In this document: piece after piece, positions 1 to 64,000 of the stretch
Position numbering within the stretch: position 1 is the stretch's first letter
Layout: each line of letters opens with the position of its first letter
NCBI GenBank assembly: GCA_964535715.1
Contig: CAZHUO010000001.1
Coordinates: 31,696-95,695 of the forward strand
From: an uncultured Gammaproteobacteria bacterium
Lineage (GTDB): Bacteria > Patescibacteriota > Patescibacteriia > Buchananbacterales > UBA6539
Direction of reading: 5' to 3'
DNA: 64,000 bases
Notes under the pieces: model-generated
Databases searched by the model: none
What the model was told of the DNA's origin: nothing
What the model saw: the letters and a program-made list of their open reading frames with translations, nothing else
Position numbers and translations under genes: made by a program

Positions 1-1
1 A

Positions 2-3000
2 GGAGATTCTGAAAGCGATTCAAGTGATAGGTTTTCACTGCCCGATTTGCCGGGATTTAATTTCGGCTCAACCGGCGAAAATGAAATATATACCGGAGAT
101 ACCGGGCTTGGATTTTACGGCGGCAGGCAGGGTGCTCAAAGCCGGTTTATTGATTTTTTAAACGCCGGCATCAGCGAAGTCGGCCAATATGATATTTTAA
201 CGAAATTTACCAGCTGTCCGGATTCAGCCAATCCCGGCCCGGATGAATGCGTAATTTTGTCCGGATTCAGGCAGGCGATAGAAAAGGAAATTACGCTTTC
301 TCAGGCGATTGAATCTGGCTACATTGCCGGCGACAAGCCTTTTGGCTCAATGCAATTTAACGGCCAGGAATCTTTGAGAAGCGGCTTTCCTTACAGAAGC
401 TTGCTGATTTTAAGATCGCACCGAGTTATTCCGGTGACTTGGGAAATTGCGGCGGCGGCAATTAATAAATTTGAAAAAGGCGGCTCAAGAAGCTTGAATG
501 AATTAATCGGTTCTTTTAATGATAAAAGTAGTATTTATTATGGATTAATTGATCCCGACTGGGTATTAAAGCTTCCTGAACATTATTGCAAGGCTCAGGG
601 ATACGGGGAAAAGATACTTTATGAAGAAGTGACTGAAGGAATTGACAACAACGCCGATGGCGATTTTAATGACGATTCAGATGTTCCGCCGATAAGGATG
701 GTCGGCCGAAGCCAATACTGCGCTGATTTTCAATCTTGCTTAAAAGAGACGGAAGATGGTGCCTGCATGTGGGGCTATTGTGTTGAAGAAAGGCGGATTT
801 GGGATTTGGATGCTTCTTCCTGTCCAAAAGAATTCAATACCTGCCAGACATTCCAGGGCCGAAGCGGCAATGTTTTCAGCGCTTTGCAGAATACTCTGGA
901 TTTCAATGGCTGTAATATTAATAATGTCGGCTGCCGCTGGTATTGCCAGCATTATAATCCAATCAGCAAAGTTTGGGATTGTACAAGCGAAAGCGAAAGA
1001 ACTTTAAATGTTTGCGTCGAATCAACTGTCGACAGCAACGGAGTAGCCGGTTGTGCGGTAGCGGCTAACTGTGATATTAATGAAGGCCAAAATAGATGTT
1101 TTGACCAAGGAAACGGGATTGAAGTAAAAATTAGCGAACCCTGCAGTTCAAGTTCGAAATGGTGGAATACTGCAACTGAAAAATGCAGCATTTTAAGCAG
1201 CGAGGCTGCTTGCACAATTCCCCGCAGCGGCATCCAGTGCTATACTAGCGGCTGTGAAAAGTTTGATAATTTATTATCTAATCCCAGCTTTGAAGTGCCG
1301 CCTCAGCCGAGAATTCCCGGAGTTTTGACTTTTGATATTGCCCAGAATTGGAAAATCAATGAAGCCTATATTAATTATTTTATTTTAGCCGGCGGCGACA
1401 GGGAGCAGGTTTATGACGGTTCAAACAGCTTAAGATTTTATAATAGCGGCACGAATGTTACTGCTGAAATCAATTCGGATGGAATCAATCTTGTTCCAGG
1501 AAAGCAATATACATTTTCAGGAAAAATTTATAACAATTTGGTTTCCGGCAAAGCCACAATAACCATAAACGGAACATCAAAGGAAATTACTGAAAGAAAA
1601 GAAGGCTGGCAATCTTTAGATTTTGAATTTCTTGGTGCAATTAATACAAGTATTAATATTCAAATTGGCGGGACAATTTCAAGCGGAGGACAGGTTGCCG
1701 GCAGTATTTGGTTTGATAATTTCAAAATTACCGAAAGCTGTTCGGTGAATCCGATTAAGCTCACATTAATCGGAACTATGGAAACTGATCAAAGCAAGCT
1801 TCATCTTGACCGCAATGCATCTGAATGTCCTTCAGATAAAGCCGGCTGTTCGGAGTTTATCAGGACAAAAGTCGGTTTGGGAACCAATTTATATAGAAAT
1901 TCCAGCTTTGAAATATGGCCAGAAGGCCAGCTTTTTCCGCCGGGCATGACTTATGGCGATCAATGGGAAACAAGCAATAGAATTGAAAAAATTTACAGCG
2001 GCCTTGAAGGTTCTTTAAGCGTTAAACTGATTAATGGCGGCGCAGTGGGCAAAGAGCATGATTTCCAGTCAGAAAGCATTATCGGCATGAAGCCGAATAC
2101 CGCTTATCGGATTTCCCTTTGGGCTAAATCGGATGAAAAGGTTGATTCAAAATGGTCTGTTGGAGTTCTTTATAAAAGATCTAACGGATCGATTAATCAT
2201 GACGATTTAACCATCAATGATAAAAAAGAGTTAAGCCTTAATTCGAATTGGCAGCACTATATTTTTAATGCTTATGGAACAGATATCGGCGGTTCTGAAT
2301 TTAAGATCAGTTTTAATAACGCAAGCACCGATCCGAATGTTCCAATTTATCTGGATGCCATTCAGATAGAAGAAGTGCCGTCAAGCAATTCATATTTTTC
2401 TGAATATAAAGATTACGGCAAGGTTAATTTGTCTTATATTAAAAAAGCTCCGGAATCCCTAGGCTGTAAAGGCTATACCAAAGAGCGGCCAAGCCCTTAT
2501 GTTATTGACGGCATAGTAGCTAAAGAACAATGCCAAGGTGAAAATTTAGTTTGGAAAAAAGCCTGTCTTGGCGGCGAAAATAACGGAAAAAATTGCAATA
2601 GTATTTCGGATTGTCCCAGCGGTTCATGCGTTCCACGGGGTTGCGAGGGAGACAAATGCTGCCATGAAATTGATCCGGCGGAATGCTATAGTTATTCCCC
2701 GTATTGTTTCGCTGATGAAGTCGGCTGCAATTCGTATAACCCGACTGAAGGAAATATATCAATCCAGTCGGTTGTTGCAAGAGATGATTATTGCCCGGCG
2801 GAGTGTATCGGCTATGATTCATATAAGCAATCGGCAACATATTTTGAAAGCAAAGAGGCTTTAGACTTCTTTATTCCTTCAACTGCCGTTTCTTGTACCG
2901 CGGCAGACGCCGGCTGCGATGAATTCACCAATTTGGATGAAATTTCTCAAGGCGGCGAAGCCAAGGAATATTATAAATATCTCCGGTTGTGCAAAAAACC

Positions 3001-6000
3001 CCAGGATGCTGATGCTTATTGCAAGACTTTTTATGCCTGGCAGGGTTCAAGTGAAACCGGCTATCAATTAAAGACTTATGTTTTATCAACCGCCAATGCC
3101 TTAAGTAATGAGCCAAAAAGTACAATCACTGATTTAGAAGATTGGCCAAGCGAGTGGTGCAGCGATAAAACGTTAGATGCAAACGGCCTGCCTAATTGCT
3201 GCAATGGTCCCGATGATTTGGAAAAAAATCCATTTTGCCGGGAATTTTATGATATTAATGGAACAATTTACTATAAAATTTATCAAAATACAATCAGCTG
3301 TTCAGACAACTGCCATCCTTTCCGCAAGACCCGCCTGGGAGAAAACGATTCGGATGCGGAGACAAATTGCAAAGCAAGCAACGGAAGCTGGGATTCTGCT
3401 AACTTAGTTTGCATTTATCAGGCCATACCCGGCCAGGGAATTGCCTGTTCCAGCCGCGCGATCGGCTGCCGGGAATACCGCGGAAATGCCGGTGCAAACA
3501 TTTTTACCGCGTTTTTTGAAGACTTTGAAAGCGGAACGGAAAGCGGCTGGAAAATCGGACAAATCCAAAGCGAAGCTTTGTCAATTGCCGGCCATTCAAT
3601 TATGAGCCAGTCTCTAAAATTAAAAACGTCGATAGGTGTTTTGACGGATTCTGCAGGTAATCCAATAAATTGCAATGATTTGACTTTACGGTCATGCGAT
3701 GCAAATAATCCGCAAGACTATAATTGTTATGATAGGGCGGCAAATGCCTGCAAGGCTAAAGATAGTGACCGGTCGGATATTTGCTTGGTGCAAGTAGGCG
3801 AACAATATTGCAGTGTTTTAGGCAATACGATAAAGCCGAAAAAGACCTATTTGATTTCTTTTTGGGCGAAGAGCGCTTCCGCCAATATTGTACAGGATTT
3901 GGAAATTAAATTTATAAATAATAACGATGTTTCAGATGTTCTAACTCCGCAAAAAATAAATATCCAGCCGGATTGGGATTATTATCTGTTTGGTCCGTAT
4001 AAGGCGGAAAATATTATCAGAGCCGACGGCGCCATTGATCCGTCAATCGCCATAGATTTTGCTTCAAGAACAGGAGAATTTTATGTTGATAACTTAAGGA
4101 TTCAGGAAGTTAAAAATTATGTTTATGTAAATAAGGGCACCTGGGCAACTCCGCAGAGCTGCGACCAAAATCCGTTTGTTGAAAACGGCCCGATTAGGGC
4201 GCCTCAATTCATGCTTGGCTGCAAGCAGTATTTGGATATTTCAAATTTAGTCCATAATTTGAGGTCGTTCAATAAATTGTGCCGGGAAATCGCCGTTGGC
4301 TGCGAAGCGATGATTGATACTAATAATTCAACCTCTCCGTTCAGCGAGACTTTCAATCAAAATGACATATATGACAATGGCACTGATTATACAACCGATG
4401 ATGATGTTGATTTTTCCCTGACTGTTCCGCAAGACAAGCTGGTATATATTGTCAACCGCCTTGCTTATCAATGCGAACAGCCGTATAAAGGCTGTCAAAT
4501 TTTGGGGCTGCCGTTAATTAATATAAATAATGAAGTTGTCGGTTATAATACGGTGAGCAAGATTAATAATCCCGATGATTATGCTAATTCATTATGCAGA
4601 AATTCCGAAGTCAGCTGCGAGGAATTTTCTTCAGGCAACAAATTTTCATATTTCAAGTCTCCGGGCCAAAAGACCTGTGAATATCGGCAGATTCCCAATC
4701 AGTCAAAATTTGCCTGGTATAAAACCGGTTCAATATCGGTTAATCCGGATTGTCCGATAAAGCAGCCGCCTTTAGGGACGGTTCATCCAAAGAGCGGCTG
4801 GGTCGGCTTATGTCCCGAACAATACAATAATTGCACCCAATTTGTCGATTCGGCGACAAAATTCGGCAAAAATTTGATCTTCAATTATGATTTTGGAATG
4901 GATATTGACAGGGATACCGGAGGAATTCCCGATGGCTGGTATCAAGAGGCCGCAGCAGCGAATGTGGAATTATTTCAAAAAATAAAAGTTCAGCAGGGAA
5001 AATTATATATTTTCGGAGTCACCAGCAATGCTGATCCAGCAACAGTTGATCCTCTTCTTGGCTATTCGCCAAATCCGCTGCTGAAAGATACTGATTTCAA
5101 ATTTGAAATCAGGGGCTGTGAATCAATCAGTTCTTTTGATCACTCTTTGATTGAAGAAAAAAATTGTGCAGATAAAACTACGGGAAATCTGGTATTGCCA
5201 AAAGCAGCATGTCAAAACGATAGTGATTGCGGCTCCAATCGCTGTGCTAAAATTTTAGCCATGCCGCCTGAAGTCTATCAAAATGATGACAGGACAAATG
5301 AAACTATTTCCGGGCTTAGGGGAGAAAGGGAATATACCGGCAGATTTTTCAGTCCTTTTGACCAGTATTGCGAAATAAGAATAATTGCCAGTCCTGAAGC
5401 CGACTTTATAGCTAAAGTAAGAAAGAATTTAAATAAAGTTTCAGCCAGAGAGGCGCTTGTCAATTATGCCTTAAGCGATACGGTTGACAAAATGAGCTGC
5501 AATGGCGTGGCTGACGAAAAAGCCGGCTGCGTGCTTTTCAACGACCGAAGCTATGTCAATTATCGGCTCGGCGAAGATGATATAAGCTACTTGGCTTTTG
5601 ATGCTGATATTTCAGGCAGATCGTCCGGCAATGAATTAATAAACAACGGCTTGCCGGTTATGGAAAGCAACACTTCGGCCTATCGGGTTGATTCAAATAT
5701 TGTTTTAAAAACAAAGCCTGACCGCGAATGCGAAGCTTGGATTTATCCAAACAGCTTTACCAATTTTTCCGAAGAGAAAGTTGAAAGGAATTTTTCCACC
5801 AGCATTATTACCTGCAACTCAATGGAAAGCGACGGCAGCTGCAGCGGTTTTGCCTTTAATAACAACAAGCTGGGTACTTGCCGGATAGATTCGTCGACAC
5901 CACCCGTGTCTTCCTGCATAAACGATTCAGACTGTTCAGCTGGATTTAAATGCTTCAGGCAGTCTTATGATTATTATAATAATCCGGAGCAAGTTAAAAA

Positions 6001-9000
6001 TCTAAGCGGTTTCAGCAAACCGGGATATTATTTCGCCAAAGGCGGAGTCTGTACCGCCGGACAAGCCGCTGGTGCAAGCTGTATAGACGATTTTCAATGC
6101 GCCCTTGTTGCCGGCAGTTGCGATAAATTCGTTTTTGGCTATTATCCTTTTTCGGAAATGAAACAGTTAGGCGGCCTTACTATATCGCAAAGCACTGATT
6201 TCGAAGCCGGAATATTAAAGCCTTATGGCTGGATTTTGGATGATCTTCTTCCTTTAAATAGTGAGCCGCCGGATTTTTCCAAGGCAGAATGGAAGCCAGG
6301 ATATGCAATGCTTATTAATAATCCGGTTAGTGCCCAGCAGCAGGGAATTGACCCGTTTGCGCCGTCTGGACGGGCTTTTGTCAGAGTTAGCGGCCCATTC
6401 AGAATAAAATCAGAAGAAATCGAGGCTTTTAGCAGTACCGAATATTTTATTTCCGGTTATCTGAATACCGTTAATTTGGCCGAAGGAAGCGGTCTTATCT
6501 CAATCAGGGAATTGGATGGAGATGGCAATAAAATCGGCAGCGACAAGCCTTTATTGAGGCTTCAAAAAGGCAATGGCTGGTCGCTTTTGACTAATAATTT
6601 TATAACCGAATCAGCTACTGCAAGGCTAGAGGTGATATTAAGCAATTGGAATGATAATGGCGGATTACATGATGGGGTTTCTGGCGATACTTATTTTGAT
6701 GATGTGAAAATCCGCCCGGTGCTGAAAGCCGCCGGCCTGGAATTCGATGATACTTATATTGTTCCAAGCTGCCGAATTTATCCGGCATCCGATTCTTTAA
6801 GCTGTGATTATTATACCGATAAAAATTACCGCTTGCGCGGCTGGCTTGGCTATTGCCTGCAGCCCGATCCGGCCAATGCAAGCCAGTGCCTGCTTTGGTG
6901 GCCGGTTGATTTGATTGAAGGCGGCTATGCTCCGGAACAGCCTTCGAATATCCCGTCGCCTTTATATTATTGCCTGGGTGCGGTTGAAGACCTTTATTAT
7001 TTGAATAAATGCTTATTTGAAAACGGAGAGCTGTGTTCTTCGGTTAATTCCAGGCCGAACAGTTCAGAAACTTTGCCAAGAATTTTCAGCTGGGAAGTGC
7101 CGCAAGATTGGAAAATTCAGGACTGGCAGATTCAAAATATTTCCGCCGGCGCCATGATAGTTGACTGCAATCCTCCGGAAAGCGGCGCTCCGTATTGCCA
7201 GACACAGACAGCTTATTCCAGGCTGGTTTTCAATCGGCATCCTTTGGAGGAAAATGCCTGGGTCAACAGAGACGGCATCAAGGCAAAATTAAATTATAGC
7301 AGCCAGGGCCTTTTGGAAAGCATTGATTTTGAAGTTTTAGGCGCTAATTGCGTTTGTAATAATATTGACATTACTTTTGTCATTAAAAATATTTGGTGCC
7401 GGTATTTGGTCCAGACAGTGACGCTATTTGGCCAAAACAAAGCCTGGTTTAATCGGATTTCCGAAGAAGGCGCCAAAAGATTTGTCATTCCCGGTCTTGG
7501 CTATCTTGAAAGCGCTGATTATTTGCTTTTTGGATCGGCAGTTCCGCCCGAGCCGGCCGGCGAACCGGAAGCCTGGAATTTGTCTGACGATTCTTGGATT
7601 CGGCCTTTGCTGGTTGCCCGGCCTTATTTTGAAATGTTTGAAGCTCCCTATCAGGCAAGGGCGGGTACTCCGTATGCCTGCGTTCAGGGTTCAGCCGCTT
7701 TTTGGGGCAAGCCTTGCAGTTATCCCGGGGAATCAGGCGTAACAAATATCATTGCTTGGAGCCAAAATTCAGATAATTCAAAAGATCCTTTAGAACATTT
7801 TATAAATTACTATGGCAAAGAAAGCTTAATGCGCTTATTTGCCAGAACCTACGGCTCATGGGAATTCCAGGGCTATGGCGTTTGCCGGCCGGATCCATCA
7901 TTGGAAACCCCGCCCGTGCCAATAGAAGCTATTTGCGCCTGTCCGGAAAGCGAATGTGCAAAACTTGATAAGGACATCACTTATAAGGCATGTGGAAAAG
8001 GAATTTGCTCTTATTTTGATGAGGGCGGGCGATTAATTCCCGACTCCAGCGATGAAGCGTTGGTTCCGGATAATATCGTCAAATGCGAAACGGATCAAGA
8101 ATGTTTGGATAGTCGCTCATGCGAAAACAATGTGTGCAAGGGAACATTGGGCGTTGGATGCACCACTCATTTGGATTGTCCGATATCGTTTTGCATCCCA
8201 ACCGGCCAGTCCTGCGAAGTCGATCTTTGGGATTGCATTTCACTGAAACAATTAATTTCAGATGCCGCCACAATGGTTATCCAAACCTTTTATACCGATA
8301 GCTATTTAACTATTGAATTGGTTATTGTCTTAATTGTTGTAAAACTAATTGGCATGATACTGCTTTCTTGCGGCCCGAAAAGTTGCAGTAATAGTAGTGG
8401 CTGCGATATAGGTGAAGGCACGTGTATTTCGTTTATTTCTTACCTTCTTTTAAATTGGGGAATCAGTGACTCAGACGATCCCAATGGGCTTGATTGGGTT
8501 ATTAATTCTTTAATTGCTCCGATTTTAGGCACGATGACCGGTGACGCCAGTGATGGTAGTGGCAATGTTATACAAAATATTTTAAATTTAATAGGCTTAG
8601 GAGAATCTAATGAAACTCTTTTTGAAAGCGATGTTGGAATTTTTGCCTTTATCGGGGATATTTTCGGCGAGCAGTTAGGCACTGTTTTGGGAAGCGTGTG
8701 CAGTAATACTCCTTTCCGTTGCTCAGGAGGTAAAAAGCAAAGATGCTGCTGGTGGAGCAACTGTAATCCTTTTACAACCAGCCAAAGCCGATGCGAAGCC
8801 GGGCCTTTTGCCGGAAAGATTTGTTCAACTGCTTCTGTGGATGAAAGCGGAGATCAATGTCCAGAAGATTATATTTGCGAGCTTAAAAGCGAAACCTCGT
8901 CTTATATTGATGTATCCGGTTTTGACTGGAAAGAGCCGATTTCATCGTGTCCAAATAATGTAAGGCCTTTGGGGTACTGTGAAGGCGGAATCTATGATAA

Positions 9001-10231
9001 GCTGCCATGCTTCAATAATGAAAGCTGCATTGGCTTTAAAGGCAAGTGCGATGAAAATCAAATATGCGTTACATCTGAAGTAAACAAATATATTCCGCAA
9101 ATCGCTTCTTTTGATACGGTATGCAGTAATGGTGCATATGCAATTTGGGTGCAAAATATCTGTAAGTATGATTTAGGGGAGTTTGATGAAACCGCTGAAT
9201 TTATTATGTCTTCAAGGCCATTTGTTAGACTTGAAGTTTGCAGTGGAGATAGTACTATGTCTTGTACAAGCGATGCTCAATGTATAGATGGTCATGGTGT
9301 CAGTCATGGATTTTGTGTCTTGGTTGCTACCTCTCCCCTCCCGACAATTGATGGAGAAACATGTACTGGTCAAATGCCTGGTTCTGCGAATGCTGGTTAT
9401 GTTGGAGAAATAAAAAATGTGCCATTAAAATTATGTTCAAATAATAAAAGTAAAACTTGTGACAATAGTAGTGATTGTGATGGTAATAGTTGTGATTTTA
9501 TAAAAGATTTAAGATTATGCGTCATTGAAGAGCAGCATTATTTATTGTATAAAGAAAATACTACTGATATTTTATGCACTGATCAAAATGTTACTGATTT
9601 AAAAAATTGCAAAGATCTTCCTGGCTATAATCCATGCAATGAGGGAGATAGTTGGGATAACAATAAATATTGTTATAAAGATTCGGTCCTGCCGGTTATT
9701 TCAGCTGACTGCAATGCTGGTTCCCCGGGAAAAGTCTGCTATTCCGAAACTAGCTGCAGTATTAGCGGCGGAGATTATTGCGCTGTTTATCCGACAATCA
9801 CTTATTTTTCAGTCAATGGAAAAGAAGGATCGTCAATTCAGATATACGGAACGGGAAGCATTGTTTTGAATTTCACCGCTGAAATCGATGAAGCCCAGCT
9901 GCCTATGACCGGTTATGCTATAAATTGGGGTGATGATACTAAAAGCTCGGTCAGCGGCCAGTTGCTTGCTGTTCATTCAAGCAAGGAAAATCCTTTTAAG
10001 GCAACTCATTTCTATTCCTACTGGGATTTATTGGCTTTAGATCAAGCCGGAAAGCTTTACTGCGGACAGGCCCCTGGTGATAAATGCTGCAAGCCCGAAG
10101 AATCAGTATGTGTTGTTGTTCCTATGGTTCGGGTTACTGATAATTGGGGCTGGTGCAGCGGGGGGCAGCACGGCTCAGCTTGCCAAAGCAGTTGGACTCG
10201 ATTCGGCGGCCAAATTGTTGTTATGCCGTAG
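2..10231 (+). CDS. Giant secreted cysteine-rich surface protein, 5'-partial. Repeated beta-sandwich CBM/galactose-binding-like modules alternate with Cys-rich linkers. One internal hydrophobic helix lies near residue 2750.
   Basis: Single open frame from the window edge (no stop from nt 2) to the stop at 10231. The tool start at 47 is TTG, so the true start is probably upstream. Very high Cys content with recurring C-x(4-8)-GC-x-E-F and AGCSEF-type motifs. At least four segments look like CBM4_9/laminin-G beta-sandwich units (e.g. SLRFYNSGTNVTAEI..., SLSVKLINGGAVGKEHDF..., HSIMSQSLKLKTSIG...KTYLISFWAKS). Hydrophobic segment LTIELVIVLIVVKLIGMILL. Confidence 0.8.
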   Translation, partial: GDSESDSSDRFSLPDLPGFNFGSTGENEIYTGDTGLGFYGGRQGAQSRFIDFLNAGISEVGQYDILTKFTSCPDSANPGPDECVILSGFRQAIEKEITLSQAIESGYIAGDKPFGSMQFNGQESLRSGFPYRSLLILRSHRVIPVTWEIAAAAINKFEKGGSRSLNELIGSFNDKSSIYYGLIDPDWVLKLPEHYCKAQGYGEKILYEEVTEGIDNNADGDFNDDSDVPPIRMVGRSQYCADFQSCLKETEDGACMWGYCVEERRIWDLDASSCPKEFNTCQTFQGRSGNVFSALQNTLDFNGCNINNVGCRWYCQHYNPISKVWDCTSESERTLNVCVESTVDSNGVAGCAVAANCDINEGQNRCFDQGNGIEVKISEPCSSSSKWWNTATEKCSILSSEAACTIPRSGIQCYTSGCEKFDNLLSNPSFEVPPQPRIPGVLTFDIAQNWKINEAYINYFILAGGDREQVYDGSNSLRFYNSGTNVTAEINSDGINLVPGKQYTFSGKIYNNLVSGKATITINGTSKEITERKEGWQSLDFEFLGAINTSINIQIGGTISSGGQVAGSIWFDNFKITESCSVNPIKLTLIGTMETDQSKLHLDRNASECPSDKAGCSEFIRTKVGLGTNLYRNSSFEIWPEGQLFPPGMTYGDQWETSNRIEKIYSGLEGSLSVKLINGGAVGKEHDFQSESIIGMKPNTAYRISLWAKSDEKVDSKWSVGVLYKRSNGSINHDDLTINDKKELSLNSNWQHYIFNAYGTDIGGSEFKISFNNASTDPNVPIYLDAIQIEEVPSSNSYFSEYKDYGKVNLSYIKKAPESLGCKGYTKERPSPYVIDGIVAKEQCQGENLVWKKACLGGENNGKNCNSISDCPSGSCVPRGCEGDKCCHEIDPAECYSYSPYCFADEVGCNSYNPTEGNISIQSVVARDDYCPAECIGYDSYKQSATYFESKEALDFFIPSTAVSCTAADAGCDEFTNLDEISQGGEAKEYYKYLRLCKKPQDADAYCKTFYAWQGSSETGYQLKTYVLSTANALSNEPKSTITDLEDWPSEWCSDKTLDANGLPNCCNGPDDLEKNPFCREFYDINGTIYYKIYQNTISCSDNCHPFRKTRLGENDSDAETNCKASNGSWDSANLVCIYQAIPGQGIACSSRAIGCREYRGNAGANIFTAFFEDFESGTESGWKIGQIQSEALSIAGHSIMSQSLKLKTSIGVLTDSAGNPINCNDLTLRSCDANNPQDYNCYDRAANACKAKDSDRSDICLVQVGEQYCSVLGNTIKPKKTYLISFWAKSASANIVQDLEIKFINNNDVSDVLTPQKINIQPDWDYYLFGPYKAENIIRADGAIDPSIAIDFASRTGEFYVDNLRIQEVKNYVYVNKGTWATPQSCDQNPFVENGPIRAPQFMLGCKQYLDISNLVHNLRSFNKLCREIAVGCEAMIDTNNSTSPFSETFNQNDIYDNGTDYTTDDDVDFSLTVPQDKLVYIVNRLAYQCEQPYKGCQILGLPLININNEVVGYNTVSKINNPDDYANSLCRNSEVSCEEFSSGNKFSYFKSPGQKTCEYRQIPNQSKFAWYKTGSISVNPDCPIKQPPLGTVHPKSGWVGLCPEQYNNCTQFVDSATKFGKNLIFNYDFGMDIDRDTGGIPDGWYQEAAAANVELFQKIKVQQGKLYIFGVTSNADPATVDPLLGYSPNPLLKDTDFKFEIRGCESISSFDHSLIEEKNCADKTTGNLVLPKAACQNDSDCGSNRCAKILAMPPEVYQNDDRTNETISGLRGEREYTGRFFSPFDQYCEIRIIASPEADFIAKVRKNLNKVSAREALVNYALSDTVDKMSCNGVADEKAGCVLFNDRSYVNYRLGEDDISYLAFDADISGRSSGNELINNGLPVMESNTSAYRVDSNIVLKTKPDRECEAWIYPNSFTNFSEEKVERNFSTSIITCNSMESDGSCSGFAFNNNKLGTCRIDSSTPPVSSCINDSDCSAGFKCFRQSYDYYNNPEQVKNLSGFSKPGYYFAKGGVCTAGQAAGASCIDDFQCALVAGSCDKFVFGYYPFSEMKQLGGLTISQSTDFEAGILKPYGWILDDLLPLNSEPPDFSKAEWKPGYAMLINNPVSAQQQGIDPFAPSGRAFVRVSGPFRIKSEEIEAFSSTEYFISGYLNTVNLAEGSGLISIRELDGDGNKIGSDKPLLRLQKGNGWSLLTNNFITESATARLEVILSNWNDNGGLHDGVSGDTYFDDVKIRPVLKAAGLEFDDTYIVPSCRIYPASDSLSCDYYTDKNYRLRGWLGYCLQPDPANASQCLLWWPVDLIEGGYAPEQPSNIPSPLYYCLGAVEDLYYLNKCLFENGELCSSVNSRPNSSETLPRIFSWEVPQDWKIQDWQIQNISAGAMIVDCNPPESGAPYCQTQTAYSRLVFNRHPLEENAWVNRDGIKAKLNYSSQGLLESIDFEVLGANCVCNNIDITFVIKNIWCRYLVQTVTLFGQNKAWFNRISEEGAKRFVIPGLGYLESADYLLFGSAVPPEPAGEPEAWNLSDDSWIRPLLVARPYFEMFEAPYQARAGTPYACVQGSAAFWGKPCSYPGESGVTNIIAWSQNSDNSKDPLEHFINYYGKESLMRLFARTYGSWEFQGYGVCRPDPSLETPPVPIEAICACPESECAKLDKDITYKACGKGICSYFDEGGRLIPDSSDEALVPDNIVKCETDQECLDSRSCENNVCKGTLGVGCTTHLDCPISFCIPTGQSCEVDLWDCISLKQLISDAATMVIQTFYTDSYLTIELVIVLIVVKLIGMILLSCGPKSCSNSSGCDIGEGTCISFISYLLLNWGISDSDDPNGLDWVINSLIAPILGTMTGDASDGSGNVIQNILNLIGLGESNETLFESDVGIFAFIGDIFGEQLGTVLGSVCSNTPFRCSGGKKQRCCWWSNCNPFTTSQSRCEAGPFAGKICSTASVDESGDQCPEDYICELKSETSSYIDVSGFDWKEPISSCPNNVRPLGYCEGGIYDKLPCFNNESCIGFKGKCDENQICVTSEVNKYIPQIASFDTVCSNGAYAIWVQNICKYDLGEFDETAEFIMSSRPFVRLEVCSGDSTMSCTSDAQCIDGHGVSHGFCVLVATSPLPTIDGETCTGQMPGSANAGYVGEIKNVPLKLCSNNKSKTCDNSSDCDGNSCDFIKDLRLCVIEEQHYLLYKENTTDILCTDQNVTDLKNCKDLPGYNPCNEGDSWDNNKYCYKDSVLPVISADCNAGSPGKVCYSETSCSISGGDYCAVYPTITYFSVNGKEGSSIQIYGTGSIVLNFTAEIDEAQLPMTGYAINWGDDTKSSVSGQLLAVHSSKENPFKATHFYSYWDLLALDQAGKLYCGQAPGDKCCKPEESVCVVVPMVRVTDNWGWCSGGQHGSACQSSWTRFGGQIVVMP

Positions 10232-10324
10232 GCTATTTTTAAAAGTTTATAAAAGCAAGTAAAAGTAAATTAGAAGTAAATTAAGAATTAAGTAACGGGC
10301 AAGCGCCTCAACAGCCAGATTAGG

Positions 10325-10409
10325 CAACGGGGTTCTTGACCCGTTGACTAACGGGTTTAACCCCGTTGATGCAAAGAGAAATTTGCCAAGTTGAGACTAA
10401 AGTCTCAAC
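10325..10409 (+). terminator. Three consecutive GC-rich stem-loops downstream of the giant gene
   Basis: caacgg..ccgttg, aacggg..cccgtt, and gttgagac-taaa-gtctcaac (perfect 8-bp stem). No clear T-tract follows. Confidence 0.4.
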
Positions 10410-10445
10410 GCCCGAATTGAAAATGATTTTAAAAAAATTAAAATA

Positions 10446-13400
10446 ATGAAAATTCTCTATAAAAAATCAAAAAGCCTCTTCAGCTTAAAACTATTTGTTT
10501 TAGCTTTTGTTTTTGCCGGCTTTGCGGCTTTTATTCCTTTCAGCCTTTCTTTGGATTATTCGGCTGTTTCTTTTGTAAATATAAAAGATTCAATTCAGGG
10601 AAGCAGTAATGATATTTTCAGCTTCGAATTAAATGAAGCTTATGCCCAGGCTACACCAGCTGCTGCCGAAGCTAATAAGGATTACACGCCGTCAACTGTC
10701 GGCCGATTTGTCAGTGATGCAATCGGAAAATTGGTTTTGCTTATTGTCAGGGCTGAAGGCTGGATAATCACCAAGCTTGCTTATATTCTAATGGCGCTAA
10801 TGCGCTATAACGGCTTTGTGACATCAGCGGCCGTTTCAAAAGGCTGGACTTTGGTTCGGGATGTGTCAAACATGTTTTTTGCCCTGATTATTTTGGCAAT
10901 TGCCTTGGGCACGATTTTGAAAGTTGAGTCATATAATATTAAAAGGCTTTTGCCGAAAGTTCTGCTTATGGCAATATTGGTTAATTTCAGCCGGACAATC
11001 TGCGGGCTGATGATTGATTTTGCCCAAGTGATAATGATTACTTTTGCCGCGGCATTTGCCGGTTCGGGCGGATCAGGCGGCTCAAATATAGTTTCAATTT
11101 TTAAGCTCCAAGACCTTCTTTTTAGTCAAACAGAAGCAGAAGCAATTACAAACAAAGATGGTATTAAAGCTGACAATGTAATTATAACCGGAATTTTAAT
11201 TGTTGTTATGCTTGCCATTGCCGTTGTTGTGCTTTTAGTAATGACAGTTGTGATTTTAATGAGGATGATAATGCTTTGGATTCTTTTGGTTCTTTCGCCT
11301 TTGCCTTTTATCCTTTCGGCTTTTCCCCAGGGTGAAAAATACGCCCAGCAGTTTTGGCAGGAATTCAGCAAATATGTGATTGTCGGTCCGATAATGGCTT
11401 TTTTCCTTTGGCTTTCTTTTGCAGTTGCCGATCCCGCTTCAAACTATGATAAAGGTTTAATGAATGATGCAAGTGAATCAGTTAATGCCTCTACAAGCGG
11501 TGATTTATCAACTGATAATAGTGTTGTCTTTACCAGTATTGGTAATATTGAGTCTTTTTTGTCATTTGTAATCGGCATCGGCATGCTGATGGCTTCCTTG
11601 ATGGTTACCCAGCAGCTGGGCGTGGCGGGGGGGAGCTTTGCGGGAGCTGCTTCGGCAAAGATTAAGCAAACCGGGATTGGGGCTTTGAGATTTGGCGCTA
11701 ATACTGTAAAATTTGGCGCCAAACTGCCTTTTAAAGGTGCAAATTTGGCGGAAAAAACCTTATTTGGGTCAACCGGAATCGGCTTGAATCCGATGCGCGC
11801 TTACCGTGGATTTAAGGAAAGATATGCGTCATGGAGCGAAAGAATGGAAAGTGAAGGTGCAAACAAAGGCTCGCAAAAGGCAAAAAATCTTATTCTCAAA
11901 GAAGGAAAACGAAATATTGCAACCAGAGCTTTCGGCTACGCCGGTTTGGCAATGACTTCACCAAAAGATTTCAGCCAGAATTATTTGGGCTGGAGAGGAA
12001 TTAAAAGGGGATTTGGTACTATTTTTAAAGGAACAAGTATTGATGAAATGAAAGACTGGGAGAAGGAAAGAACAAGAAGAAAAGAAGAAATTGCCTTGCG
12101 ACAAAAACTCGGATTTATCGGTGATGTCACCGAGGCCGGCGAAAAACAGATTGTTTCTGATGGAGCTGAAAATTTAACCCAGCTTTTAAAAAGTTCAAAT
12201 GCAGCAACTGTTTCCGGGGCGCTTCATTTGACAGTTGATTATGATGATGCAACAAAATTTAATACGGTAGCTGATGTTTTTGATAGCATGAATGAAAAAA
12301 CCTTGGGTGATTTAAGAGATTATCTGCCCGAAGGCACTGATATTGAACTTAAAAGAGATAGTACAGGGAAAGCATTAGGCGGGCTTGATGATGAAACAAC
12401 TAGCAAACAAAAAGATGCTTTACTTTCGGCAATTGCCAAGCAACAGTCAGAAAAACTTATGAAAGAACATAATGAATGGTTTGATAATAATACTGTTGCG
12501 AGTTCAGTATTGGTAGACTCTGGATTTAAGACAACAAAAGGCAAACAATATTATGCAGAGGAAGAAACAAAAAGAAGTTCTGAACTCAGTCGGGTTAAAG
12601 CTGGGGGATTGTCAAATATTCAGGCAGAAGGCCGCCAAAAGCGCCTTGAAGATATTCAGCTGCAAATTGTATCAATACTTAAAAAAATTGATAAAGATGG
12701 AGATTCTAGAGGTGAATATCGAGCCAAAATAGATGAATTAGTTAAAGAAGGAACTGATTTAGGTGGTGTTGCAGTTGAAGATGATAAAATTAAAACCCGT
12801 CTAGGTATAAGTGGTGTATTTCATTTCGGTAAAAGTAATACTGATCGCAGCAGCCAGAATATTATACCCGTGATAACAAGATCAGCTGTATTAACCAAAG
12901 AAGAAAAAGAAGAAAATACTAAGAAGGACGATGCAAACGGTTTAAGTATTTTAGACAAACTTGATCGAGATTTAGCTTATTTTAGAAAAGAAAGATCTTT
13001 TGCTGAAGCGGATCCAAATACAAGAAGAATATTGCAAAAAAATATTAATAGCAGTGTAGAAAAGGACAGTAAAAAACTTATTGTTGAAGATCAGAAAAAA
13101 ATGAGCGAGTTTAAAATGGCGCCAATTCCCTATGAAGCTTTGACTCAAGCTCGGGCGGCGGAAAGAGACCAGCTTTCCAAACTTCCTCAAGCAATGGAAT
13201 GGACGGAAATTGAAAGCGAATTAAGGACTGCCATTCAAATGGGAAATAAATCGCGTGTCCGAGCCTTAATGATGAAAGCCGCCAATGACTATAATGACAA
13301 TGAAATCTGGAATGCCTGGGGCTACGGTGCAAATGCCAAGGGAATGAGAGATTTTGGTCAAGAAGTTTTGGTAAATAAATTGAAAATGAATGAACAGGAA

Positions 13401-13868
13401 ATGTTAAGTTTCATGAATGATATAGCTTATGTAAACGAAGATCGAAATCATTTTGAAACCGCCAGAATGGTGACAATGCATGGCGGACAAGCAAGGTGGT
13501 CAACTGAAGAAGAGCATGCCGCTTCAATTTCAAATGAAAATTTAAAGCAGGCAAGCCGCGGCTTTTTACAGAATACCAACCGGCTTGGTTTTGGCGGTGA
13601 AAAAGACGGCAAGTATGAAATAGCATTGTCCGGAAAACTGACTCTTGCCGGGTTGGGCGATGTTGAGCTGCAAAATCGTATTAACCGCGGTGAATTTAAT
13701 CCGAGTCTGCTTTCAAAAATCGCCTCTGACCTTACCGGCCTGGAAGATATGGTTAAGCGCGGCTGGATAAGCCGAAGGACAATGGAGATGATTGTTTCTC
13801 GGGCAGCAACCAAAAAAATCCAAGCCGAATATACTGATTTATTAAGAAAAGCAAAACAAAAATTTTAG
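10446..13868 (+). CDS. VirB6/TrbL-like polytopic membrane protein with a long charged C-terminal extension (type IV secretion-like inner-membrane component)
   Basis: N-terminal signal/TM, then about eight hydrophobic helices in the first ~450 aa (e.g. LLPKVLLMAILVNFSRTICGLMIDFAQVIMITFAAAF, VIITGILIVVMLAIAVVVLLVMTVVILMRMIMLWILLVL). A ~650-aa K/E-rich coiled-coil-like tail follows. It lies upstream of a VirB4 ATPase. The family assignment is inference from architecture and synteny. Confidence 0.55.
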   Translation: MKILYKKSKSLFSLKLFVLAFVFAGFAAFIPFSLSLDYSAVSFVNIKDSIQGSSNDIFSFELNEAYAQATPAAAEANKDYTPSTVGRFVSDAIGKLVLLIVRAEGWIITKLAYILMALMRYNGFVTSAAVSKGWTLVRDVSNMFFALIILAIALGTILKVESYNIKRLLPKVLLMAILVNFSRTICGLMIDFAQVIMITFAAAFAGSGGSGGSNIVSIFKLQDLLFSQTEAEAITNKDGIKADNVIITGILIVVMLAIAVVVLLVMTVVILMRMIMLWILLVLSPLPFILSAFPQGEKYAQQFWQEFSKYVIVGPIMAFFLWLSFAVADPASNYDKGLMNDASESVNASTSGDLSTDNSVVFTSIGNIESFLSFVIGIGMLMASLMVTQQLGVAGGSFAGAASAKIKQTGIGALRFGANTVKFGAKLPFKGANLAEKTLFGSTGIGLNPMRAYRGFKERYASWSERMESEGANKGSQKAKNLILKEGKRNIATRAFGYAGLAMTSPKDFSQNYLGWRGIKRGFGTIFKGTSIDEMKDWEKERTRRKEEIALRQKLGFIGDVTEAGEKQIVSDGAENLTQLLKSSNAATVSGALHLTVDYDDATKFNTVADVFDSMNEKTLGDLRDYLPEGTDIELKRDSTGKALGGLDDETTSKQKDALLSAIAKQQSEKLMKEHNEWFDNNTVASSVLVDSGFKTTKGKQYYAEEETKRSSELSRVKAGGLSNIQAEGRQKRLEDIQLQIVSILKKIDKDGDSRGEYRAKIDELVKEGTDLGGVAVEDDKIKTRLGISGVFHFGKSNTDRSSQNIIPVITRSAVLTKEEKEENTKKDDANGLSILDKLDRDLAYFRKERSFAEADPNTRRILQKNINSSVEKDSKKLIVEDQKKMSEFKMAPIPYEALTQARAAERDQLSKLPQAMEWTEIESELRTAIQMGNKSRVRALMMKAANDYNDNEIWNAWGYGANAKGMRDFGQEVLVNKLKMNEQEMLSFMNDIAYVNEDRNHFETARMVTMHGGQARWSTEEEHAASISNENLKQASRGFLQNTNRLGFGGEKDGKYEIALSGKLTLAGLGDVELQNRINRGEFNPSLLSKIASDLTGLEDMVKRGWISRRTMEMIVSRAATKKIQAEYTDLLRKAKQKF

Positions 13869-13880
13869 CAAATATTAATT

Positions 13881-15215
13881 ATGCAAATTAACGAAGAATT
13901 AATCCAGGAATTTGAAGACCATACAAAGGAAGTTCTGCAATACAATTTGGTAGAGCAAGCCAGGCTTTTTGTTGAAAAAATTTGGCCGGAAATTGTTGCT
14001 GATAAAAATTTTGAAAAAAATAATCCGTCAATTTATGTCAGATTGAAAAAGATATATAATTTAAATTTGATTTTGCAGCTTGGCCGCCTGCCGGAAAAAA
14101 CCATTTTTGATTTATTTGAAAACAGCATTCAGCTGTATTATTTGGAAATGATTGACTATGCTGATCTTTGGCAGCTAATCAGAGCGAAATTAGTCACAAT
14201 GTTTGACATTGATGAGAGAAATAATTTTAAAAAACAGCTATCGAAGCTACTTTTAAGAAATAAAAATTTAATTACTAAAATCGCTTTAGAGCGTGACGGA
14301 AAAGAACATGAGCCGTCAATTGACCAGTGGCTTATTGACTACACCAGTTTTGTTGGTATTAAAAGTGTTGATGCCGTCAAAATGAATGAATATTTTACAG
14401 TGAATAATAATTTCAAAAAACTTTCCGATGAGGATAAAAATATCGTCCGTCAGCTTATTATTTTATATGAAAGACTAAAAAAATCATCGGCTGATCCGGA
14501 AGGGCTGGAAGAAAAAGTTACCATATTTGAAGACGGCAAGCTGATGGTTTTTCGCGAGGGCAGGTTTGAGGATTTAGATCCGAGAATTTCTAAATTAATG
14601 AAAGATCTGAAAAAAGACGAAAAAACCGGTTTACTTGCCGAAAAAGAAGATTCCTCCGGTCTTTTAGCTGATTCCGAAGAGCAAGAAATTGGTTTTGCTG
14701 AAACCAAACAGGATTCAGCGCCTGAAGATCAGAAAGAAGTAATCAAAGCCTACCAAGGCGATTTAAAGAAGGAAAAAGCAATTTCCAAGCTGGAAGAAAA
14801 GCTGATTAATAAAATCAATAATGATGCCGATAAATTAAGGGCTGAATTTTTTACTGCGGTTCAATCTAAGGATGCTGATAAAACAATTGCAGTTTTATAT
14901 GTTTTAGCTAAAAAAAATGATCTGACAAAATTTTTAGAGCAAGACCAAAAGCTGAATAAATTCATTTTGGCAACCTGGGAAAAAAGATACGGCAAAGAGT
15001 TTGCTGCGGATTTTTCAAAAGATCCAGGCAATGTAAAATTCATCCGCTTATTTTTAAAATATATTTTGGAAGAACGGTTAAAAATTCCGACCAATGATGC
15101 AGCCAGGGTGGGAATCAGAATAGGCAATATTCTCATTGAGTTCGGCCATAAGGATTTTAATCAGATTGCTTATTTTGACATGAAAAATAAAAAGTTTGAA
15201 TGGTTTGAGGAGTAG
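13881..15215 (+). CDS. Hypothetical soluble alpha-helical protein (444 aa)
   Basis: Long ORF tightly coupled (12 nt) to the upstream gene. No recognisable catalytic motifs. Confidence 0.6.
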   Translation: MQINEELIQEFEDHTKEVLQYNLVEQARLFVEKIWPEIVADKNFEKNNPSIYVRLKKIYNLNLILQLGRLPEKTIFDLFENSIQLYYLEMIDYADLWQLIRAKLVTMFDIDERNNFKKQLSKLLLRNKNLITKIALERDGKEHEPSIDQWLIDYTSFVGIKSVDAVKMNEYFTVNNNFKKLSDEDKNIVRQLIILYERLKKSSADPEGLEEKVTIFEDGKLMVFREGRFEDLDPRISKLMKDLKKDEKTGLLAEKEDSSGLLADSEEQEIGFAETKQDSAPEDQKEVIKAYQGDLKKEKAISKLEEKLINKINNDADKLRAEFFTAVQSKDADKTIAVLYVLAKKNDLTKFLEQDQKLNKFILATWEKRYGKEFAADFSKDPGNVKFIRLFLKYILEERLKIPTNDAARVGIRIGNILIEFGHKDFNQIAYFDMKNKKFEWFEE

Positions 15216-15311
15216 GTAATTAGGATGGTAGATCGGTAGATTGGTAGATAGTAAAGACAAATATATTCATATATAATCAACATAGCGCTGATATTTATTA
15301 ATTATATAAAT

Positions 15312-15617
15312 ATGACGCGTTATCAATATTATACCTACATAATGACTAATAAATTAAATACGACGATTTATATTGGTGTAACTAATGATATTTATAATCG
15401 AGTTTATCAGCATAAGAAAAAATTGGTCGAAGGCTTCACTAGCAGGTATAATATTAATAAGCTGGTTTATTATGAGGAATATGATTATATTGAAGATGCA
15501 ATATATCGAGAAAAACAATTAAAGAATTGGCGCCGCCAATGGAAAATTAATTTAATAAATGAATTTAATCCTGAATGGAAAGATTTAAGCGATGATTGGT
15601 ATGATGAAAAGGATTAA
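15312..15617 (+). CDS. Small stand-alone GIY-YIG nuclease-domain protein
   Basis: YIMTNKLNTTIYIGVTNDIYNRVYQHK matches the GIY-(x10-11)-YIG motif and the downstream R/H/N residues. It is 101 aa, the size typical of free-standing GIY-YIG selfish genes. Confidence 0.8.
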   Translation: MTRYQYYTYIMTNKLNTTIYIGVTNDIYNRVYQHKKKLVEGFTSRYNINKLVYYEEYDYIEDAIYREKQLKNWRRQWKINLINEFNPEWKDLSDDWYDEKD

Positions 15618-16046
15618 TTGTCATCCTGAATTCATTACCTTTTTGTCATCCTGAATTCATTTCAGGATCTCGGAAAGTCTAGAAAGCAACACTTTGTCAT
15701 CCTGAATTCATTTCAGGATCCAGCAAATCCTAGAGACTCTGAAATAAATTCAGAGTGACAAGTCTAGAAAAAAAGCGCACCCTTGTCATCCTGAACTTGC
15801 CTGCCCGCCGGAGCAAAAGTGTAGGCGGGGTTCAGGATCCAGCAAAGTCTAGAAAGCAACACTTTGTCATCCTGAATTCATTTCAGGATCCAGCAAAGTC
15901 TAGAGACTCTGAAATAAATTCAGAGTGACAAGTCTAGAAAAAAAGCGCACCCTTGTCATCCTGAATTCATTACCTTTTTGTCATCCTGAACTTGGTTCAG
16001 GATCCAGCAAAGTCTAGAGACTTTGAAATAAATTCAGAGTGACAAA
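15618..16046. repeat. Array of palindromic hairpin repeat units (REP/MITE-like). About 2.5 copies of a ~170-bp composite unit.
   Basis: Recurrent ttgtcatcctgaa-N-ttcaggatc hairpins (8-bp stem, loops of 5 nt up to a 36-nt GC-rich loop) and gagactctgaaataaattcagagtgac hairpins. Nested tgacaag...cttgtca stems. The 125-bp segments 15676-15800 and 15846-15967 are near-identical. Confidence 0.8.
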
Positions 16047-16119
16047 TGAAGAAATAAAGTAAAGACAAATCTTAAAATTAATAACTAACAACAAAACTGG
16101 GGGTTAAATTGACAAAACT

Positions 16120-17295
16120 ATGCAAAAAGACAGCGAAAAAAATTATATTTTTACTTCGGAATCGGTAACCGAAGGCCATCCTGATAAAGTCTGTGATAAA
16201 ATTTCAGACTCTATTTTAGATGAACTATTGAAGCAGGATCCGAATTCTCATGCCGGAATTGAAACATTGGTGACTACCGGCATGGTGGTTGTAGCCGGTG
16301 AAATCAGGACAAAAGGCTACGTTGATATTGCTAATATTGCCCGTCAGGCAATTAAAGAAATCGGCTACGATGATCATTCATCAGGCTTTCATTGGCAGGA
16401 CTGCGGGGTAATGGTGGCAATTGACGAACAAAGTCCGGATATTGCCCAGGGAGTTGACGCCGGAAGAGGAAAATTTAAAAAGCAGGGAGCCGGCGACCAG
16501 GGCTTGATGTTTGGCTATGCCTGCAAGGAAACTCCGGAGCTTATGCCTTTGCCCATAATTTTAGCCCATAAAATTTGCCAAAGGCTTGCCCAGGTTCGAA
16601 AAAATAAAACCTTGCCATATCTTCGGCCTGACGGAAAGTCCGAAGTGGCGGTTGAATATGTAAACGGCAAGCCGAAAAGAATAAATACGGTTGTTGTTGC
16701 GGCCAGTCATAACGAAAATGTTTCAAGCAAAAAGCTGGAAAAAGACATTCTCAAGAAAGTTGTCAAGCCGATTTGCGGCAAATATATTGACAGTAAAACC
16801 AAAATTTTCATCAACGCCACGGGACGCTTTGTGAAATGCGGACCGCCGGCTGACACCGGGCTTACCGGCCGAAAAATTATCGTTGATACTTATGGCGGAT
16901 TCGGCCGTCATGGTGGCGGCTGTTTTTCAGGCAAAGATCCGTCAAAAGTTGACCGCTCAGCTTCATATATGGCACGCTATGTCGCAAAAAATATAGTTTC
17001 TGCCGGCTTAGCCGACCGCTGCGAAGTCGAGCTTGCTTATGTAATCGGCGTTGCCGAACCTATCAGCATTTTAGTGGAAAGTTTCGGCACGGGAAAAGTT
17101 TCTGATGAAAGAATTGTTGAGCTGATCAGGAAATTTTTTGACCTTACTCCGGCGGGAATAATTAAAAAATTAAAACTGCTTCGGCCGATTTATAAAAAAA
17201 CCGCCGCATACGGCCATTTTGGCAGAAAAGAACCAGATTTTACCTGGGAGAAAACCGATTTGGCACAAACATTGAGAAAAGCCGCCGGATTTTAA
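16120..17295 (+). CDS. metK: S-adenosylmethionine synthetase
   Basis: [21 protein letters not shown]-terminal signature. GAGDQG and a full-length bacterial MetK layout. Confidence 0.95.
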
Positions 17296-17305
17296 GCAAA
17301 ATAAA

Positions 17306-17460
17306 GGGTATTAACCGCGGAGAAAGTCGCTGACGCGTCAAAGGAGCGCTTTGGGGGTATTGACACTTGATGGCTCCTCGGTTCGGAAACAAAAAATTGT
17401 TTACTTTTTGTTTCTCTCTCCCTACGCCACTGTCGATCGAGATCGACGTGGCTTACGTCG
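17306..17460 (-). mobile_element. MITE-like structured repeat, copy a (inverted orientation)
   Basis: The reverse complement matches copies b, c and d (...gagagaaacaaaaagtaaacaa..ttttgtttccga.ccgaggagccatcaa..gtcaataccc...ccgcggttaataccc). Flanked by aataaa (17300-17305) and ttaataaaa (17461-17469). Confidence 0.6.
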
Positions 17461-17534
17461 TTAATAAAATATTTATTTGTCGATTATTGATATAAATGTT
17501 AAAATAAATCTAGGTAACTTAGGCCAAAGAATGC

Positions 17535-17611
17535 ATTGAAGCACAAAAACACTAAAGCACCGGAAAAAAATGTTTTGTAATTCTAGTGTTTTAATGCTTT
17601 TGTGCTTCAAT
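17535..17611. promoter_or_regulatory. Large palindrome immediately upstream of the 17622 gene
   Basis: Perfect 14-bp inverted arms attgaagcacaaaa (17535-17548) and ttttgtgcttcaat (17598-17611), with further partial complementarity (acacta/tagtgt) in the spacer. It ends 10 nt before the ATG. Confidence 0.4.
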
Positions 17612-17621
17612 CGATATTAAT

Positions 17622-18794
17622 ATGACAAATAATCAAGTCAAAACCGATGATTTTTTTACTCTACTGAAAGACGAGCGGAAAAACAGCGATCCTTTTGCAA
17701 ACGATGAAATAATTATTCTGGATAAAAAAGGCAATCTCAGCATTTTAAAAGACGGCAAGATTACCGATTTTGGGCCATTAAAAAAGAAAATTGAAAATGA
17801 GCCTAAAAAAGTTGTGGCGGAAATAAAACAAACGCCCCAAATTGACTTTCAGGCGGAGATAGATGATATCATCGAAAAATCCGGCATTCATTTTTCTGAT
17901 CAAGAAACGGAAAGGCGTTTTCGCAGCCTGATTTTATCAAGGCTTAAAGGTGCCAGAAATCAGATTCAAACTCGTGAAATAATGCTTGATTCACCGTCAT
18001 CGGGCGGTTTGGGCTTTAAGCCGGATGAAGCCGAAAGGGTATTATCTGCAATCTCCAAGCAGGCTCAAGATATGGATAAAATGTTCAGGGACGGCATGAG
18101 TTCCGGATATTTTTCCGATTTGCAGCTGCAGGTTGATTCTATTTTAAAAAATGCGGATTCAGAGCTGAAAAAACCAAAGATTGATTTGGCCAAAGCAAAG
18201 GAAACTGATAAAATTGAAGATAAAGGAGGACTTATTTTACCGGCTGAAAATTTAATTAAGCCAAAAGCCAACATTAACATTAAGCCCAAAGAAGACGTAT
18301 CGCCTAAAACAGCTGTTAATAAAGAGAAGAAAAATTATTTAAAACCCGGCGATTTTTTGGCAAAAAAATCTGAGTCCAAGCCATTGTTTAAGGCTCCTGT
18401 TGATTTATCGCCTGTAAATTTTCAATCATTATCAAAGCCCAAGATTGAAGATGTTAAATTTCGCTCAAGGCTTACAGGTCCGATTGAAGAAATCAGGTCA
18501 ATGACTTTAGTTGATTTTAGGAGATTGGGAAAAGACGCCAAAGATGCAATAGGAAAAATTGTGGAAAAAATACAAATTTTGGAGGACGAATCATTTCCAA
18601 AAAGAATTCAGGCAATCAGGGCTTGGAAAGAAAGCCCGGTAAATCAGCTTTATTTGGAACTTGGCGCTGAAAGTATGGAAAAGAAAATGCCGATTTTGGA
18701 AGTAATCAGCCAAAGGCAGAAAAATGGCATTGATACTTTAACCGAACAGGAAATTGAAGAAATCATGGAATTTAATAAAAAATTAAGATACTAG
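17622..18794 (+). CDS. Hypothetical K/E-rich protein (390 aa) inside the T4SS-like cluster
   Basis: Long ORF in the same orientation as, and directly upstream of, the VirB3-like and VirB4 genes. No recognisable motifs. Confidence 0.6.
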   Translation: MTNNQVKTDDFFTLLKDERKNSDPFANDEIIILDKKGNLSILKDGKITDFGPLKKKIENEPKKVVAEIKQTPQIDFQAEIDDIIEKSGIHFSDQETERRFRSLILSRLKGARNQIQTREIMLDSPSSGGLGFKPDEAERVLSAISKQAQDMDKMFRDGMSSGYFSDLQLQVDSILKNADSELKKPKIDLAKAKETDKIEDKGGLILPAENLIKPKANINIKPKEDVSPKTAVNKEKKNYLKPGDFLAKKSESKPLFKAPVDLSPVNFQSLSKPKIEDVKFRSRLTGPIEEIRSMTLVDFRRLGKDAKDAIGKIVEKIQILEDESFPKRIQAIRAWKESPVNQLYLELGAESMEKKMPILEVISQRQKNGIDTLTEQEIEEIMEFNKKLRY

Positions 18795-18820
18795 CCTGAC
18801 AGTTAAATGTTAACTGTTAA

Positions 18821-19294
18821 ATGTTAACTGTTATATTAATGCAACAATTTGTAATTCCACAATTTATCGATGTTGAGGACAAAGTAATAGGACCGATTAC
18901 CGTTCGGCAGTTTGTAATATTGCTTATCGGAGGCGGACTTTGTTTTATTGAATATAAGCTGACTGATCTGGCATTATTTCTTGTAGAGGCGGCATTTACC
19001 GCACTTATTGCATGTGTTTTGGCGTTTGTAAAAATCAACGGCCGGCCGATTCATTATTTTATTCTTAATGCTTTCCAGACTTTGTTTCGGCCGAAACTGC
19101 GCGTTTGGCAGAAGAAATTTACAGCAACGGAGCTAAAAAGTTATTGGAAAGAAGAAAAAAGCATGCTGCCGCCGGAGATAAGAACAAAAAATAAAGTTAG
19201 GGCTTCAAGGCTGGCTGAAATGGCTCTTATTGTTGATACCGGCGGCGTATATCAAGGGGAAGATCTGCCTGGCGTAAAACAGGAATTATATTAA
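18821..19294 (+). CDS. Small two-TM membrane protein, VirB3-like by position
   Basis: Two hydrophobic helices (FVILLIGGGLCFIEY; LALFLVEAAFTALIACVLAFV). It sits directly upstream of the VirB4 region, as virB3 does. An alternative start is the ATG at 18838 (MQQFVIPQF...). Confidence 0.5.
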   Translation: MLTVILMQQFVIPQFIDVEDKVIGPITVRQFVILLIGGGLCFIEYKLTDLALFLVEAAFTALIACVLAFVKINGRPIHYFILNAFQTLFRPKLRVWQKKFTATELKSYWKEEKSMLPPEIRTKNKVRASRLAEMALIVDTGGVYQGEDLPGVKQELY

Positions 19295-19307
19295 AATATA
19301 AATTTGA

Positions 19308-19988
19308 ATGAAATCAAAAAAATTAGCCAACAAAAAAGTAAGTGCTTCAACCAGGGAACAGATTGATATTGCGGAAATTAAGGAAGATGTTGTAATAATG
19401 AAAGATGGCACATTAAGAGCGGTACTTTTAGTTTCGAGCATTAATTTTGCCTTAAAATCAGAAGATGAGCAAAATGCGATAATTTCCGCATACGTTAGTT
19501 TTTTAAATTATTTGGAATTTCCGGTTCAAATCGTGATTCAGTCGCGTAAATTGGATATTGACGGCTATTTGGATCGTCTGAAAAAAATTGAAAAAGAGCA
19601 AACCAATGAACTTTTAAGGATGCAAATTGCGGAATATTATCAATATATAAAAGAGCTTGTTGAAATCGGGGATATCATGAGTAAAAGATTTTATGTTGTT
19701 GTGCCGTATAATCCAATGTCGGACAAGCAGGAATCATGGATTAAAAAATTTTTGAGCATATTTTCTGCCGCTAAGGAAGTCAAGCTAAACCAGGAAAGTT
19801 TTCAAAAAAAACGGCATGTTTTGTTTCAGAGAGTTGAAGGAATCGTCACAAGTTTGGCCAGCATGAGCATAAAGTCGGTTGTGCTTGATACCCAAAGCCT
19901 GATTGAACTTTATTATAATACATATAATCCCGACATTTATACAAAAGAAAAAATGGTTGAAATTAATAAGCTTAGAGTAGAAGGATAA
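19308..19988 (+). CDS. Hypothetical 226-aa protein adjacent to VirB4. Possibly a separated VirB4 N-terminal-like module.
   Basis: ORF ending 8 nt before the VirB4 start, in a different frame. DGTLRAVLLVSSINFALKSEDEQNAIISAYVSFLNYL loosely resembles VirB4/TrbE N-terminal segments. Confidence 0.55.
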   Translation: MKSKKLANKKVSASTREQIDIAEIKEDVVIMKDGTLRAVLLVSSINFALKSEDEQNAIISAYVSFLNYLEFPVQIVIQSRKLDIDGYLDRLKKIEKEQTNELLRMQIAEYYQYIKELVEIGDIMSKRFYVVVPYNPMSDKQESWIKKFLSIFSAAKEVKLNQESFQKKRHVLFQRVEGIVTSLASMSIKSVVLDTQSLIELYYNTYNPDIYTKEKMVEINKLRVEG

Positions 19989-19996
19989 AATAATTT

Positions 19997-21892
19997 ATGG
20001 CAATTTCTCCGCAAGAAATAATTAAAGAGGAAAAACTTAAAGCCCTCAAAGAAAAAGGCCTGATTGATTCTGTAAAAACCAAAAAGGAAGAAGTGGCAGA
20101 TGTAAAAGAGCAAAAAGTTCTGCTCGAAGAGGAAAGAATCTACCGGGAAGGGATAGTTTCAATTAAGGATTTAATTGCTCCATCATCGATGGAAGTTACC
20201 CCGACTTTCATAAAGCTCGGTACCCAGTTTGTCAGGACTATTTTTGCAGTCAGTTATCCGCGCTATATTGCCGTTGGCTGGTTTGCGCCGATTATCAATG
20301 TCAGTGCAGTTTTGGATATAGCAATGTTTTTTTATCCCTTAAGCGCCCATATAATTTTAAAACAATTAAGGAATAAGGTCGGCGCCTTGGAAGCGCAAAT
20401 TATTGCCGACCGGGAAAAAGGAGCGCCGCGCGACCCAATCAGGGAAACAGCTCTCAGAGACATAGAAAAATTAAGAGATGACCTTACTCAGGGAATTGAA
20501 CATTTTTTTCAATTTGGACTTTATGTGACAATATATACGGAATCCAAAGAAAAATTGGAAAATTTAACCAATGATATAGAGGCGATGTTTGGCATGCGTT
20601 TGGTTATTTCAAAAAAAGTTTTATATCAATCCGAGCAGGGATTCAATTCGACTCTGCCTTTGGGCAATGACGAGCTGATGATCAGCTTTAATATGAATTC
20701 TTCGCCAATTGCATCTTCGTTTCCTTTCATATCTTCAGAGCTTACTTCGGATGAAGGAATTTTATACGGGATAAACCGCCACAACAACAGCTTGATTTTA
20801 TTTAATCGATTTTCTTTGCAAAATGCCAATACGGTTGTATTTGCGACATCCGGCGCCGGAAAAAGCTATGCAATTAAGCTTGAAGTTTTAAGGACTATGA
20901 TGTTTGGAACGGACATTATTGTCATTGATCCGGAGCGGGAATACAAGCATCTTTGCGATGCTGTCGGCGGAGCTTATGTCAATATTTCATTAAGTTCTGA
21001 GGCAAAAGTAAATCCTTTTGATCTGCCCAGGGCGATTGGAGAGCAAAAAACTTCCGATGTCATCCGCGGAGCGGTCATATCGCTTAAGGGTTTGATGAGG
21101 CTGATGCTTGGCCAGTTAAGCCATCAGGAAGATTCTTTAGTTGACCGGGCGCTTTTGGAAACTTATGCTAAAAAAGACATTACCGGAGATTCTGACTTGT
21201 CAAAAGTTGAATCGCCGATAATGCAGGATTTTCAAGATATTCTTGAGGGAATGGAAGGCGGATCAGATTTGGCTTTACGGCTTAAAAAATATACAAAAGG
21301 AACTTTTTCGGGTCTTTTTAATAATCCGACAAATGTTGATATGAAAAATCAGCTGGTTATTTTTTCGGTACGCGACCTGGAAGATGAGCTTCGGCCGATT
21401 GCAATTTATAATATTGTCAATTATATTTGGAATGTGGTTCGTTCCGAACTTAAAAAGAGGATTTTAATAATTGATGAGGCATGGTGGCTGATGCAGAATG
21501 AAGATTCGGCAAAATTCATATATGCATTGGTTAAGCGCTGCAGAAAATATTATCTTGGAGTCACCAATATTACTCAGGACGTTAATGACTTTTTGCTTTC
21601 TCCGTACGGCCAGGCAATTGTCAATAATTCGGCATTGCAGCTTCTAATGCGCCAGTCTTCGGCATCTATTGATCTTGTTCAAAAAACTTTTTTACTGACC
21701 GAAGGAGAAAAATATCTGCTTTTGGAATGCGGAGTTGGGGAGGGCATATTTTTTGCCGGTGACAAGCATGCGGCCATTAAAGTAGTTTCTTCTTATACCG
21801 AAGACCAGCTGATTACTTCCGACCCCAGGCAAATTTTGGAAATTGAACAGTCTAAAAGAGAATTTGAAGAATCAAGATCTGAAAGAGAATAG
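19997..21892 (+). CDS. virB4: VirB4/TrbE/CagE-family type IV secretion ATPase
   Basis: Walker A FATSGAGKSY and Walker B LIIDEAWWLM. N-terminal motif RTIFAVSYPRYIAVGWFAPI...SAHI typical of the CagE_TrbE_VirB domain. At 631 aa it is the size of Gram-positive-type VirB4. Confidence 0.85.
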   Translation: MAISPQEIIKEEKLKALKEKGLIDSVKTKKEEVADVKEQKVLLEEERIYREGIVSIKDLIAPSSMEVTPTFIKLGTQFVRTIFAVSYPRYIAVGWFAPIINVSAVLDIAMFFYPLSAHIILKQLRNKVGALEAQIIADREKGAPRDPIRETALRDIEKLRDDLTQGIEHFFQFGLYVTIYTESKEKLENLTNDIEAMFGMRLVISKKVLYQSEQGFNSTLPLGNDELMISFNMNSSPIASSFPFISSELTSDEGILYGINRHNNSLILFNRFSLQNANTVVFATSGAGKSYAIKLEVLRTMMFGTDIIVIDPEREYKHLCDAVGGAYVNISLSSEAKVNPFDLPRAIGEQKTSDVIRGAVISLKGLMRLMLGQLSHQEDSLVDRALLETYAKKDITGDSDLSKVESPIMQDFQDILEGMEGGSDLALRLKKYTKGTFSGLFNNPTNVDMKNQLVIFSVRDLEDELRPIAIYNIVNYIWNVVRSELKKRILIIDEAWWLMQNEDSAKFIYALVKRCRKYYLGVTNITQDVNDFLLSPYGQAIVNNSALQLLMRQSSASIDLVQKTFLLTEGEKYLLLECGVGEGIFFAGDKHAAIKVVSSYTEDQLITSDPRQILEIEQSKREFEESRSERE

Positions 21893-21918
21893 ATATTAAA
21901 AAATTAATAATAAAAAAT

Positions 21919-22530
21919 ATGAATATTAATTTTGGAGAGATTTCAAAAAGAAACAAAATAATTATTTTGGTTTCAGTGGCAGTAATTATTTTGATTATTG
22001 CCTTATTGATTTGGTTTTTTTCAAAAAGTAAGTCTGAGCCGCCAATAGCCGGTTTGGTAAATACTAATCAAGGAGTGAGCGGCCCTTCAGAATTGCCCAG
22101 CGCTTCTTTGGTTATTCCTGAATATGATGCTTCTTTGGTAAAAGATAAAGAACTTGATGCCGGCCTAAGGGCGATTGCCTTTACATTTTCCGAACGCTTT
22201 GGCAGCTATTCAAATGAAGGAAATTTTAACAACGTCGAGTCGGTAAACAGCATTATGACGGCTAGAATGAGGGCGTGGGTGACTAACTATCTCATACAAC
22301 AGGGTGAAAGGCAATCAGACGCCGTTTATTACGGCATTACTACCAAGGCTCTTTCAGTAAATATAAGTAAATTCGATGAAAATTCCGGGCGAGCCGAAGT
22401 AATTGTTACGACTCAAAGACAAGAAAATCTGGGCAGCACGGAAAATGCCAAAGTCTATTATCAAGATTTAAAATTAGATTTGGTAAACAGCGAACAAGGC
22501 TGGAAGGTTGATTCGGCTTCGTGGCTTTAG
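21919..22530 (+). CDS. Bitopic membrane protein (N-terminal TM plus ~170-aa extracytoplasmic domain). VirB8-like by architecture.
   Basis: IIILVSVAVIILIIALLIWFF anchor followed by a soluble domain. It is immediately downstream of virB4. Confidence 0.45.
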   Translation: MNINFGEISKRNKIIILVSVAVIILIIALLIWFFSKSKSEPPIAGLVNTNQGVSGPSELPSASLVIPEYDASLVKDKELDAGLRAIAFTFSERFGSYSNEGNFNNVESVNSIMTARMRAWVTNYLIQQGERQSDAVYYGITTKALSVNISKFDENSGRAEVIVTTQRQENLGSTENAKVYYQDLKLDLVNSEQGWKVDSASWL

Positions 22531-22603
22531 GGTTTATAGGCATAGTAAATCAACATAGCGTATCTAAAGTTGGCAAATTTAAAGCCGACAAACATTAGCT
22601 GCT

Positions 22604-23269
22604 ATGTTTGATTTTAAAAATTACATTATTGATTTGCTTTTTCCTATCGAATGCATTGGCTGCAATAAAGAAGGCAGATGGATTTGTGATAATTGCATAA
22701 ACGAAATAAAAATTAACTCGGAAATTATTGAGCTGAAAGGAAAAAATAATTATCTTTCCGGCTTACTGGTCGCATCAGACTATAATCAGAAATTGATATG
22801 CAATGCATTGCATTTATTCAAATATAATTTTGCTTATTCTTTAGGAAATGATTTGGCGGAAATATTATTAAAGTATTTAAAATCAATTTTAATAAGAGAA
22901 AATTTTGATAAATTCGACATGGTAATTCCAGTTCCTTTGTCAAAAAAAAGAAGGCTTTGGAGAGGTTTCAATCAGTCAGAAATTTTAGCAGTCAAAGTCT
23001 GTCACGAATTCGGCTGGTTGCTTTCATCGGATACATTGGGCCGCAAGATTAATAATGTTCCCCAAGTCGGCCTAAACGCCAAAGAAAGACGCGAAAATGT
23101 CAGGGATATATTTTATTTAAAAAGCGATAATTTGCTGTATAATCGAAATATACTATTGATAGATGATGTTTTTACAACCGGGGCGACAATGCAGGAATGT
23201 GCCAAAATATTAAAAATGGGAGGGGCAAATTCCGTTTGGGGTCTGGCATTGGCAAAAAACCAGGCTTGA
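22604..23269 (+). CDS. comFC: Competence protein ComFC (double zinc-ribbon plus phosphoribosyltransferase fold)
   Basis: N-terminal CxxC...CxxC (CIGCNKEGRWICDNC) and a C-terminal PRTase motif LLIDDVFTTGATM. Confidence 0.8.
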   Translation: MFDFKNYIIDLLFPIECIGCNKEGRWICDNCINEIKINSEIIELKGKNNYLSGLLVASDYNQKLICNALHLFKYNFAYSLGNDLAEILLKYLKSILIRENFDKFDMVIPVPLSKKRRLWRGFNQSEILAVKVCHEFGWLLSSDTLGRKINNVPQVGLNAKERRENVRDIFYLKSDNLLYNRNILLIDDVFTTGATMQECAKILKMGGANSVWGLALAKNQA

Positions 23270-23487
23270 TAATTTAATGGCTTTATGCTAAGATTTACTA
23301 GTTAAAATAATCAGGATTAATCGTTAACTGCTCATTTTAAATTGTAAATTGTTAACTTGCCTATAAGCAAGCTGTTAATTGTTAACCTGCCTACCGTCTT
23401 GTTGCCGAGTGCCGGCAGGCAGTTAACTGTTAATTGTTTCAGCCAGAGGCTGATTCGCCTATGGCGAAAACTGTCAACTGTTATTAT

Positions 23488-23963
<476 letters not shown>

Positions 23964-23980
23964 TCCCACCCTCTCCGCCA
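23964..23980 (+). repeat. Duplicated tRNA-Ser 3' end (tcccaccctctccgcca), att-like junction between the two element copies
   Basis: Exact 17-nt copy of tRNA positions 23561-23577. A degenerate third copy (atccaccctctc) lies at 24549-24560. Confidence 0.8.
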
Positions 23981-24065
23981 GACTACGCTCCTCACTTTGT
24001 TCGGAGCTTCGTCTGACAGGCTAGATAATATCAACATAGCGCGCTTAATAAATAATTTTTGCGCT

Positions 24066-24499
24066 ATGTACTATGTTTATTTTTTGAAAAGTAAGAAAGC
24101 AGAAAATTGGATATATACAGGTTCAACAGTTAATTTAAAAAAAAGATTTTTAGATCACAGTTTAGGAAAATCATTATCGACAAAACCATATTTACCAGTT
24201 TATTGGCGACGTAGGGCGAGAGAAACAAAAAGTAAACAACTTTTGTTTCCGAGCCGAGGAGCCATCAAAGGGTCAATACCCGAAAGCGCTCCGTCGCCAA
24301 AGCTTTAATTATTCAGCTTTGGAGCGTCGGCGACTTGCTGCGGAAGAAGTGGGCGGAGCTTGCTCCGCGGTTTAATACCCTTTATTTAGCAGCTTATATA
24401 GCAGTTAAAACAGAAAGAAAGGCAAGAGATTTAGAAAAATATTTTAAGGCTGGGTCAGGCAAAGCAATATTAAAAAAAAGAATTTTAACTAACGAAGTG
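24066..24499 (+). pseudogene. GIY-YIG gene, copy 2, disrupted by MITE-like insertion after codon ~46
   Basis: The reading frame is identical to 23663..23917 up to ...KPYLPVY. It then runs into the insert (182 bp including the duplication, not a multiple of 3). Confidence 0.6.
24205..24380 (+). mobile_element. MITE-like structured repeat, copy b, with 6-bp TTTATT target duplication
   Basis: Empty site in copy 1 is ccagTTTATTtagcagc. Filled site in copy 2 is ccagTTTATT[ggcgacgtagggcgag...ggtttaataccc]TTTATTtagcagc. Internal stems ggcgacg/cgtcgcc, gaaacaaaa/ttttgtttc and gcggagc/gctccgc. Confidence 0.75.
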
Positions 24500-24596
24500 T
24501 AAACGTAATCAGTTTTAAGCGACGAAGCCCTTTAAAGGGCGTAGTCGCATCCACCCTCTCAATTTGAATATATATAAAAATAAATAAAATAAATTT

Positions 24597-25094
24597 ATGT
24601 CAAAAGAAATAATTGAAGGTGAAGATTTGGGAAAAATTTTATTCAAATGGCAGTTTCCTGAATTTCCGAAATATGACAGGAAAAGGGGCTGGTATATTTG
24701 GGGCGGTATTATCATTTTTGTGTTTATAATTTATTCCATCATTACATCTAATTTTCTTTTTGCCTTAATTACGGTAATTTTTACCCTGACAATCATGCTT
24801 TTTCGCCAAAGTGAAAATACCGTTGATTTCAAAATTACCGAGGATGGCATTGTTGTTAACAGTAAGTTCTATGAATATAAAGAAATTAAGAATTTTTATA
24901 TAATATATGAGCCGCCGGAAGTAAAAAATCTTTATTTTGAACCAAAAAGCCTTCTTAGTCCGAGAATTCCAATAAATTTAGAGGATCAGAATCCGGTGCT
25001 TATCAGAAAAACCTTACTGCAATATTTGGACGAGGATTTGGATCGAGAAAATGAGCCGACTTCTGACCAGTTTTCCCGATTGTTTAAATTATAA
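24597..25094 (+). CDS. Hypothetical two-TM membrane protein (165 aa)
   Basis: Hydrophobic pair WYIWGGIIIFVFIIYSIITSNFLFALITVIFTLTIMLF followed by a soluble domain. Confidence 0.6.
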   Translation: MSKEIIEGEDLGKILFKWQFPEFPKYDRKRGWYIWGGIIIFVFIIYSIITSNFLFALITVIFTLTIMLFRQSENTVDFKITEDGIVVNSKFYEYKEIKNFYIIYEPPEVKNLYFEPKSLLSPRIPINLEDQNPVLIRKTLLQYLDEDLDRENEPTSDQFSRLFKL

Positions 25095-25137
25095 ATCCCA
25101 GGAATTTTTTGATGAAAATCAGATAGTTTACGGTTAT

Positions 25138-25211
25138 GTCCCAGTAGCTCAGCTGGATAGAGCGCAAGCTTGCGGAGCTTGAGGCCGCAGGTTCGATTCC
25201 TGCCTGGGACG
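25138..25211 (+). tRNA. tRNA-Arg (anticodon GCG)
   Basis: GTCCCAG acceptor stem pairing with CTGGGAC. D-arm AGCTCAGCTGGATAGAGC. Anticodon stem CAAGC/GCTTG with loop uuGCGga. T-arm GCAGGTTCGATTCCTGC. CCA is not encoded. Confidence 0.7.
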
Positions 25212-25236
25212 CTACCATTATTTGTAAATATCGGAA

Positions 25237-27306
25237 ATGAAATTTGATTTAAAAACTTCCGTAGATAAAATTACTCGGGTCGGCAAAGCAACTGCCGGCC
25301 GTTTGAGAAAGCTTGATATTGAGACCGTTTTGGATCTCATTTTTTATTATCCTTTCCGCTGGCAGGACTTTAGCCAAATTGTTGATATTTCTGATTTAAA
25401 ACCAACCGATGCAATTACCATTAAAGCCAAAATCCAGTTGATCAACAGCCGCCGAAGCTTTGCCAAAAAGAAAATTTTAACCGAAGCGTTAGTTTCTGAC
25501 AAAACCGGGACCATAAAAGTAATTTGGTTTAATCAGCCATTTTTAACAAAAGTTTTAAAGCCGGGTGATGAAATATATCTTTCAGGCAAAGTTGATTTTG
25601 ACCGCTATTCATTGCAATTTATCAATCCAATATACGAAAAAGTTGCCCTAAGCCAAACGACAACCCATACTGCCAGGCTAGTGCCGATTTATTCTGTGAC
25701 CAGCAACCTTACCGGAAAGCAACTGCGTTTTCTGATTAAGTCTGTAATGCCGGCGATTAATCTGGTAGAAGACTGGCTGCCCAAGGAAATTATAAAAAAT
25801 TACGGCTTGGTTGATTTGCATTTTGCTTTAAGTCAAATCCATTTTCCCAAAAATAAAAAATGCCTAGATCAGGCAGTTAAAAGGCTTAAGTTCGACGAGC
25901 TTTTTTTATTTCAGCTGCAAGTCCAGCTGACCAAAAAAGAAATCAGTCTAAGCCAAGCTAAAAGCATCAAATTCAAGGAAAAAGAAACTAAGGATTTCGT
26001 TTCAGCGCTGCCTTTTAGGCTTACTGATGACCAGCGCAAAGCCGCTTGGCAGATAATTTCTGATGTTCAAAAAAGCAGGCCGATGAATCGGCTTTTGGAA
26101 GGCGAAGTCGGTAGTGGCAAAACTTTAGTGGCGATAATTGCCATGCTTAATACGGCATTAAATTGTAAGCAAGCCGTTTTGCTTGCACCGACCGAAATTT
26201 TAGCCAGCCAACATTACAAAAGCATTTTTGATCTTTTACGGGGTAATGGCATTAAAACTGCGCTTTTGAGCCGTTCTTATCATATGCTGGACGGCAAAGA
26301 AGCCGGAAAAAAAGAAATTTTGAATTGTTTAAAGACCGGTTTAGCAGAAATTATTGTGGGAACACATTCATTAATCCAGGAAAACGTCACATTTAAAGAT
26401 TTGGCATTGGCAATAATAGACGAACAGCATCGGTTCGGCGTAAACCAAAGAAAACATTTGTGCAACCTTTCCGGCAATTTGGAAACTTTTCCTCATTTTC
26501 TTTCAATGACGGCAACGCCGATTCCGCGATCACTTGCTTTGACTCTGTATGGCGATTTGGAAATTTCAATTATCAAGCAGCTGCCCAAGGATCGAAAAAA
26601 AATAATTACTAAAATTATAGATTATTCATCCAAAAAAAAGACTTATGAATTTATGAGAAAACAGATACGGTCGGGCAGGCAGGCTTTTGTAATCTGCCCA
26701 TTGATTGATCCATCGGATAAGCTTGGAGTTAAATCAGTCAGTGAAGAATATGAAAAATTGAGCAAAGAAATATTTCCGGATTTGAAAATTAAAATGCTTC
26801 ACGGCAGGCTGAAATCAGTTGAAAAAGAAAAAATAATGGTTGATTTTTTGGCTGAAAAAAGCGATATTTTGGTTGCAACCTCTGTTATTGAAGTCGGTGT
26901 TGATGTGCCTAATGCTTCAATAATGCTGATAGAGGGTGCTGACCGGTTCGGACTGGCTCAGCTTCATCAGTTCCGCGGCCGTGTCGGGCGTGGCCAGCAC
27001 CAGTCATACTGTTTTTTGTTCAGTGAGAATAAAAATCCAAAGACTTGTCAAAGACTTTTGGCTTTAACTACTGCCAAAGACGGCTTTGAGCTGGCCGAAC
27101 TGGATTTGCAGCTTAGAGGTCCAGGTGAAATATACGGCACAATCCAATCCGGTTTTCCGGAATTCAAAATTGCTAAATTTTCCGATGTTGAGATTATTAA
27201 CCAAGCAAAAGAAGCGGCAGAAAAAATTGTTTTAGAAGGGATAGAAAAGCATTCCTTGCTTAAAGAAAAAATGGCTCAACTGTCAAAGTCAGTCCATTTG
27301 GAATAG
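25237..27306 (+). CDS. recG: ATP-dependent DNA helicase RecG
   Basis: Wedge/OB N-terminal region. Helicase motif I GEVGSGKTLVA, motif II IIDEQHRFGV, motif VI QFRGRVGRG. 689 aa. Confidence 0.9.
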   Translation: MKFDLKTSVDKITRVGKATAGRLRKLDIETVLDLIFYYPFRWQDFSQIVDISDLKPTDAITIKAKIQLINSRRSFAKKKILTEALVSDKTGTIKVIWFNQPFLTKVLKPGDEIYLSGKVDFDRYSLQFINPIYEKVALSQTTTHTARLVPIYSVTSNLTGKQLRFLIKSVMPAINLVEDWLPKEIIKNYGLVDLHFALSQIHFPKNKKCLDQAVKRLKFDELFLFQLQVQLTKKEISLSQAKSIKFKEKETKDFVSALPFRLTDDQRKAAWQIISDVQKSRPMNRLLEGEVGSGKTLVAIIAMLNTALNCKQAVLLAPTEILASQHYKSIFDLLRGNGIKTALLSRSYHMLDGKEAGKKEILNCLKTGLAEIIVGTHSLIQENVTFKDLALAIIDEQHRFGVNQRKHLCNLSGNLETFPHFLSMTATPIPRSLALTLYGDLEISIIKQLPKDRKKIITKIIDYSSKKKTYEFMRKQIRSGRQAFVICPLIDPSDKLGVKSVSEEYEKLSKEIFPDLKIKMLHGRLKSVEKEKIMVDFLAEKSDILVATSVIEVGVDVPNASIMLIEGADRFGLAQLHQFRGRVGRGQHQSYCFLFSENKNPKTCQRLLALTTAKDGFELAELDLQLRGPGEIYGTIQSGFPEFKIAKFSDVEIINQAKEAAEKIVLEGIEKHSLLKEKMAQLSKSVHLE

Positions 27307-27329
27307 TTTATAATTTTTTAGTATAATTT

Positions 27330-27387
27330 CTACAAGCTACAAGCTACAAGCTACAAGCTACAAGCTACAAGCTACAAGCTACAAGCT
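27330..27387. repeat. Heptanucleotide microsatellite (CTACAAG)x8
   Basis: Eight perfect tandem units between convergent recG and mpg. The reverse complement CTTGTAG supplies the TAG stop of mpg. Confidence 0.9.
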
Positions 27388-27921
27388 GATATAAAACCGC
27401 CAAAGCTTGTCTTTGTATTCACCGGCATAATCAACATTGACTCGCGGTGCTTTTTTTATATCTGTTGGTTTTATTTTCACACCCCGCTCTTCAATCCAAA
27501 GCTGGCAGCTTTTGCCAAAAGCCGGGCTGGAATTTATTGATTTGTCAATTTTAAAAGCTTTGCAGAGCTTGCCCGGTCCATCAGTTTTAGTTTTTAAGTT
27601 AATTCCTAAAATAGGTTTAACCCCGCGGATCAAAACAGCAGCTGGATAATTTTTGTGTTCAGTCACCACATTAAGGCAATTATACATTCCATAGATTAAA
27701 TAGACATACCAAAAACCTGGTGATCCAAACATTATTTCATTTCTTTTGGTTTTTCCGCGGCTGGCGTGTGAAGCTTTGTCAGATAGTCCAACGTATGCTT
27801 CAGTTTCAGTGATCATGCCAACTATTATTTTTTTACCAATTTTTCTAATTAAAAATTTTCCCAGCAATTGCTGGGCAGTTTTAATAGTTGGCTGATTGTA
27901 AAAATTTTTGTTCAGTTTCAT
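27379..27921 (-). CDS. mpg: DNA-3-methyladenine glycosylase (Mpg/AAG family)
   Basis: ETEAYVGLSDKASHASRGKTKRNEIMFGSPGFWYVYLIYGMYNCLNVV matches the AAG/Mpg fold signature. Confidence 0.85.
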   Translation of the reverse strand: MKLNKNFYNQPTIKTAQQLLGKFLIRKIGKKIIVGMITETEAYVGLSDKASHASRGKTKRNEIMFGSPGFWYVYLIYGMYNCLNVVTEHKNYPAAVLIRGVKPILGINLKTKTDGPGKLCKAFKIDKSINSSPAFGKSCQLWIEERGVKIKPTDIKKAPRVNVDYAGEYKDKLWRFYISL

Positions 27922-27945
27922 TACCCTCAGAGTGAGTATTTATGG

Positions 27946-29286
27946 TCAATCAATTATTTTTACCGCTTCCGCCAAGCTTTTGACTTGGTAGATTTTTGCT
28001 TTAGAAGAAATTATTTCTTTGGTATTGGGAATTATTATATTTTTAAAGCCCAATTTTTCCGCTTCAGCAATTCTTTTTGCCGTCTGATTTACAGCTCTGA
28101 CTTCACCGCCCAAACCGACCTCACCGAAAGCCAACATGTCTGACGGGATAATTTTGTTTTTTAAGGCGGAATAAATCGCTAAACATACCGCCAGATCGAT
28201 TGCCGGTTCGCTGACTTTCAGTCCGCCGACTAAATTGAGATAAATATCATTATTTGCCAGCTTCAAGCCCAGGCGGCGTGACAAAGTGGCAATTAAAAGT
28301 AAAAGCCGGTTTAAATCAAAGCCTTGGCTTTTGCGTTGGGGATAGCCAAAATTAGTTAAATTTTCCAGAATTTGCACTTCTATTAAAAATACTCTTGAGC
28401 CTTCCAGTGCGGCGGTAATTATTGTTCCGGCAGTTGGATTTTTTTCAGTTAAAAATATTGCTCCCGGATTTTTAACTTCAACCAAGCCTTTTGTCTGCAT
28501 TTCAAATATTCCAACCTCAAATGTCGAGCCAAAACGATTTTTAACCGTTCGAAGGATTCTGAAGGAATGGAATTGGTCGCCTTCAAGGTATAAAACAGTG
28601 TCAACCAGATGTTCAAGCGTCTTGGGTCCGGCAACTTCGCCAAATTTTGTTACGTGGCCGATTATTAAAATACAAATATTATTTTTTTTCGCCATATCCA
28701 GCAGCTTCGTGGCGCAGATTCTGACCTGGTTTATGCTACCGGCGCCTGACGCCGTTTCATCAGAGTAGACAGTTTGAATAGAATCAATTATTGCAAGCTT
28801 CGGTTTTTGATCTAGTATTGTTGAAATTATCGTCTCAACATTGGTTTCGCCGAGAAAACTCAGGTTGCCGGTTTTTATTTCAAGCCGATCGATTCTGGTT
28901 TTAATTTGTTCAGCCGATTCCTCGCCTGATACATAAAGGATTGATTCTTTTATTTTATGGCAAATCTGCAAAACCAGCGTTGATTTGCCTATCCCTGGTT
29001 CGCCGCCAAGCAAGATTACTGATCCGCTTACAATCCCGCCGCCTAAGACGCGGTCAAATTCTTCAATGCCGGTTTGAAGCCTTTTAAAATTATTAATCTT
29101 TATATTATCAAAAGATACCACTTTTGCAGGCGTTATTTTGTTTTTAGTTGTTTGGGATTTTGAATTTTTTATTTCTGATTTATCCAATGTTCCCCACTGT
29201 CCGCATTCCGTGCATCTTCCTTGCCATTTGGGAAATTGGGCATCACAGTTTTGGCAGATATAGATTTCTGAGATTGGTTTGGGCAT
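27946..29286 (-). CDS. radA: DNA repair protein RadA/Sms
   Basis: N-terminal zinc ribbon CQNCDAQFPKWQGRCTECGQW. Walker A GGEPGIGKSTL. KNRFG motif and a Lon-like C-terminal domain. Confidence 0.9.
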   Translation of the reverse strand: MPKPISEIYICQNCDAQFPKWQGRCTECGQWGTLDKSEIKNSKSQTTKNKITPAKVVSFDNIKINNFKRLQTGIEEFDRVLGGGIVSGSVILLGGEPGIGKSTLVLQICHKIKESILYVSGEESAEQIKTRIDRLEIKTGNLSFLGETNVETIISTILDQKPKLAIIDSIQTVYSDETASGAGSINQVRICATKLLDMAKKNNICILIIGHVTKFGEVAGPKTLEHLVDTVLYLEGDQFHSFRILRTVKNRFGSTFEVGIFEMQTKGLVEVKNPGAIFLTEKNPTAGTIITAALEGSRVFLIEVQILENLTNFGYPQRKSQGFDLNRLLLLIATLSRRLGLKLANNDIYLNLVGGLKVSEPAIDLAVCLAIYSALKNKIIPSDMLAFGEVGLGGEVRAVNQTAKRIAEAEKLGFKNIIIPNTKEIISSKAKIYQVKSLAEAVKIID

Positions 29287-29310
29287 ATATAGGTAAATTT
29301 AGCCAGACCA

Positions 29311-29338
29311 GTAAATCCAGCCGGTCAACTGGATTTAC
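29311..29338. terminator. Perfect 10-bp stem-loop between the TolB-like gene and radA
   Basis: gtaaatccag-ccggtcaa-ctggatttac. Confidence 0.4.
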
Positions 29339-29360
29339 TAAATTTACTGAAATTGTTAAT

Positions 29361-30617
29361 TTATTTTAGATTAATTTTATAAAGCTTGCCGTCGGTCTTG
29401 CTGGTGAAATAAAGGTAGCTGCTGTCCTTTGAAGCCATTACACTTTCAATATTATGATTGCCTTGAGGAATTGCAATTTTGGTTTTTGCCCCGGTTTTCA
29501 AATCAATTTTATAAAGGTCGCAGGCGGAGTTGTCCAATTCATTGGGAAATATTCCGGCTCCTCTGTCTAATTGTCTGGGCACAGCACAATAAATTGTGTC
29601 ATTATCGGCAAAGCCGCATTTGTCTACCCAAGTTTGCAGCTGGAGATTTATTCTGTTTTTTCCGATTGTGTCGCCGCTTGCCTGAACTATCCAAAGCGTC
29701 GGCTTATAATCGTTATTGCTTGAATATACGCTGTAAAGAAGCTTGTCGCCGCTGGTTGACCATTCTCCTTCAAAGCCTCTGCCCTCAACAACCGTTGATT
29801 TGAAATTTTCATTGTTTTGTCCCAAAAAATATAAATCTTCACGATCAAATGATTTTGATTTTCTAAACATCGCAATAATTTGGCCTTGCGGCGACCAATT
29901 AACGTCGACTTTTTCATCTTCATATCCCAAGTGCTCAATTTTTACGGCATTTGAGCCGTCAGAGCTGGAAACTGCAATCCAGCGGCTTTCTTCGGTTTCT
30001 CCCATGCTTTTAAAGATGACTCGGTCGTTATTAGGAGAAAAGCTGAATTCTTTCCAATGCTGAGGTAAAGTGATTTGCTCCTTTTTTACAAAATCATAAA
30101 CTATATTTGATCCGTCGGGATATTCCAAAACCGCTTTTTGCCTGTTTGGCGACCAGGTAATATTGTCGACGCTATAAAATATCTGGTCGCTGTAAGCTTT
30201 CTGCCTGCCATCTCCGCTTATTTGGTATATTAGTCCGGAATTTCTATCATAGTATAAAATAGTGTTGCCGTCGGAATTTAAAGTTGAATAATATGCCTGG
30301 CTGGAAGTTAGGGGACTGGTTTGAGTCAGACCGCCGGCGGCAACTTGAGAAACGGCTTGGCCGGCAGGGATTTCTTCGGGCGGTACGGCCAAATTTGCAT
30401 TTATTTGTCCGGGCAATGCACCGTTTAGATTGGCTGTCGGTATATTAGCATTGCCTCCGCTGGGCGGTAAGATTCCCGGCTCGCCGTTTACATTCACATT
30501 AGGGCCGACTGGCGGAATAGTCGGCTTTAAAAAAAATAAGTATAATAGATAGCCGATTGCTATTACTCCCAAAATAAAGGCGATTATTAATAAAATTTTT
30601 TTCCAGTCTAAATTCAT
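29361..30617 (-). CDS. Membrane-anchored TolB-like beta-propeller (PD40/WD40-like) protein
   Basis: N-terminal TM ILLIIAFILGVIAIGYLLYLFF, a Pro/Gly-rich linker, then repeated beta-propeller blades (ILYYDRNSG..., DNITWSPNRQ..., NWSPQGQ...). Confidence 0.7.
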   Translation of the reverse strand: MNLDWKKILLIIAFILGVIAIGYLLYLFFLKPTIPPVGPNVNVNGEPGILPPSGGNANIPTANLNGALPGQINANLAVPPEEIPAGQAVSQVAAGGLTQTSPLTSSQAYYSTLNSDGNTILYYDRNSGLIYQISGDGRQKAYSDQIFYSVDNITWSPNRQKAVLEYPDGSNIVYDFVKKEQITLPQHWKEFSFSPNNDRVIFKSMGETEESRWIAVSSSDGSNAVKIEHLGYEDEKVDVNWSPQGQIIAMFRKSKSFDREDLYFLGQNNENFKSTVVEGRGFEGEWSTSGDKLLYSVYSSNNDYKPTLWIVQASGDTIGKNRINLQLQTWVDKCGFADNDTIYCAVPRQLDRGAGIFPNELDNSACDLYKIDLKTGAKTKIAIPQGNHNIESVMASKDSSYLYFTSKTDGKLYKINLK

Positions 30618-30633
30618 ATATTTGAATTATTTT

Positions 30634-31908
30634 TTAACCAAATAGTAAAAATCCCAATATTGAGATAACCGATTTTGATATTTCCATTGCCACAATTAAT
30701 ATTACAAAAATCGTAAGAATAATCAGCGCAAAAAATGATCCAATAAAAATGCAGCCTAAAATTTCAAATATTCCCAAGCAGCCTTCAAGATTTTTTTTCG
30801 GATCTGTCGTATCTTCGTTTTCATTATTTGGTCCCAAAGCGCCTAATGACGGAATCCATTCACTGCCGAATTTGGCAAAAAATTGCCCCCAGGGCGTAAA
30901 ATAACGGTTTAAAAAATGAAAAGGAATATAACAATAAAAGCAGCCCCAACTGGGTATTATATTAAGCCAAGCCATTTTTAAAGCGCCGCCCGTTGCTTTG
31001 CTAGTTGCCTGCTGAGCTTTATTTTTCAATTTTTGCACTCTTCCTTTCAGTCCTTTTTCTTCTTTATCCTTTTTTTTATCAGAAGACAATTCTCTTTTTG
31101 TTTCTTGTTCATTCGGCTGATTTTGAGCTTCATCATTTTCTTGCGGCTGCTTTTCTTTTTTGTTTTTATCATCAGTTGGATTTTTTAATGGAGTTTCTTG
31201 TCCGGTTTTGTAGTCTGATTTTTTTTCATTATCGTTTTCTTCTTGGCCACTTGGTTTGTTTTGATCAGCTTTTGGCGATTCTTTTTTTTCTTCCTCATCC
31301 ACTTTTTTTTGTTCTTCTGTCTTTTTTGATTCTTCATCTTTAGCAGTTTCACTTCCTTTTTTCTGATTATTATCCTCTGATTCTTTTTCTTCTGATTTTT
31401 TACTTTGGTTCTGATCGGGCTGGCTTTCAGGATTTTCCTGATTTTGCTGCGTCTGATTTTCCGGTTCATTTGCCCCTGAATCAGGCTGGCTTTGATCCTG
31501 ATTGGGCTGGCTTTCAGGATTTTCCTGATTTTGCTGCGTCTGATTTTCCGGTTCATTTGCCCCTGAATCAGGCTGGCTTTGATCCTGATTAGGCTGGCTT
31601 TCAGGATTTTTTTGATTTTGATTTTTTGATTGGTTTTCTTTTTGGTTGTTTTGGCTCTTAGGGCTTGCTTGGCCGGCATTTTTGCTATCCGGCGATCTTT
31701 TCGATTTTTCCGTTTTTTGTTTTTGATTTTGCGCTCCGACTTTTTTTAAAGCCTCTTGTTCGGCATTTATTTGCTCAATTATAGTTTTTCTTATCTCATC
31801 ATTTAAGGCTCTTTTCAGCTTCTGCTGTTCAGAAGGCGCCATATTGCCTATTTGAGCAATTGGCTTTGATATTTCTTCATCTGATATTTTAATGTCTGGC
31901 TCAGCCAT
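30634..31908 (-). CDS. Low-complexity Q/N/E/K/P-rich disordered protein with a C-terminal TM anchor and a tandem 28-aa repeat
   Basis: NPESQPNQDQSQPDSGANEPENQTQQNQE occurs twice (DNA repeat ~31420-31600). C-terminal hydrophobic FIGSFFALIILTIFVILIVAM. Confidence 0.6.
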   Translation of the reverse strand: MAEPDIKISDEEISKPIAQIGNMAPSEQQKLKRALNDEIRKTIIEQINAEQEALKKVGAQNQKQKTEKSKRSPDSKNAGQASPKSQNNQKENQSKNQNQKNPESQPNQDQSQPDSGANEPENQTQQNQENPESQPNQDQSQPDSGANEPENQTQQNQENPESQPDQNQSKKSEEKESEDNNQKKGSETAKDEESKKTEEQKKVDEEEKKESPKADQNKPSGQEENDNEKKSDYKTGQETPLKNPTDDKNKKEKQPQENDEAQNQPNEQETKRELSSDKKKDKEEKGLKGRVQKLKNKAQQATSKATGGALKMAWLNIIPSWGCFYCYIPFHFLNRYFTPWGQFFAKFGSEWIPSLGALGPNNENEDTTDPKKNLEGCLGIFEILGCIFIGSFFALIILTIFVILIVAMEISKSVISILGFLLFG

Positions 31909-31923
31909 TTATTTTACTGTTAT

Positions 31924-34398
31924 TTATCTATTAATGCTTTCAATTTTTATTTTTTCCACTTTTCCTTTGCTTGAAAGAATTTGTTTGGCAATCATATTTT
32001 CCAAAAGATTTTGGATATTTTTTCTGATTGCCCTTGCTCCGCTTTCCGGAGAATAGCTGATGCTGGTTATTTCCTTTGCTATCTTTGGCATTAATTCTAT
32101 TGTAAATCCTTGATTTTCAAGCCGTTCTTTCAATTCATTCAGCTGCAGCTTAGCAATTTTTTCCAGGCTTTTTTTATCCAGCGGCTTGAAAACGATAGTC
32201 TTGTCCAATCTGTCTAAAAATTCTGGCGGAAATTTGTCTTTTAGCTGTTTTAAAACTTCTCGTTCGATTTGCTCCAGGTTTTTTTCCAGCGTAGTGTTTT
32301 CAATTTCTGCCTGAAAGCCTAAAGCCGCCTGCTGATTGAATTTGTTCGAACCTAAGTTTGAGGTCATTATGATTATTGTATTTTTAAAATCTATTTTTTT
32401 GCCAGAACCGTCGGTTAAATATCCGTCTTCCAATATTTGGAGCATTAAATTGAATATCTGCGGATGAGCTTTTTCTATTTCATCAAACAAGACAACGGAA
32501 TACGGCTTTCTTTTTACCTCGTCGGTCAGTTTTGTTCCGTCTTTGTAGCCGATATAGCCGGCCGGCGCTCCGATCAGCTTTGAGGCATTAAAGCTTTCGG
32601 CGAATTCGGACATATCAATTTTTATTAAAGCATGGGGGTCACTGAAAACAGTTTCAGCAAGGACTTTTGCCAGCTCAGTTTTGCCTACGCCGGAAGGCCC
32701 CAAAAACATAAAAGATCCAATCGGCCTGTTGGCATTTGTCACTCCGGCTCTTGATCGACGGATAAATTCCGCCAAGCTTTTTAAGGCGTTGTCTTGGCCG
32801 ATAATTTTTTTGCTTAGCATTTTTTCCAGATTAAGCAATTTTTTCTTTTCGCTTAAGATCAATTCGTTGGTTGGAATGCCGGTTATTTTTGAAACTATTA
32901 AGGCAATATCTTTTTCGGTAATTACGCTTGTTTTTTTGGGATGGGTTTTTTCCAGCGATTCTTTTAAAACATTTATCTGCTTTTTGATTTCCTGGCTTGC
33001 TTGTTTGAATCTGAGGGCGATATTAAATCTTTCCTGTTCAATTGCTTCTATCTTTTTTTGTTCTATTTCCGAAAGTTCATTTTCAAAATATTCAATTTCT
33101 TTAGTTTGAGGTAAAGCGGTTTTTTTAATTTTTATCGCTGAAGATGCCTCATCAATAAGATCAATGGCTTTATCGGGTAAAAATCGGTCGGTAATATATT
33201 TTTGTGAAAGCTGAGCCGCGGTGATTATCGCTTTGTCGTCTATTTTTACCTGATGAAAAATTTCATAATTATGCCTGATGCCTTTGAGTATTTCAATTGT
33301 TTTATTTAAATCAGGCTGGCTGATATTGATTGTCTGAAATCGCCGTTCTAATGCCGGATCGCTTTCAATATGTTTTTTGTAGTCCAAAGGCGTTGTTGCG
33401 CCAATGCAGCGGATTTCACCTCTGGCCAAAGCCGGCTTTAGGATATTTGCCGCATCCATTGAGCCATTGGCTGATCCGGCGCCGATGATATTGTGGATTT
33501 CATCAATAAAAAGAATGATATTGTCATTTTGCTTGACTTCATTAAGAATTTGCTTTATTCGATTTTCAAATTCACCCCTGAAGCTTGTGCCGGCGACAAC
33601 AAGGCTTAGATCAAGCGAGTAGATTGATTTTTTTAGAAGAATTTCAGGTACTTCTTTTTCATTGATTTTTTTTGCGAGCCCTTCGACGATTGCTGTTTTT
33701 CCGACTCCCGGATCGCCCAAAAGCAGGGGATTATTTTTATTCCGGCGGGAAAGGATTTGAATAAGTCGATTGATTTCTTCTTCTCTTCCGATAACCGGAT
33801 CAATATTTATTTGAATTTTTTTGTCTGTTAAATTTGTGGCAAAAAGATCCAGGGCTGAACGCAAAGCGGTGTTTTGCTGGTTGATTTCTCCGAGGTAGCC
33901 TTCGCCATGGCTTTGATTTTCGAAGTAGTTCAGGCTGCCGGTTAAATCGGGAAATTTTGAAGTGCTGTTTATTACCATATCGGTTTGCTTTTTAATTTCC
34001 ATCGCATTTATATTTTTCTGCCTGAAAAAATCAATAATTGATTCATCTTTTGACACAATTAATGATGCCAGCAGATGTTCTGTTCCGATATAGCGATGCT
34101 TATTAAGGCCGGAAATTAAAAACGCCCTTTCCAATATTTTTTTAGTATTTTGGTCAAGGCCGATTTGATCCAATGTTTTTTTTCTTTTGAGGGCATTTTG
34201 CAGATCATCTTTTATTTCTTGGCCTTTGATTTTTGCCTTATCTAAAATTTGGAAGGCAATGCTTCCTTTCTGCTCGGAAAGGCCATAAAGGACATGTTTT
34301 GGGGTAATGCTTTTATGGCCGGAATTTAACGCCAAATTAAAAGCACTTTTTAAGGCATCTTTTGAGTGATTGCTGAATTTTTCAAAAATTGAAATCAT
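31924..34398 (-). CDS. clpC: Clp/Hsp100 AAA+ chaperone, ClpC-like (two AAA modules, short middle domain)
   Basis: Clp_N start [23 protein letters not shown]1 [21 protein letters not shown]2 [20 protein letters not shown] ~75-aa middle region favours ClpC over ClpB. Confidence 0.85.
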
Positions 34399-34406
34399 GT
34401 TTTATT

Positions 34407-34439
34407 AAATTACAATTCCAAAATCTCAAATCCCAAACC
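34407..34439. promoter_or_regulatory. A/C-rich motif upstream of clpC, shared with the htpX upstream region
   Basis: aaattacaattccaaaatctcaaatcccaaacc. Near-identical copies occur at 35497-35519 and, inverted, at 35581-35617. Confidence 0.35.
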
Positions 34440-34500
34440 TCTTAGAAACATAATTTAGGATTTATTCATTAAAACTTGCAATTCGTTATTTGGTGCTTAG

Positions 34501-35394
34501 TTAGATCATCTTGCGCAAAGTGGCAATTCTTTCCTGAATTGGCGGGTGGGTCGAAAAAAGCTTTGCCAGCAAATGCTTATTTTTTCCAAAAGGGCTTGAA
34601 ATATAAAGATGGGCAGTGGCATTATTTGCTCTTTTTATGGAAATATTTTCGGCTTCAATTTTTTCAAGCGCTCTGGCTAAACCTTCCGGATAACGCGTTA
34701 AAAGAGACCCCGAAGCATCAGCTAAAAATTCTCTTTTTCTGGAAATTGCCAGCTGGATTAATTTTCCAATAAGCGGGGAAAGGATTAAAAGAATAATCCC
34801 GACAATTAAAAGAATTGCGCCAATCTGGCCGCCGGATTTGCTATCCTTTTTATTCCCGCCAAAAAAACTGATTCTTACAAACCAGTCTGAAAGCAGAGCG
34901 ACTAATCCAACCATTACTATTACTATGGTCATTACCAGTATGTCGTAATTTTTTATATGAGAAAGCTCATGAGCAATTACTCCTTCCAGCTCTTCGTTTT
35001 GGAGTTTTTCAATCGCTCCGCTGGTGACGGCTATTGAAGCATGTTTTGGGTTTCTGCCGCAGGCGAAAGCGTTTATTGACGGATCAGAAATAATATAGAC
35101 TTTTGGCATTGGCGTTCCGGCCGTAATTGCAAGATTTTCAACCATTCGGTATAAATATGAATTATCTTGATCCTTGATCGGGCCTTTGGCGCCGGCACTC
35201 ATTAATGCGACCTTGTCGCCTTCAAAGTAGCTTATTAGGGATATTACTATTGAAAAAATGGACGCGACAAACAATCCGTTATAGCCGGTGTTAGTTGATT
35301 GCGAAAAAGCCCAGCCGGCCAAAAGGATTATTATAATGAATGATGCGATTAAAATTACGGTTTTTCTTTTATTGCTGTCAATTTGGTTGTACAT
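34501..35394 (-). CDS. htpX: Zinc metalloprotease HtpX (M48)
   Basis: HELSHIKNYD HExxH motif with N-terminal TM helices. Confidence 0.85.
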   Translation of the reverse strand: MYNQIDSNKRKTVILIASFIIIILLAGWAFSQSTNTGYNGLFVASIFSIVISLISYFEGDKVALMSAGAKGPIKDQDNSYLYRMVENLAITAGTPMPKVYIISDPSINAFACGRNPKHASIAVTSGAIEKLQNEELEGVIAHELSHIKNYDILVMTIVIVMVGLVALLSDWFVRISFFGGNKKDSKSGGQIGAILLIVGIILLILSPLIGKLIQLAISRKREFLADASGSLLTRYPEGLARALEKIEAENISIKRANNATAHLYISSPFGKNKHLLAKLFSTHPPIQERIATLRKMI

Positions 35395-35480
35395 ATTTAA
35401 GCAAGATAAGTTTTAAGCAAGATAAGTGAGATAAGTGGTATTAGAAAAATCTTAATATTTAGTTAGATTGTAAACAAATT

Positions 35481-35640
35481 CCGGAATATAAGCACCAAAT
35501 TACAAATCCCAAACAAATGACAAAACACAAAACTCAAATTTCAAACGCTAAGTTTAGACGTTTGGAAATTGATATTTGAAATTTGTTTGGATCTTGAGAT
35601 TTGGAATTTGTAATTTATTTAGGATTTTCAGCCATAGGCG
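35481..35640. promoter_or_regulatory. Imperfect ~140-bp palindrome built from the same A/C-rich motif, between lemA and htpX
   Basis: caaattacaaatcccaaacaaatg ... atttgtttggatcttgagatttggaatttgtaattt. The arms are mutual reverse complements of the clpC-upstream motif. Confidence 0.35.
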
Positions 35641-35711
35641 CTTGCCCGCCAATGGTAGGGATCAGCCTTTAGCCGAAGAAATTAATAGGTTTATTTTGCT
35701 TGTTTAGTCGG

Positions 35712-36269
35712 CTAAAACTTTACTTGGACATTTGCCTTTTCAGCTTCTTCGGTTTGGAAGAATTCGAAATTTTTGAAGCCAAGCATTCCGGCCATTAGAT
35801 TATTTGGGAAAGTTTCAGTTTTAGTGTTGAAATCCCTGACATTGCCGTTATAAAATCTTCTAGCAGCCTGTATTTTGTTTTCAGTGTCAGAAAGTTCATC
35901 TTGCAGCTTTAGAAAGTTTTGCGACGCTTTAAGGTCAGGATAGTTTTCGGCTACAGCGAATACCGACTTTAAAGCTTCAGAAAGCATATTTTCTGTCTGG
36001 CCTTTTTCTGCCGTACCTTTGGCATTAATTGCATCAGCTCTGGCTTTTGTCACTTTTTCAAAAAGCTCTTTTTCGTGAGTCGCATAGCCCTTTACGGTTT
36101 CAATCAGATTTGGGATTAAGTCATGGCGTCTTTTTAGCTGGACGTCGATGTCAGAAAATGCCTCTTGGGTTCTATTTTTTAGCCTAATTAGGCTATTAAA
36201 TAATAAAATTAGCCAGCCAACAAGCGCGATGGCAATGACTAACACCACTAAACCGATAGTTCCTTCCAT
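35712..36269 (-). CDS. lemA: LemA family membrane protein
   Basis: N-terminal TM, then FNSLIRLKNRTQEAFSDIDVQLKRRHDLIPNLIETVKGYA, typical of the LemA family. It lies next to htpX, as is common. Confidence 0.85.
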   Translation of the reverse strand: MEGTIGLVVLVIAIALVGWLILLFNSLIRLKNRTQEAFSDIDVQLKRRHDLIPNLIETVKGYATHEKELFEKVTKARADAINAKGTAEKGQTENMLSEALKSVFAVAENYPDLKASQNFLKLQDELSDTENKIQAARRFYNGNVRDFNTKTETFPNNLMAGMLGFKNFEFFQTEEAEKANVQVKF

Positions 36270-36444
36270 AATTTTTTCTCCTTAATTTAGCCGGGCTTTT
36301 GTTTATTGCCCGAAATTAATTTTTATGGTAAAATATATTTAAGAAGTTGCTTTTAACGTTATTATTATATAATTAAAAAGAGGTTTAGTCAAAGAGTTAT
36401 TTAAAGTTATAAATTTTTTTTAACAAAAGTAACATAATTTATAT

Positions 36445-38733
36445 TTGGAAATTAAAATTATGAAAAAGTATTCTAAATCAACCAATTTATTTACTTTTTT
36501 GCCGATTTTAGCGGTGGCAGTTTTTGCCACTTTTTTTGTTGGCGGTATTTGCGTTTTTGCCCAAACCTGGGTTGGTCCGACAGCTGATCCGCCGGGAAAT
36601 AACGTTTCCGGCTTAATTCAAAATAGAAATCCGATTGATAATAATCCCCAAGCGGCCTCAATTGATATTTCCGGCCAGTTAAGGGTTGGAAATAAAGCGG
36701 AAGTTGATAATTTAGTAATGACAAATTCCGGCTGGATTACGGTTGTCGGCGGTTCGATTTGCCTTGGTTCGACTAATCCGGAGGATTGCATAAGTGTCTG
36801 GCCGGGTAGCGGAAATGAGAGCATATGGGTTTTGAAAGATAATAATGACATTTATTATAATGCTGGCAATGTAGGTATTGGCACTAGTAATCCTAGTGCG
36901 GATATTAGGTTGATAGTTGGAGATGGCACTCCCATCGGCAATATTATCGGTATTAGCGGTGCCAGCAGCGAATATATAGGCACCCGCCTGGATGTTTTGG
37001 GTGCGGAAAAATGGTTTTCCGGAATAAATAATCAGGAAGATTATGTAATTAGAAAAGACAGCTCTTCTAATCCTTTTTTAATTGATTATGATACCAGCAA
37101 TGTCGGGATTGGTACAGGTGTGCCTGATAATAAATTAACAGTGAACGGCGACATTAATATTATTAACGGCAATAAATACAGAATTAACAATGAAATTATG
37201 GTTCAAGCTGATACTTCTAAGAAAAACTATTTTTTTGCCAATGCCGGAAATTTAACAATGACAGGTGATTTTAATAGTGTCTTGGGTAGAAATTCTTTGA
37301 AAAATAATGTTGAAGGTTCAGGAAATGTTGCTTTTGGCGAGCAAGCCCTAACTAATACAATTTCCGGTAATTATAATACGGCATTGGGATTTAAATCACT
37401 CTTTAATCATTTGTCCAGTTTTACCAATACGGCCATAGGAAGTTTGTCGGGAGGGAATCTAATTAATGGCAATGGAAACACTTTTTTAGGAACTTATTCA
37501 GGCGGCAATATAGAAGAAGGCAATTATAATACTTTTGTCGGTTATGGTTCCGGCGGCTACCTTTCAAATATACTGAAAGTTGGTTCAAATAATATTTTAA
37601 TTGGCTATAATGCCGGCGCAATAGAAAATATATCTAATTTTTTAAATATTGGAAATACGATATATGGCGATTTATCTGCCAAAAGTGTTGGCATTGGAGT
37701 AGTCAGCCCTTCGCAGAAGCTTGATGTTGGCGGCAGCTTGAAAGTTGCCGAAGATGTTTATTTAGAAAATGATAAAGCTGTGAGAGTTGACGGTTCAGGC
37801 TTAACAAATCTATATATTGGAAATTGGGGAGTGGGAGCATCAGGCGTTAATTTAAATATAAATAACGGCGGCATATTAGCAGCCGGCAGTAACAGCTGGG
37901 ACGGCGGAACTTTAGGAGCGGGTAAAAGAATGATGTGGATACCGGCAAAATCAGCTTTTAGAGCCGGTATGGTCGAAGGTGATGAGTGGAATTCTGTAAA
38001 TATTGGAAATTATAGTTTTGCCGTCGGTTTTAATACAAAAGCATCGGGTGGAAGTTCAGTAGCAATGGGTTCCAAAACAACCGCTTCAGGTCAATCTTCA
38101 TTAGCTTTAGGTACTGATACTATGGCTTCAGGACATTGGTCAATGGCAACTGGTTGGGGAACTCAGGCATTGGGAATCATGTCAACGGCGATGGGTGAAG
38201 GATCAATTGCCTTGGGAGATTTTTCGACGGCAATTGGATTGCATTCAAGAGCGGGAAGATATTCAGTGGCAATAGGAAAAGATACAATAGCTTCAGGCCA
38301 AGGTTCGGTTGCATTTGGTAATACCTCAGAAGCATCAGGCAATTATTCAGTAGCAATTGGTTCTTTAACTACCGCTTCAGGTCAATCTTCATTTGCTTTA
38401 GGTTCGAGTATAGTAGCATCGGGTGGAAGTTCAGTAGCAATGGGGCAAAGAATTAGCGTTTCCGGAAATAATAGTTTTGGAATAGGGCTTGATTATTATT
38501 CAAGGGAATTAACTCAGCCAAATACCATGGCAGTAATGGGCGGAAAAGTCGGAATTGGGATACTTAATCCTGTTGAAGTATTGGAAGTTAACGGAAACAT
38601 TAAGGCAAGCGGGGGCTATTTAGCTGGTAGCCAGCAAGGTTTAACCAAGAATATTACAGTCAAAGGTTCTGACGGGAATAATTGCAGCATTAATGTGGTT
38701 GGCGGAATAATTGTATCCACCACCTGTCCTTAA
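36445..38733 (+). CDS. Secreted repeat protein with YadA-head/Hep_Hag-like or tail-fibre-like Ser/Gly/Ala 14-residue repeats
   Basis: Signal/[27 protein letters not shown]. More than 12 tandem degenerate repeats of the form xxSxAxGxxTxASGxxS (e.g. [34 protein letters not shown]...). Confidence 0.7.
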
Positions 38734-38792
38734 TTAATACTTATTGGAAAATCGGATAATGTGACTTTTAATGAAATTTATTTAAGTATTTA

Positions 38793-40610
38793 ATGGCTAA
38801 AAAACTATTAACAATATTTATTGGCGACGTAAGGCGAGGGAAACAAAAAATATTAAATTTTTTGTTTTCGAGCCGAGGAGCCATCAAAGGGTCAATACCC
38901 GAAAGCGCTCCGTCGCCAAAGCTGCACTTTTTCCAGCTTTGGAGCGTCGGCGACTTGCTGCGGAAGAAGTGGGCGGAGCGCGTCGTCGCCAAAGCGGCTT
39001 TGACGCGTCGGCGACTTGCTCCGCGGTTAATACCCTTTATTCTATCGATAGTTTTAATTGTAAGTTCTTTGATTTTATTAAAAACTAACGCCCAGGAATT
39101 GCCGGCCGCCATGCTTTGCGGAGACGGAATTGTCCAGTCGCCAAACAGCGAAGGTTTTTATGAAAAATGCGATGAAGTCGGAGAAACCAAAAGCTGCACC
39201 AGCCAGTGCGGCCAAAAACTGCTTGGCTGGGCCTGGTCGGACAATATCGGCTGGATTTCTTTAAGTAATGAAAATTGTGATTTTTTGGCTGAAGGGACTT
39301 GCCAAAATCAGAATTATAATTATTATGTCCAGGCTAAAGCCGCTGAAATGGCCGATGGCGAGGTTAAAGGGGAAATTATAGGCTGGGGCTGGTCGGACAA
39401 TATCGGCTGGGTTTGCTTTGGCCAAACTTGCCAAGGTTATTCCGACCTTACTCCGCCTGATGGCTGGCAGACTTATGCAAAGCAGGCAGGCACTAATGAT
39501 CCGTTGGTTTTCGGCTGGGCTTGGAATGAATCAATCGGCTTAATTTCTTTAAATTGCGGCCTTAATTCAATTCCATGCGAGACTTCTGACTATCAGTTAA
39601 AACTTATTAAAAGTGATTTTGGATCTGTCCAACGCCTTACATTGTTAGGCTGGGCCTGGTCTGATATTTCCGGCTGGACTTCTTTTACTCCTGAAATCAG
39701 CGATACTCTGCCTTGGCTTCAGACAAAATATGGCGATATTTATGCCAGAAAGGGAATTTTGGGAAATGAGCCGCCTGATTATGGCTATAATGCCACTTAT
39801 CAGATAATTTCCGGAGACATTATCACTAATTTCCGCTCGGCAAGAGGTGAAGACTGGATTAAACAGGGATTTCAGGAAATCGGTTTTCCCAGGCCTAGCA
39901 CCCGCTATTCCAACGTTTTAGGGAAGATAAATATTTCGGATTTACTCTGTGATCTTTCAGTCCAAAATACCTGCATAAACAAGTTTGGAAAAATTGTTGA
40001 AAAGATTATTGATGAAAACAATTCAGGCAATATTGATCTTTCGGGCAAAATATATTACCGGGACGGTAATTTAGTCATCGACAATCCTATAAATTTTATG
40101 AATGCAGTCGGTTTTGATGACGGAAGCGGGACGATTATCGTTAATGGTGATTTGGTTATAAATAGTGACGTCAAATATGATAACTCCACTAGTCCGATAA
40201 TATTTAAAAATTTAGCTTCCGCCGCCTTTATTGTCCTGGGAGATTTGAAAATCAGCCCAAATGTCTCGAATTTGGCCGGAAATTTCATTATTATCGGCAA
40301 CGGAAATGATTGCAATCCAAATCAGGAAAGTGAAGTGACCGGCTGCGGCCAAATATATACTTGCTGCGTTTTAAGCGGCGAAAGCTGCGCTTTTGACGAA
40401 AGAGTCTGCCAACAGAATCCTTTAATAGTTTCCGGCTTGATGATGGCTAAAAAGTTTTATTTAAAACGTATATTCATCACCGACTCGCAAGATGTTCAGG
40501 GTTCGGAAATCATTATTTACGATGGGAGGCTTTTGGCCAATACGCCTCCGGGGTTGGGCGACTTTGCCAAATCAATGCCGATTTGGCATTTGGATTTTTT
40601 GTCTCAATAA
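38793..40610 (+). CDS. Secreted protein with five GWAWSDNIGW(I/V) repeats. The signal-peptide region is interrupted in frame by MITE-like copy c.
   Basis: After conceptual excision of 38823-39041 the N-terminus reads MAKKLLTIFILSIVLIVSSLILLKTNAQE, a canonical signal peptide. Repeats LLGWAWSDNIGWISL, IIGWGWSDNIGWVCF, VFGWAWNESIGLISL, LLGWAWSDISGWTSF. Confidence 0.65.
   Translation: MAKKLLTIFIGDVRRGKQKILNFLFSSRGAIKGSIPESAPSPKLHFFQLWSVGDLLRKKWAERVVAKAALTRRRLAPRLIPFILSIVLIVSSLILLKTNAQELPAAMLCGDGIVQSPNSEGFYEKCDEVGETKSCTSQCGQKLLGWAWSDNIGWISLSNENCDFLAEGTCQNQNYNYYVQAKAAEMADGEVKGEIIGWGWSDNIGWVCFGQTCQGYSDLTPPDGWQTYAKQAGTNDPLVFGWAWNESIGLISLNCGLNSIPCETSDYQLKLIKSDFGSVQRLTLLGWAWSDISGWTSFTPEISDTLPWLQTKYGDIYARKGILGNEPPDYGYNATYQIISGDIITNFRSARGEDWIKQGFQEIGFPRPSTRYSNVLGKINISDLLCDLSVQNTCINKFGKIVEKIIDENNSGNIDLSGKIYYRDGNLVIDNPINFMNAVGFDDGSGTIIVNGDLVINSDVKYDNSTSPIIFKNLASAAFIVLGDLKISPNVSNLAGNFIIIGNGNDCNPNQESEVTGCGQIYTCCVLSGESCAFDERVCQQNPLIVSGLMMAKKFYLKRIFITDSQDVQGSEIIIYDGRLLANTPPGLGDFAKSMPIWHLDFLSQ
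38823..39035 (+). mobile_element. MITE-like structured repeat, copy c (213 bp), flanked by TTTATT at 38817-38822 and 39036-39041
   Basis: Same family as 24205-24380, with an internal duplication (gcggagcgcgtcgtcgccaaagcggctttgacgcgtcggcgacttgctccgcgg). Insert plus duplicated flank is 219 bp (73 codons), so the host ORF stays in frame. Confidence 0.75.
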
Positions 40611-40625
40611 TGTTAAAATTAAGTT

Positions 40626-41801
40626 ATGCCACTATTTTCAAAATCTAAAAATTATATTGGAATCGATTTTGATTCCAATAGTGTAAAGATAGTTGAATTG
40701 AAAAACGAAGGCGGCCGGCCAAGGCTTGCCACTTATGGCTATATTGACAAAGAAATTAATGGTTTATTAAGCAGTGAAAACAAGGGAGATGCAAACGAAA
40801 TTGGAAAATTAATCAAGCAAGTCGGTAAAAAAGCTAAAGTGACGACAAATCAAGCGGTTGCCGCTCTTCCTTCTTTTTCGGTTTTTAGCTCGATTTTAAG
40901 CCTGCCGGAAATGTCAAAGAAAGATTTAGCTTCAGCAATCAAGTGGGAAGCAAAAAAAGTAATTCCTCTTCCGGCCGAAGAAATGATTTTGGATTGGAAG
41001 GTTCTTGATAGTGATGAAAAAAACAAGGCCGGCGAAAAACCGAAAGAAAAAAAAGAAAGCAATGACGCAAAAAAAGATGAAAGCGTCCAAGAAGATGAAA
41101 ACAGCGAAGATGATGAAAAAGACGATGGATTTTTAAAGATTAGCCAAAAAACTAAAAATAAAAGCACTAAAGTTTTGCTGACAGCGGCGCCAAAAGACCT
41201 GGTTAAGCGTTATATGGAAATTTTTAAAGCCTCAGGTTTCGCCTTATTAAGCCTTGATACTGAACCTTTGGCTTTAATCCGCTCTTTGGCTTCAAATGAC
41301 AAATCGCCTTTAATGATTGTTGATATCGGATCGGTTGTCACAAATATTTCGATTTCGGTCAATGCTGTTCCGATTTTAAGCAGAAGCCTGGATGTCGGCG
41401 GAATGACAATAACAAAATCAATTGCAAACAGCCTAAACGTAAGTTTATCTAGAGCCGAACAGTTTAAATATGATATCGGAATGAACCCGATGCGCGCCGG
41501 CCAGGGAAGTGTTCCAAAAACGATTGAAAACGCCTTGGTGCCGATAATTGATGAGTTAAAATACAGTATAAATTTATATCGAAATCAAGGTAAGAATAAT
41601 ATTGAAAAAATAATTCTAACCGGCGGATCTTCCTTGCTGCTTAATTTGCCAGAGTACTTGTCTAATGTTTTAGGCATTAGATCGTTTTTAGGCGATCCCT
41701 GGGCAAGAGTGATATATCCGGAAGAATTAAGGCCGGTTTTAGATGAAATTGGCTGTCGTTTTTCCATAGCTGTCGGCTTAGCGATGAGAAATATTGAATA
41801 A
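40626..41801 (+). CDS. pilM: Type IV pilus assembly protein PilM (actin-like ATPase fold) with an acidic low-complexity insert
   Basis: YIGIDFDSNSVKIVEL N-terminal motif and overall PilM layout. Insert KNKAGEKPKEKKESNDAKKDESVQEDENSEDDEKDD. Confidence 0.85.
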   Translation: MPLFSKSKNYIGIDFDSNSVKIVELKNEGGRPRLATYGYIDKEINGLLSSENKGDANEIGKLIKQVGKKAKVTTNQAVAALPSFSVFSSILSLPEMSKKDLASAIKWEAKKVIPLPAEEMILDWKVLDSDEKNKAGEKPKEKKESNDAKKDESVQEDENSEDDEKDDGFLKISQKTKNKSTKVLLTAAPKDLVKRYMEIFKASGFALLSLDTEPLALIRSLASNDKSPLMIVDIGSVVTNISISVNAVPILSRSLDVGGMTITKSIANSLNVSLSRAEQFKYDIGMNPMRAGQGSVPKTIENALVPIIDELKYSINLYRNQGKNNIEKIILTGGSSLLLNLPEYLSNVLGIRSFLGDPWARVIYPEELRPVLDEIGCRFSIAVGLAMRNIE

Positions 41802-41816
41802 TTAATATTAAAAATT

Positions 41817-42911
41817 GTGGCAGACATTAATTTATTGCCAGATGACTTGAATGATTCTACAAAGGACGGAAAATTTTTTGTTGGCAGAAAAAATTTAAAC
41901 AATAAAGGATCCGAACCAAGTAATCTTGGCAAAGAGCCTTTTTCGTCTGAATCGAAAAATTCAGTTTTTGGCCGTTTTTTTTCCGGGAGTCCTACGGAAA
42001 AGCCGGCACTTAAATTATCTGAGATGTCAAAGATAAAGAATAATTCAACAGATAACGATTTAATTGAAAATAGCCAAAAAAAGCCGCAAAATTCCGATTT
42101 AAGCGGTTATGAGCTTGAAGAAATAAAAAATAAAAGAAGAGAATTGAAAAATGAAAAAATCGCCATAAGAAATAGCCAGTCGGAAAGAGAAAATTTGTCA
42201 AAAATTTTTAAGCCGAAAGAAGCGGTTGACTTGCAAGTAAAACAAGCCGAGCAGGCCGAATTTAATAAGGCAGGTAAAGATGATACGGCAAAAAAGACAA
42301 AAAAAGAGGCAAAAAAAGACAAGCAAGATTTTTTGGATGTTAATTTGATGCCGCAGGAAGAGACTTTCATGCAGCCAGAGCTTGAGGTGTCAAAGAAACT
42401 TTATTTAAGCGCCATGATAATTTTTTCTTCCATTTTTATTGTAGCTGTTTTATATCTTGGCATTACCCTATATCAGCTCAGCATCGCAAAAAATATATCA
42501 GAAATCGAAAAAGAAATAAATGATTTGGGTCAAAAAATTTCAAGCGTTGAAGGTAATAAAAATGAAGCACTTGCGGTTCAAAGTCATTTTGAGGCGGCAG
42601 ATAAACTCATAAAAAAGCATATATATTGGACTAAATTTTTTGGTTTTTTGGAAAAATACACAAATAATGACGTATATTACACAAGTTTTTCAATGGCCGG
42701 CCAGGATAAGCTGGTGATATCAGCGGTTGGAAAAGACTATCAATCTGTCGCCAAGCAGTTGGTTTCTTTCCAAAAAGCCGGTGATTTTATAAAAAATGTG
42801 AGAATTGATGCCGCTTCTGCCGACATTGTTGATGAAGCGGGAAATTATCAGGTCAACTTTAACATAAACTTGGAATTTCAGCCCGCTGTTTTTTTCGAGG
42901 CAGATAAATAA
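41817..42911 (+). CDS. PilN-like bitopic pilus assembly protein with a long disordered N-terminal region
   Basis: Single TM LYLSAMIIFSSIFIVAVLYLGITLYQL followed by a coiled-coil plus periplasmic domain. Positioned between pilM and pilB. Confidence 0.6.
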   Translation: MADINLLPDDLNDSTKDGKFFVGRKNLNNKGSEPSNLGKEPFSSESKNSVFGRFFSGSPTEKPALKLSEMSKIKNNSTDNDLIENSQKKPQNSDLSGYELEEIKNKRRELKNEKIAIRNSQSERENLSKIFKPKEAVDLQVKQAEQAEFNKAGKDDTAKKTKKEAKKDKQDFLDVNLMPQEETFMQPELEVSKKLYLSAMIIFSSIFIVAVLYLGITLYQLSIAKNISEIEKEINDLGQKISSVEGNKNEALAVQSHFEAADKLIKKHIYWTKFFGFLEKYTNNDVYYTSFSMAGQDKLVISAVGKDYQSVAKQLVSFQKAGDFIKNVRIDAASADIVDEAGNYQVNFNINLEFQPAVFFEADK

Positions 42912-42912
42912 A

Positions 42913-42989
42913 GGGTATTTCACCCTTTGTCGGCTCCTCGTCTCGGAAGCAAAAAATTGTAATTTTTGTTTCACTCGACTTACGTCGCC
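42913..42989 (-). mobile_element. MITE-like repeat, short copy d (77 bp), flanked by aataaa on both sides (42907-42912, 42990-42995)
   Basis: The reverse complement ggcgacgtaagtcgagtgaaacaaaaattacaattttttgcttccgagacgaggagccgacaaagggtgaaataccc matches the 5' module of copies b and c. The insert overlaps the stop codon region of the PilN-like gene. Confidence 0.55.
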
Positions 42990-42998
42990 AATAAAAAT

Positions 42999-43619
42999 AT
43001 GGAAAAAAGAAGTAATCAAAAAATAAGAAACGATAAAAACCTTCAGCTAAAGATTTTTTTTCTTAAATATTACAAATTAATTATTTTGTTTTTTGTTGCT
43101 ACTATTATCGGCCTGAGCTATTATTTTATTTTAAACCCTAAATACCAGCAAGCAAGCATCGGCGGAAAGTATAATGTCAGCTCTTTACAGCAAGAGTTAG
43201 ACAGAAGAAGCGCCTACTTGGCTGATTTAAAATCTTTGGACAATAATTATAAGCTTATTAATCAGAAAGACATCGAAAAAATAAAAATGATTTTGCCTGA
43301 AGAAAAAGACATAGCCGGTATTTTTGTCCAGCTGGAATCATTAGCCAAGGAAAATAATCTTTTTTTGGACGGAGTGAGCATTAACGAAGCGGAAACTGAA
43401 AATATTGATTCCGCCGAAAAAAACAATGACGGAATAAAGAAACTCAGCATAAAGCTGAATCTTACAAGCACTACCGAAGACGGAGACTATAATGAAATCA
43501 AGAATTTTTTATCTTCGCTGGAATACAACTTAAGGCTTTTTGATGTCAATGCGGTTTATTTTTCTCCGGGATCACCAACCTATTCAATCAATCTTTTTAC
43601 CTATTATTATAAAAAATAA
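42999..43619 (+). CDS. PilO-like bitopic pilus assembly protein
   Basis: ATG at 42999 (MEKRSNQK...). The tool start at 42966 lies inside the MITE copy. TM LIILFFVATIIGLSYYFIL followed by a coiled coil. Confidence 0.55.
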   Translation: MEKRSNQKIRNDKNLQLKIFFLKYYKLIILFFVATIIGLSYYFILNPKYQQASIGGKYNVSSLQQELDRRSAYLADLKSLDNNYKLINQKDIEKIKMILPEEKDIAGIFVQLESLAKENNLFLDGVSINEAETENIDSAEKNNDGIKKLSIKLNLTSTTEDGDYNEIKNFLSSLEYNLRLFDVNAVYFSPGSPTYSINLFTYYYKK

Positions 43620-43626
43620 TTTTTAT

Positions 43627-43938
43627 ATGCTAGTTCAGAAAAAAATACAGGGTTTTAAAAAAATTTTTTTCGTTTTTTTTATATTAGTGCTTGCCGGCAT
43701 AATCGGCTATTTGGTTTATGTCAATTTTTTTGATGTCAACGTAAAGAAAGCAAAATTTTTCAATAATAAGATAGAAACTTTAAAAATTTCAAAAATAAAT
43801 CCCGAAATAAAAAACGATTTTTTGAATAAATCGCCTTATACCAATTTTAAGCCAGGCGCCAAACTGCCAGTTGAAGTTGAAAAGGCGGGCAGGGATAATC
43901 CTTTTAGATTTATTCCATTTTTTTTATTAAATAATTAA
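43627..43938 (+). CDS. Small N-terminally anchored protein (PilP-like by position)
   Basis: MLVQKKIQGFKKIFFVFFILVLAGIIGYLVYVNFF. The tool ORF 43540..43938 overlaps the pilO-like end, so the internal ATG is preferred. Confidence 0.4.
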   Translation: MLVQKKIQGFKKIFFVFFILVLAGIIGYLVYVNFFDVNVKKAKFFNNKIETLKISKINPEIKNDFLNKSPYTNFKPGAKLPVEVEKAGRDNPFRFIPFFLLNN

Positions 43939-43946
43939 TTTAGCCA

Positions 43947-45671
43947 ATGAATAGCCAGAAAAATCAATTACTCGGCGCATTAGTGTCAGAAAATATTTTG
44001 GATATTAATGCCGCTTCTGAAATTGAAAAAAAAGCCCTGGCTGAAAACAAAAGCATTGAAGATATTATTATCAGTAAAAATATAGTTGATGAAGAAAAAC
44101 TTACTGAAATAAGGGCAAAAATTTTGGATGTTCCCGCGGTTAACTTAAGCGGAAAGCAGATTCAAAAAAAAATTTTAAACTTGATTCCAAAAGAAGTTGC
44201 GGAAAATTATCAAATGGTTCCATTTGAAAAAATTGGAAATGAAGTTCATGTTGCCTTAATTAATCCCCAAAATTTTAAAGCGATTGAAGCGATTGAATTT
44301 TTAGCCCAAAAAGCCAATTTAAAAATTAAATATTTCATTACCTCGCCTTCAAGCTTTAATTCGGCATTCAAGCAATTCGGAGTTTTAGGTGAAGAAGTCC
44401 AAAAAGCTTTAGCCGGCATAGAGGAAGATTCAGACGAAGTTTTTGACATTGATAGGATGAAAGAAATGGAGCAGGTAATTAAGAATGCTCCGGTTTCAAA
44501 AATGGTTTTGGTGATTATTAGGCATGCAATCGACGGCCGGGCTTCCGATATTCATATCGAGCCGACAATTAAAGATACAAGAGTCCGTTATCGGATTGAT
44601 GGAATTTTAAGGACTTCCTTGGTTTTGCCAAAATATATCCATTCGGCAATCATAGGACGGATAAAAGTTTTGGCAAATTTAAAAATAGATGAAACCAGAA
44701 AACCCCAAGACGGCAGAATCAGGCTAAGTATAGAAGACCATGATGTTGATTTTCGCGTATCGACTTTGCCGTTATTTGAGGGTGAAAAAATCGTTTTGAG
44801 AATTTTAGATACGGCAACGGAAGTTCCTACCTTGGAAGACTTGGGATTTAATCCCATCCACATAAATATTATTAAAGAAGTTGTTAAAAAACCTCACGGA
44901 CTTTTGCTTTTGACCGGTCCGACCGGTTCGGGGAAAACCACTACTCTTTATACGATTTTAACAATGCTAAATCAGGAAGGGACAAATATCGTAACCCTTG
45001 AAGATCCGATCGAATATTATGTCCCGGGAGTAAATCAATCGAATATTAATCCTGATGTCGGTTATACCTTTGCTTCAGGCTTAAGATCAATATTGCGCCA
45101 GGATCCCAATGTCATAATGGTTGGCGAAATCAGGGATAAGGAAACTACCGAGCTGGTAATCCATGCAAGTTTGACCGGCCATTTGATGCTTTCGACCCTT
45201 CATACCAATAATGCTGTCGGTTCAATACCCCGGCTAATCGACCTTGGAGCTGAGCCCTTTTTGCTTTCATCTGTCCTTAATTTAGTTATTGCCCAGAGGC
45301 TTGCCAGAAGAATTTGCCCTGATTGCAAAAAAGAAATTCCAATCCCTCAGGTGATGCTTAAAAAAGTTAAAGAGCAGCTGGCAAGTACGCCTGCGGAATA
45401 TTTACAGGGGCTTAATTTTGATAAATTGGTTTTTTATAAAGGCCAAGGCTGTTCTCACTGCGGAAATTTGGGTTATAAGGGCAGAATTGCCGTGTCGGAA
45501 GCAATTATAATTAATAATGAAATAAGAGAAATAATCAGCAGGGGCGGCGATGTTAACATGGTTAAAGTTTTGAAGGATCAAAATTTTATCACTTTAACCC
45601 AGGATTGCCTGATTAAAGCATTAAAAGGGCTGACTACCATAGATGAAGTAATCAGGGTGTCGCAAATATAA
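43947..45671 (+). CDS. pilB: Type IV pilus extension ATPase PilB (GspE family)
   Basis: N-terminal GSPII_E_N-type domain. Walker A LLLTGPTGSGKTTTLYTIL, Asp box TLEDPIEYY, Walker B IMVGEIRDKET, His box SLTGHLMLSTLHTN, tetracysteine CPDC...CSHC. Confidence 0.9.
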   Translation: MNSQKNQLLGALVSENILDINAASEIEKKALAENKSIEDIIISKNIVDEEKLTEIRAKILDVPAVNLSGKQIQKKILNLIPKEVAENYQMVPFEKIGNEVHVALINPQNFKAIEAIEFLAQKANLKIKYFITSPSSFNSAFKQFGVLGEEVQKALAGIEEDSDEVFDIDRMKEMEQVIKNAPVSKMVLVIIRHAIDGRASDIHIEPTIKDTRVRYRIDGILRTSLVLPKYIHSAIIGRIKVLANLKIDETRKPQDGRIRLSIEDHDVDFRVSTLPLFEGEKIVLRILDTATEVPTLEDLGFNPIHINIIKEVVKKPHGLLLLTGPTGSGKTTTLYTILTMLNQEGTNIVTLEDPIEYYVPGVNQSNINPDVGYTFASGLRSILRQDPNVIMVGEIRDKETTELVIHASLTGHLMLSTLHTNNAVGSIPRLIDLGAEPFLLSSVLNLVIAQRLARRICPDCKKEIPIPQVMLKKVKEQLASTPAEYLQGLNFDKLVFYKGQGCSHCGNLGYKGRIAVSEAIIINNEIREIISRGGDVNMVKVLKDQNFITLTQDCLIKALKGLTTIDEVIRVSQI

Positions 45672-45706
45672 AATAATCTACAAATTAAAAATAATGAATT
45701 AAAATT

Positions 45707-46081
45707 ATGGCCAGCAAGAAAAAAATTTTATTAGTTGAGGACGATGAATTTTTAGCCGAACTTTATGCAACCAAACTGGGTTTGGAAAAATTTGAAGTAT
45801 ATTTGGCATCAGACGGCGAAAAAGGATTAAGGATAACAAAAGAAAAAAAACCCGATTTGATTTTGCTGGATATAATACTGCCTAAAATGGATGGTTTTGA
45901 AATTTTAAAAATTTTGAAAGCCGATCCTGAATTAAAGAATATCCCCGTTATTCTTTTGACGAACTTAAGCCAGAAAGATGAAGTCAAAAAAGGCCTTGAG
46001 CTGGGTGCTAACGATTATTTGATTAAGGCTCATTTTATGCCTTCGGAAGTTGTAAAAAAAATAAAAAACATTATTGGATAA
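45707..46081 (+). CDS. Stand-alone CheY-like response-regulator receiver domain (PilH/PilG-like)
   Basis: Acidic pocket DD, phospho-acceptor LLDIILPKMDG, conserved T and K (LTNLS...LIKA). 124 aa with no output domain. Confidence 0.85.
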   Translation: MASKKKILLVEDDEFLAELYATKLGLEKFEVYLASDGEKGLRITKEKKPDLILLDIILPKMDGFEILKILKADPELKNIPVILLTNLSQKDEVKKGLELGANDYLIKAHFMPSEVVKKIKNIIG

Positions 46082-46091
46082 ATAAAAAATT

Positions 46092-47162
46092 ATGGCTTCA
46101 ATAGACTCCATTATCAATAGAATTTTGATTGCCGCCGCAAAGCAAAAAGCTTCAAATATTCATTTGACTGTTGGCGCTTTGCCGGCTTTAAGAATTGATG
46201 AAAAACTTATTGAGCTTTCCGATGAAGTGGCAATAACAGATGATTTTTTAAGGCAGCTTGCCGACAGCTGGCTTGATATTTCTCAAAAGCAGGAATTGGT
46301 AAAAAATAAAGAGATAATCTTCGTCAAAGAGATTGACAATAAATTCAGATTTAAAATAAATTTTTTTTTCCAAAAAGGTTTTTTGTCGGCTTCACTGAAG
46401 GTAATTTATGACAAGATTCCATCATTGGCAAGTTTAGGACTGCCAAAGTCGGCTTACGGCTTTTCGGAAAAGAATTCCGGCCTAATTATAATTTGCGGCC
46501 CTTACGATTCCGGCCGGAGCACGACTGTTAATTCAATAATCGAAGAAATCAATAAAAAAAGAAGTGAAAATATAATTGTTATTGAAAAGCCGGTAGAATA
46601 TCTTTTTACGAACCAGAAAAGCATTATTGAACAAAGGGAAGTTGGCCGAGATACTATTTCTTTTACTGAGGCGGTTAAATCTGCCCAGCAGTCAGATGTT
46701 GATATAATTTCGGTTGGCGCTAATTCTGAATCCGAATCAATACCGCTTGTCGTTGAATTTGCCAATTCCGGCCGGCTGGCTTTTATGATCATGGATACGA
46801 TTTCCGCAATTCAAACCATTGAAGAAATTATCTCTTCTTTTCCGGTAAATGAAAGGGAAAGGGCGAATATTTTGCTTGCTGATTGTATTCTCTCGATAAT
46901 TTCTCAGCGTTTGGTTCCTCGCCGTGGCGGCGGCTTGGCTTTGGCAACGGAGATTTTAATTGCCACCGAATCAGTCCGTTCTCTTATTAGGGAGGGGAAA
47001 ATCAAGCAGCTGATGACTATTTTACAAAGTTCCAGGGAAGAAGGAATGCTTACATTAGACCAGTCATTAGCTGAATTAGTTTTATCAAACGAGGTTTCAA
47101 TTGAAAAAGCGATGGAATATGTAGGTGATAAAGAAATTTTTCGAGGAATGGCTAAGGGTTAA
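46092..47162 (+). CDS. PilT-like retraction-ATPase homologue with degenerate catalytic motifs (predicted pseudo-ATPase)
   Basis: Colinear with PilT, but Walker A is GPYDSGRST (canonical GPTGSGKST; K to R), Asp box is IEKPVE (EDPIE), Walker B is VGANSE (VGEMRD) and His box is ANSGRLAFMIMDT (AETGHLVFGTLHT). Confidence 0.8.
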   Translation: MASIDSIINRILIAAAKQKASNIHLTVGALPALRIDEKLIELSDEVAITDDFLRQLADSWLDISQKQELVKNKEIIFVKEIDNKFRFKINFFFQKGFLSASLKVIYDKIPSLASLGLPKSAYGFSEKNSGLIIICGPYDSGRSTTVNSIIEEINKKRSENIIVIEKPVEYLFTNQKSIIEQREVGRDTISFTEAVKSAQQSDVDIISVGANSESESIPLVVEFANSGRLAFMIMDTISAIQTIEEIISSFPVNERERANILLADCILSIISQRLVPRRGGGLALATEILIATESVRSLIREGKIKQLMTILQSSREEGMLTLDQSLAELVLSNEVSIEKAMEYVGDKEIFRGMAKG

Positions 47163-47175
47163 TATTTGATAATTT

Positions 47176-48381
47176 ATGCCTTATTACCGATACAAAGCAA
47201 AAGATAAAACCGGCACCACTTTGTCCGGCTTGATTCAGTCGATTTCAAGCGATTTGGCGGTCGACATGCTTTCGGAACAAGGTTTGGTGATCCTTTCTTT
47301 AAAGGAAGAGGATATTAAAAGCTGGGACAGGTCTTTAAAATTTTTCAACCGGATTAAAATTAAGGATCTTGTTGTTTTTTCCCGCCAGCTTTCAGTAATA
47401 ATTTCAGCCACCATACCTTTAGTCCAGGGTTTAAGGATAATAGTCAATCAAACCGAAAATCCCGCTTTTCAAGCAATAATTTCTGAAGTTGCCGATGATG
47501 TTGAAGGCGGAGCCAAGCTTTCCGTATCTTTAGGCCGCCATCCCCATGCTTTTTCTGATTTTTTTGTAAATATCATTAAGTCGGGCGAGACTTCCGGAAA
47601 ACTTGATGAAGTTTTGAATTATTTGGCTGATCAGCAGGAAAAGGATTATGATTTATCGTCCAAAATCAAGGGGGCAATGATTTATCCGATATTTATTCTT
47701 GCCGGTTTAGTGACCGTTGGGGCTTTAATGATGATTTTTGTCATTCCCCAGCTCACCTCGATTTTAGCTGAAACCGGCGTACAGCTGCCATTGTCAACCA
47801 GAATTTTAATAAGCGTAAGCAATTTTCTTGCCGCTTATTGGTGGGCGGTTTTGATAGCATTAATTTTTGGCATATCTTCTGTCAGAGTTTTGATTTCGAC
47901 TCCGAAAGGCAGATATTATTGGGATACTTTCAAGCTTAGGTTGCCGATTTTTGGAAAACTTTTTCAAAAAATAATATTAGTTCGCTTAACCAGAAGCCTT
48001 TGCACCCTTATTACCGGCGGAGTTTCTTTGACAAAAAGCTTGGATATTGTATCTAATGTTGTTGGAAACGAAACTTATAAAATAATCTTGAGGGAAACCA
48101 GGCTTGAAGTTGAAGACGGAAATTCAATAGCCACGATTTTTTTGAAAAGAAAAGAAGTGCCGGTAATGGTTTCGCAAATGCTTAAACTGGGAGAAAAAAC
48201 CGGTCGGATTGACGAAATTTTGGATAAACTGGCTAATTTTTACAGTCGGGAAGTAAATAATATGGTGGCGAATCTTACTACTATAATAGAGCCGTTGATT
48301 ATGGTTTTAATGGGTGCTGCTGTCGGTATTTTGGTTGCCGCGATAATTTTGCCAATGTATAATTTAGCGGCGGTTTTATAA
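47176..48381 (+). CDS. pilC: Type IV pilus inner-membrane platform protein PilC (GspF family)
   Basis: Two GspF repeats, three TM segments, 401 aa. Confidence 0.9.
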   Translation: MPYYRYKAKDKTGTTLSGLIQSISSDLAVDMLSEQGLVILSLKEEDIKSWDRSLKFFNRIKIKDLVVFSRQLSVIISATIPLVQGLRIIVNQTENPAFQAIISEVADDVEGGAKLSVSLGRHPHAFSDFFVNIIKSGETSGKLDEVLNYLADQQEKDYDLSSKIKGAMIYPIFILAGLVTVGALMMIFVIPQLTSILAETGVQLPLSTRILISVSNFLAAYWWAVLIALIFGISSVRVLISTPKGRYYWDTFKLRLPIFGKLFQKIILVRLTRSLCTLITGGVSLTKSLDIVSNVVGNETYKIILRETRLEVEDGNSIATIFLKRKEVPVMVSQMLKLGEKTGRIDEILDKLANFYSREVNNMVANLTTIIEPLIMVLMGAAVGILVAAIILPMYNLAAVL

Positions 48382-48426
48382 AAGGAATTTCCTTAAATAA
48401 TCAAGAAGTTTTAATAATTCATTCGA

Positions 48427-48456
48427 TTGCAATTGCCATTTTTTATTTTTTATATT
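48427..48456 (+). promoter_or_regulatory. Candidate sigma70-type promoter for the major pilin gene
   Basis: TTGCAA, 18 nt, TATATT. Strong RBS aaagggggtg 8 nt before the ATG. Confidence 0.4.
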
Positions 48457-48526
48457 ATAATATAATTAATATAAATAAAAATTATCTTCGTATTAATTTG
48501 ATGCGAAAAAGAAAGGGGGTGAAAAA

Positions 48527-48958
48527 ATGCAAAATAAAAAAGGTTTTACTCTTATCGAATTGCTGGTAGTTATCGCCATTATCGGATTATTGTCGACTTT
48601 GGCGGTTGTCGCTTTAAATTCTGCCAGATCAAAAGCCCGCGATGCTAAAAGAATTGCCGATATCAAACAAATCCAAACCAGCCTGGAGCTTTATTTTAAT
48701 GATCAATCCGGTTATCCTGCCGCTACCGCTACTTTGGGCCTTTCAGGAGCTGCTTGTTTAGGAACTGCCGGCTTTGGAATTGCCGGTTGCGCTGATCCGT
48801 ATATGGGATTGGTTCCTTCTAATCCGACTCCGCAAGGAGCGGCCTATGTCTATACTTCTGCCGGTGCTGATACTTATACAATTTCATTTAATTTAGAAGG
48901 TACAACCGGCGGTCTTGCTTCAGGAGCTCATACTGCCAACCAAGACGGAATGCAGTAA
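48527..48958 (+). CDS. pilA: Type IV pilin (class III signal peptide), likely major pilin
   Basis: MQNKKGFTLIELLVVIAIIGLLSTLAVVAL: a G/F cleavage site, E+5, and a hydrophobic alpha1 helix. Confidence 0.85.
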   Translation: MQNKKGFTLIELLVVIAIIGLLSTLAVVALNSARSKARDAKRIADIKQIQTSLELYFNDQSGYPAATATLGLSGAACLGTAGFGIAGCADPYMGLVPSNPTPQGAAYVYTSAGADTYTISFNLEGTTGGLASGAHTANQDGMQ

Positions 48959-49059
48959 TTTTTACATAATGGAAGCTTCCTAATAATTATCTAGCCCCGA
49001 CTATATGTCGGGGCTAGATTAGTATTAAATAAATGATTTAAAAATGCTATAATTTATCC

Positions 49060-51318
49060 ATGAATTTAAAAATTAAAAAAATATTTCCGCCGATTTTTCT
49101 GCTTATTTTGATTGTAATATTTTTATCGCCTTATTTATTCAGCCAAAATATTCCTTATGTCGGTGATTTTACCGGCAGTGATTTAACCGAACTTAATTTG
49201 CCGTTTCGTTATCTTTCATCATTGGCCTTAAAAAACGGTGAGATTCCTCATTTGACAGGGCTTTTGGCCAATGGCTTGCCGATTTTAGCCGAAGGCCAGG
49301 CAGGCGTTTTTTATCCGCTAAATTTTTTGTATATTTTTTTGCCGTTTTTTCTGGCAGTTAATTTGGCCCTGCTTTTGAATTTTTTTCTGGCCGGATTTTT
49401 CAGCTATATTTATTTCCGCATTTTGAAAATAAGCCAGATGGGTTCGCTTTTGGCCGCCGTCTCATTTTGTTTCAGCGGCTTTTTTATTTTCCGGCTCAAA
49501 CATTTGAATATGATTAATTCGGCAATTTGGCTACCGCTTGAGCTTTATCTTGTGGAGAGATATTTTTCCGAAAAAAAATCAAAGGCGATAAATTTGATTC
49601 TTTTAGCTTTGGTTTTTGCGCTTCAGTTTTTTGCCGGCCATCCCCAGATTTTTTATATATCTTTTTTGTCGGTATTTTTATATTTTTGCCTTAAGATTAT
49701 TTTTGCCAGCAAGGAAAAATTTTTCAGCAAATTAAAAGAAATTATTTTATTCTGGGTATTTGTGACAATTATTTTTTGTTCTGTTTCGGCAATCCAGCTG
49801 GTGCCCACATTTTTTTATGCCAAAGATTCTAGCCGTGGATTTGTGATGGATTATCTGCATACAAAGGAATTTCCTTATTTGGTCTCAAGCCTTCAATATT
49901 TTGTTTCCCCTTATTTTTTAGGAAATCCCTCAATAAACACTTATCCATCGGACAGGATAAAGGAATTCGGAGTTTTTTGGGAAAATAATTTTTATTTTGG
50001 CCTGCTGCCTCTTTTATTGGCTATTTATGCTTTATTATTCTTGTTTTTTAAAAAATTACAGGTAAGGATCTTATTTTTCCTGATTTTTTTGTCGCTACTT
50101 TTAAGCTTCGGGGCTTCTAATCCTCTTTTTCTTATTTTTTGGGAGCTTATTCCCGGATTTAAAATTTTCAGATTTCCGCAGAGGTTTATGATATTAGGCC
50201 TTGTCTGCCTGGCAGCATTAGCGGGTTTTGGTTTTGATTTTTTTTGGGACAAAATAAAAAAAAGCGCGGAAAAATTTAATTTTCTAAAAAATTCTAAATT
50301 ACTGTTTAATTCACTTCTGCCGCTTGTAATAATAATTATTATTGCCGCCGACTTGTTTTTAGTTGCCTATTCCTATCTTGGAGTTTTGGATTATAAGAAA
50401 TATTTCATTGACGAACCCAAAAGCGTAGAATTTTTAAAACAGGATAAGGATCATTATAAAATTTACAGTCTTGGCTGGCCTGAAGCTTGGAATCATATAA
50501 ATAATATTTCCGGAGGCTGGCAGAATAATTTTTCACTTTTTATTTCCGGCCGAGAGCTTTTACCGCCAAATTTAAATGTTTTTTGGGGAATTTCTTCAAT
50601 TCAAGATCGGGCATCTTTGGAAGGCGGAATGATTTCCAATGAATTATTCAATTTATCTTATTTATTGGATCAAAGTTTTAAAAAAAACGGGGAAGTAATT
50701 TTTGTTTCAGAGCAAACGCTTAAAATTTTGGGAATGCAAAATGTTAAATATCTGCTATCTTTTAGAGTTGTTAATTCGAATAATTTGATTTTAGTAAAAG
50801 AGATAAAAAATGATTTTTTGCCTTCTTTAAAAATTTACAAAAATAATTATTTTTTGCCTTTTGCTTTCGATGTTTTTAAAACAAGACGGGTCGAAGAAAA
50901 AAAGGAAATAGTCAAAGAATTATTTGATTTGAATTTTAATCCAAGTAATGAAATTATTTTGGATGAAGATTCACTTAATTATGAAAAAGATGGCCAAAAA
51001 GCTATTTTGGATTTTTATGAAAGAAGCAATAGCCGCTATGCCATTAATGTAGATTTCAGCCATGATGGCTACCTCTTTTTAAGCCAGTCTTTTGATAAAT
51101 TTTGGCAGGCTGAAATCGATGGGATCAAGTCTAATTTATTAAGAGCAAATTATGCCTTTATCGCCTTAAAAATATCTGCCGGTAGACACAATATTGTTTT
51201 TACTTACAAGCCTTTATATTACACGATAGGCAAATGGATAACTATTGTTTCTCTGATTTTTTTGGTTTTATTTCTATTTTATCATTATTTATTTAAGGAA
51301 AAAATAAATGAAAAATAA
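49060..51318 (+). CDS. Large polytopic membrane protein (~13 TM plus C-terminal soluble domain), GT-C-like glycosyltransferase architecture (YfhO-like)
   Basis: 752 aa. The first ~450 aa are almost entirely hydrophobic helices. A ~300-aa C-terminal domain follows. Confidence 0.6.
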   Translation: MNLKIKKIFPPIFLLILIVIFLSPYLFSQNIPYVGDFTGSDLTELNLPFRYLSSLALKNGEIPHLTGLLANGLPILAEGQAGVFYPLNFLYIFLPFFLAVNLALLLNFFLAGFFSYIYFRILKISQMGSLLAAVSFCFSGFFIFRLKHLNMINSAIWLPLELYLVERYFSEKKSKAINLILLALVFALQFFAGHPQIFYISFLSVFLYFCLKIIFASKEKFFSKLKEIILFWVFVTIIFCSVSAIQLVPTFFYAKDSSRGFVMDYLHTKEFPYLVSSLQYFVSPYFLGNPSINTYPSDRIKEFGVFWENNFYFGLLPLLLAIYALLFLFFKKLQVRILFFLIFLSLLLSFGASNPLFLIFWELIPGFKIFRFPQRFMILGLVCLAALAGFGFDFFWDKIKKSAEKFNFLKNSKLLFNSLLPLVIIIIIAADLFLVAYSYLGVLDYKKYFIDEPKSVEFLKQDKDHYKIYSLGWPEAWNHINNISGGWQNNFSLFISGRELLPPNLNVFWGISSIQDRASLEGGMISNELFNLSYLLDQSFKKNGEVIFVSEQTLKILGMQNVKYLLSFRVVNSNNLILVKEIKNDFLPSLKIYKNNYFLPFAFDVFKTRRVEEKKEIVKELFDLNFNPSNEIILDEDSLNYEKDGQKAILDFYERSNSRYAINVDFSHDGYLFLSQSFDKFWQAEIDGIKSNLLRANYAFIALKISAGRHNIVFTYKPLYYTIGKWITIVSLIFLVLFLFYHYLFKEKINEK

Positions 51319-53116
51319 ATTAATAAGAAATAATTTTTTATATTTTTGCTTGGCTTTTTTTGTTCCAATGTCAATATATCTTTTAACCTTGGCCCCAACA
51401 GTTACTGTTGAAGACAGCGGTGAATTAATCACCGCCGCCTATACTCTTGGCATTCCTCATCCTTCTGGCTATCCGTTATATGCAATTTTAGGAAAAATTT
51501 TTACCTATATTCCTTTTGGCACGATTGCTTGGCGGGTCAATCTGATGTCTGCATTTTTTGGTGCACTGTCCGTAGCGTTGCTTTATTTAGTTATTGAAAG
51601 GTTAACCAAAAATAAGCTGATTTCATTTTTTTCATCTTTGATTTTTGCTTTTTCTCCGATTTTTTGGTCGCAATGCGTTATTGCCGAAGTATATACAATA
51701 AATACTTTTTTCACTGCTCTGCTGATTTTTATTCTTTTATGCTGGGCGGAAAAACAAGATAAAAAATATCTTCTTTGGTTTTCATTCTTATTCGGATTAA
51801 GCCTGACTAACCATACGGCAATGATTCTTTTTGCGCCGGTATTTGCCATATTTATAGTTTCTCATAGAATGGAAATCATTAAGGAATGGAGATTAATTGT
51901 TTATATGCTTGCATTATTTTTAGCCGGACTTTTGCTTTATTTTTATATTCCTCTTCGAGCTTGGCAAAGAGCGGATTTCAACTGGGGACCGATTACAAAT
52001 TGGATTGACGTATTGGCTCATATCAGCCGTCAGCAATATAATGATTTTTCACCCCTTAAAAGCATGTATAGCAAGCTTGGGATAATGATTTATTTTTTTG
52101 TTGAAATAGCCAATCAGTTTTACATTCCTTCCTTGATTTTAGCGTTAATTGGCGCTGCGGCTCTTTGGCTTAAAGATAAAAAAACCGCCTGGCTTACGAC
52201 CGGAATTTTTTTAGGCAGCAGCATCGTTATAATCTATTTAAGGAAATTCGGCTTTGTTTTGGGAATAGAATACACCTATAGAGTATATTACCTGCCGGCA
52301 TTTCTAATTGTGGTTGTCTGGCTTGGGATAATTATTAATTATCTTTATGTGTTTTTGCCGGAAATTTTAAAAAACAAAGCGCTTGTAAATTTAACCAAAG
52401 GCCTTTTTTGGCTGGTTTTAATTTCATTGCCCCTAAGCTTTCTTGTTGGCAATTATAAAAAAGCGGATATGAGCTCTTTTTGGCTGGTTTATGATTATTC
52501 TAAAAATCTATTAGACAGTATGGAACCAAACAGCGTTTACTATTTTTCCAATGACGGCAGCCTGTCGGGCGATACCGAAATATTCAGCCTCGTCTATTTA
52601 AAAATGGTTGAAAATTATCGTAGCGACATTGACATCGTCTCCGAACATAGGTTTTTTTATAAAGATATAAATTTAACTCTGCCAAAAAGCTTTTTTAAGC
52701 TTGATTTTGACGAAAAAAGAAAAAATTTTTTTAATCTTTTGGCCGAAATAAAAGATAGGCCTTTATATACGACTTTTGCGATTACTGAAAAAGAAAGCGA
52801 TTTGGGCTTATTCAGCCTTTCAAACGGGTATGTTCATCGAATTTACAGAAGCTTAGAAGAAGCCAAAAAGGCTGAGCTGAAAGTAATTTTACCGCCGATA
52901 AGAAATATTTCGGAGATTGACGGCCAAAGCGATTATTCGCTTACCGGGATCGCTTCGCGCTACAATTATAATTTAGCATATTTATATTTAGCGCTTGGCC
53001 AAAAAGAAGAATCGCAAAGGCGTTTGATAAATGCTTTTAATTTTGATATTGCTCCGTTTAATCATGAATACCGCCGATTTATTGATTATCGGTCTGAATG
53101 GCTTGGCGATAATTAA
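51308..53116 (+). CDS. DUF2723/TMEM260-like GT-C membrane glycosyltransferase-like protein
   Basis: N-terminal signature LTLAPTVTVEDSGELITAAYTLGIPHPSGYPLYAILGKIF characteristic of DUF2723. Multiple TM segments and a C-terminal soluble domain. Confidence 0.7.
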   Translation: MKNKLIRNNFLYFCLAFFVPMSIYLLTLAPTVTVEDSGELITAAYTLGIPHPSGYPLYAILGKIFTYIPFGTIAWRVNLMSAFFGALSVALLYLVIERLTKNKLISFFSSLIFAFSPIFWSQCVIAEVYTINTFFTALLIFILLCWAEKQDKKYLLWFSFLFGLSLTNHTAMILFAPVFAIFIVSHRMEIIKEWRLIVYMLALFLAGLLLYFYIPLRAWQRADFNWGPITNWIDVLAHISRQQYNDFSPLKSMYSKLGIMIYFFVEIANQFYIPSLILALIGAAALWLKDKKTAWLTTGIFLGSSIVIIYLRKFGFVLGIEYTYRVYYLPAFLIVVVWLGIIINYLYVFLPEILKNKALVNLTKGLFWLVLISLPLSFLVGNYKKADMSSFWLVYDYSKNLLDSMEPNSVYYFSNDGSLSGDTEIFSLVYLKMVENYRSDIDIVSEHRFFYKDINLTLPKSFFKLDFDEKRKNFFNLLAEIKDRPLYTTFAITEKESDLGLFSLSNGYVHRIYRSLEEAKKAELKVILPPIRNISEIDGQSDYSLTGIASRYNYNLAYLYLALGQKEESQRRLINAFNFDIAPFNHEYRRFIDYRSEWLGDN

Positions 53117-53219
53117 AGAAGAAAATTAAAATAGTACTCCTATTTTTACTCAATATCTGTTTTTTGATTTTTAAATATGCTATGATTAAATTAAGTGTTT
53201 TTACTTTTTTTGCAAAGAA

Positions 53220-53720
53220 ATGAAAAAAAATATATCAGACAAAAATGGATTTACCCTTATGGAGCTGATAGTGGTAGTTGCCATTATCGGAATTTTATCA
53301 ACTGCAGGCATTATTGCTTTTGGCATGACCAGGCAAAAATCCAGAGATGCAAAAAGGCTAGCCGACATTAAACAGATTCAGAATTCTTTGGGACTTTATT
53401 ATGCCGATAAAAATCAATATCCGCCCCAGGGAATAGGAGGCTATGTTTTGGGAAGCGACGTTTTATGTCTTGACTCCGCTGGTTTTAGTTCAGAATGTTT
53501 TAGTAATATTTATATGAAGTCAGTTCCTTCAAACCCTTTGCCTAAAGGCCAGGGCTATCTATATAATTCATATGCTGCTGACGGCAGCCAATGCAGCAAC
53601 GGTTTAAACCAGCTATGCATTAATTACAGCATTATTTTTGCTCTGGAGGGTAAGACTCAAGAGCTAGGGGATCCTGGCATTTTTATTGCCAACCAAAATG
53701 GGATTAAAGCTCAGCAATGA
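53220..53720 (+). CDS. Second type IV pilin
   Basis: MKKNISDKNGFTLMELIVVVAIIGILSTAGIIAF prepilin leader. Confidence 0.8.
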   Translation: MKKNISDKNGFTLMELIVVVAIIGILSTAGIIAFGMTRQKSRDAKRLADIKQIQNSLGLYYADKNQYPPQGIGGYVLGSDVLCLDSAGFSSECFSNIYMKSVPSNPLPKGQGYLYNSYAADGSQCSNGLNQLCINYSIIFALEGKTQELGDPGIFIANQNGIKAQQ

Positions 53721-53848
53721 GTTTTACAATTTTGCCTGTAAAATACCGAAAATCCAGCTTAATATTGCTTTAAAAAATCCGCTTTCAAGTCGGTTTTTTT
53801 TAAAAAAAGTAGTTTGCTAAATTTGGAGTATCGGGGTAAAATTATTCT

Positions 53849-54595
53849 ATGGAAGGCTTATTCATTTTCATATTTGGTTTGATGATCGGCAGTTTTTTAA
53901 ATGTCGTAATTTTTCGTCTGGAAAAAAACAAGTCTTTTATTTTCGGGCGTTCGGCTTGTCGAAGCTGCGGCGGTAAAATTCTTTGGTACGATAATATTCC
54001 TGTTTTAAGCTTTATTTTTTTGCGGGGAAAATGCCGCAATTGCAAAAAATCGATTTCTTGGCAATATCCTTTGGTTGAGCTTGCGTGCGGGATTATCTTT
54101 TTTTGGCTTTATTCTTATTTTGGGATAAGTTTCAAATTTTTCAGCTTTTTGGTTTTCAGCTGCTTTCTTTTGGTTATATTTGTTTATGACCTCAAGCACT
54201 ATTTGATTTTGGATAAAGTCAGCATTTTGGCGATGGCTGCCGCTTTGGCATTAAATTTATTTTCCGACATTGGTTTTTTGAATTTAATTTTTGCCGCAAT
54301 TGCCGGCGGCGGTTTTTTTGCTTTTCAGTTTTTTGTTTCAAAGGGAAAATGGGTAGGTGACGGCGATATAAGGCTTGGCATTTTAATGGGCTTGATGCTT
54401 GGACTAAAGATGCTTTTAGTCGCTTTATTTTTAGCTTATATAATAGGATCTTTTGTTGGCATTTTTTTGATAATGTTTAAGCGGAAAAAAATGTCTTCCC
54501 AGGTTCCTTTTGGGCCATTTTTAGCATTAGCCACTTTTATTGTCTTAATTTACGGAGAAGAAATTTTAAACTGGTATATTAATTTATTGCATTAA
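53849..54595 (+). CDS. pilD: Prepilin peptidase PilD (A24 family)
   Basis: N-terminal tetracysteine CRSCGGKILWYDNIPVLSFIFLRGKCRNC and a multi-TM DUF/A24 core. Confidence 0.9.
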   Translation: MEGLFIFIFGLMIGSFLNVVIFRLEKNKSFIFGRSACRSCGGKILWYDNIPVLSFIFLRGKCRNCKKSISWQYPLVELACGIIFFWLYSYFGISFKFFSFLVFSCFLLVIFVYDLKHYLILDKVSILAMAAALALNLFSDIGFLNLIFAAIAGGGFFAFQFFVSKGKWVGDGDIRLGILMGLMLGLKMLLVALFLAYIIGSFVGIFLIMFKRKKMSSQVPFGPFLALATFIVLIYGEEILNWYINLLH

Positions 54596-55209
54596 TGAAT
54601 CATTTAAAAAAAAATGAAGGATTTACAATGATTGAGCTGATTATTTCAGCGTCAGTTATTGTTATAATTTTTTCGTTTATTTTGGCAAATTTTAAAATCA
54701 GCCAAACAAAAGCCGGATTGGATTTTTCATTAAAACAGATAATAAACGGAATAGAGACTGCCCGCGGATTTACGCTGGGCGGAAAAATATTGGCTTTAGG
54801 TTTTTTTCCGGCGGGCGGCTATGGCATTGAGTTTAGAGCCAATCCTTCAAGCTATCAAATTTTTGCAATTCCTTCATTAGGTGGCGAAAATTATCCTTTA
54901 AGCAATGAGCATAAGGAATTTTCACAGATTGATTTTATTTCGCCTATTCCTTCTACTCCGCAATTCGGATTTATTGCTACGGCTGATATTGATCAAAATC
55001 CATGTTATATAGGAAATTATTTTCGAATAGTTTTTCAAAGCCCGCAATTAATTTATGCCGAATGGGACAAAGAAAATTATCCTTGTAATGAAATACCGGA
55101 AATAAAATATGTTGCCGGCATGCTCAAAGATAAAACAAACGGCAGGCAATCTTATTTTTTTGTTTCGCTGGTCTCCGGTTCTGTCTTCGGCAGTTTAAAT
55201 TATGATTAA
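54595..55209 (+). CDS. Minor pilin / pseudopilin
   Basis: GFTMIELIISASVIVIIFSFILA class III leader. Confidence 0.7.
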   Translation: MNHLKKNEGFTMIELIISASVIVIIFSFILANFKISQTKAGLDFSLKQIINGIETARGFTLGGKILALGFFPAGGYGIEFRANPSSYQIFAIPSLGGENYPLSNEHKEFSQIDFISPIPSTPQFGFIATADIDQNPCYIGNYFRIVFQSPQLIYAEWDKENYPCNEIPEIKYVAGMLKDKTNGRQSYFFVSLVSGSVFGSLNYD

Positions 55210-55774
55210 TTATAAAAAAAATAGAGGTCAAAGTTTAGTTGAAGTAGTCGCCGCTATCGGGATTTTTTTAATGGTTGTGTCGGTGATTTTGGCTTTAACG
55301 GCCACAAATATTGCCGGACAAAAAACAAGCGAATTTCAGATAATTGCAAATAATTTAGCCAGAGAAGGAATAGAGGTTGTAAGGAATATCAGAGACAGTA
55401 ACTGGCTCATAGGAAATGATTGGGATTTGGGGCTTAAGGGGTCGGTATTAAATCAGAATAATGAGGCAGTAGCAGTTTTTAAAGATGGCAATTGGGTGCT
55501 TGACTTGCCGAACAATGATTCGCTTTATCTTTCGGAATCTGGAATTTACAGCCATGAAAGTGATGGCGGAACATTAACTGTTTTTTCCCGCCGACTTACT
55601 TTGGATAATATCTGCATAAATGATGCAACTGGCGAGGAAGGCATAACAAAGCAGCTGTGCAGCGATCAGGGAAAAAGAAAAATCGGCATAAAAATAAGTT
55701 CTGAAGTAAGATGGTTTGAAAGGGGCAGTGAAAAAAAATTAGTTTTGGAAAATTTAATTTATGATTGGAAATAG
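55202..55774 (+). CDS. Minor pilin / pseudopilin
   Basis: RGQSLVEVVAAIGIFLMVVSVILAL leader-like N-terminus. Confidence 0.7.
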   Translation: MINYKKNRGQSLVEVVAAIGIFLMVVSVILALTATNIAGQKTSEFQIIANNLAREGIEVVRNIRDSNWLIGNDWDLGLKGSVLNQNNEAVAVFKDGNWVLDLPNNDSLYLSESGIYSHESDGGTLTVFSRRLTLDNICINDATGEEGITKQLCSDQGKRKIGIKISSEVRWFERGSEKKLVLENLIYDWK

Positions 55775-56621
55775 AATTACAAGAAAACCCGTCTCGCCTT
55801 CGGCTCGCCGAGGCGGACAAAAAAACAATAAATCCCGCCTACGCCCTATGGTCTTCGGCGGACAGGCAAAAAAACAAGCTGGATTTACTTTGGTTGAAAT
55901 TTTAGTAGTAATGGCCGTTTTTGCCGTCTTGGGAGTTTTATTGGTGAATATTTTTATTATGGCTTTACAGTCGCAACGGCAAACTTCAAGCCGGCAAAAA
56001 GCTTTGGGCGCGATTCGCTATGTGGCTGAAAATATTTCTCGGCAGATCAGAACTTCAGAAATAAATTATGATTATTACCAAGCAAATCAGGGAATTATTA
56101 ATCCGCAAGAATCTTTAGCTTTGATAAACCAGCAGGGTGAAACTTATGTTTACCAAAAGTTTCAAGATGAAAATGGAAAAAATTATATCGGCGCGGCAAT
56201 TACAAAAAATGGGTATACCGATTATGCTCTTTTGACAAATCCGAGAGAAATTGATGTAAAAAGATTTGATTTCTATATTAATCCGATTTCTAATCCATTT
56301 TTACAGGAAAGGTGCAATCAGCCGTCAGATTGCATTAGAAACAGCTGTACGATCGATGATTCAATCGGTGATAAGTCCGGTTTTTGTTGCTGCATTCAAG
56401 ATAGCGATTGTTTAAGCAAAAATTGCGATTTAAGCGAGGAATCTCAAAATCTATTTAATCAGTATTGCGGACAAAATGGTTTTGGCGGAACATGTTTGGA
56501 GATTAATGCCCAGCCTAAAGTAACGATAGTCTTAGAATTTGAATCTGTCAGTTTAAAAATTAATGAGCGGAAAACAATAAATTTTCAAACGACGGTTTCC
56601 AGCCGAGTTTATAAAAGATAA
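55761..56621 (+). CDS. Minor pilin with a Cys-rich C-terminal domain. The true start is probably the internal Met near 55848.
   Basis: AGFTLVEILVVMAVFAVLGVLLVNIF leader. The upstream 29 codons overlap the previous gene. Confidence 0.65.
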   Translation: MIGNRITRKPVSPSARRGGQKNNKSRLRPMVFGGQAKKQAGFTLVEILVVMAVFAVLGVLLVNIFIMALQSQRQTSSRQKALGAIRYVAENISRQIRTSEINYDYYQANQGIINPQESLALINQQGETYVYQKFQDENGKNYIGAAITKNGYTDYALLTNPREIDVKRFDFYINPISNPFLQERCNQPSDCIRNSCTIDDSIGDKSGFCCCIQDSDCLSKNCDLSEESQNLFNQYCGQNGFGGTCLEINAQPKVTIVLEFESVSLKINERKTINFQTTVSSRVYKR

Positions 56622-56623
56622 TT

Positions 56624-59604
<2,981 letters not shown>

Positions 59605-59639
59605 GATTAGTATTTTTAAAATATTGCTATAAGCCGCAG

Positions 59640-60335
59640 GATAGTCTGCTTGCCGTTTTCAAAATTAAGATATTCGAAATTGAATCTGCGCCAAAGGCGC
59701 ATCCTAAGCCACATCCCCGCCATAGGCGGACAAGCGCCTCTGGCGGAAAAATTTAAAATTCAAAATTTTTTTGTCCAGGGTTAAAACCCTGGTCTAATAT
59801 TACAAAATCCCCTAAAGGGGATTAATTATATCAACCCACTTTTCCGCCGAAGGCGGATACGCCTCTGGCGTAAGTGGGTTTTAAAAATTAGCCATAGATT
59901 TCAATCTATGGCGTTTGGTTAAATAAAAAAAGAGCCCCTGGCATAAGTAATCGGTGGCTCGGGGGCAAAGCGCGATTAGAGAAACTTAAATGCCAGGGGC
60001 AAAAATTGAACAGGGCGGCTGAAAGAAACATTTTTGGTCGGCTCTTGGGCGTACAGCAAGACTAGCTGTTGTAGAACCGGCCTGTCAATTTAGGCAGCCG
60101 CCCTGAAAAAAAATAAGGAGCAGAGTGCCTCTGGCATTTAGGTTTGTGAGGGGGGGGCGGAAGGGGAGGAAAGGGAAAAAAACCTAGAATGCCAGAGGCA
60201 AAAAATTGGTCGGAGCGGCTAAATGCCACGCCATCGCAAGCAAAAAATATTTATTCACGGCGGACGCGCTTCAGCAATGACTCATCATTGCCATATTGCT
60301 TGTGCAGGAGGCTAAATTTTAGCCGCTCCGATATT
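59640..60335. repeat. Hairpin-dense noncoding island with two tandem paralogous ~190-nt structured units. Possible ncRNA genes.
   Basis: No ORF. Short perfect hairpins (gcgcc-aaa-ggcgc, ccgcc-ata-ggcgg, ccaggg-ttaaaa-ccctgg, cccc-taaa-gggg, ccgcc-gaa-ggcgg). Unit 1 is 59930-60105 and unit 2 is 60120-60330. Each has stem A (gcccctggcat...atgccaggggc; gtgcctctggcat...atgccagaggca) and stem B (gggcggctg...cagccgccc; ggagcggctaaa...tttagccgctcc). The 9-mer GCCTCTGGC or its complement occurs at least six times. Confidence 0.6.
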
Positions 60336-60347
60336 GTGTTTTAGGAA

Positions 60348-60425
60348 TGGTGTGACCGGCAGGATTTGAACCCGCAACCTCTTTCATAATAAGAAAGCAT
60401 TCTAGTTCAGCTGAGCTGCGGCCAC
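60348..60425 (-). tRNA. tRNA-like gene, probably degenerate. Anticodon-loop triplet AUU; D-stem mismatch; G18G19 lost.
   Basis: Acceptor GTGGCCG pairing with CGGTCAC, then A and CCA. Good T-arm GCGGGTTCAAATCCTGC. Anticodon stem CTTTC/GAAAG with loop TTATTAT. D-arm GCTC-AGCTGAACTA-GAAT. Confidence 0.45.
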
Positions 60426-60676
60426 ACTTAAAGGAGTAGGAACGATTTTATTCGTTTCCAGGAAACAGCCCTGTTCCTGCTCAAATATGAGCTACTCCAA
60501 CCCCAACCGAAATGATAAAGATAAGATATTATATTACGAATGTTTTGTCAAGTATTTTAAGAAAAAAGCGAGCAGATGTCTTTTTGACAAACAACTCGCC
60601 CGTCTGCTGATTAGTTTGAATCAGCTGCTCATTTCCTTGAAATTGACAAGCATCATAGGCGTCTAATATTAAAGAA

Positions 60677-61927
60677 CTAGATTTTTTTCATTGCACCCCC
60701 GATATGCATGCCTTTTGGAACGACAATTATGTTATTTTCTTTAAGGACAATACCGGGGTATTGCTCGGCTTCAGCTTCGGGATTTTGACCAAGTATGACG
60801 CCGTCGCCAAACGAGGCTGATTTGTCAGCAATAACCCGGTGCAGACTTACTCCTATTCCAACTTGAACTTTGTCAAAAAGGACTGAATCATTAATTAGAC
60901 TGTATTGAGCCACTTTGGTGCGAGTTGAAAGAACCGAGGAGGATACACTGCCGGCAATAATGCTGCCTGAGCATATTACGGCATCATGAATACTGCAACC
61001 GTTTATGCCTTTAAGCGGGGCAAAGTCGCGTGACAGATGATATATCGGCCATTTTTCGTTATACATGTTAAATGCCGGCTTTGGACCCACTAAGTCCATA
61101 TTGCCTTTCCAAAGAGTATCAATAGTTCCAACATCAAGCCAGTAATCGTCATGTTCGAATAGCGCGACTGAATAATCTGAACTGGCAATGACATGGGGAA
61201 TGACATGCTTGCCAAAATCATCGCCCGGATAGTCAGCCAAAAGATTTTTTAGCCTGTCAATGCTCACTATATAAATGCCAAGATTTGCCAGGGCATAGTT
61301 AGTGCCGGGAACCAGGGGCGGATCTGACGGCTTTTCAACAAAGTCAATAGTTTTACCTTGACTGTCCACAATAAAGACTCCAAGTTCCTTGGCATCTTCA
61401 GCCGGTATTTTTTTGACAACCACTGTCATTGCCGCGCCTTGTCTTTTGTGAAGTTCAATTAAAGGACCGTAATCCATCTGATATATGTGATCGCCGGATG
61501 CAACCAGCATATATTTATAACCTTTTTCGAGTAGATAGGCGCTTTTTTTTATTGCATCAAAGGTGCCGGAGAAAAGTCCATCCTCGCCATGATGAAGCAG
61601 CGGAGTGATTTGGCCATCAATTGCCGTACCAAGGTCATGGCGCATGAATGTTTTATTCAAATGATGGTTGATTTTATTTGAGTGGATCTGAAGCAAAACA
61701 TCGATTTTGCGAATCGATGGCGTATTGATGCCATTACTGACAACAATATCGATTAAGCAGCGATCCATAAAAGGAACCAGTGGTTTGGGGCGATCTTCCG
61801 CATTTTCTCCGGTTAAAGGATTTAACCTGGTACCTAAGCCGCCAGCTAAAATTACCATTCTTGTGTCGGAAAGCATTTTATATCCTCCATTTTGTATTTG
61901 GTTTTCATTGAACAAAAAATTCAGCAA
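60677..61927 (-). CDS. glgC: Glucose-1-phosphate adenylyltransferase
   Basis: VILAGGLGTRLNPLT nucleotidyl-transferase motif, PKPLVPF, and a left-handed beta-helix C-terminal domain. 416 aa. Confidence 0.8.
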   Translation of the reverse strand: MLNFLFNENQIQNGGYKMLSDTRMVILAGGLGTRLNPLTGENAEDRPKPLVPFMDRCLIDIVVSNGINTPSIRKIDVLLQIHSNKINHHLNKTFMRHDLGTAIDGQITPLLHHGEDGLFSGTFDAIKKSAYLLEKGYKYMLVASGDHIYQMDYGPLIELHKRQGAAMTVVVKKIPAEDAKELGVFIVDSQGKTIDFVEKPSDPPLVPGTNYALANLGIYIVSIDRLKNLLADYPGDDFGKHVIPHVIASSDYSVALFEHDDYWLDVGTIDTLWKGNMDLVGPKPAFNMYNEKWPIYHLSRDFAPLKGINGCSIHDAVICSGSIIAGSVSSSVLSTRTKVAQYSLINDSVLFDKVQVGIGVSLHRVIADKSASFGDGVILGQNPEAEAEQYPGIVLKENNIIVVPKGMHIGGAMKKI

Positions 61928-62303
61928 AATGAATAATGCTGAATAATATATGCTAAGCTATTTTGTTGGATTTGTCAAGACTTTTGGTAAAAAAGTGGGC
62001 GCGACAAATCATGTGGATTGTGTCGCGCCCTGAAATTAGACTTCTAAAGCGGGGTAAGGTTCGTCAATTTGACGAATAGAAAGAAAGCTTTCAGAAGTCA
62101 TAGAATGGGTAATTATTGGGCGCAGCCTGGCTGTCGTCGGTAAAGTGTGCCAGGCTGCGCTATGTGGCACGTTTGCGTGCCAACGCGAAAGGAGCAAAAT
62201 GGTGGGGGCGGACTCAACCGGTTTTGTAGGGGAGAAAAGCAAAAAACCTACATATCCAGGAATCAACGCCCCCATAATAAAAAAGAGCCGAATAAAGATC
62301 TAG

Positions 62304-62375
62304 GAGTGAGGGCGGGAATCGAACCCGCGACTTAGGTAATGGCTTTTCCTTGCTCTACCGCTGAGCTACCTCACT
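62304..62375 (-). tRNA. tRNA-Gly (anticodon GCC) with atypical A33 and one anticodon-stem mismatch
   Basis: Acceptor AGTGAGG pairing with CCTCACT. D-arm TAGCTCAGCGGTAGAGC. Anticodon loop aaGCCat. T-arm GCGGGTTCGATTCCCGC. Confidence 0.6.
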
Positions 62376-62547
62376 CCAGGGCCAAGGCAGGCCAAAAAAT
62401 TTTGTATTTAAAATATAATAGATTATTTATTAATAGTCAAGTTTAACGGGTAATGTAATTAAAAAAGGCGGATTCTTTGATTTCATTTAGGGAGTGGGAG
62501 GGATTTGGTGTAAATCAAAGATTGCGCCGTGGCTTGGATAAAAATGT

Positions 62548-62610
62548 GGCGTAGCCCGGTTTTTTTCTGTTTGTTGGTGTCTGTCTATGTTTTGTCTGTC
62601 GGGCTACGCC
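62548..62610. other. 11-bp-stem hairpin with a T-rich 40-nt loop, upstream of gatC
   Basis: ggcgtagcccgg ... cgggctacgcc. Confidence 0.3.
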
Positions 62611-62684
62611 TATTGGCACCATTGCGGTGCCAGGAGAAAAGGAACAAATCTATGTATTATGTAAAATATCAAACTATTTTAGTC

Positions 62685-62713
62685 TTGTCAAATATAAAAA
62701 AAATCTGTATAAT
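62685..62713 (+). promoter_or_regulatory. Near-consensus sigma70 promoter for gatCA
   Basis: TTGTCA (62685-62690), 17-nt spacer, TATAAT (62708-62713). The ATG lies 15 nt downstream, with an aaagg RBS. Confidence 0.55.
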
Positions 62714-62727
62714 GTAAAGGTGTATTT

Positions 62728-63018
62728 ATGAAGTTATCAAAAGAAGAAGTAAAACATATTGCCCTTTTGGCCAGATTAGGGCTGACTGAAGAGGAAATAG
62801 AAAGATATGCAAACCAAATTTCTTCGATTTTGGATTATGTTGAAATACTTAAAGAAGTAAACACCGATGGCATTGAGCCAACCGCTCAAGTGACCGGGCT
62901 GGAAAATGTTATGCGCGAAGATGTAATGAATAAATCAGATAATGAGACAATGAAAAAATTAATTGAAATGGCTCCGGAACAAGAAGATAATTTGGTTAAG
63001 ACGCGTTCTGTTTTTTAG
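62728..63018 (+). CDS. gatC: Glu/Asp-tRNA amidotransferase subunit C
   Basis: MKLSKEEVKHIALLARLGLTEEEIERYANQISSILDYVEILKEVNTDGIEP is the canonical GatC. Confidence 0.85.
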   Translation: MKLSKEEVKHIALLARLGLTEEEIERYANQISSILDYVEILKEVNTDGIEPTAQVTGLENVMREDVMNKSDNETMKKLIEMAPEQEDNLVKTRSVF

Positions 63019-63077
63019 ATTAATCACTTAATATAAAGTATTGAACACATAACAAATTGTTCGATGCTCCATGTTTC

Positions 63078-64000
63078 ATGAACTTAAACGAACTCACAAT
63101 TAAACAAGCCAATGAAGGTTTAAAGAAAAAAGACTTTAGTTCAGTTGAGCTGACTAAGGTATGTTTAGATAGAATAAAAAAAATTGACAATATTATCGAA
63201 GCTTTCATTACTGTCACTGAAGATGTAGCAATTAAACAGGCTGAAGCTGCCGACAAGCAAGGCGACTTTTCGAATCCCTTGGCCGGAATTCCACATGCGC
63301 CTAAAGATGTTTTTTGTACTAAAGGAATCAGATCAACCGGCGCTTCTAGAATTTTAGAAAATTATATACCGCCCTATGATGCAACGGCAGTAAAAAAAAT
63401 AAACGAAGTCAAGGGAATAACTTTGGGAAAAGTCAATTGCGATGAATTTGCAATGGGCGGTTCCGGCGAGAATTCCGGCTATTTTATTACTAAAAATCCT
63501 TGGGATTTACAGAGAGTCCCGGGCGGAAGCTGCAGCGGATCAGCTGCGGCGGTTTCTTCTGATATGTGCTTTTATTCTTTAGGTACTGATACTGGCGGTT
63601 CAATCCGCCAGCCGGCAGGTTTTTGCGGAATTACCGGATTAAAAGTTACATATGGAAGAGTTTCCCGTTTTGGTGTTATGGCCATGGCGTCTTCGTTGGA
63701 CACAATTGGCCCGATTACCAAAAGCGTTGAAGATGCGGCTATTGTCCTTAAAGCCATTGCTGGAAAAGATAAGTTGGATTCAACCACTCCTGATGTGAAA
63801 GTTGATGATTATGAAATGGAAATGAAAAAGGATATTAAAGGATTGAAAGTCGGCTTGCCAAAAGAATATTTTGTCGACGGCATGGACAAAGAGGTTAAAG
63901 AGATAGTAATGGCTGCCGTTAAAAAATTGGAAGGCCTTGGGGCAAAAATTGTTGATATCAGCTTGCCTTATACCGACAAAGCGGTGGCGGTTTATTATAT
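63078..64000 (+). CDS. gatA: Glu/Asp-tRNA amidotransferase subunit A, 3'-partial (runs off the window)
   Basis: Manual translation MNLNELTIKQANEGL...GIPHAPKDVFCTKGIRSTGASRIL...GGSCSGSAAAVSS...GTDTGGSIRQPA gives the amidase signature with the Ser-cisSer-Lys triad. The frame is open from 63078 to the window end. Confidence 0.9.
   Translation, partial: MNLNELTIKQANEGLKKKDFSSVELTKVCLDRIKKIDNIIEAFITVTEDVAIKQAEAADKQGDFSNPLAGIPHAPKDVFCTKGIRSTGASRILENYIPPYDATAVKKINEVKGITLGKVNCDEFAMGGSGENSGYFITKNPWDLQRVPGGSCSGSAAAVSSDMCFYSLGTDTGGSIRQPAGFCGITGLKVTYGRVSRFGVMAMASSLDTIGPITKSVEDAAIVLKAIAGKDKLDSTTPDVKVDDYEMEMKKDIKGLKVGLPKEYFVDGMDKEVKEIVMAAVKKLEGLGAKIVDISLPYTDKAVAVYY

Follow-up and report, generated by a model that had tools for sequence, protein, structure and literature searches.

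What becomes of a type IV pilus when the gene standing in the place of its retraction motor codes for a PilT with substitutions in all four catalytic motifs? Type IVa pili are credited with a universal retraction motor, PilT, whose catalytic residues are said not to vary anywhere in the ATPase superfamily. In Patescibacteria, whose pili are central both to the episymbiotic lifestyle and to competence, metabolic reconstructions read such genes as encoding a retraction ATPase and, from there, as a sign of twitching or powered DNA uptake (e.g. PMC11809585). The window examined here, i.e. the entire 64-kb stretch of DNA that was analysed, belongs to an ultra-small bacterium and carries a gene of this kind within its pilus locus, for which an initial annotation had predicted a pseudo-ATPase product.

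The pilus locus and its PilT-like gene

The genes of the locus follow the order pilM-N-O-pilB-RR-T-pilC-pilin ... pilD, as listed below.

40626-41801, + strand: PilM (Pfam PilM_2, 130.2 bits)
41817-42911, + strand: weak match to PilN (19.7 bits, below the cut-off of 22.8)
42966-43619, + strand: ORF in the PilO position, without a Pfam match; PilO by synteny alone
43947-45671, + strand: PilB extension ATPase (Pfam T2SSE, 407 bits, plus MshEN)
45707-46081, + strand: stand-alone CheY-like receiver (RR) with acceptor Asp55 (Pfam Response_reg, 1.6e-25)
46092-47162, + strand: PilT-like gene with disabled catalytic motifs (from the ORF and its translation)
47176-48381, + strand: PilC platform protein (Pfam T2SSF, two copies)
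48527-48958, + strand: major type IV pilin (N_methyl motif, T2SSG-like)
53849-54595, + strand: prepilin peptidase PilD (Pfam A24_N_bact and Peptidase_A24)

The gene that corresponds in L004 to the ORF in the PilO position gives a weak PilO match. PilB retains GPTGSGKTT, LEDPIEY, VGEIRD and TGHLMLSTLHT, together with two arginine fingers and the tetracysteine zinc motif (CPDC/CSHC), and the location of these strings within its reading frame bears out the earlier description of an adjacent PilB with all motifs intact.

The receiver gene ends 10 nt 5' of the PilT-like gene, and the intergenic gaps around the latter measure 10-13 nt. Among 80 genome loci surveyed, the order pilB-receiver-pilT-pilC recurs in dozens of related loci, and in other Patescibacteria the identical slot is filled by a canonical PilT. 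The initial annotation had spoken of a PilT paralogue; the homology stands, but the notion of an extra copy does not, since the protein stands where PilT would stand in the order pilB-RR-pilT-pilC. The receiver was also considered as a specific partner of the degenerate PilT and rejected in that role, since many Patescibacteria loci have this receiver ahead of a canonical PilT as well; most Patescibacteria loci carry it in that position, whether the PilT that follows is canonical or degenerate.

Is the product truly a PilT? The ORF runs from an ATG through to a stop and encodes 356 amino acids, of which residues 11-353 align with residues 7-350 of the Aquifex aeolicus PilT chain (2gsz/2ewv; E=6e-74), confirming the end-to-end colinearity first proposed from the letters of the sequence. 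Its AF2 model reaches a pLDDT of 92.7 and, in Foldseek, a TM score of 0.90 against Geobacter metallireducens PilT4 (6okv). By full-length homology and two-domain fold it thus belongs to the PilT/PilU family; its TIGR01420 score of 310.7 bits lies under the curated cut-off of 319.1 (a canonical Patescibacteria PilT, P0120, reaches 447.1 bits), and that for the broader Pfam family T2SSE (59.3 against a cut-off of 24.9) passes. The N-terminal PilT signature, SNIHLTVGALPALRIDEKL, occupies residues 21-39, and the counterpart of the C-terminal PilT AIRNLIRE motif is found here:

46974-47000, + strand: VRSLIREGK C-terminal helix, residues 295-303

An identical protein is encoded on three more independent assemblies.

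Substitutions at the catalytic site

How many of the residues on which catalysis depends have in fact been replaced? The residues of the PilT-like protein were aligned one by one with those of A. aeolicus PilT, canonical Patescibacteria PilT and the PilB of the window, and each site was then compared between 144 canonical sequences, serving as the reference, and the 76 sequences of the close clade to which the protein belongs. The register of the arginine fingers, which lie 15 residues apart, was set by the alignment with PilB. The altered elements are as follows.

46353-46355, + strand: arginine finger 1 replaced by Lys, codon 88 (FRFKIN), aligned with the arginine of PilB FRVST
46398-46400, + strand: arginine finger 2 replaced by Lys, codon 103 (SLKVI), aligned with the arginine of PilB VLRIL
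46497-46523, + strand: Walker A / P-loop GPYDSGRST, residues 136-144 (canonical GPTGxGKST)
46581-46601, + strand: Asp box IEKPVEY, residues 164-170 (canonical IEDPIEY)
46701-46730, + strand: atypical Walker B DIISVGANSE, residues 204-213 (canonical DVIxVGEMRD)
46767-46799, + strand: His box SGRLAFMIMDT, residues 226-236 (canonical TGHLxxxTLHT)

In Walker A, Lys142 has become Arg, with the glycines and the Ser/Thr retained; lysine occupies this position in 144/144 canonical sequences and arginine in 68 of the 76 members of the close clade (89%). The Asp box has Lys for Asp166 and keeps Glu165 and Glu169. At Walker B the catalytic Glu210 is replaced by Ala, and M211 and R212 are gone as well; whereas all 144 canonical sequences carry E210, only 6/76 of the close clade do so, and positions 209-212 are variable and unconstrained there. 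Both histidines of the His box, each present in 144/144 canonical sequences, are exchanged, H228 for Arg, which is found in 100% of the close clade, and H235 for Asp. All of the motif strings quoted in the initial annotation are present in the translation, and its five named substitutions (K142R, D166K, E210A, H228R and H235D) are upheld by the alignments; its list was incomplete, though, as it missed the two arginine fingers, now Lys, and R245, which is invariant in canonical PilT and is Glu here. Finger position 88 is Arg in 144/144 canonical sequences and Lys in 62/76 of the close clade, and position 103, likewise Arg in 144/144, is more mixed (R46, K15, H6, S5).

Altogether at least seven catalytic-site positions that are invariant in canonical PilT are changed together. 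The universally conserved residues of PilT-like ATPases and their roles, including coordination of Mg by the Asp-box glutamate, have been described (PMC5424180), and the same residues are needed for PilT activity (PMC5065972). What remains in the close clade, by comparison with the 144 canonical sequences, are G136, G141, T144, T145, E165 and E169, with the Mg-coordinating E169 invariant in the clade and E165 nearly so, and R228, D/E235, E245 and R257 are newly conserved. Chance is excluded, as over 100 independent homologues show these substitutions too.

Conservation and ancestry of the clade

Whether the degenerate motifs are conserved across related genomes, the check proposed along with the initial prediction, can be answered in the affirmative: Walker A, Asp box and His box occur in their altered form both in the 76 close homologues and in about 98 that are more distant. 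The altered motifs are thereby common to more than 170 full-length relatives, with identity down to about 35%, all of them intact and 350-365 amino acids long. At least 56 clusters (50% identity) lack three or more of seven catalytic-site residues, and all relatives with informative names are Patescibacteria (Buchanan-, Kerfeld-, Komeili- and Kuenenbacteria, and others).

Did these motifs decay once or many times? In a tree from which the motif columns had been removed, 129 of 130 non-canonical sequences fall into one pure clade with a bootstrap of 200/200, a result to be read with the caution that the method was simple neighbour joining and that long-branch attraction is possible. Several independent losses are unsupported by this simple tree, which yields a single clade even without the motif columns.

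With dN of 0.14 and dS of about 2, dN/dS is about 0.07, and the PilT-like gene is under purifying selection. The protein evolves faster than PilB, being about 7 points less conserved, whereas canonical PilT evolves more slowly, being about 10 points more conserved; judged from these alignments, constraint on the PilT-like protein is shifted relative to canonical PilT. Among the distant members, the catalytic glutamate is present in 65/98 and the Walker A lysine in some, so that the clade is perhaps not uniformly inactive. The literature searched contained no account of this clade, nor of any PilT from these bacteria that is degenerate, paralogous or a pseudo-ATPase.

Proposed function at the pilus platform

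On present evidence the best reading of the PilT-like protein is that of a selected pseudo-ATPase derived from PilT. Although clearly homologous to an enzyme family, it is missing residues that catalysis requires (PMC5424180; PMC5065972), so that loss of ATPase activity is predicted from the residues, and the altered form is conserved, monophyletic and under purifying selection, all of which supports the pseudo-ATPase predicted initially. Going one step further, we lean towards a catalytically disabled descendant that has replaced canonical PilT in its slot and serves in a non-motor role at the pilus platform. Several other explanations have to be weighed against it.

The most serious of these, although we consider it unlikely, is a working retraction ATPase with a rewired active site, in which Arg142 and Lys88/Lys103 would substitute for the canonical residues, with D235 or E213 serving as general base. 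The replacements are indeed not random but conserved, they carry charge and they exchange like for like (K<->R), Mg-binding E169 and the backbone of the P-loop are invariant, and within the clade those proteins that have lost E210 tend to be acidic at position 235 (Fisher p=7e-11, in a test that ignores phylogeny) and to carry E245 and R257. The newly conserved residues could thus point to a site that is rewired instead of dead. However, shared ancestry confounds this correlation, and counter-examples exist, namely types with both E210 and D/E235 as well as types with neither. Seven canonically invariant catalytic-site positions have changed simultaneously, and the lack of constraint on positions 209-212 in the close clade suggests that selection on the catalytic centre is relaxed. 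In P-loop NTPases, replacement of the Walker A lysine by arginine usually abolishes hydrolysis, which also counts against a rewired site.

Could the motor instead be encoded elsewhere in the genome, with the PilT-like protein as the non-catalytic adaptor that recruits it? The precedent is Vibrio cholerae, where dead PilT supports retraction driven by PilU (PMC6762196), and preservation of the PilT fold and of many surface positions would suit such a role, as would the existence in Patescibacteria of other PilT-like types outside pilus loci, e.g. P0102, which lies beside a PilM of its own and retains the Walker A lysine and the Walker B glutamate. Nevertheless, tblastn of the 64-kb window brought up no further PilT-like gene, with PilB alone cross-matching, and the earlier claim that the pilus locus holds a single PilT homologue therefore holds. 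Nor did a tblastn survey of the 80 loci with the PilT-like protein, PilB, RR and PilC as queries detect a second full-length PilT-like gene in flanks of up to 10 kb per side where the contig allowed. No assembly contributes two of the 80 loci in a scan with generic peptide patterns, the informative taxon labels of canonical-PilT and degenerate-PilT loci do not overlap, and genomes of the clade measure about 1 Mb or less. Recruitment of an intact PilT- or PilU-type motor is, to our minds, a still weaker candidate than a rewired site. The closed Patescibacterium danicum genomes have a single K02669 pilT, be it canonical or degenerate.

It is more improbable by far that the protein has been recruited to a job apart from pilus dynamics, DNA uptake or secretion for instance, with its gene merely staying in the operon. 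Type IV pili of Patescibacteria are tied to competence (PMC11809585; PMC6744442), and a related PilT-like type is located near dprA, but the strict pilB-RR-T-pilC synteny with its gaps of 10-13 nt speaks against an unrelated job, and DNA uptake in such systems itself needs pilus dynamics. Finally, the disappearance of many catalytic residues at once might bring to mind a pseudogene in decay, or else an error of assembly or of sequencing, the last of which the initial annotation had already thought unlikely; all of these are ruled out by the intact ORF, the identical protein on independent assemblies, the confidently predicted fold, the low dN/dS and the conserved motifs of the intact relatives.

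How, then, might a catalytically disabled PilT replacement work at the platform? Three features, namely the P-loop with its invariant Gly/Ser/Thr scaffold, the invariant Mg-binding E169, and the K/R interchange at the Walker A and arginine-finger positions, together suggest that the protein may still bind nucleotide without turning it over as a motor. Most likely it would form a ring like that of PilT, and this ring would take turns with PilB, the sole intact motor at that site, in docking on the PilC/PilM platform. Docking of this ring would terminate extension, after which disassembly could proceed slowly, either unpowered or driven by PilB, or else the pilus could be held static; the neighbouring CheY-like receiver may tip the balance as to which of the two rings is in place. 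We infer a role as non-motor partner or antagonist of PilB. As the motif loss is conserved across a large related group, the pili of this clade probably do not depend on a retraction motor of the conventional kind, and the inference of twitching or powered DNA uptake from these pilT genes may be wrong for this lineage.

A broader proposal, which we put forward tentatively and regard as possible although doubtful, is that in Buchananbacteria and their allies PilB would be the sole motor, accompanied by a nucleotide-binding but non-hydrolysing PilT ring, with no canonical retraction ATPase genome-wide. If so, the pilus disassembly on which DNA uptake and host attachment depend would proceed either unpowered or with PilB as its driver, and the pseudo-ATPase would gate it, possibly under control of the adjacent CheY-like receiver. 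A large, ancient, selected clade in which the protein was kept and its chemistry dropped would represent a natural experiment on those roles of PilT that go beyond ATP hydrolysis, the candidates being occupancy of the platform, antagonism of PilB and adaptor function, and would also be informative about pilus disassembly in systems that have no motor dedicated to it.

How do these features compare with known systems? With canonical PilT (2gsz/2ewv; PilT4 6ojx/6okv; P0120) the protein shares its length, two-domain fold and operon slot, as well as the HLTVG..P..R N-terminal signature, the QREVG motif and the C-terminal LIRE helix; unlike canonical PilT, it has neither the lysine of Walker A nor the catalytic glutamate, and both arginine fingers, the Asp-box aspartate and both His-box histidines are missing as well. 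That an ATPase-dead PilT can retain function at the pilus machine is known from V. cholerae, where engineered Walker A/B mutants and the natural MO10 variant keep a pilus role despite neither binding nor hydrolysing ATP (PMC6762196). Those proteins, however, carry single substitutions in a PilT that is otherwise canonical and depend on the adjacent PilU (PMC6762196), whereas here at least seven positions are affected, the change is ancient and fixed in the clade, and no PilU-like gene lies nearby. PilU, Geobacter PilT1-4 and the PilT-like proteins of Myxococcus also belong to the PilT/PilU branch and have accessory or unclear roles; in contrast to the present clade, the Geobacter paralogues are described as retaining all four catalytic motifs (PMC5065972). 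The Tad pilus runs on one ATPase, CpaF (PMC11300603), and the same would apply here if the PilT-like protein is inactive, in which case PilB would have to serve extension and disassembly alike, unless disassembly went unpowered; but Tad systems are devoid of any PilT-like second ring, whereas the second ring protein of this clade, predicted to be non-catalytic, has been kept by selection. A further parallel is offered by the alpha subunit of F1-ATPase, which has kept its P-loop, lost the catalytic carboxylate and provides a structural or regulatory nucleotide site. Non-catalytic subunits of this sort in ring ATPases always share a hetero-ring with a paralogue that is catalytic; in contrast to F1-ATPase alpha, no hetero-ring partner is indicated for the PilT-like protein.

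In public records, most members of the clade are labelled as ordinary PilT-type ATPases.

Fold, motifs and operon of the PilT-like protein

The PilT-like gene belongs to a type IV pilus operon whose genes are closely packed and share one direction; the gaps that flank it are 10 and 13 nt.

Features of the operon (window coordinates)
40626 (start), +, PilM, operon member
41817 (start), +, weak sub-threshold match to PilN
42966 (start), +, ORF at the PilO position, by its place in the operon
between 42966 and 43947, small ORF
43947-45671, +, PilB
45707-46081, +, stand-alone CheY-like receiver
46092-47162, +, PilT-like gene, intact ORF from ATG to stop, 356 aa
46719-46721, 46794-46796, 46824-46826, 46860-46862, covarying PilT-like residues 210, 235, 245, 257
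47176-48381, +, PilC
48527 (start), +, major pilin
between 48527 and 53849, two membrane glycosyltransferase homologues, then further pilins
53849 (start), +, prepilin peptidase

Among solved structures, the encoded protein is most similar to PilT retraction ATPases, which align with it over the full length; the best match is A. aeolicus PilT (2gsz/2ewv; E=6e-74, query 11-353), followed by T. thermophilus PilT2, G. metallireducens PilT4 and P. aeruginosa PilT, whereas PilU, DotB and PilB structures score far lower. Pfam assigns T2SSE only, and the TIGR01420 score (310.7 bits) falls slightly below the curated 319.1, one canonical Patescibacteria PilT reaching 447. For an AlphaFold2 model built from a family alignment (pLDDT 92.7, pTM 0.88), Foldseek ranked full-length subunits of the PilT4 hexamer (TM 0.90) above PilU, DotB and PilB; as modelled, the PilT fold is intact and the change is confined to the chemistry of the nucleotide site.

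The motif strings given in the initial annotation were all found (residues 21-39, 136-144, 164-170, 204-213, 226-236 and 295-303), and residue-level alignments bore out the substitutions that it had claimed in Walker A (K->R, 142), the Asp box (D->K, 166), the Walker B catalytic position (E->A, 210) and the His box (H->R, 228; H->D, 235). Overlooked at that time were the arginine fingers, both of which are Lys (K88, K103), and the canonically invariant R245, which is Glu. The finger register was set via alignment with the window's own PilB (FRVST, VLRIL; arginines 15 residues apart), numbered with a one-residue offset from R271, R286, E357, H413 and H420 of G. metallireducens PilB (PMC5424180), and the mapping of the fingers onto the PilT-like protein is thus putative. 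This adjacent PilB, rightly described as intact, keeps all catalytic motifs, plus both arginine fingers and the zinc-binding cysteines; tblastn detected no other PilT-like gene within the 64 kb, in line with the claim that the locus has a sole PilT homologue. PMC5424180 lists the catalytic residues as conserved throughout PilT-like ATPases, with Mg coordinated by the Glu of the Asp box and the gamma-phosphate contacted by the second His of the His box; PilT activity requires these residues (PMC5065972). By contrast with the protein described here, the four Geobacter paralogues still carry the PilT catalytic residues (PMC5065972), and the Walker boxes of Saccharibacteria PilT are well conserved according to the literature.

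Other genes of the region merit brief mention. YfhO-like (49060-51318) and TMEM260/PMT_2-like (51308-53116) membrane glycosyltransferase homologues, both found in the related locus L005 too, separate the major pilin from the minor pilins and PilD, which suggests pilin glycosylation. The region's top sigma-70-like promoter match (48433-48461; 11/12, TTGCCA, 17 nt spacer, TATAAT) is situated just upstream of the major pilin gene, which suggests that pilin and the motor genes have separate transcripts. Two proteins are encoded directly upstream of pilM, one of 762 aa with YadA-head repeats (36445-38733) and, nearer to pilM, one of 605 aa lacking a Pfam match (38793-40610); both are candidate adhesins or pilus-associated proteins. 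At 47-10231, an ORF of 3394 aa carries a CBM_4_9 carbohydrate-binding domain; after it comes an ORF of 1140 aa (10446-13868) that includes a region resembling TrbL/VirB6.

Conservation and origin of the altered motifs

Are the altered motifs peculiar to this gene? The initial annotation had proposed checking whether relatives share them, and they do: a homologue search in 5.8 billion proteins listed at least 120 relatives, and among the 120 matches listed 118 are non-canonical at the same motifs, down to 41% identity, canonical PilT being first seen at 42-44%. Typical forms are GP[YF]GSG[RK]T, IEKPIEY, absence of GEMRD, and SGRLxxxxM[DN]T, and named sources include Candidatus Buchananbacteria, Falkowbacteria, Kuenenbacteria and the 'Patescibacteria group'. 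Scanning a single genome for each GTDB species yielded 80 loci, and all sequences pooled comprised 144 canonical and 174 non-canonical proteins.

Invariant throughout the canonical set (n=144) are D22, R34, D76, R86, R88, R103, K142, E165, D166, E169, E210, R212, H228, H235, R245, Q257 and R300, with H160, M211, D213 and Q261 nearly so (142-143/144). In the close clade (76 sequences sharing 50% identity or more with the window protein), several of these positions have acquired a different preferred residue: H228 is replaced by R (100%), Q261 by L (96%), Q257 by R (92%), K142 by R (89%), R245 by E (83%), R88 by K (82%) and H160 by a newly conserved N. Constraint is gone at D22, D76, G209 to R212, T233 and R300, Glu occurring at 210 in 6/76; still invariant are the P-loop glycines and Ser/Thr, E165, E169, QRE(V)G, D187, D202 and E287. 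A phosphate-bearing ligand is probably still bound, to judge from the P-loop scaffold and the Mg-binding Glu, both invariant, and from the free exchange of K and R at Walker A and at the fingers; the lack of constraint on 209-212 indicates a catalytic centre that would itself have been released from selection. More distant non-canonical members are less degraded (catalytic Glu kept in 65/98, Walker A Lys in 26/98). That 56 of the 86 nearest single-domain 50%-identity cluster representatives lack at least three of the seven catalytic-site residues makes the clade large and diverse.

In a neighbour-joining tree built without any motif or switch columns, 129/130 non-canonical sequences fell within one pure clade, and the canonical/non-canonical split received bootstrap support of 200/200 on a thinned set; this simple tree, in which long-branch attraction is possible, points to a single origin followed by stepwise loss. 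The identical protein occurs on three other independent assemblies, and comparison of the gene with its 76%-identical relative (L006) gave dN 0.14, a saturated dS of ~2 and dN/dS of ~0.07. In conservation, PilT exceeds PilB by a mean of 10.5 identity points at canonical loci, and at degenerate loci the PilT-like protein lies ~4-16 points below PilB; constraint on it has shifted.

Probable replacement of PilT in its operon slot

Canonical PilT of other Patescibacteria, including Parcubacteria/Paceibacteria, Yanofsky-, Levy-, Yonath- and Kaiserbacteria and loci labelled Saccharibacteria, occupies exactly the same slot (PilM-N-O-PilB-(receiver)-PilT-PilC-pilin-PilD), and the degenerate form is therefore its positional counterpart; for the same reason, an added paralogue was rejected. 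The canonical and degenerate sets have no taxon label in common, the generic 'Parcubacteria group' and 'Patescibacteria group' aside, and no two of the 80 loci come from one assembly. A tblastn survey with PilT-like, PilB, receiver and PilC queries detected no second full-length PilT-like gene at degenerate loci within the retrieved flanks (up to 10 kb per side where the contig allowed). At the level of loci and retrieved flanks, as distinct from whole genomes, these data are suggestive of replacement of canonical PilT. Buchananbacteria presumably belong to class ABY1, the class of Patescibacterium danicum. The published table for closed P. danicum genomes has a single K02669 pilT, and the P. 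danicum paper depicts the homologue as 'PilT (retraction ATPase)'. Most clade members are likewise annotated publicly as 'PilT/PilU family type 4a pilus ATPase' or 'twitching motility protein PilT'; a few are entered as hypothetical proteins or as pilus ATPases of generic or TadA type. Full-text literature searches yielded, for these bacteria, neither a PilT reported as degenerate or as a pseudo-ATPase nor a description of a lineage-wide, selected form with predicted inactivity. Many contigs with typical Patescibacteria pilus loci (L006, L013, L014, L018, L020 and others) are titled 'uncultured Gammaproteobacteria bacterium', which looks wrong.

In most pilus loci of Patescibacteria, pilB is separated from the PilT(-like) gene by a receiver with acceptor Asp55 (window 45707-46081; loci L005-L075), and it is the best-conserved locus protein (77-84% identity vs 58-77% for PilB). 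Because it precedes both canonical and degenerate PilT, it is a general operon feature and was ruled out as a marker of degeneration.

Possible roles, and other PilT-like types

What could a PilT fold do once its catalytic Lys, Glu, His and Arg are gone, given that the protein is conserved, under selection and placed in the PilT slot? Our best explanation, towards which we lean slightly as a whole package and less for any specific role, is a PilT-like ring that would bind nucleotide without acting as a motor. It would take turns with PilB on the PilC/PilM platform and there either lock the pilus or let it disassemble, unpowered or driven by PilB; the receiver protein might tilt platform occupancy. 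A rewired yet active site seems unlikely, albeit worth weighing: new conserved charged residues speak for it, and within the clade, loss of the catalytic Glu pairs with an acidic residue at the second His-box position (235), Glu245 and Arg/Lys257 (Fisher p 7e-11 to 1e-14, uncorrected for phylogeny), but the E210/D235 anti-correlation suffers from phylogenetic confounding and has counter-examples. Somewhat more doubtful still is an adaptor for a separate motor, modelled on V. cholerae, where ATPase-dead PilT works with PilU (PMC6762196). A function unrelated to pili is highly improbable, and a pseudogene or artefact is refuted. The initial pseudo-ATPase reading is thus supported and extended, the catalytic residues being altered and the form selected and lineage-wide, with inactivity predicted from sequence. 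The finding would surprise pilus specialists, and it renders non-catalytic PilT roles and motor-independent retraction directly testable.

Further PilT-like types were encountered. One, with motifs G[SA]FGSGKTT / EKPIEY / SEL / SGRLVIxNxEA, has no His box but retains Lys in Walker A and Glu in Walker B; it was found at L088-L090 (gene 10001-11074), L025, L030, L032, L033, L035 and L036, the last six without PilB or PilC within the retrieved flanks. Where its context was annotated (P0102; L088-L090), the gene is not part of a pilus locus; a PilM homologue of its own follows immediately downstream, with dprA, mfd and topA nearby. The nearest cluster representatives also include tandem PilT-PilT fusions of 700-1000 aa (P0239, P0241-P0245, P0248, P0255, P0280, P0282), most with both halves canonical; P0255 joins a degenerate N-terminal half to a canonical one, and P0280 has altered motifs in both halves.

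Follow-up and report, generated by a model that had tools for sequence, protein, structure and literature searches.

A putative minus-strand cluster of structured RNAs with tRNA-derived elements, and ligA 3' mini-hairpins, in the ligA-glgC gap of a Patescibacteria genome

Described systems and their likeness to the ligA-glgC gap

tRNA-like elements acting as processing handles are known from MALAT1/mascRNA and NEAT1/menRNA in mammals and from the mitochondrial tRNA punctuation model, and the small RNAs of the tRNA-linked 3' external transcribed spacers in E. coli are another example of such handles. Small RNAs with C-rich motifs, including RsaE/RoxS, other Rsa RNAs and RNAIII, are found in Firmicutes, where UCCC motifs in their loops pair with Shine-Dalgarno regions. 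The genomes of CPR bacteria (Patescibacteria) are tiny and tightly packed, and to our knowledge almost nothing is known of their regulatory RNAs, because these bacteria are uncultivated; literature searches gave no account of RNAs of the present kind in Patescibacteria. In this study, the gap of 1,072 bp between ligA (57580-59604, plus strand) and glgC (60677-61927, minus strand) was investigated in a 64-kb stretch of DNA, hereafter the window, in which the genome is tightly packed and most intergenic gaps are shorter than 300 nt. Judging from the sequence comparisons below, the gap most likely holds a lineage-specific gene cluster of small structured RNAs, headed by two remodelled tRNA-like elements. 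We lean towards an anatomy in which this cluster, with its tRNA-derived elements, lies on the minus strand and is accompanied by mini-hairpins at the 3' end of ligA.

The canonical tRNA (Rfam RF00005) offers the first comparison. The tRNA-like element of the gap resembles it in its length of 75 nt, its 7-bp acceptor stem (GUGGCCG/CGGUCAC in the Rfam alignment), its 5-bp T stem with the UUCAAAU loop (GCGGG-UUCAAAU-CCUGC), its discriminator A and its encoded CCA. Its closest relative is a bona fide tRNA-Ala(GGC) at the related locus L086 (6391-6466), with 74% identity over 84 nt, and the real tRNAs of the relatives occupy the same strand at this locus, namely Gly in L082, Ala and Thr in L086, Trp in L087 and, by Rfam only, an insertion-bearing tRNA in L092. 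Rfam assigns 60351-60425 on the minus strand to the tRNA family with 39.7 bits against a gathering threshold of 29, which is a marginal match, and the orthologue at the related locus L001 with 30.7 bits, whereas ARAGORN calls a tRNA in neither copy. The element differs from a canonical tRNA in that the alanine identity pair G3.U70 is replaced by G3-C70, the D stem (GCUC/GAAU) contains a C.A mismatch and is not recognisable in the L001 orthologue, and the D loop AGCUGAACUA is devoid of GG, so that the G18G19 signature is absent. Nor is the anticodon conserved between the orthologues, the loop being UUAUUAU (AUU) in the window but UUGUCAA (GUC) in L001. The element is most likely derived from a tRNA-Ala, with the acceptor stem, T arm and CCA retained, whereas the alanine identity pair, the signature of the D loop and any conserved anticodon appear to be gone. 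The first-pass annotation had noted a degenerate tRNA-like gene that follows the structured units on the opposite strand; such a gene does exist on the minus strand, but rather than following the units it would precede them within a shared putative transcript.

With tmRNA (SsrA) the element shares its derivation from a tRNA, the possession of acceptor and T arms without a decoding anticodon and, putatively, processing by tRNA enzymes. It differs in the lack of G3.U70, of a tag reading frame and of pseudoknots, and its acceptor stem closes a tRNA-sized unit instead of an RNA of roughly 350 nt; ARAGORN reported no tmRNA in the window or L001, and no Rfam tmRNA family matched the gap even at E <= 10. 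The likeness to the processing handles lies in the position of a tRNA-shaped element between structured RNAs in one putative transcript, where, by analogy, recognition by RNase P and RNase Z would set the ends of the neighbouring RNAs. In our case, however, the host is a CPR bacterium, the flanks are short hairpin modules and not a long non-coding RNA or mRNAs, and the processing is putative. As in the RsaE/RoxS-type small RNAs, stable terminator-ended hairpin RNAs display unpaired C-rich loops, yet there is no sequence similarity or Rfam match to RsaE or related families, and the loop in the gap is much longer (34 nt). Since 36 of the 40 genes in the window lack a Shine-Dalgarno core, this loop must have a target different from that of RsaE/RoxS. 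The mini-hairpins are similar to REP/BIME palindromes in being short, GC-rich, repeated and placed behind genes, whereas the large units have no second copy in the 64-kb window or in 92 loci examined, and no RAYT-type transposase is in view.

A conserved and covarying non-coding transcription unit of ~600 nt would supply concrete candidates for metatranscriptomes. Because the unit seems to be built from recycled tRNA genes, the cluster would also exemplify how bacterial tRNA genes become new structured RNAs and processing handles, and the recurrence of C-rich loops in a genome almost without Shine-Dalgarno sites poses a well-defined question about their partner. Should the gap hold only terminators and decaying tRNA genes, the region from ligA to gatCAB would still be a fast-evolving hot spot of tRNA and small RNA in this lineage.

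Structured elements of the gap

The elements identified are collected in Table 1. As the first-pass annotation had proposed, two tandem paralogous units of ~190 nt, each composed of two hairpins, were recovered at 59931-60108 and 60124-60335. They are in register, the direct repeats D2, D3 and D11 recurring at a distance of 193-200 nt. Tandem Repeats Finder did not detect the units, which are too diverged and whose paralogy is confined to architecture and stems. On either strand the fold of the region is far more stable than the folds of shuffled sequence (z -6.2 to -9.1), and the second hairpin of each module bears the GCCYCUGGCAU stem.

Table 1. Coordinates and structure of the features in and around the cluster (window positions)
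Feature	Position	Strand	Structure
Short hairpin	59687-59701	+	TGCGCC-AAA-GGCGCA; triloop; after ligA stop
Short hairpin	59717-59729	+	CCGCC-ATA-GGCGG; triloop
Short hairpin	59735-59745	+	CGCC-TCT-GGCG; triloop
Short hairpin	about 59775-59792	not resolved	CCAGGG-TTAAAA-CCCTGG
Short hairpin	59806-59823	not resolved	AATCCCC-TAAA-GGGGATT
Small three-way junction	59833-59880	+	stem AACCCACTT/AAGTGGGTT around second twin mini-hairpin (repeat search and fold)
Short hairpin in three-way junction	59844-59856	+	CCGCC-GAA-GGCGG
Short hairpin in three-way junction	59858-59872	+	TACGCC-TCT-GGCGTA
9-bp hairpin	59891-59912	either	GCCATAGAT-TTCA-ATCTATGGC; terminator-like on both + and - (terminator scan)
Hairpin A1	59934-60000 (feature 59921-60000)	-	stem GCCCCUGGCAU/AUGCCAGGGGC, then UCUUUUUUUAUUU
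Long-range stem I13 (A1)			perfect; GCCCCTGGCAT/ATGCCAGGGGC; 45 nt between arms
Hairpin A2	60011-60105	-	11-bp perfect basal stem CAGGGCGGCUG/CAGCCGCCCUG; B2 paralogue
Long-range stem I14 (A2)			perfect; CAGGGCGGCTG/CAGCCGCCCTG; 73 nt between arms
Inter-unit spacer	60106-60125	-	CUCUGCUCCUUAUUUUUUUU; UGCUCCUU-type motif and U8 tract (60113-60106)
Hairpin B1	60126-60200	-	13+7-bp stem UGCCUCUGGCAUU...; 34-nt unpaired C/U-rich loop
Long-range stem I7 (B1)			perfect; TGCCTCTGGCATT/AATGCCAGAGGCA; 49 nt between arms
Hairpin B2	60210-60331	-	14-bp perfect basal stem, middle helix, inner hairpin GCAAUGA-UGAG-UCAUUGC
Long-range stem I6 (B2)			perfect; TCGGAGCGGCTAAA/TTTAGCCGCTCCGA; 94 nt between arms
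tRNA-like element	60348-60425	-	7-bp acceptor stem, T arm with UUCAAAU loop, discriminator A, encoded CCA (60350-60348)
Leader and junction element	60433-60516	-	G-rich 5' leader UCGGUUGGGGUU and cloverleaf-like junction (60433-60498)
Junction helices			P1 GGAGUAG/CUACUCC; short variable arm; P3 CAGGAACA-GGGC-UGUUUCCUG; P4 GAAACGA-loop-UCGUUC
Sigma-70-type promoter-like site	60523-60551	-	TTGACA, 17 nt, TATCTT; 10/12 consensus matches
Probable glgC terminator	60557-60600	-	GCGAG...CUCGC then UUUUUU; read from sequence

Comparison with Rho-independent terminators separates the hairpins. A1 (-30.2 kcal/mol, z = -5.7) and its L001 equivalent consist of a GC-rich stem followed by a U-tract, the minus strand reading ...AUGCCAGGGGC-UC-UUUUUUU in the window, with the U7 tract at 59931-59925, and CCUCUGGAAAUCA...UGAUUUCCAGAGG-C-UUUUUUU in L001. 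By this pattern A1 is a canonical intrinsic terminator, predicted to close the RNA cluster on the minus strand. B2 and A2, on the other hand, are multi-helix hairpins of 95-122 nt whose inner helices are conserved and which lack a U-tract. The earlier opinion that the structures are something other than simple terminators thus holds only in part, since A1 and its orthologue are of the textbook type. B1 folds very stably (z = -8.1) and is only a partial terminator, as its U8 tract starts 12 nt past the stem. The UGCUCCUU-type motif of the inter-unit spacer was also seen, by eye, after the 3' ends of tRNAs or tRNA-like elements in L081, L082, L086, L092 and L001 and at window position 62200.

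Upstream on the minus strand, the junction element (60433-60498), which is better conserved than the tRNA-like element, had been missed in the first reading. It is 85-90% identical to L001 8513-8592, a covariance model of the junction (R1) scores 102 bits in both the window and L001, and the element has GGAGUAGCUCA in common with the genuine tRNAs that L082 and L092 carry at this locus. Its fold is modestly better than those of shuffles (z about -2), and the second arm is missing from the minimum-free-energy fold of L001. The promoter-like site has a counterpart in the L001 cluster, where TTGACA lies upstream at 8740-8735. The candidate terminator of glgC was left unflagged by the consensus scan, its loop being too long; it would probably separate glgC from the RNA cluster.

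Conservation among relatives and the question of decaying tRNA genes

Among the relatives, only L001 (CAZCCC010000007.1; LigA 74% identical) carries the same set of RNAs in the same order. The leader and junction are 85% identical between the window and L001, while the four-fold degenerate sites of ligA are 42.6% identical; by blastn, 60269-60506 aligns with L001 8363-8588 (E = 4.5e-23) and B2 is homologous to L001 8311-8427. In an alignment of B2, its L001 orthologue and A2, that is, three sequences of which two are paralogues from one genome, 91.8% of the cells are paired and nine of the 32 pairs are changed on both sides, a number reached in none of 500 shuffles and set against 0-1 in slid controls. 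The unit stems are therefore kept through compensatory changes in L001 and between the paralogues. The same applies to the acceptor and T stems of the tRNA-like element, where, by eye, G4.U of the acceptor stem in the window becomes C-G in L001 and U-A of the anticodon-like stem becomes C-G. The two paralogous structured units, for which the first-pass annotation had suggested non-coding RNAs, are thus real and covarying, though their strand is likely the minus strand, as discussed below.

Searches for further members gave a uniform result. Scanning the window with Rfam at gathering thresholds and the gap at E <= 10 yielded no RNase P, tmRNA, SRP, 6S, riboswitch or ribozyme, leaving the tRNA model as the only match; for the junction and hairpin modules, only sub-threshold noise from curated families was obtained at E <= 10 across 59500-60750, and Rfam scans of 11 related loci, together with a permissive scan of seven, returned tRNAs only. 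When 92 sources, amounting to about 1 Mb of Patescibacteria DNA, were scanned with covariance models for the junction (R1), for another type of tRNA-like element (R2) and for the B2/A2 hairpin (R3), no additional members emerged. The best-conserved 20-mer of the junction, searched for exact matches across metagenomes, gave one chance match inside a coding region, and an 18-mer found no match in viral contigs. No other copy of the large units was detected in the 64-kb window or in the 92 loci, which speaks against a generic genome-wide repeat. At L093 (LigA 99% identical) the contig ends 136 nt past ligA and so yielded no population-level variation. L081 (LigA 82%) and L092 (LigA 77%), relatives as close as L001 or closer, carry different RNAs at the locus. 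This, together with the lack of other copies in about 1 Mb, indicates a rapid turnover of the elements, which may in part be dispensable.

No C-rich tract of the 64-kb window is longer than the loop of B1 (60144-60179, UUUUCCCUUUCCUCCCCUUCCGCCCCCCCCUCAC). This loop has a counterpart of the same kind at the orthologous place in L001, and it constitutes an unpaired C-rich motif in the loop of a putative terminator-ended small RNA. In 8 of 14 related intergenic gaps the minus strand bears hairpins with long C-rich loops: 11 such hairpins were counted on this strand in 10.2 kb of orthologous gaps versus one on the plus strand, and 23 in 161 kb elsewhere on both strands, an enrichment of about 15-fold on the minus strand across the relatives.

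These observations are consistent with a non-coding transcription unit that would run on the minus strand from 60551 down to 59921, in the order promoter-like site, G-rich leader, junction RNA, tRNA-like element, B2-B1 and A2-A1. The primary transcript would be cut at the tRNA-like element, by RNase P on its 5' side and by RNase Z or exonucleases on its 3' side, and the cleavage would set free the junction RNA and the hairpin RNAs, each as a stable small RNA of its own; such processing by tRNA enzymes is a plausible step to which we attach rather low confidence. The single-stranded 34-nt C/U-rich loop of B1 may serve as the effector surface that base-pairs with a G-rich RNA or is bound by a protein, and this role, too, is put forward with reserve. 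Taken further, and only as a tentative proposal, tRNA genes at the ligA-gatC locus may have been exapted in one Buchananbacteria-like lineage into new structured RNAs, the junction being a remodelled cloverleaf and the tRNA-like element free of an anticodon, which would head a processed polycistronic small-RNA operon, with the downstream C-rich-loop hairpins as a new CPR-specific class of effectors acting on G-rich RNA or protein. The structures, their conservation and covariation and the strand-specific signals are observations, while transcription, strand, processing and function are proposed from them.

It may also be argued that the gap contains a minus-strand tRNA array decaying into pseudo-tRNAs, without any new functional RNA. 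The palindromes would then do nothing but terminate the convergent ligA, glgC and tRNA transcripts, and would stay perfect through duplication at the DNA level or template-switch correction of quasi-palindromes. We judge this unlikely, though by no means negligible. It agrees with the presence of different tRNAs, degenerate tRNA-like pieces or nothing at the locus in the relatives, with gaps of only 63-254 nt in L087, L089 and L090, with the losses described for the tRNA-like element (G3.U70, D-loop signature, conserved anticodon), with the perfection of the basal stems, with the canonical terminators A1 and its L001 counterpart, and with the failure of R1-R3 to find further members. However, neutral decay cannot leave the leader and junction 85% identical where neutral sites are 43% identical, the compensatory changes keep the acceptor and T arms between the window and L001, and conserved inner helices with wobbles and bulges are not a product of palindrome correction. 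Moreover, a non-functional stretch of ~1 kb would be unusual in so tightly packed a genome, and the roughly 15-fold excess of C-rich loops falls on one strand. As a separate observation, perfect basal stems (11-14 of 11-14 bp) are also expected from palindrome maintenance at the DNA level or from recent duplication.

Strand of the units, mini-hairpins and coding content

The first-pass annotation had read the units on the plus strand; most likely they belong to the opposite strand, that of the tRNA-like element. If they were plus-strand RNAs, they would be derived from the ligA 3' UTR or be independent small RNAs, and their purine-rich GGAGG/GGA loops would, by analogy, bind the ribosomal anti-Shine-Dalgarno sequence or a GGA-binding protein such as CsrA. 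This orientation, which we regard as quite improbable, has in its favour the lower fold energy on the plus strand (-160.9 versus -148.8 kcal/mol), a stretch at 60000-60300 that is strongly purine-rich on the plus strand as sense strands in this genome are, several GGA/GGAGG motifs in the B1 loop, and one G.U pair of B2 in the window whose minus-strand counterpart would be A.C. The z-score, on the contrary, is better on the minus strand (-9.0 versus -6.2), where G.U pairs also occur in the acceptor stem, the T stem, P3 of the L001 junction and the middle helix of B2. Scores of the covariance models are 102-143 bits for the minus strand and 15-28 for the plus strand; by R3, B2 reaches 143 versus 24 bits and A2 72 versus 21 bits. 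The plus-strand interval from ligA to the units showed no promoter-like site and harbors several terminator-like mini-hairpins, and on the plus strand the hairpins are followed by A-runs and not U-runs. Hairpins with a U-tract were noticed on the minus strand only, in A1, in the L001 terminator and in similar RNAs of L086 and of the window at 62530-62465. The units, in addition, directly adjoin the tRNA-like element of the minus strand, an arrangement whose order is shared with L001.

The mini-hairpins at 59687-59912 would constitute a separate plus-strand feature tied to the 3' end of ligA, and their most likely role is that of 3'-end, terminator or stabiliser structures. The first-pass count of at least six short perfect GC-rich hairpins was exceeded, at least eight being found. 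The pair at 59717-59729 and 59735-59745 forms a twin mini-hairpin with related copies at 35625-35655 and 23442-23466 in the window; 59720-59750 matches 35655-35625 on the opposite strand with 87% identity over 31 nt (E 0.054, a weak match), and since that copy lies just downstream of a minus-strand gene, it is in sense orientation after the gene. As to the repeated word GCCTCTGGC, said to occur at least six times, only four exact copies lie in the gap (five in the window, 0.32 expected); with one mismatch allowed, 19 are found in the window, eight of them in the gap. In each unit the word forms the stem of the terminal hairpin, which removes the ground for an independent motif or a protein-binding array. 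Outside the gap and in the relatives it occurs at chance level, and a genome-wide uptake sequence or REP was rejected on this account.

The inverted repeats could otherwise work as DNA, the near-palindromes TGCC-N3-GGCA and CGCC-N3-GGCG being binding or recombination sites for a regulator, a recombinase or an uptake system, or else a MITE/REP-like family of mobile palindromes. Such a role is very unlikely for the gap as a whole, though it may hold for the mini-hairpins alone. The near-palindromic TGCCTCTGGCA recurs as perfect copies, CGCC-N3-GGCG is found eight times in the window against 0.47 expected (a 17-fold excess, five of them within 59689-59870), the twin mini-hairpin has its relatives elsewhere, and the locus is a rearrangement hot spot among the relatives; type IV pilus genes are the near upstream neighbours, as judged from the Pfam tags of their orthologues in the relatives. 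Against this stand the single occurrence of the large units in the window and the 92 loci, the chance-level frequency of GCCTCTGGC in the relatives, and the gene tables of the window and the relatives, in which no recombinase, transposase or integrase gene adjoins the gap. Conserved bulged or wobbled inner helices and a tRNA-shaped element indicate RNA.

The description of the gap as protein-free was borne out: it contains no ORF of at least 60 codons, the longest in the ORF listing being 59 aa, and none of its ORFs has a Pfam match. That very small basic proteins are encoded on its plus strand, by a 51-aa ORF at 60189-60344 or a 20-codon GTG ORF at 60124 with AAGGAG 5 nt upstream, is scarcely credible: a 91-aa ORF in L001 does span the homologous stretch and two translations share short like strings (AKNIY.RR/AKKYFRR and YCLCRR/YCFCRS), but the window and L001 differ by indels of 8 and 1 nt that shift the frame in the middle of the ORF, a stop codon breaks the L001-type ORF in the window, and compensatory changes keep an RNA hairpin under the same ORF. 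These small ORFs were rejected as coding genes on the frame shifts, the negative Pfam result and the absence of Shine-Dalgarno usage, since in a window where 36 of 40 genes are without the core, plus-strand AAGGAG strings are not ribosome-binding sites and carry no weight. The same count shows that G-rich Shine-Dalgarno targets are not generally available, and weakens an anti-Shine-Dalgarno role for the CCUCC-rich loop and the UUGCUCCUU motif. Shine-Dalgarno sequences are the obvious target for a C-rich loop, yet they are nearly absent from this genome.

Layout of the ligA-glgC island

In this study, the 1,072-bp gap between ligA and glgC was found to be a real, non-random and partly conserved structured-RNA locus. 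Its RNAs probably belong to known kinds, tRNA-derived elements and hairpin sRNAs, in a form that is new and specific to this lineage. The longest ORF is 59 aa, and a Pfam search of the island ORFs gave no matches. Between 59687 and 59912 lie eight or more short hairpins, GC-rich and perfectly paired, and four long-range stems, all perfect (I13, I14, I7 and I6), form two in-register units, with direct repeats between them (D2, D3 and D11) spaced at 193-200 nt. This anatomy of hairpins, paired units and an ORF-poor gap is as the first-pass annotation had described it. Compared with shuffled sequence, the island folds much more stably on both strands (z -6.2 to -9.1). Exact copies of GCCTCTGGC numbered four in the island and five in the whole window, against 0.32 expected; the earlier claim of at least six repeats holds only when one mismatch is allowed, which gives 19 matches in the window, eight of them inside the island. 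CGCC-N3-GGCG occurs in eight copies against 0.47 expected, five of them within 59689-59870.

Coordinates of features in the window and in related ligA loci (L081-L092)
Feature	Location	Strand	Remarks
ligA	57580-59604	+	
Unit A	59931-60108		hairpins A1, A2
Unit B	60124-60335		hairpins B1, B2
tRNA-like element	60348-60425	-	
Leader and junction element	60433-60516	-	
glgC	60677-61927	-	
Promoter-like sites	62691-62663; 62440-62412	-	
sRNA-like unit	~62530-62465	-	terminal hairpin, CCCUCCCACUCCCU loop and U6
tRNA-Gly(GCC)	62303-62375	-	
Acceptor-like pairing GGGGGCG...CGCCCCC-ACCA	~62283-62197	-	then UUUUGCUCCUUUC and more GC-rich hairpins
tRNA Gly-UCC	L082 gap	opposite ligA	
tRNA Ala-GGC, Thr-GGU	L086 gap	opposite ligA	plus third, 124-nt tRNA match
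tRNA Trp	L087 gap	opposite ligA	
tRNA with insertion	L092 gap	opposite ligA	
Second tRNA-like type	L081 6333-6397; L083 2417-2487 and 4318-4385 (both gaps); L085 6148-6210	-	
Insertion-bearing tRNA	L086 6488-6611	-	insert in anticodon loop; Rfam tRNA 53 bits
Insertion-bearing tRNA	L092 6872-6970	-	insert in anticodon loop; Rfam tRNA 46 bits
Insertion-bearing tRNA	L084 ~6545-6650	-	insert in D loop, by eye

Related ligA loci and tRNA-derived elements

By LigA comparison the window belongs to Patescibacteria, close to Candidatus Buchananbacteria, and 13 related ligA loci were compared. Most relatives with 72-82% LigA identity have an ORF-poor gap of 700-1,000 nt between ligA and gatCAB, into which glgC is sometimes inserted on the opposite strand; in three relatives the gaps are just 63-254 nt. 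Several gaps carry genuine tRNA genes, encoded opposite to ligA, and only the gatC-proximal divergent promoter region is alignable across many relatives. One relative, L001 (LigA 74% identical), harbors the same RNA set on the minus strand, in the same order, downstream of ligA: a G-rich leader with the junction, the tRNA-like element, a B2-homologous long hairpin, a B1-like hairpin with a long C-rich loop, and a canonical terminator with the stem CCUCUGGAAAUCA. Covariance searches over ~1 Mb with models of the junction, the second tRNA-like type and the B2/A2 hairpin (R1-R3) gave no additional members, and an exact 20-mer metagenome search gave a chance match only. A Logan contig with 99% identical LigA stops 136 nt past the ligA stop, where the hairpin island begins, its assembly probably broken at the palindromes. 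In one relative, L082, a gene with 23S rRNA-intervening-sequence/bAvd-like Pfam matches (7159-7515) is inserted between gatC and gatA.

The degenerate minus-strand tRNA-like gene proposed earlier was recovered by the Rfam tRNA model (60351-60425, 39.7 bits), and ARAGORN called no tRNA there. It is closest to the real tRNA-Ala(GGC) of L086 (74% over 84 nt). Its acceptor stem, T arm and discriminator A are intact, as is an encoded CCA in the window; the D arm has a mismatched stem and a loop without GG, G3-C70, next to U2-A71, replaces the G3.U70 pair of alanine identity, and the anticodon loop reads UUAUUAU in the window against UUGUCAA in the L001 orthologue. The element therefore appears to be tRNA-derived and structurally maintained, and is unlikely to decode. 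Its D arm and anticodon set it outside tRNA proper, and the island RNAs belong neither to tmRNA nor to another Rfam family.

The junction element (60433-60498) shows a compact fold in which P1 (GGAGUAG/CUACUCC) is joined by a short variable arm, by P3, capped with a GGGC tetraloop, and by P4. Since the short arm is absent from the L001 minimum-free-energy fold, the junction may have only three ways. The Rfam scan suggested by the first-pass annotation, fruitful for the tRNA model, matched the junction to no family. With moderate confidence, this element is probably also a remodelled tRNA, since the sequence of its 5' part, GGAGUAGCUCA, is the one that true tRNAs at the same locus in L082 and L092 have at acceptor positions 4-7, U8, A9 and the D stem.

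A second tRNA-like type, which the Rfam tRNA model did not detect in L081, L083 or L085, has a 9-bp acceptor stem with compensatory changes, which stacks on a T arm of sequence GAAGGUUCUAAUCCUUC; its inner hairpins are not anticodon-like. It lies 3'-terminally in GC-rich RNAs of 300-450 nt, with a terminator next. The inserts of 30-50 nt in tRNA genes of L086, L092 and L084 may represent introns, or else expansions, of Patescibacteria tRNAs. The motif UUUG(C/U)UC(C/U)UU lies directly 3' of tRNA and tRNA-like ends, often after ACCA, and also opens downstream hairpin RNAs (minus strands of L081, L082, L086, L092, L001 and the window at 60123-60114 and 62200-62190), and may serve either as a signal for processing or as a 5' seed.

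Conservation, strand and competing explanations

Structure, covariation, conservation and strand-specific signals were all directly observed. The leader and junction are 85% identical between the window and L001 (90% mean column identity over an 82-column alignment) against 42.6% at ligA four-fold degenerate sites, which indicates strong purifying selection. When B2, its L001 orthologue and its paralogue A2 were aligned (two genomes and one paralogue), 91.8% of cells were paired and nine of the 32 pairs had changed on both sides, a number matched by none of 500 shuffles, with slid registers giving 0-1. By eye, the tRNA-like element differs between the window and L001 by G4.U69 to C-G in the acceptor stem, a gained A-U pair in the T stem, and U-A to C-G in the anticodon-like stem. 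The rapid turnover of the locus, its perfect stems and its narrow distribution would suit a decaying tRNA array with ordinary terminators and palindromes, but the leader and junction identity and the compensatory changes speak against decay, which we consider fairly unlikely.

The strand on which the first-pass annotation had read the structured RNAs appears to be wrong, as transcription of 59921-60551 from the minus strand is favoured by several signals. Both the tRNA-like element and the relatives' true tRNAs lie there, as does a promoter-like site, TTGACA-17-TATCTT (60551-60523), with TTGACA likewise upstream of the L001 cluster (8740-8735), and glgC appears to end in its own terminator (hairpin and U6) immediately ahead of this site. 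U-tracts trail A1 (UC-U7, 59931-59925) and the L001 terminator, and likewise hairpins of the C-rich-loop kind in L086 and at window 62530-62465, whereas A-runs follow hairpins on the plus strand. The G.U pairs in the acceptor and T stems, in P3 of the junction of L001 and in the B2 middle helix are minus-strand pairs, and scores of the covariance models are 102-143 bits there against 15-28 on the plus strand. Structured RNAs on the plus strand are improbable, even though its absolute folding energy is the lower of the two and a single G.U pair is exclusive to it.

Binding or repeat elements acting at the DNA level would be a poor account of the island, though possibly one that holds for the mini-hairpins. 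A twin mini-hairpin (CCGCC-NNN-GGCGG then CGCC-UCU-GGCG) occurs at 59717-59745 and 59844-59872, a related one on the other strand at 35625-35655, directly 3' of a minus-strand gene, and a similar pair at 23442-23466. Because those at ligA and at 35625-35655 are sense-oriented 3' of genes, we attribute 59687-59912 to the ligA 3' end, as probable terminator or stabiliser structures. Small encoded proteins are very hard to credit: the 51-aa plus-strand ORF over B2 does not keep its frame in L001 (indels of 8 and 1 nt).

C-rich loops, proposed processing and other window features

C-rich loops are the most consistent theme among these fast-changing islands. B1 holds an unpaired C/U-rich loop of 34 nt in the window's longest C-rich tract (60144-60179), and hairpins with long C-rich loops are present in eight of 14 gaps. 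In the orthologous gaps (10.2 kb) 11 of them lie on the minus strand against one on the plus, and elsewhere 161 kb has 23 on both strands. An anti-Shine-Dalgarno function of the loop is unattractive because 36 of the 40 window genes lack an SD core (GGAG, GAGG or AGGA) within 20 nt upstream of the initiation codon; upstream regions are A/T-rich, and translation initiation in this organism appears to proceed largely without SD pairing.

We infer that the cluster is transcribed, processed and functional: a ~600-nt minus-strand primary transcript, ending at the A1 terminator, would be cleaved at the tRNA-like element by tRNA-processing enzymes, freeing the junction RNA together with the B2-B1 and A2-A1 hairpin RNAs, with the C-rich loop as a possible effector surface. 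In this scheme the island would work most like two known systems in one: tRNA-like handles for processing (mascRNA-type, tRNA punctuation) and RsaE/RoxS-like hairpin sRNAs, which end in a terminator and carry C-rich loops. Among the papers searched, none described such RNAs in Patescibacteria.

The glgC-gatC gap (61928-62727, minus) is a second ORF-free stretch of similar character. Near-identical C-rich strings, e.g. GCTCCGCCCACTTCTTCCGCA, at 24205-24359 and 38823-38982 (minus) suggest a duplicated gene or segment. Intergenic long direct repeats at 15618-16079, unrelated to the ligA island, comprise three copies of a 135-nt unit (two 96% identical), each with TTGTCATCCTGAATTCATTTCAGGATCC-type hairpins, and a single ORF of 3,394 aa, encoding a giant protein, occupies 47-10231 at the window start.
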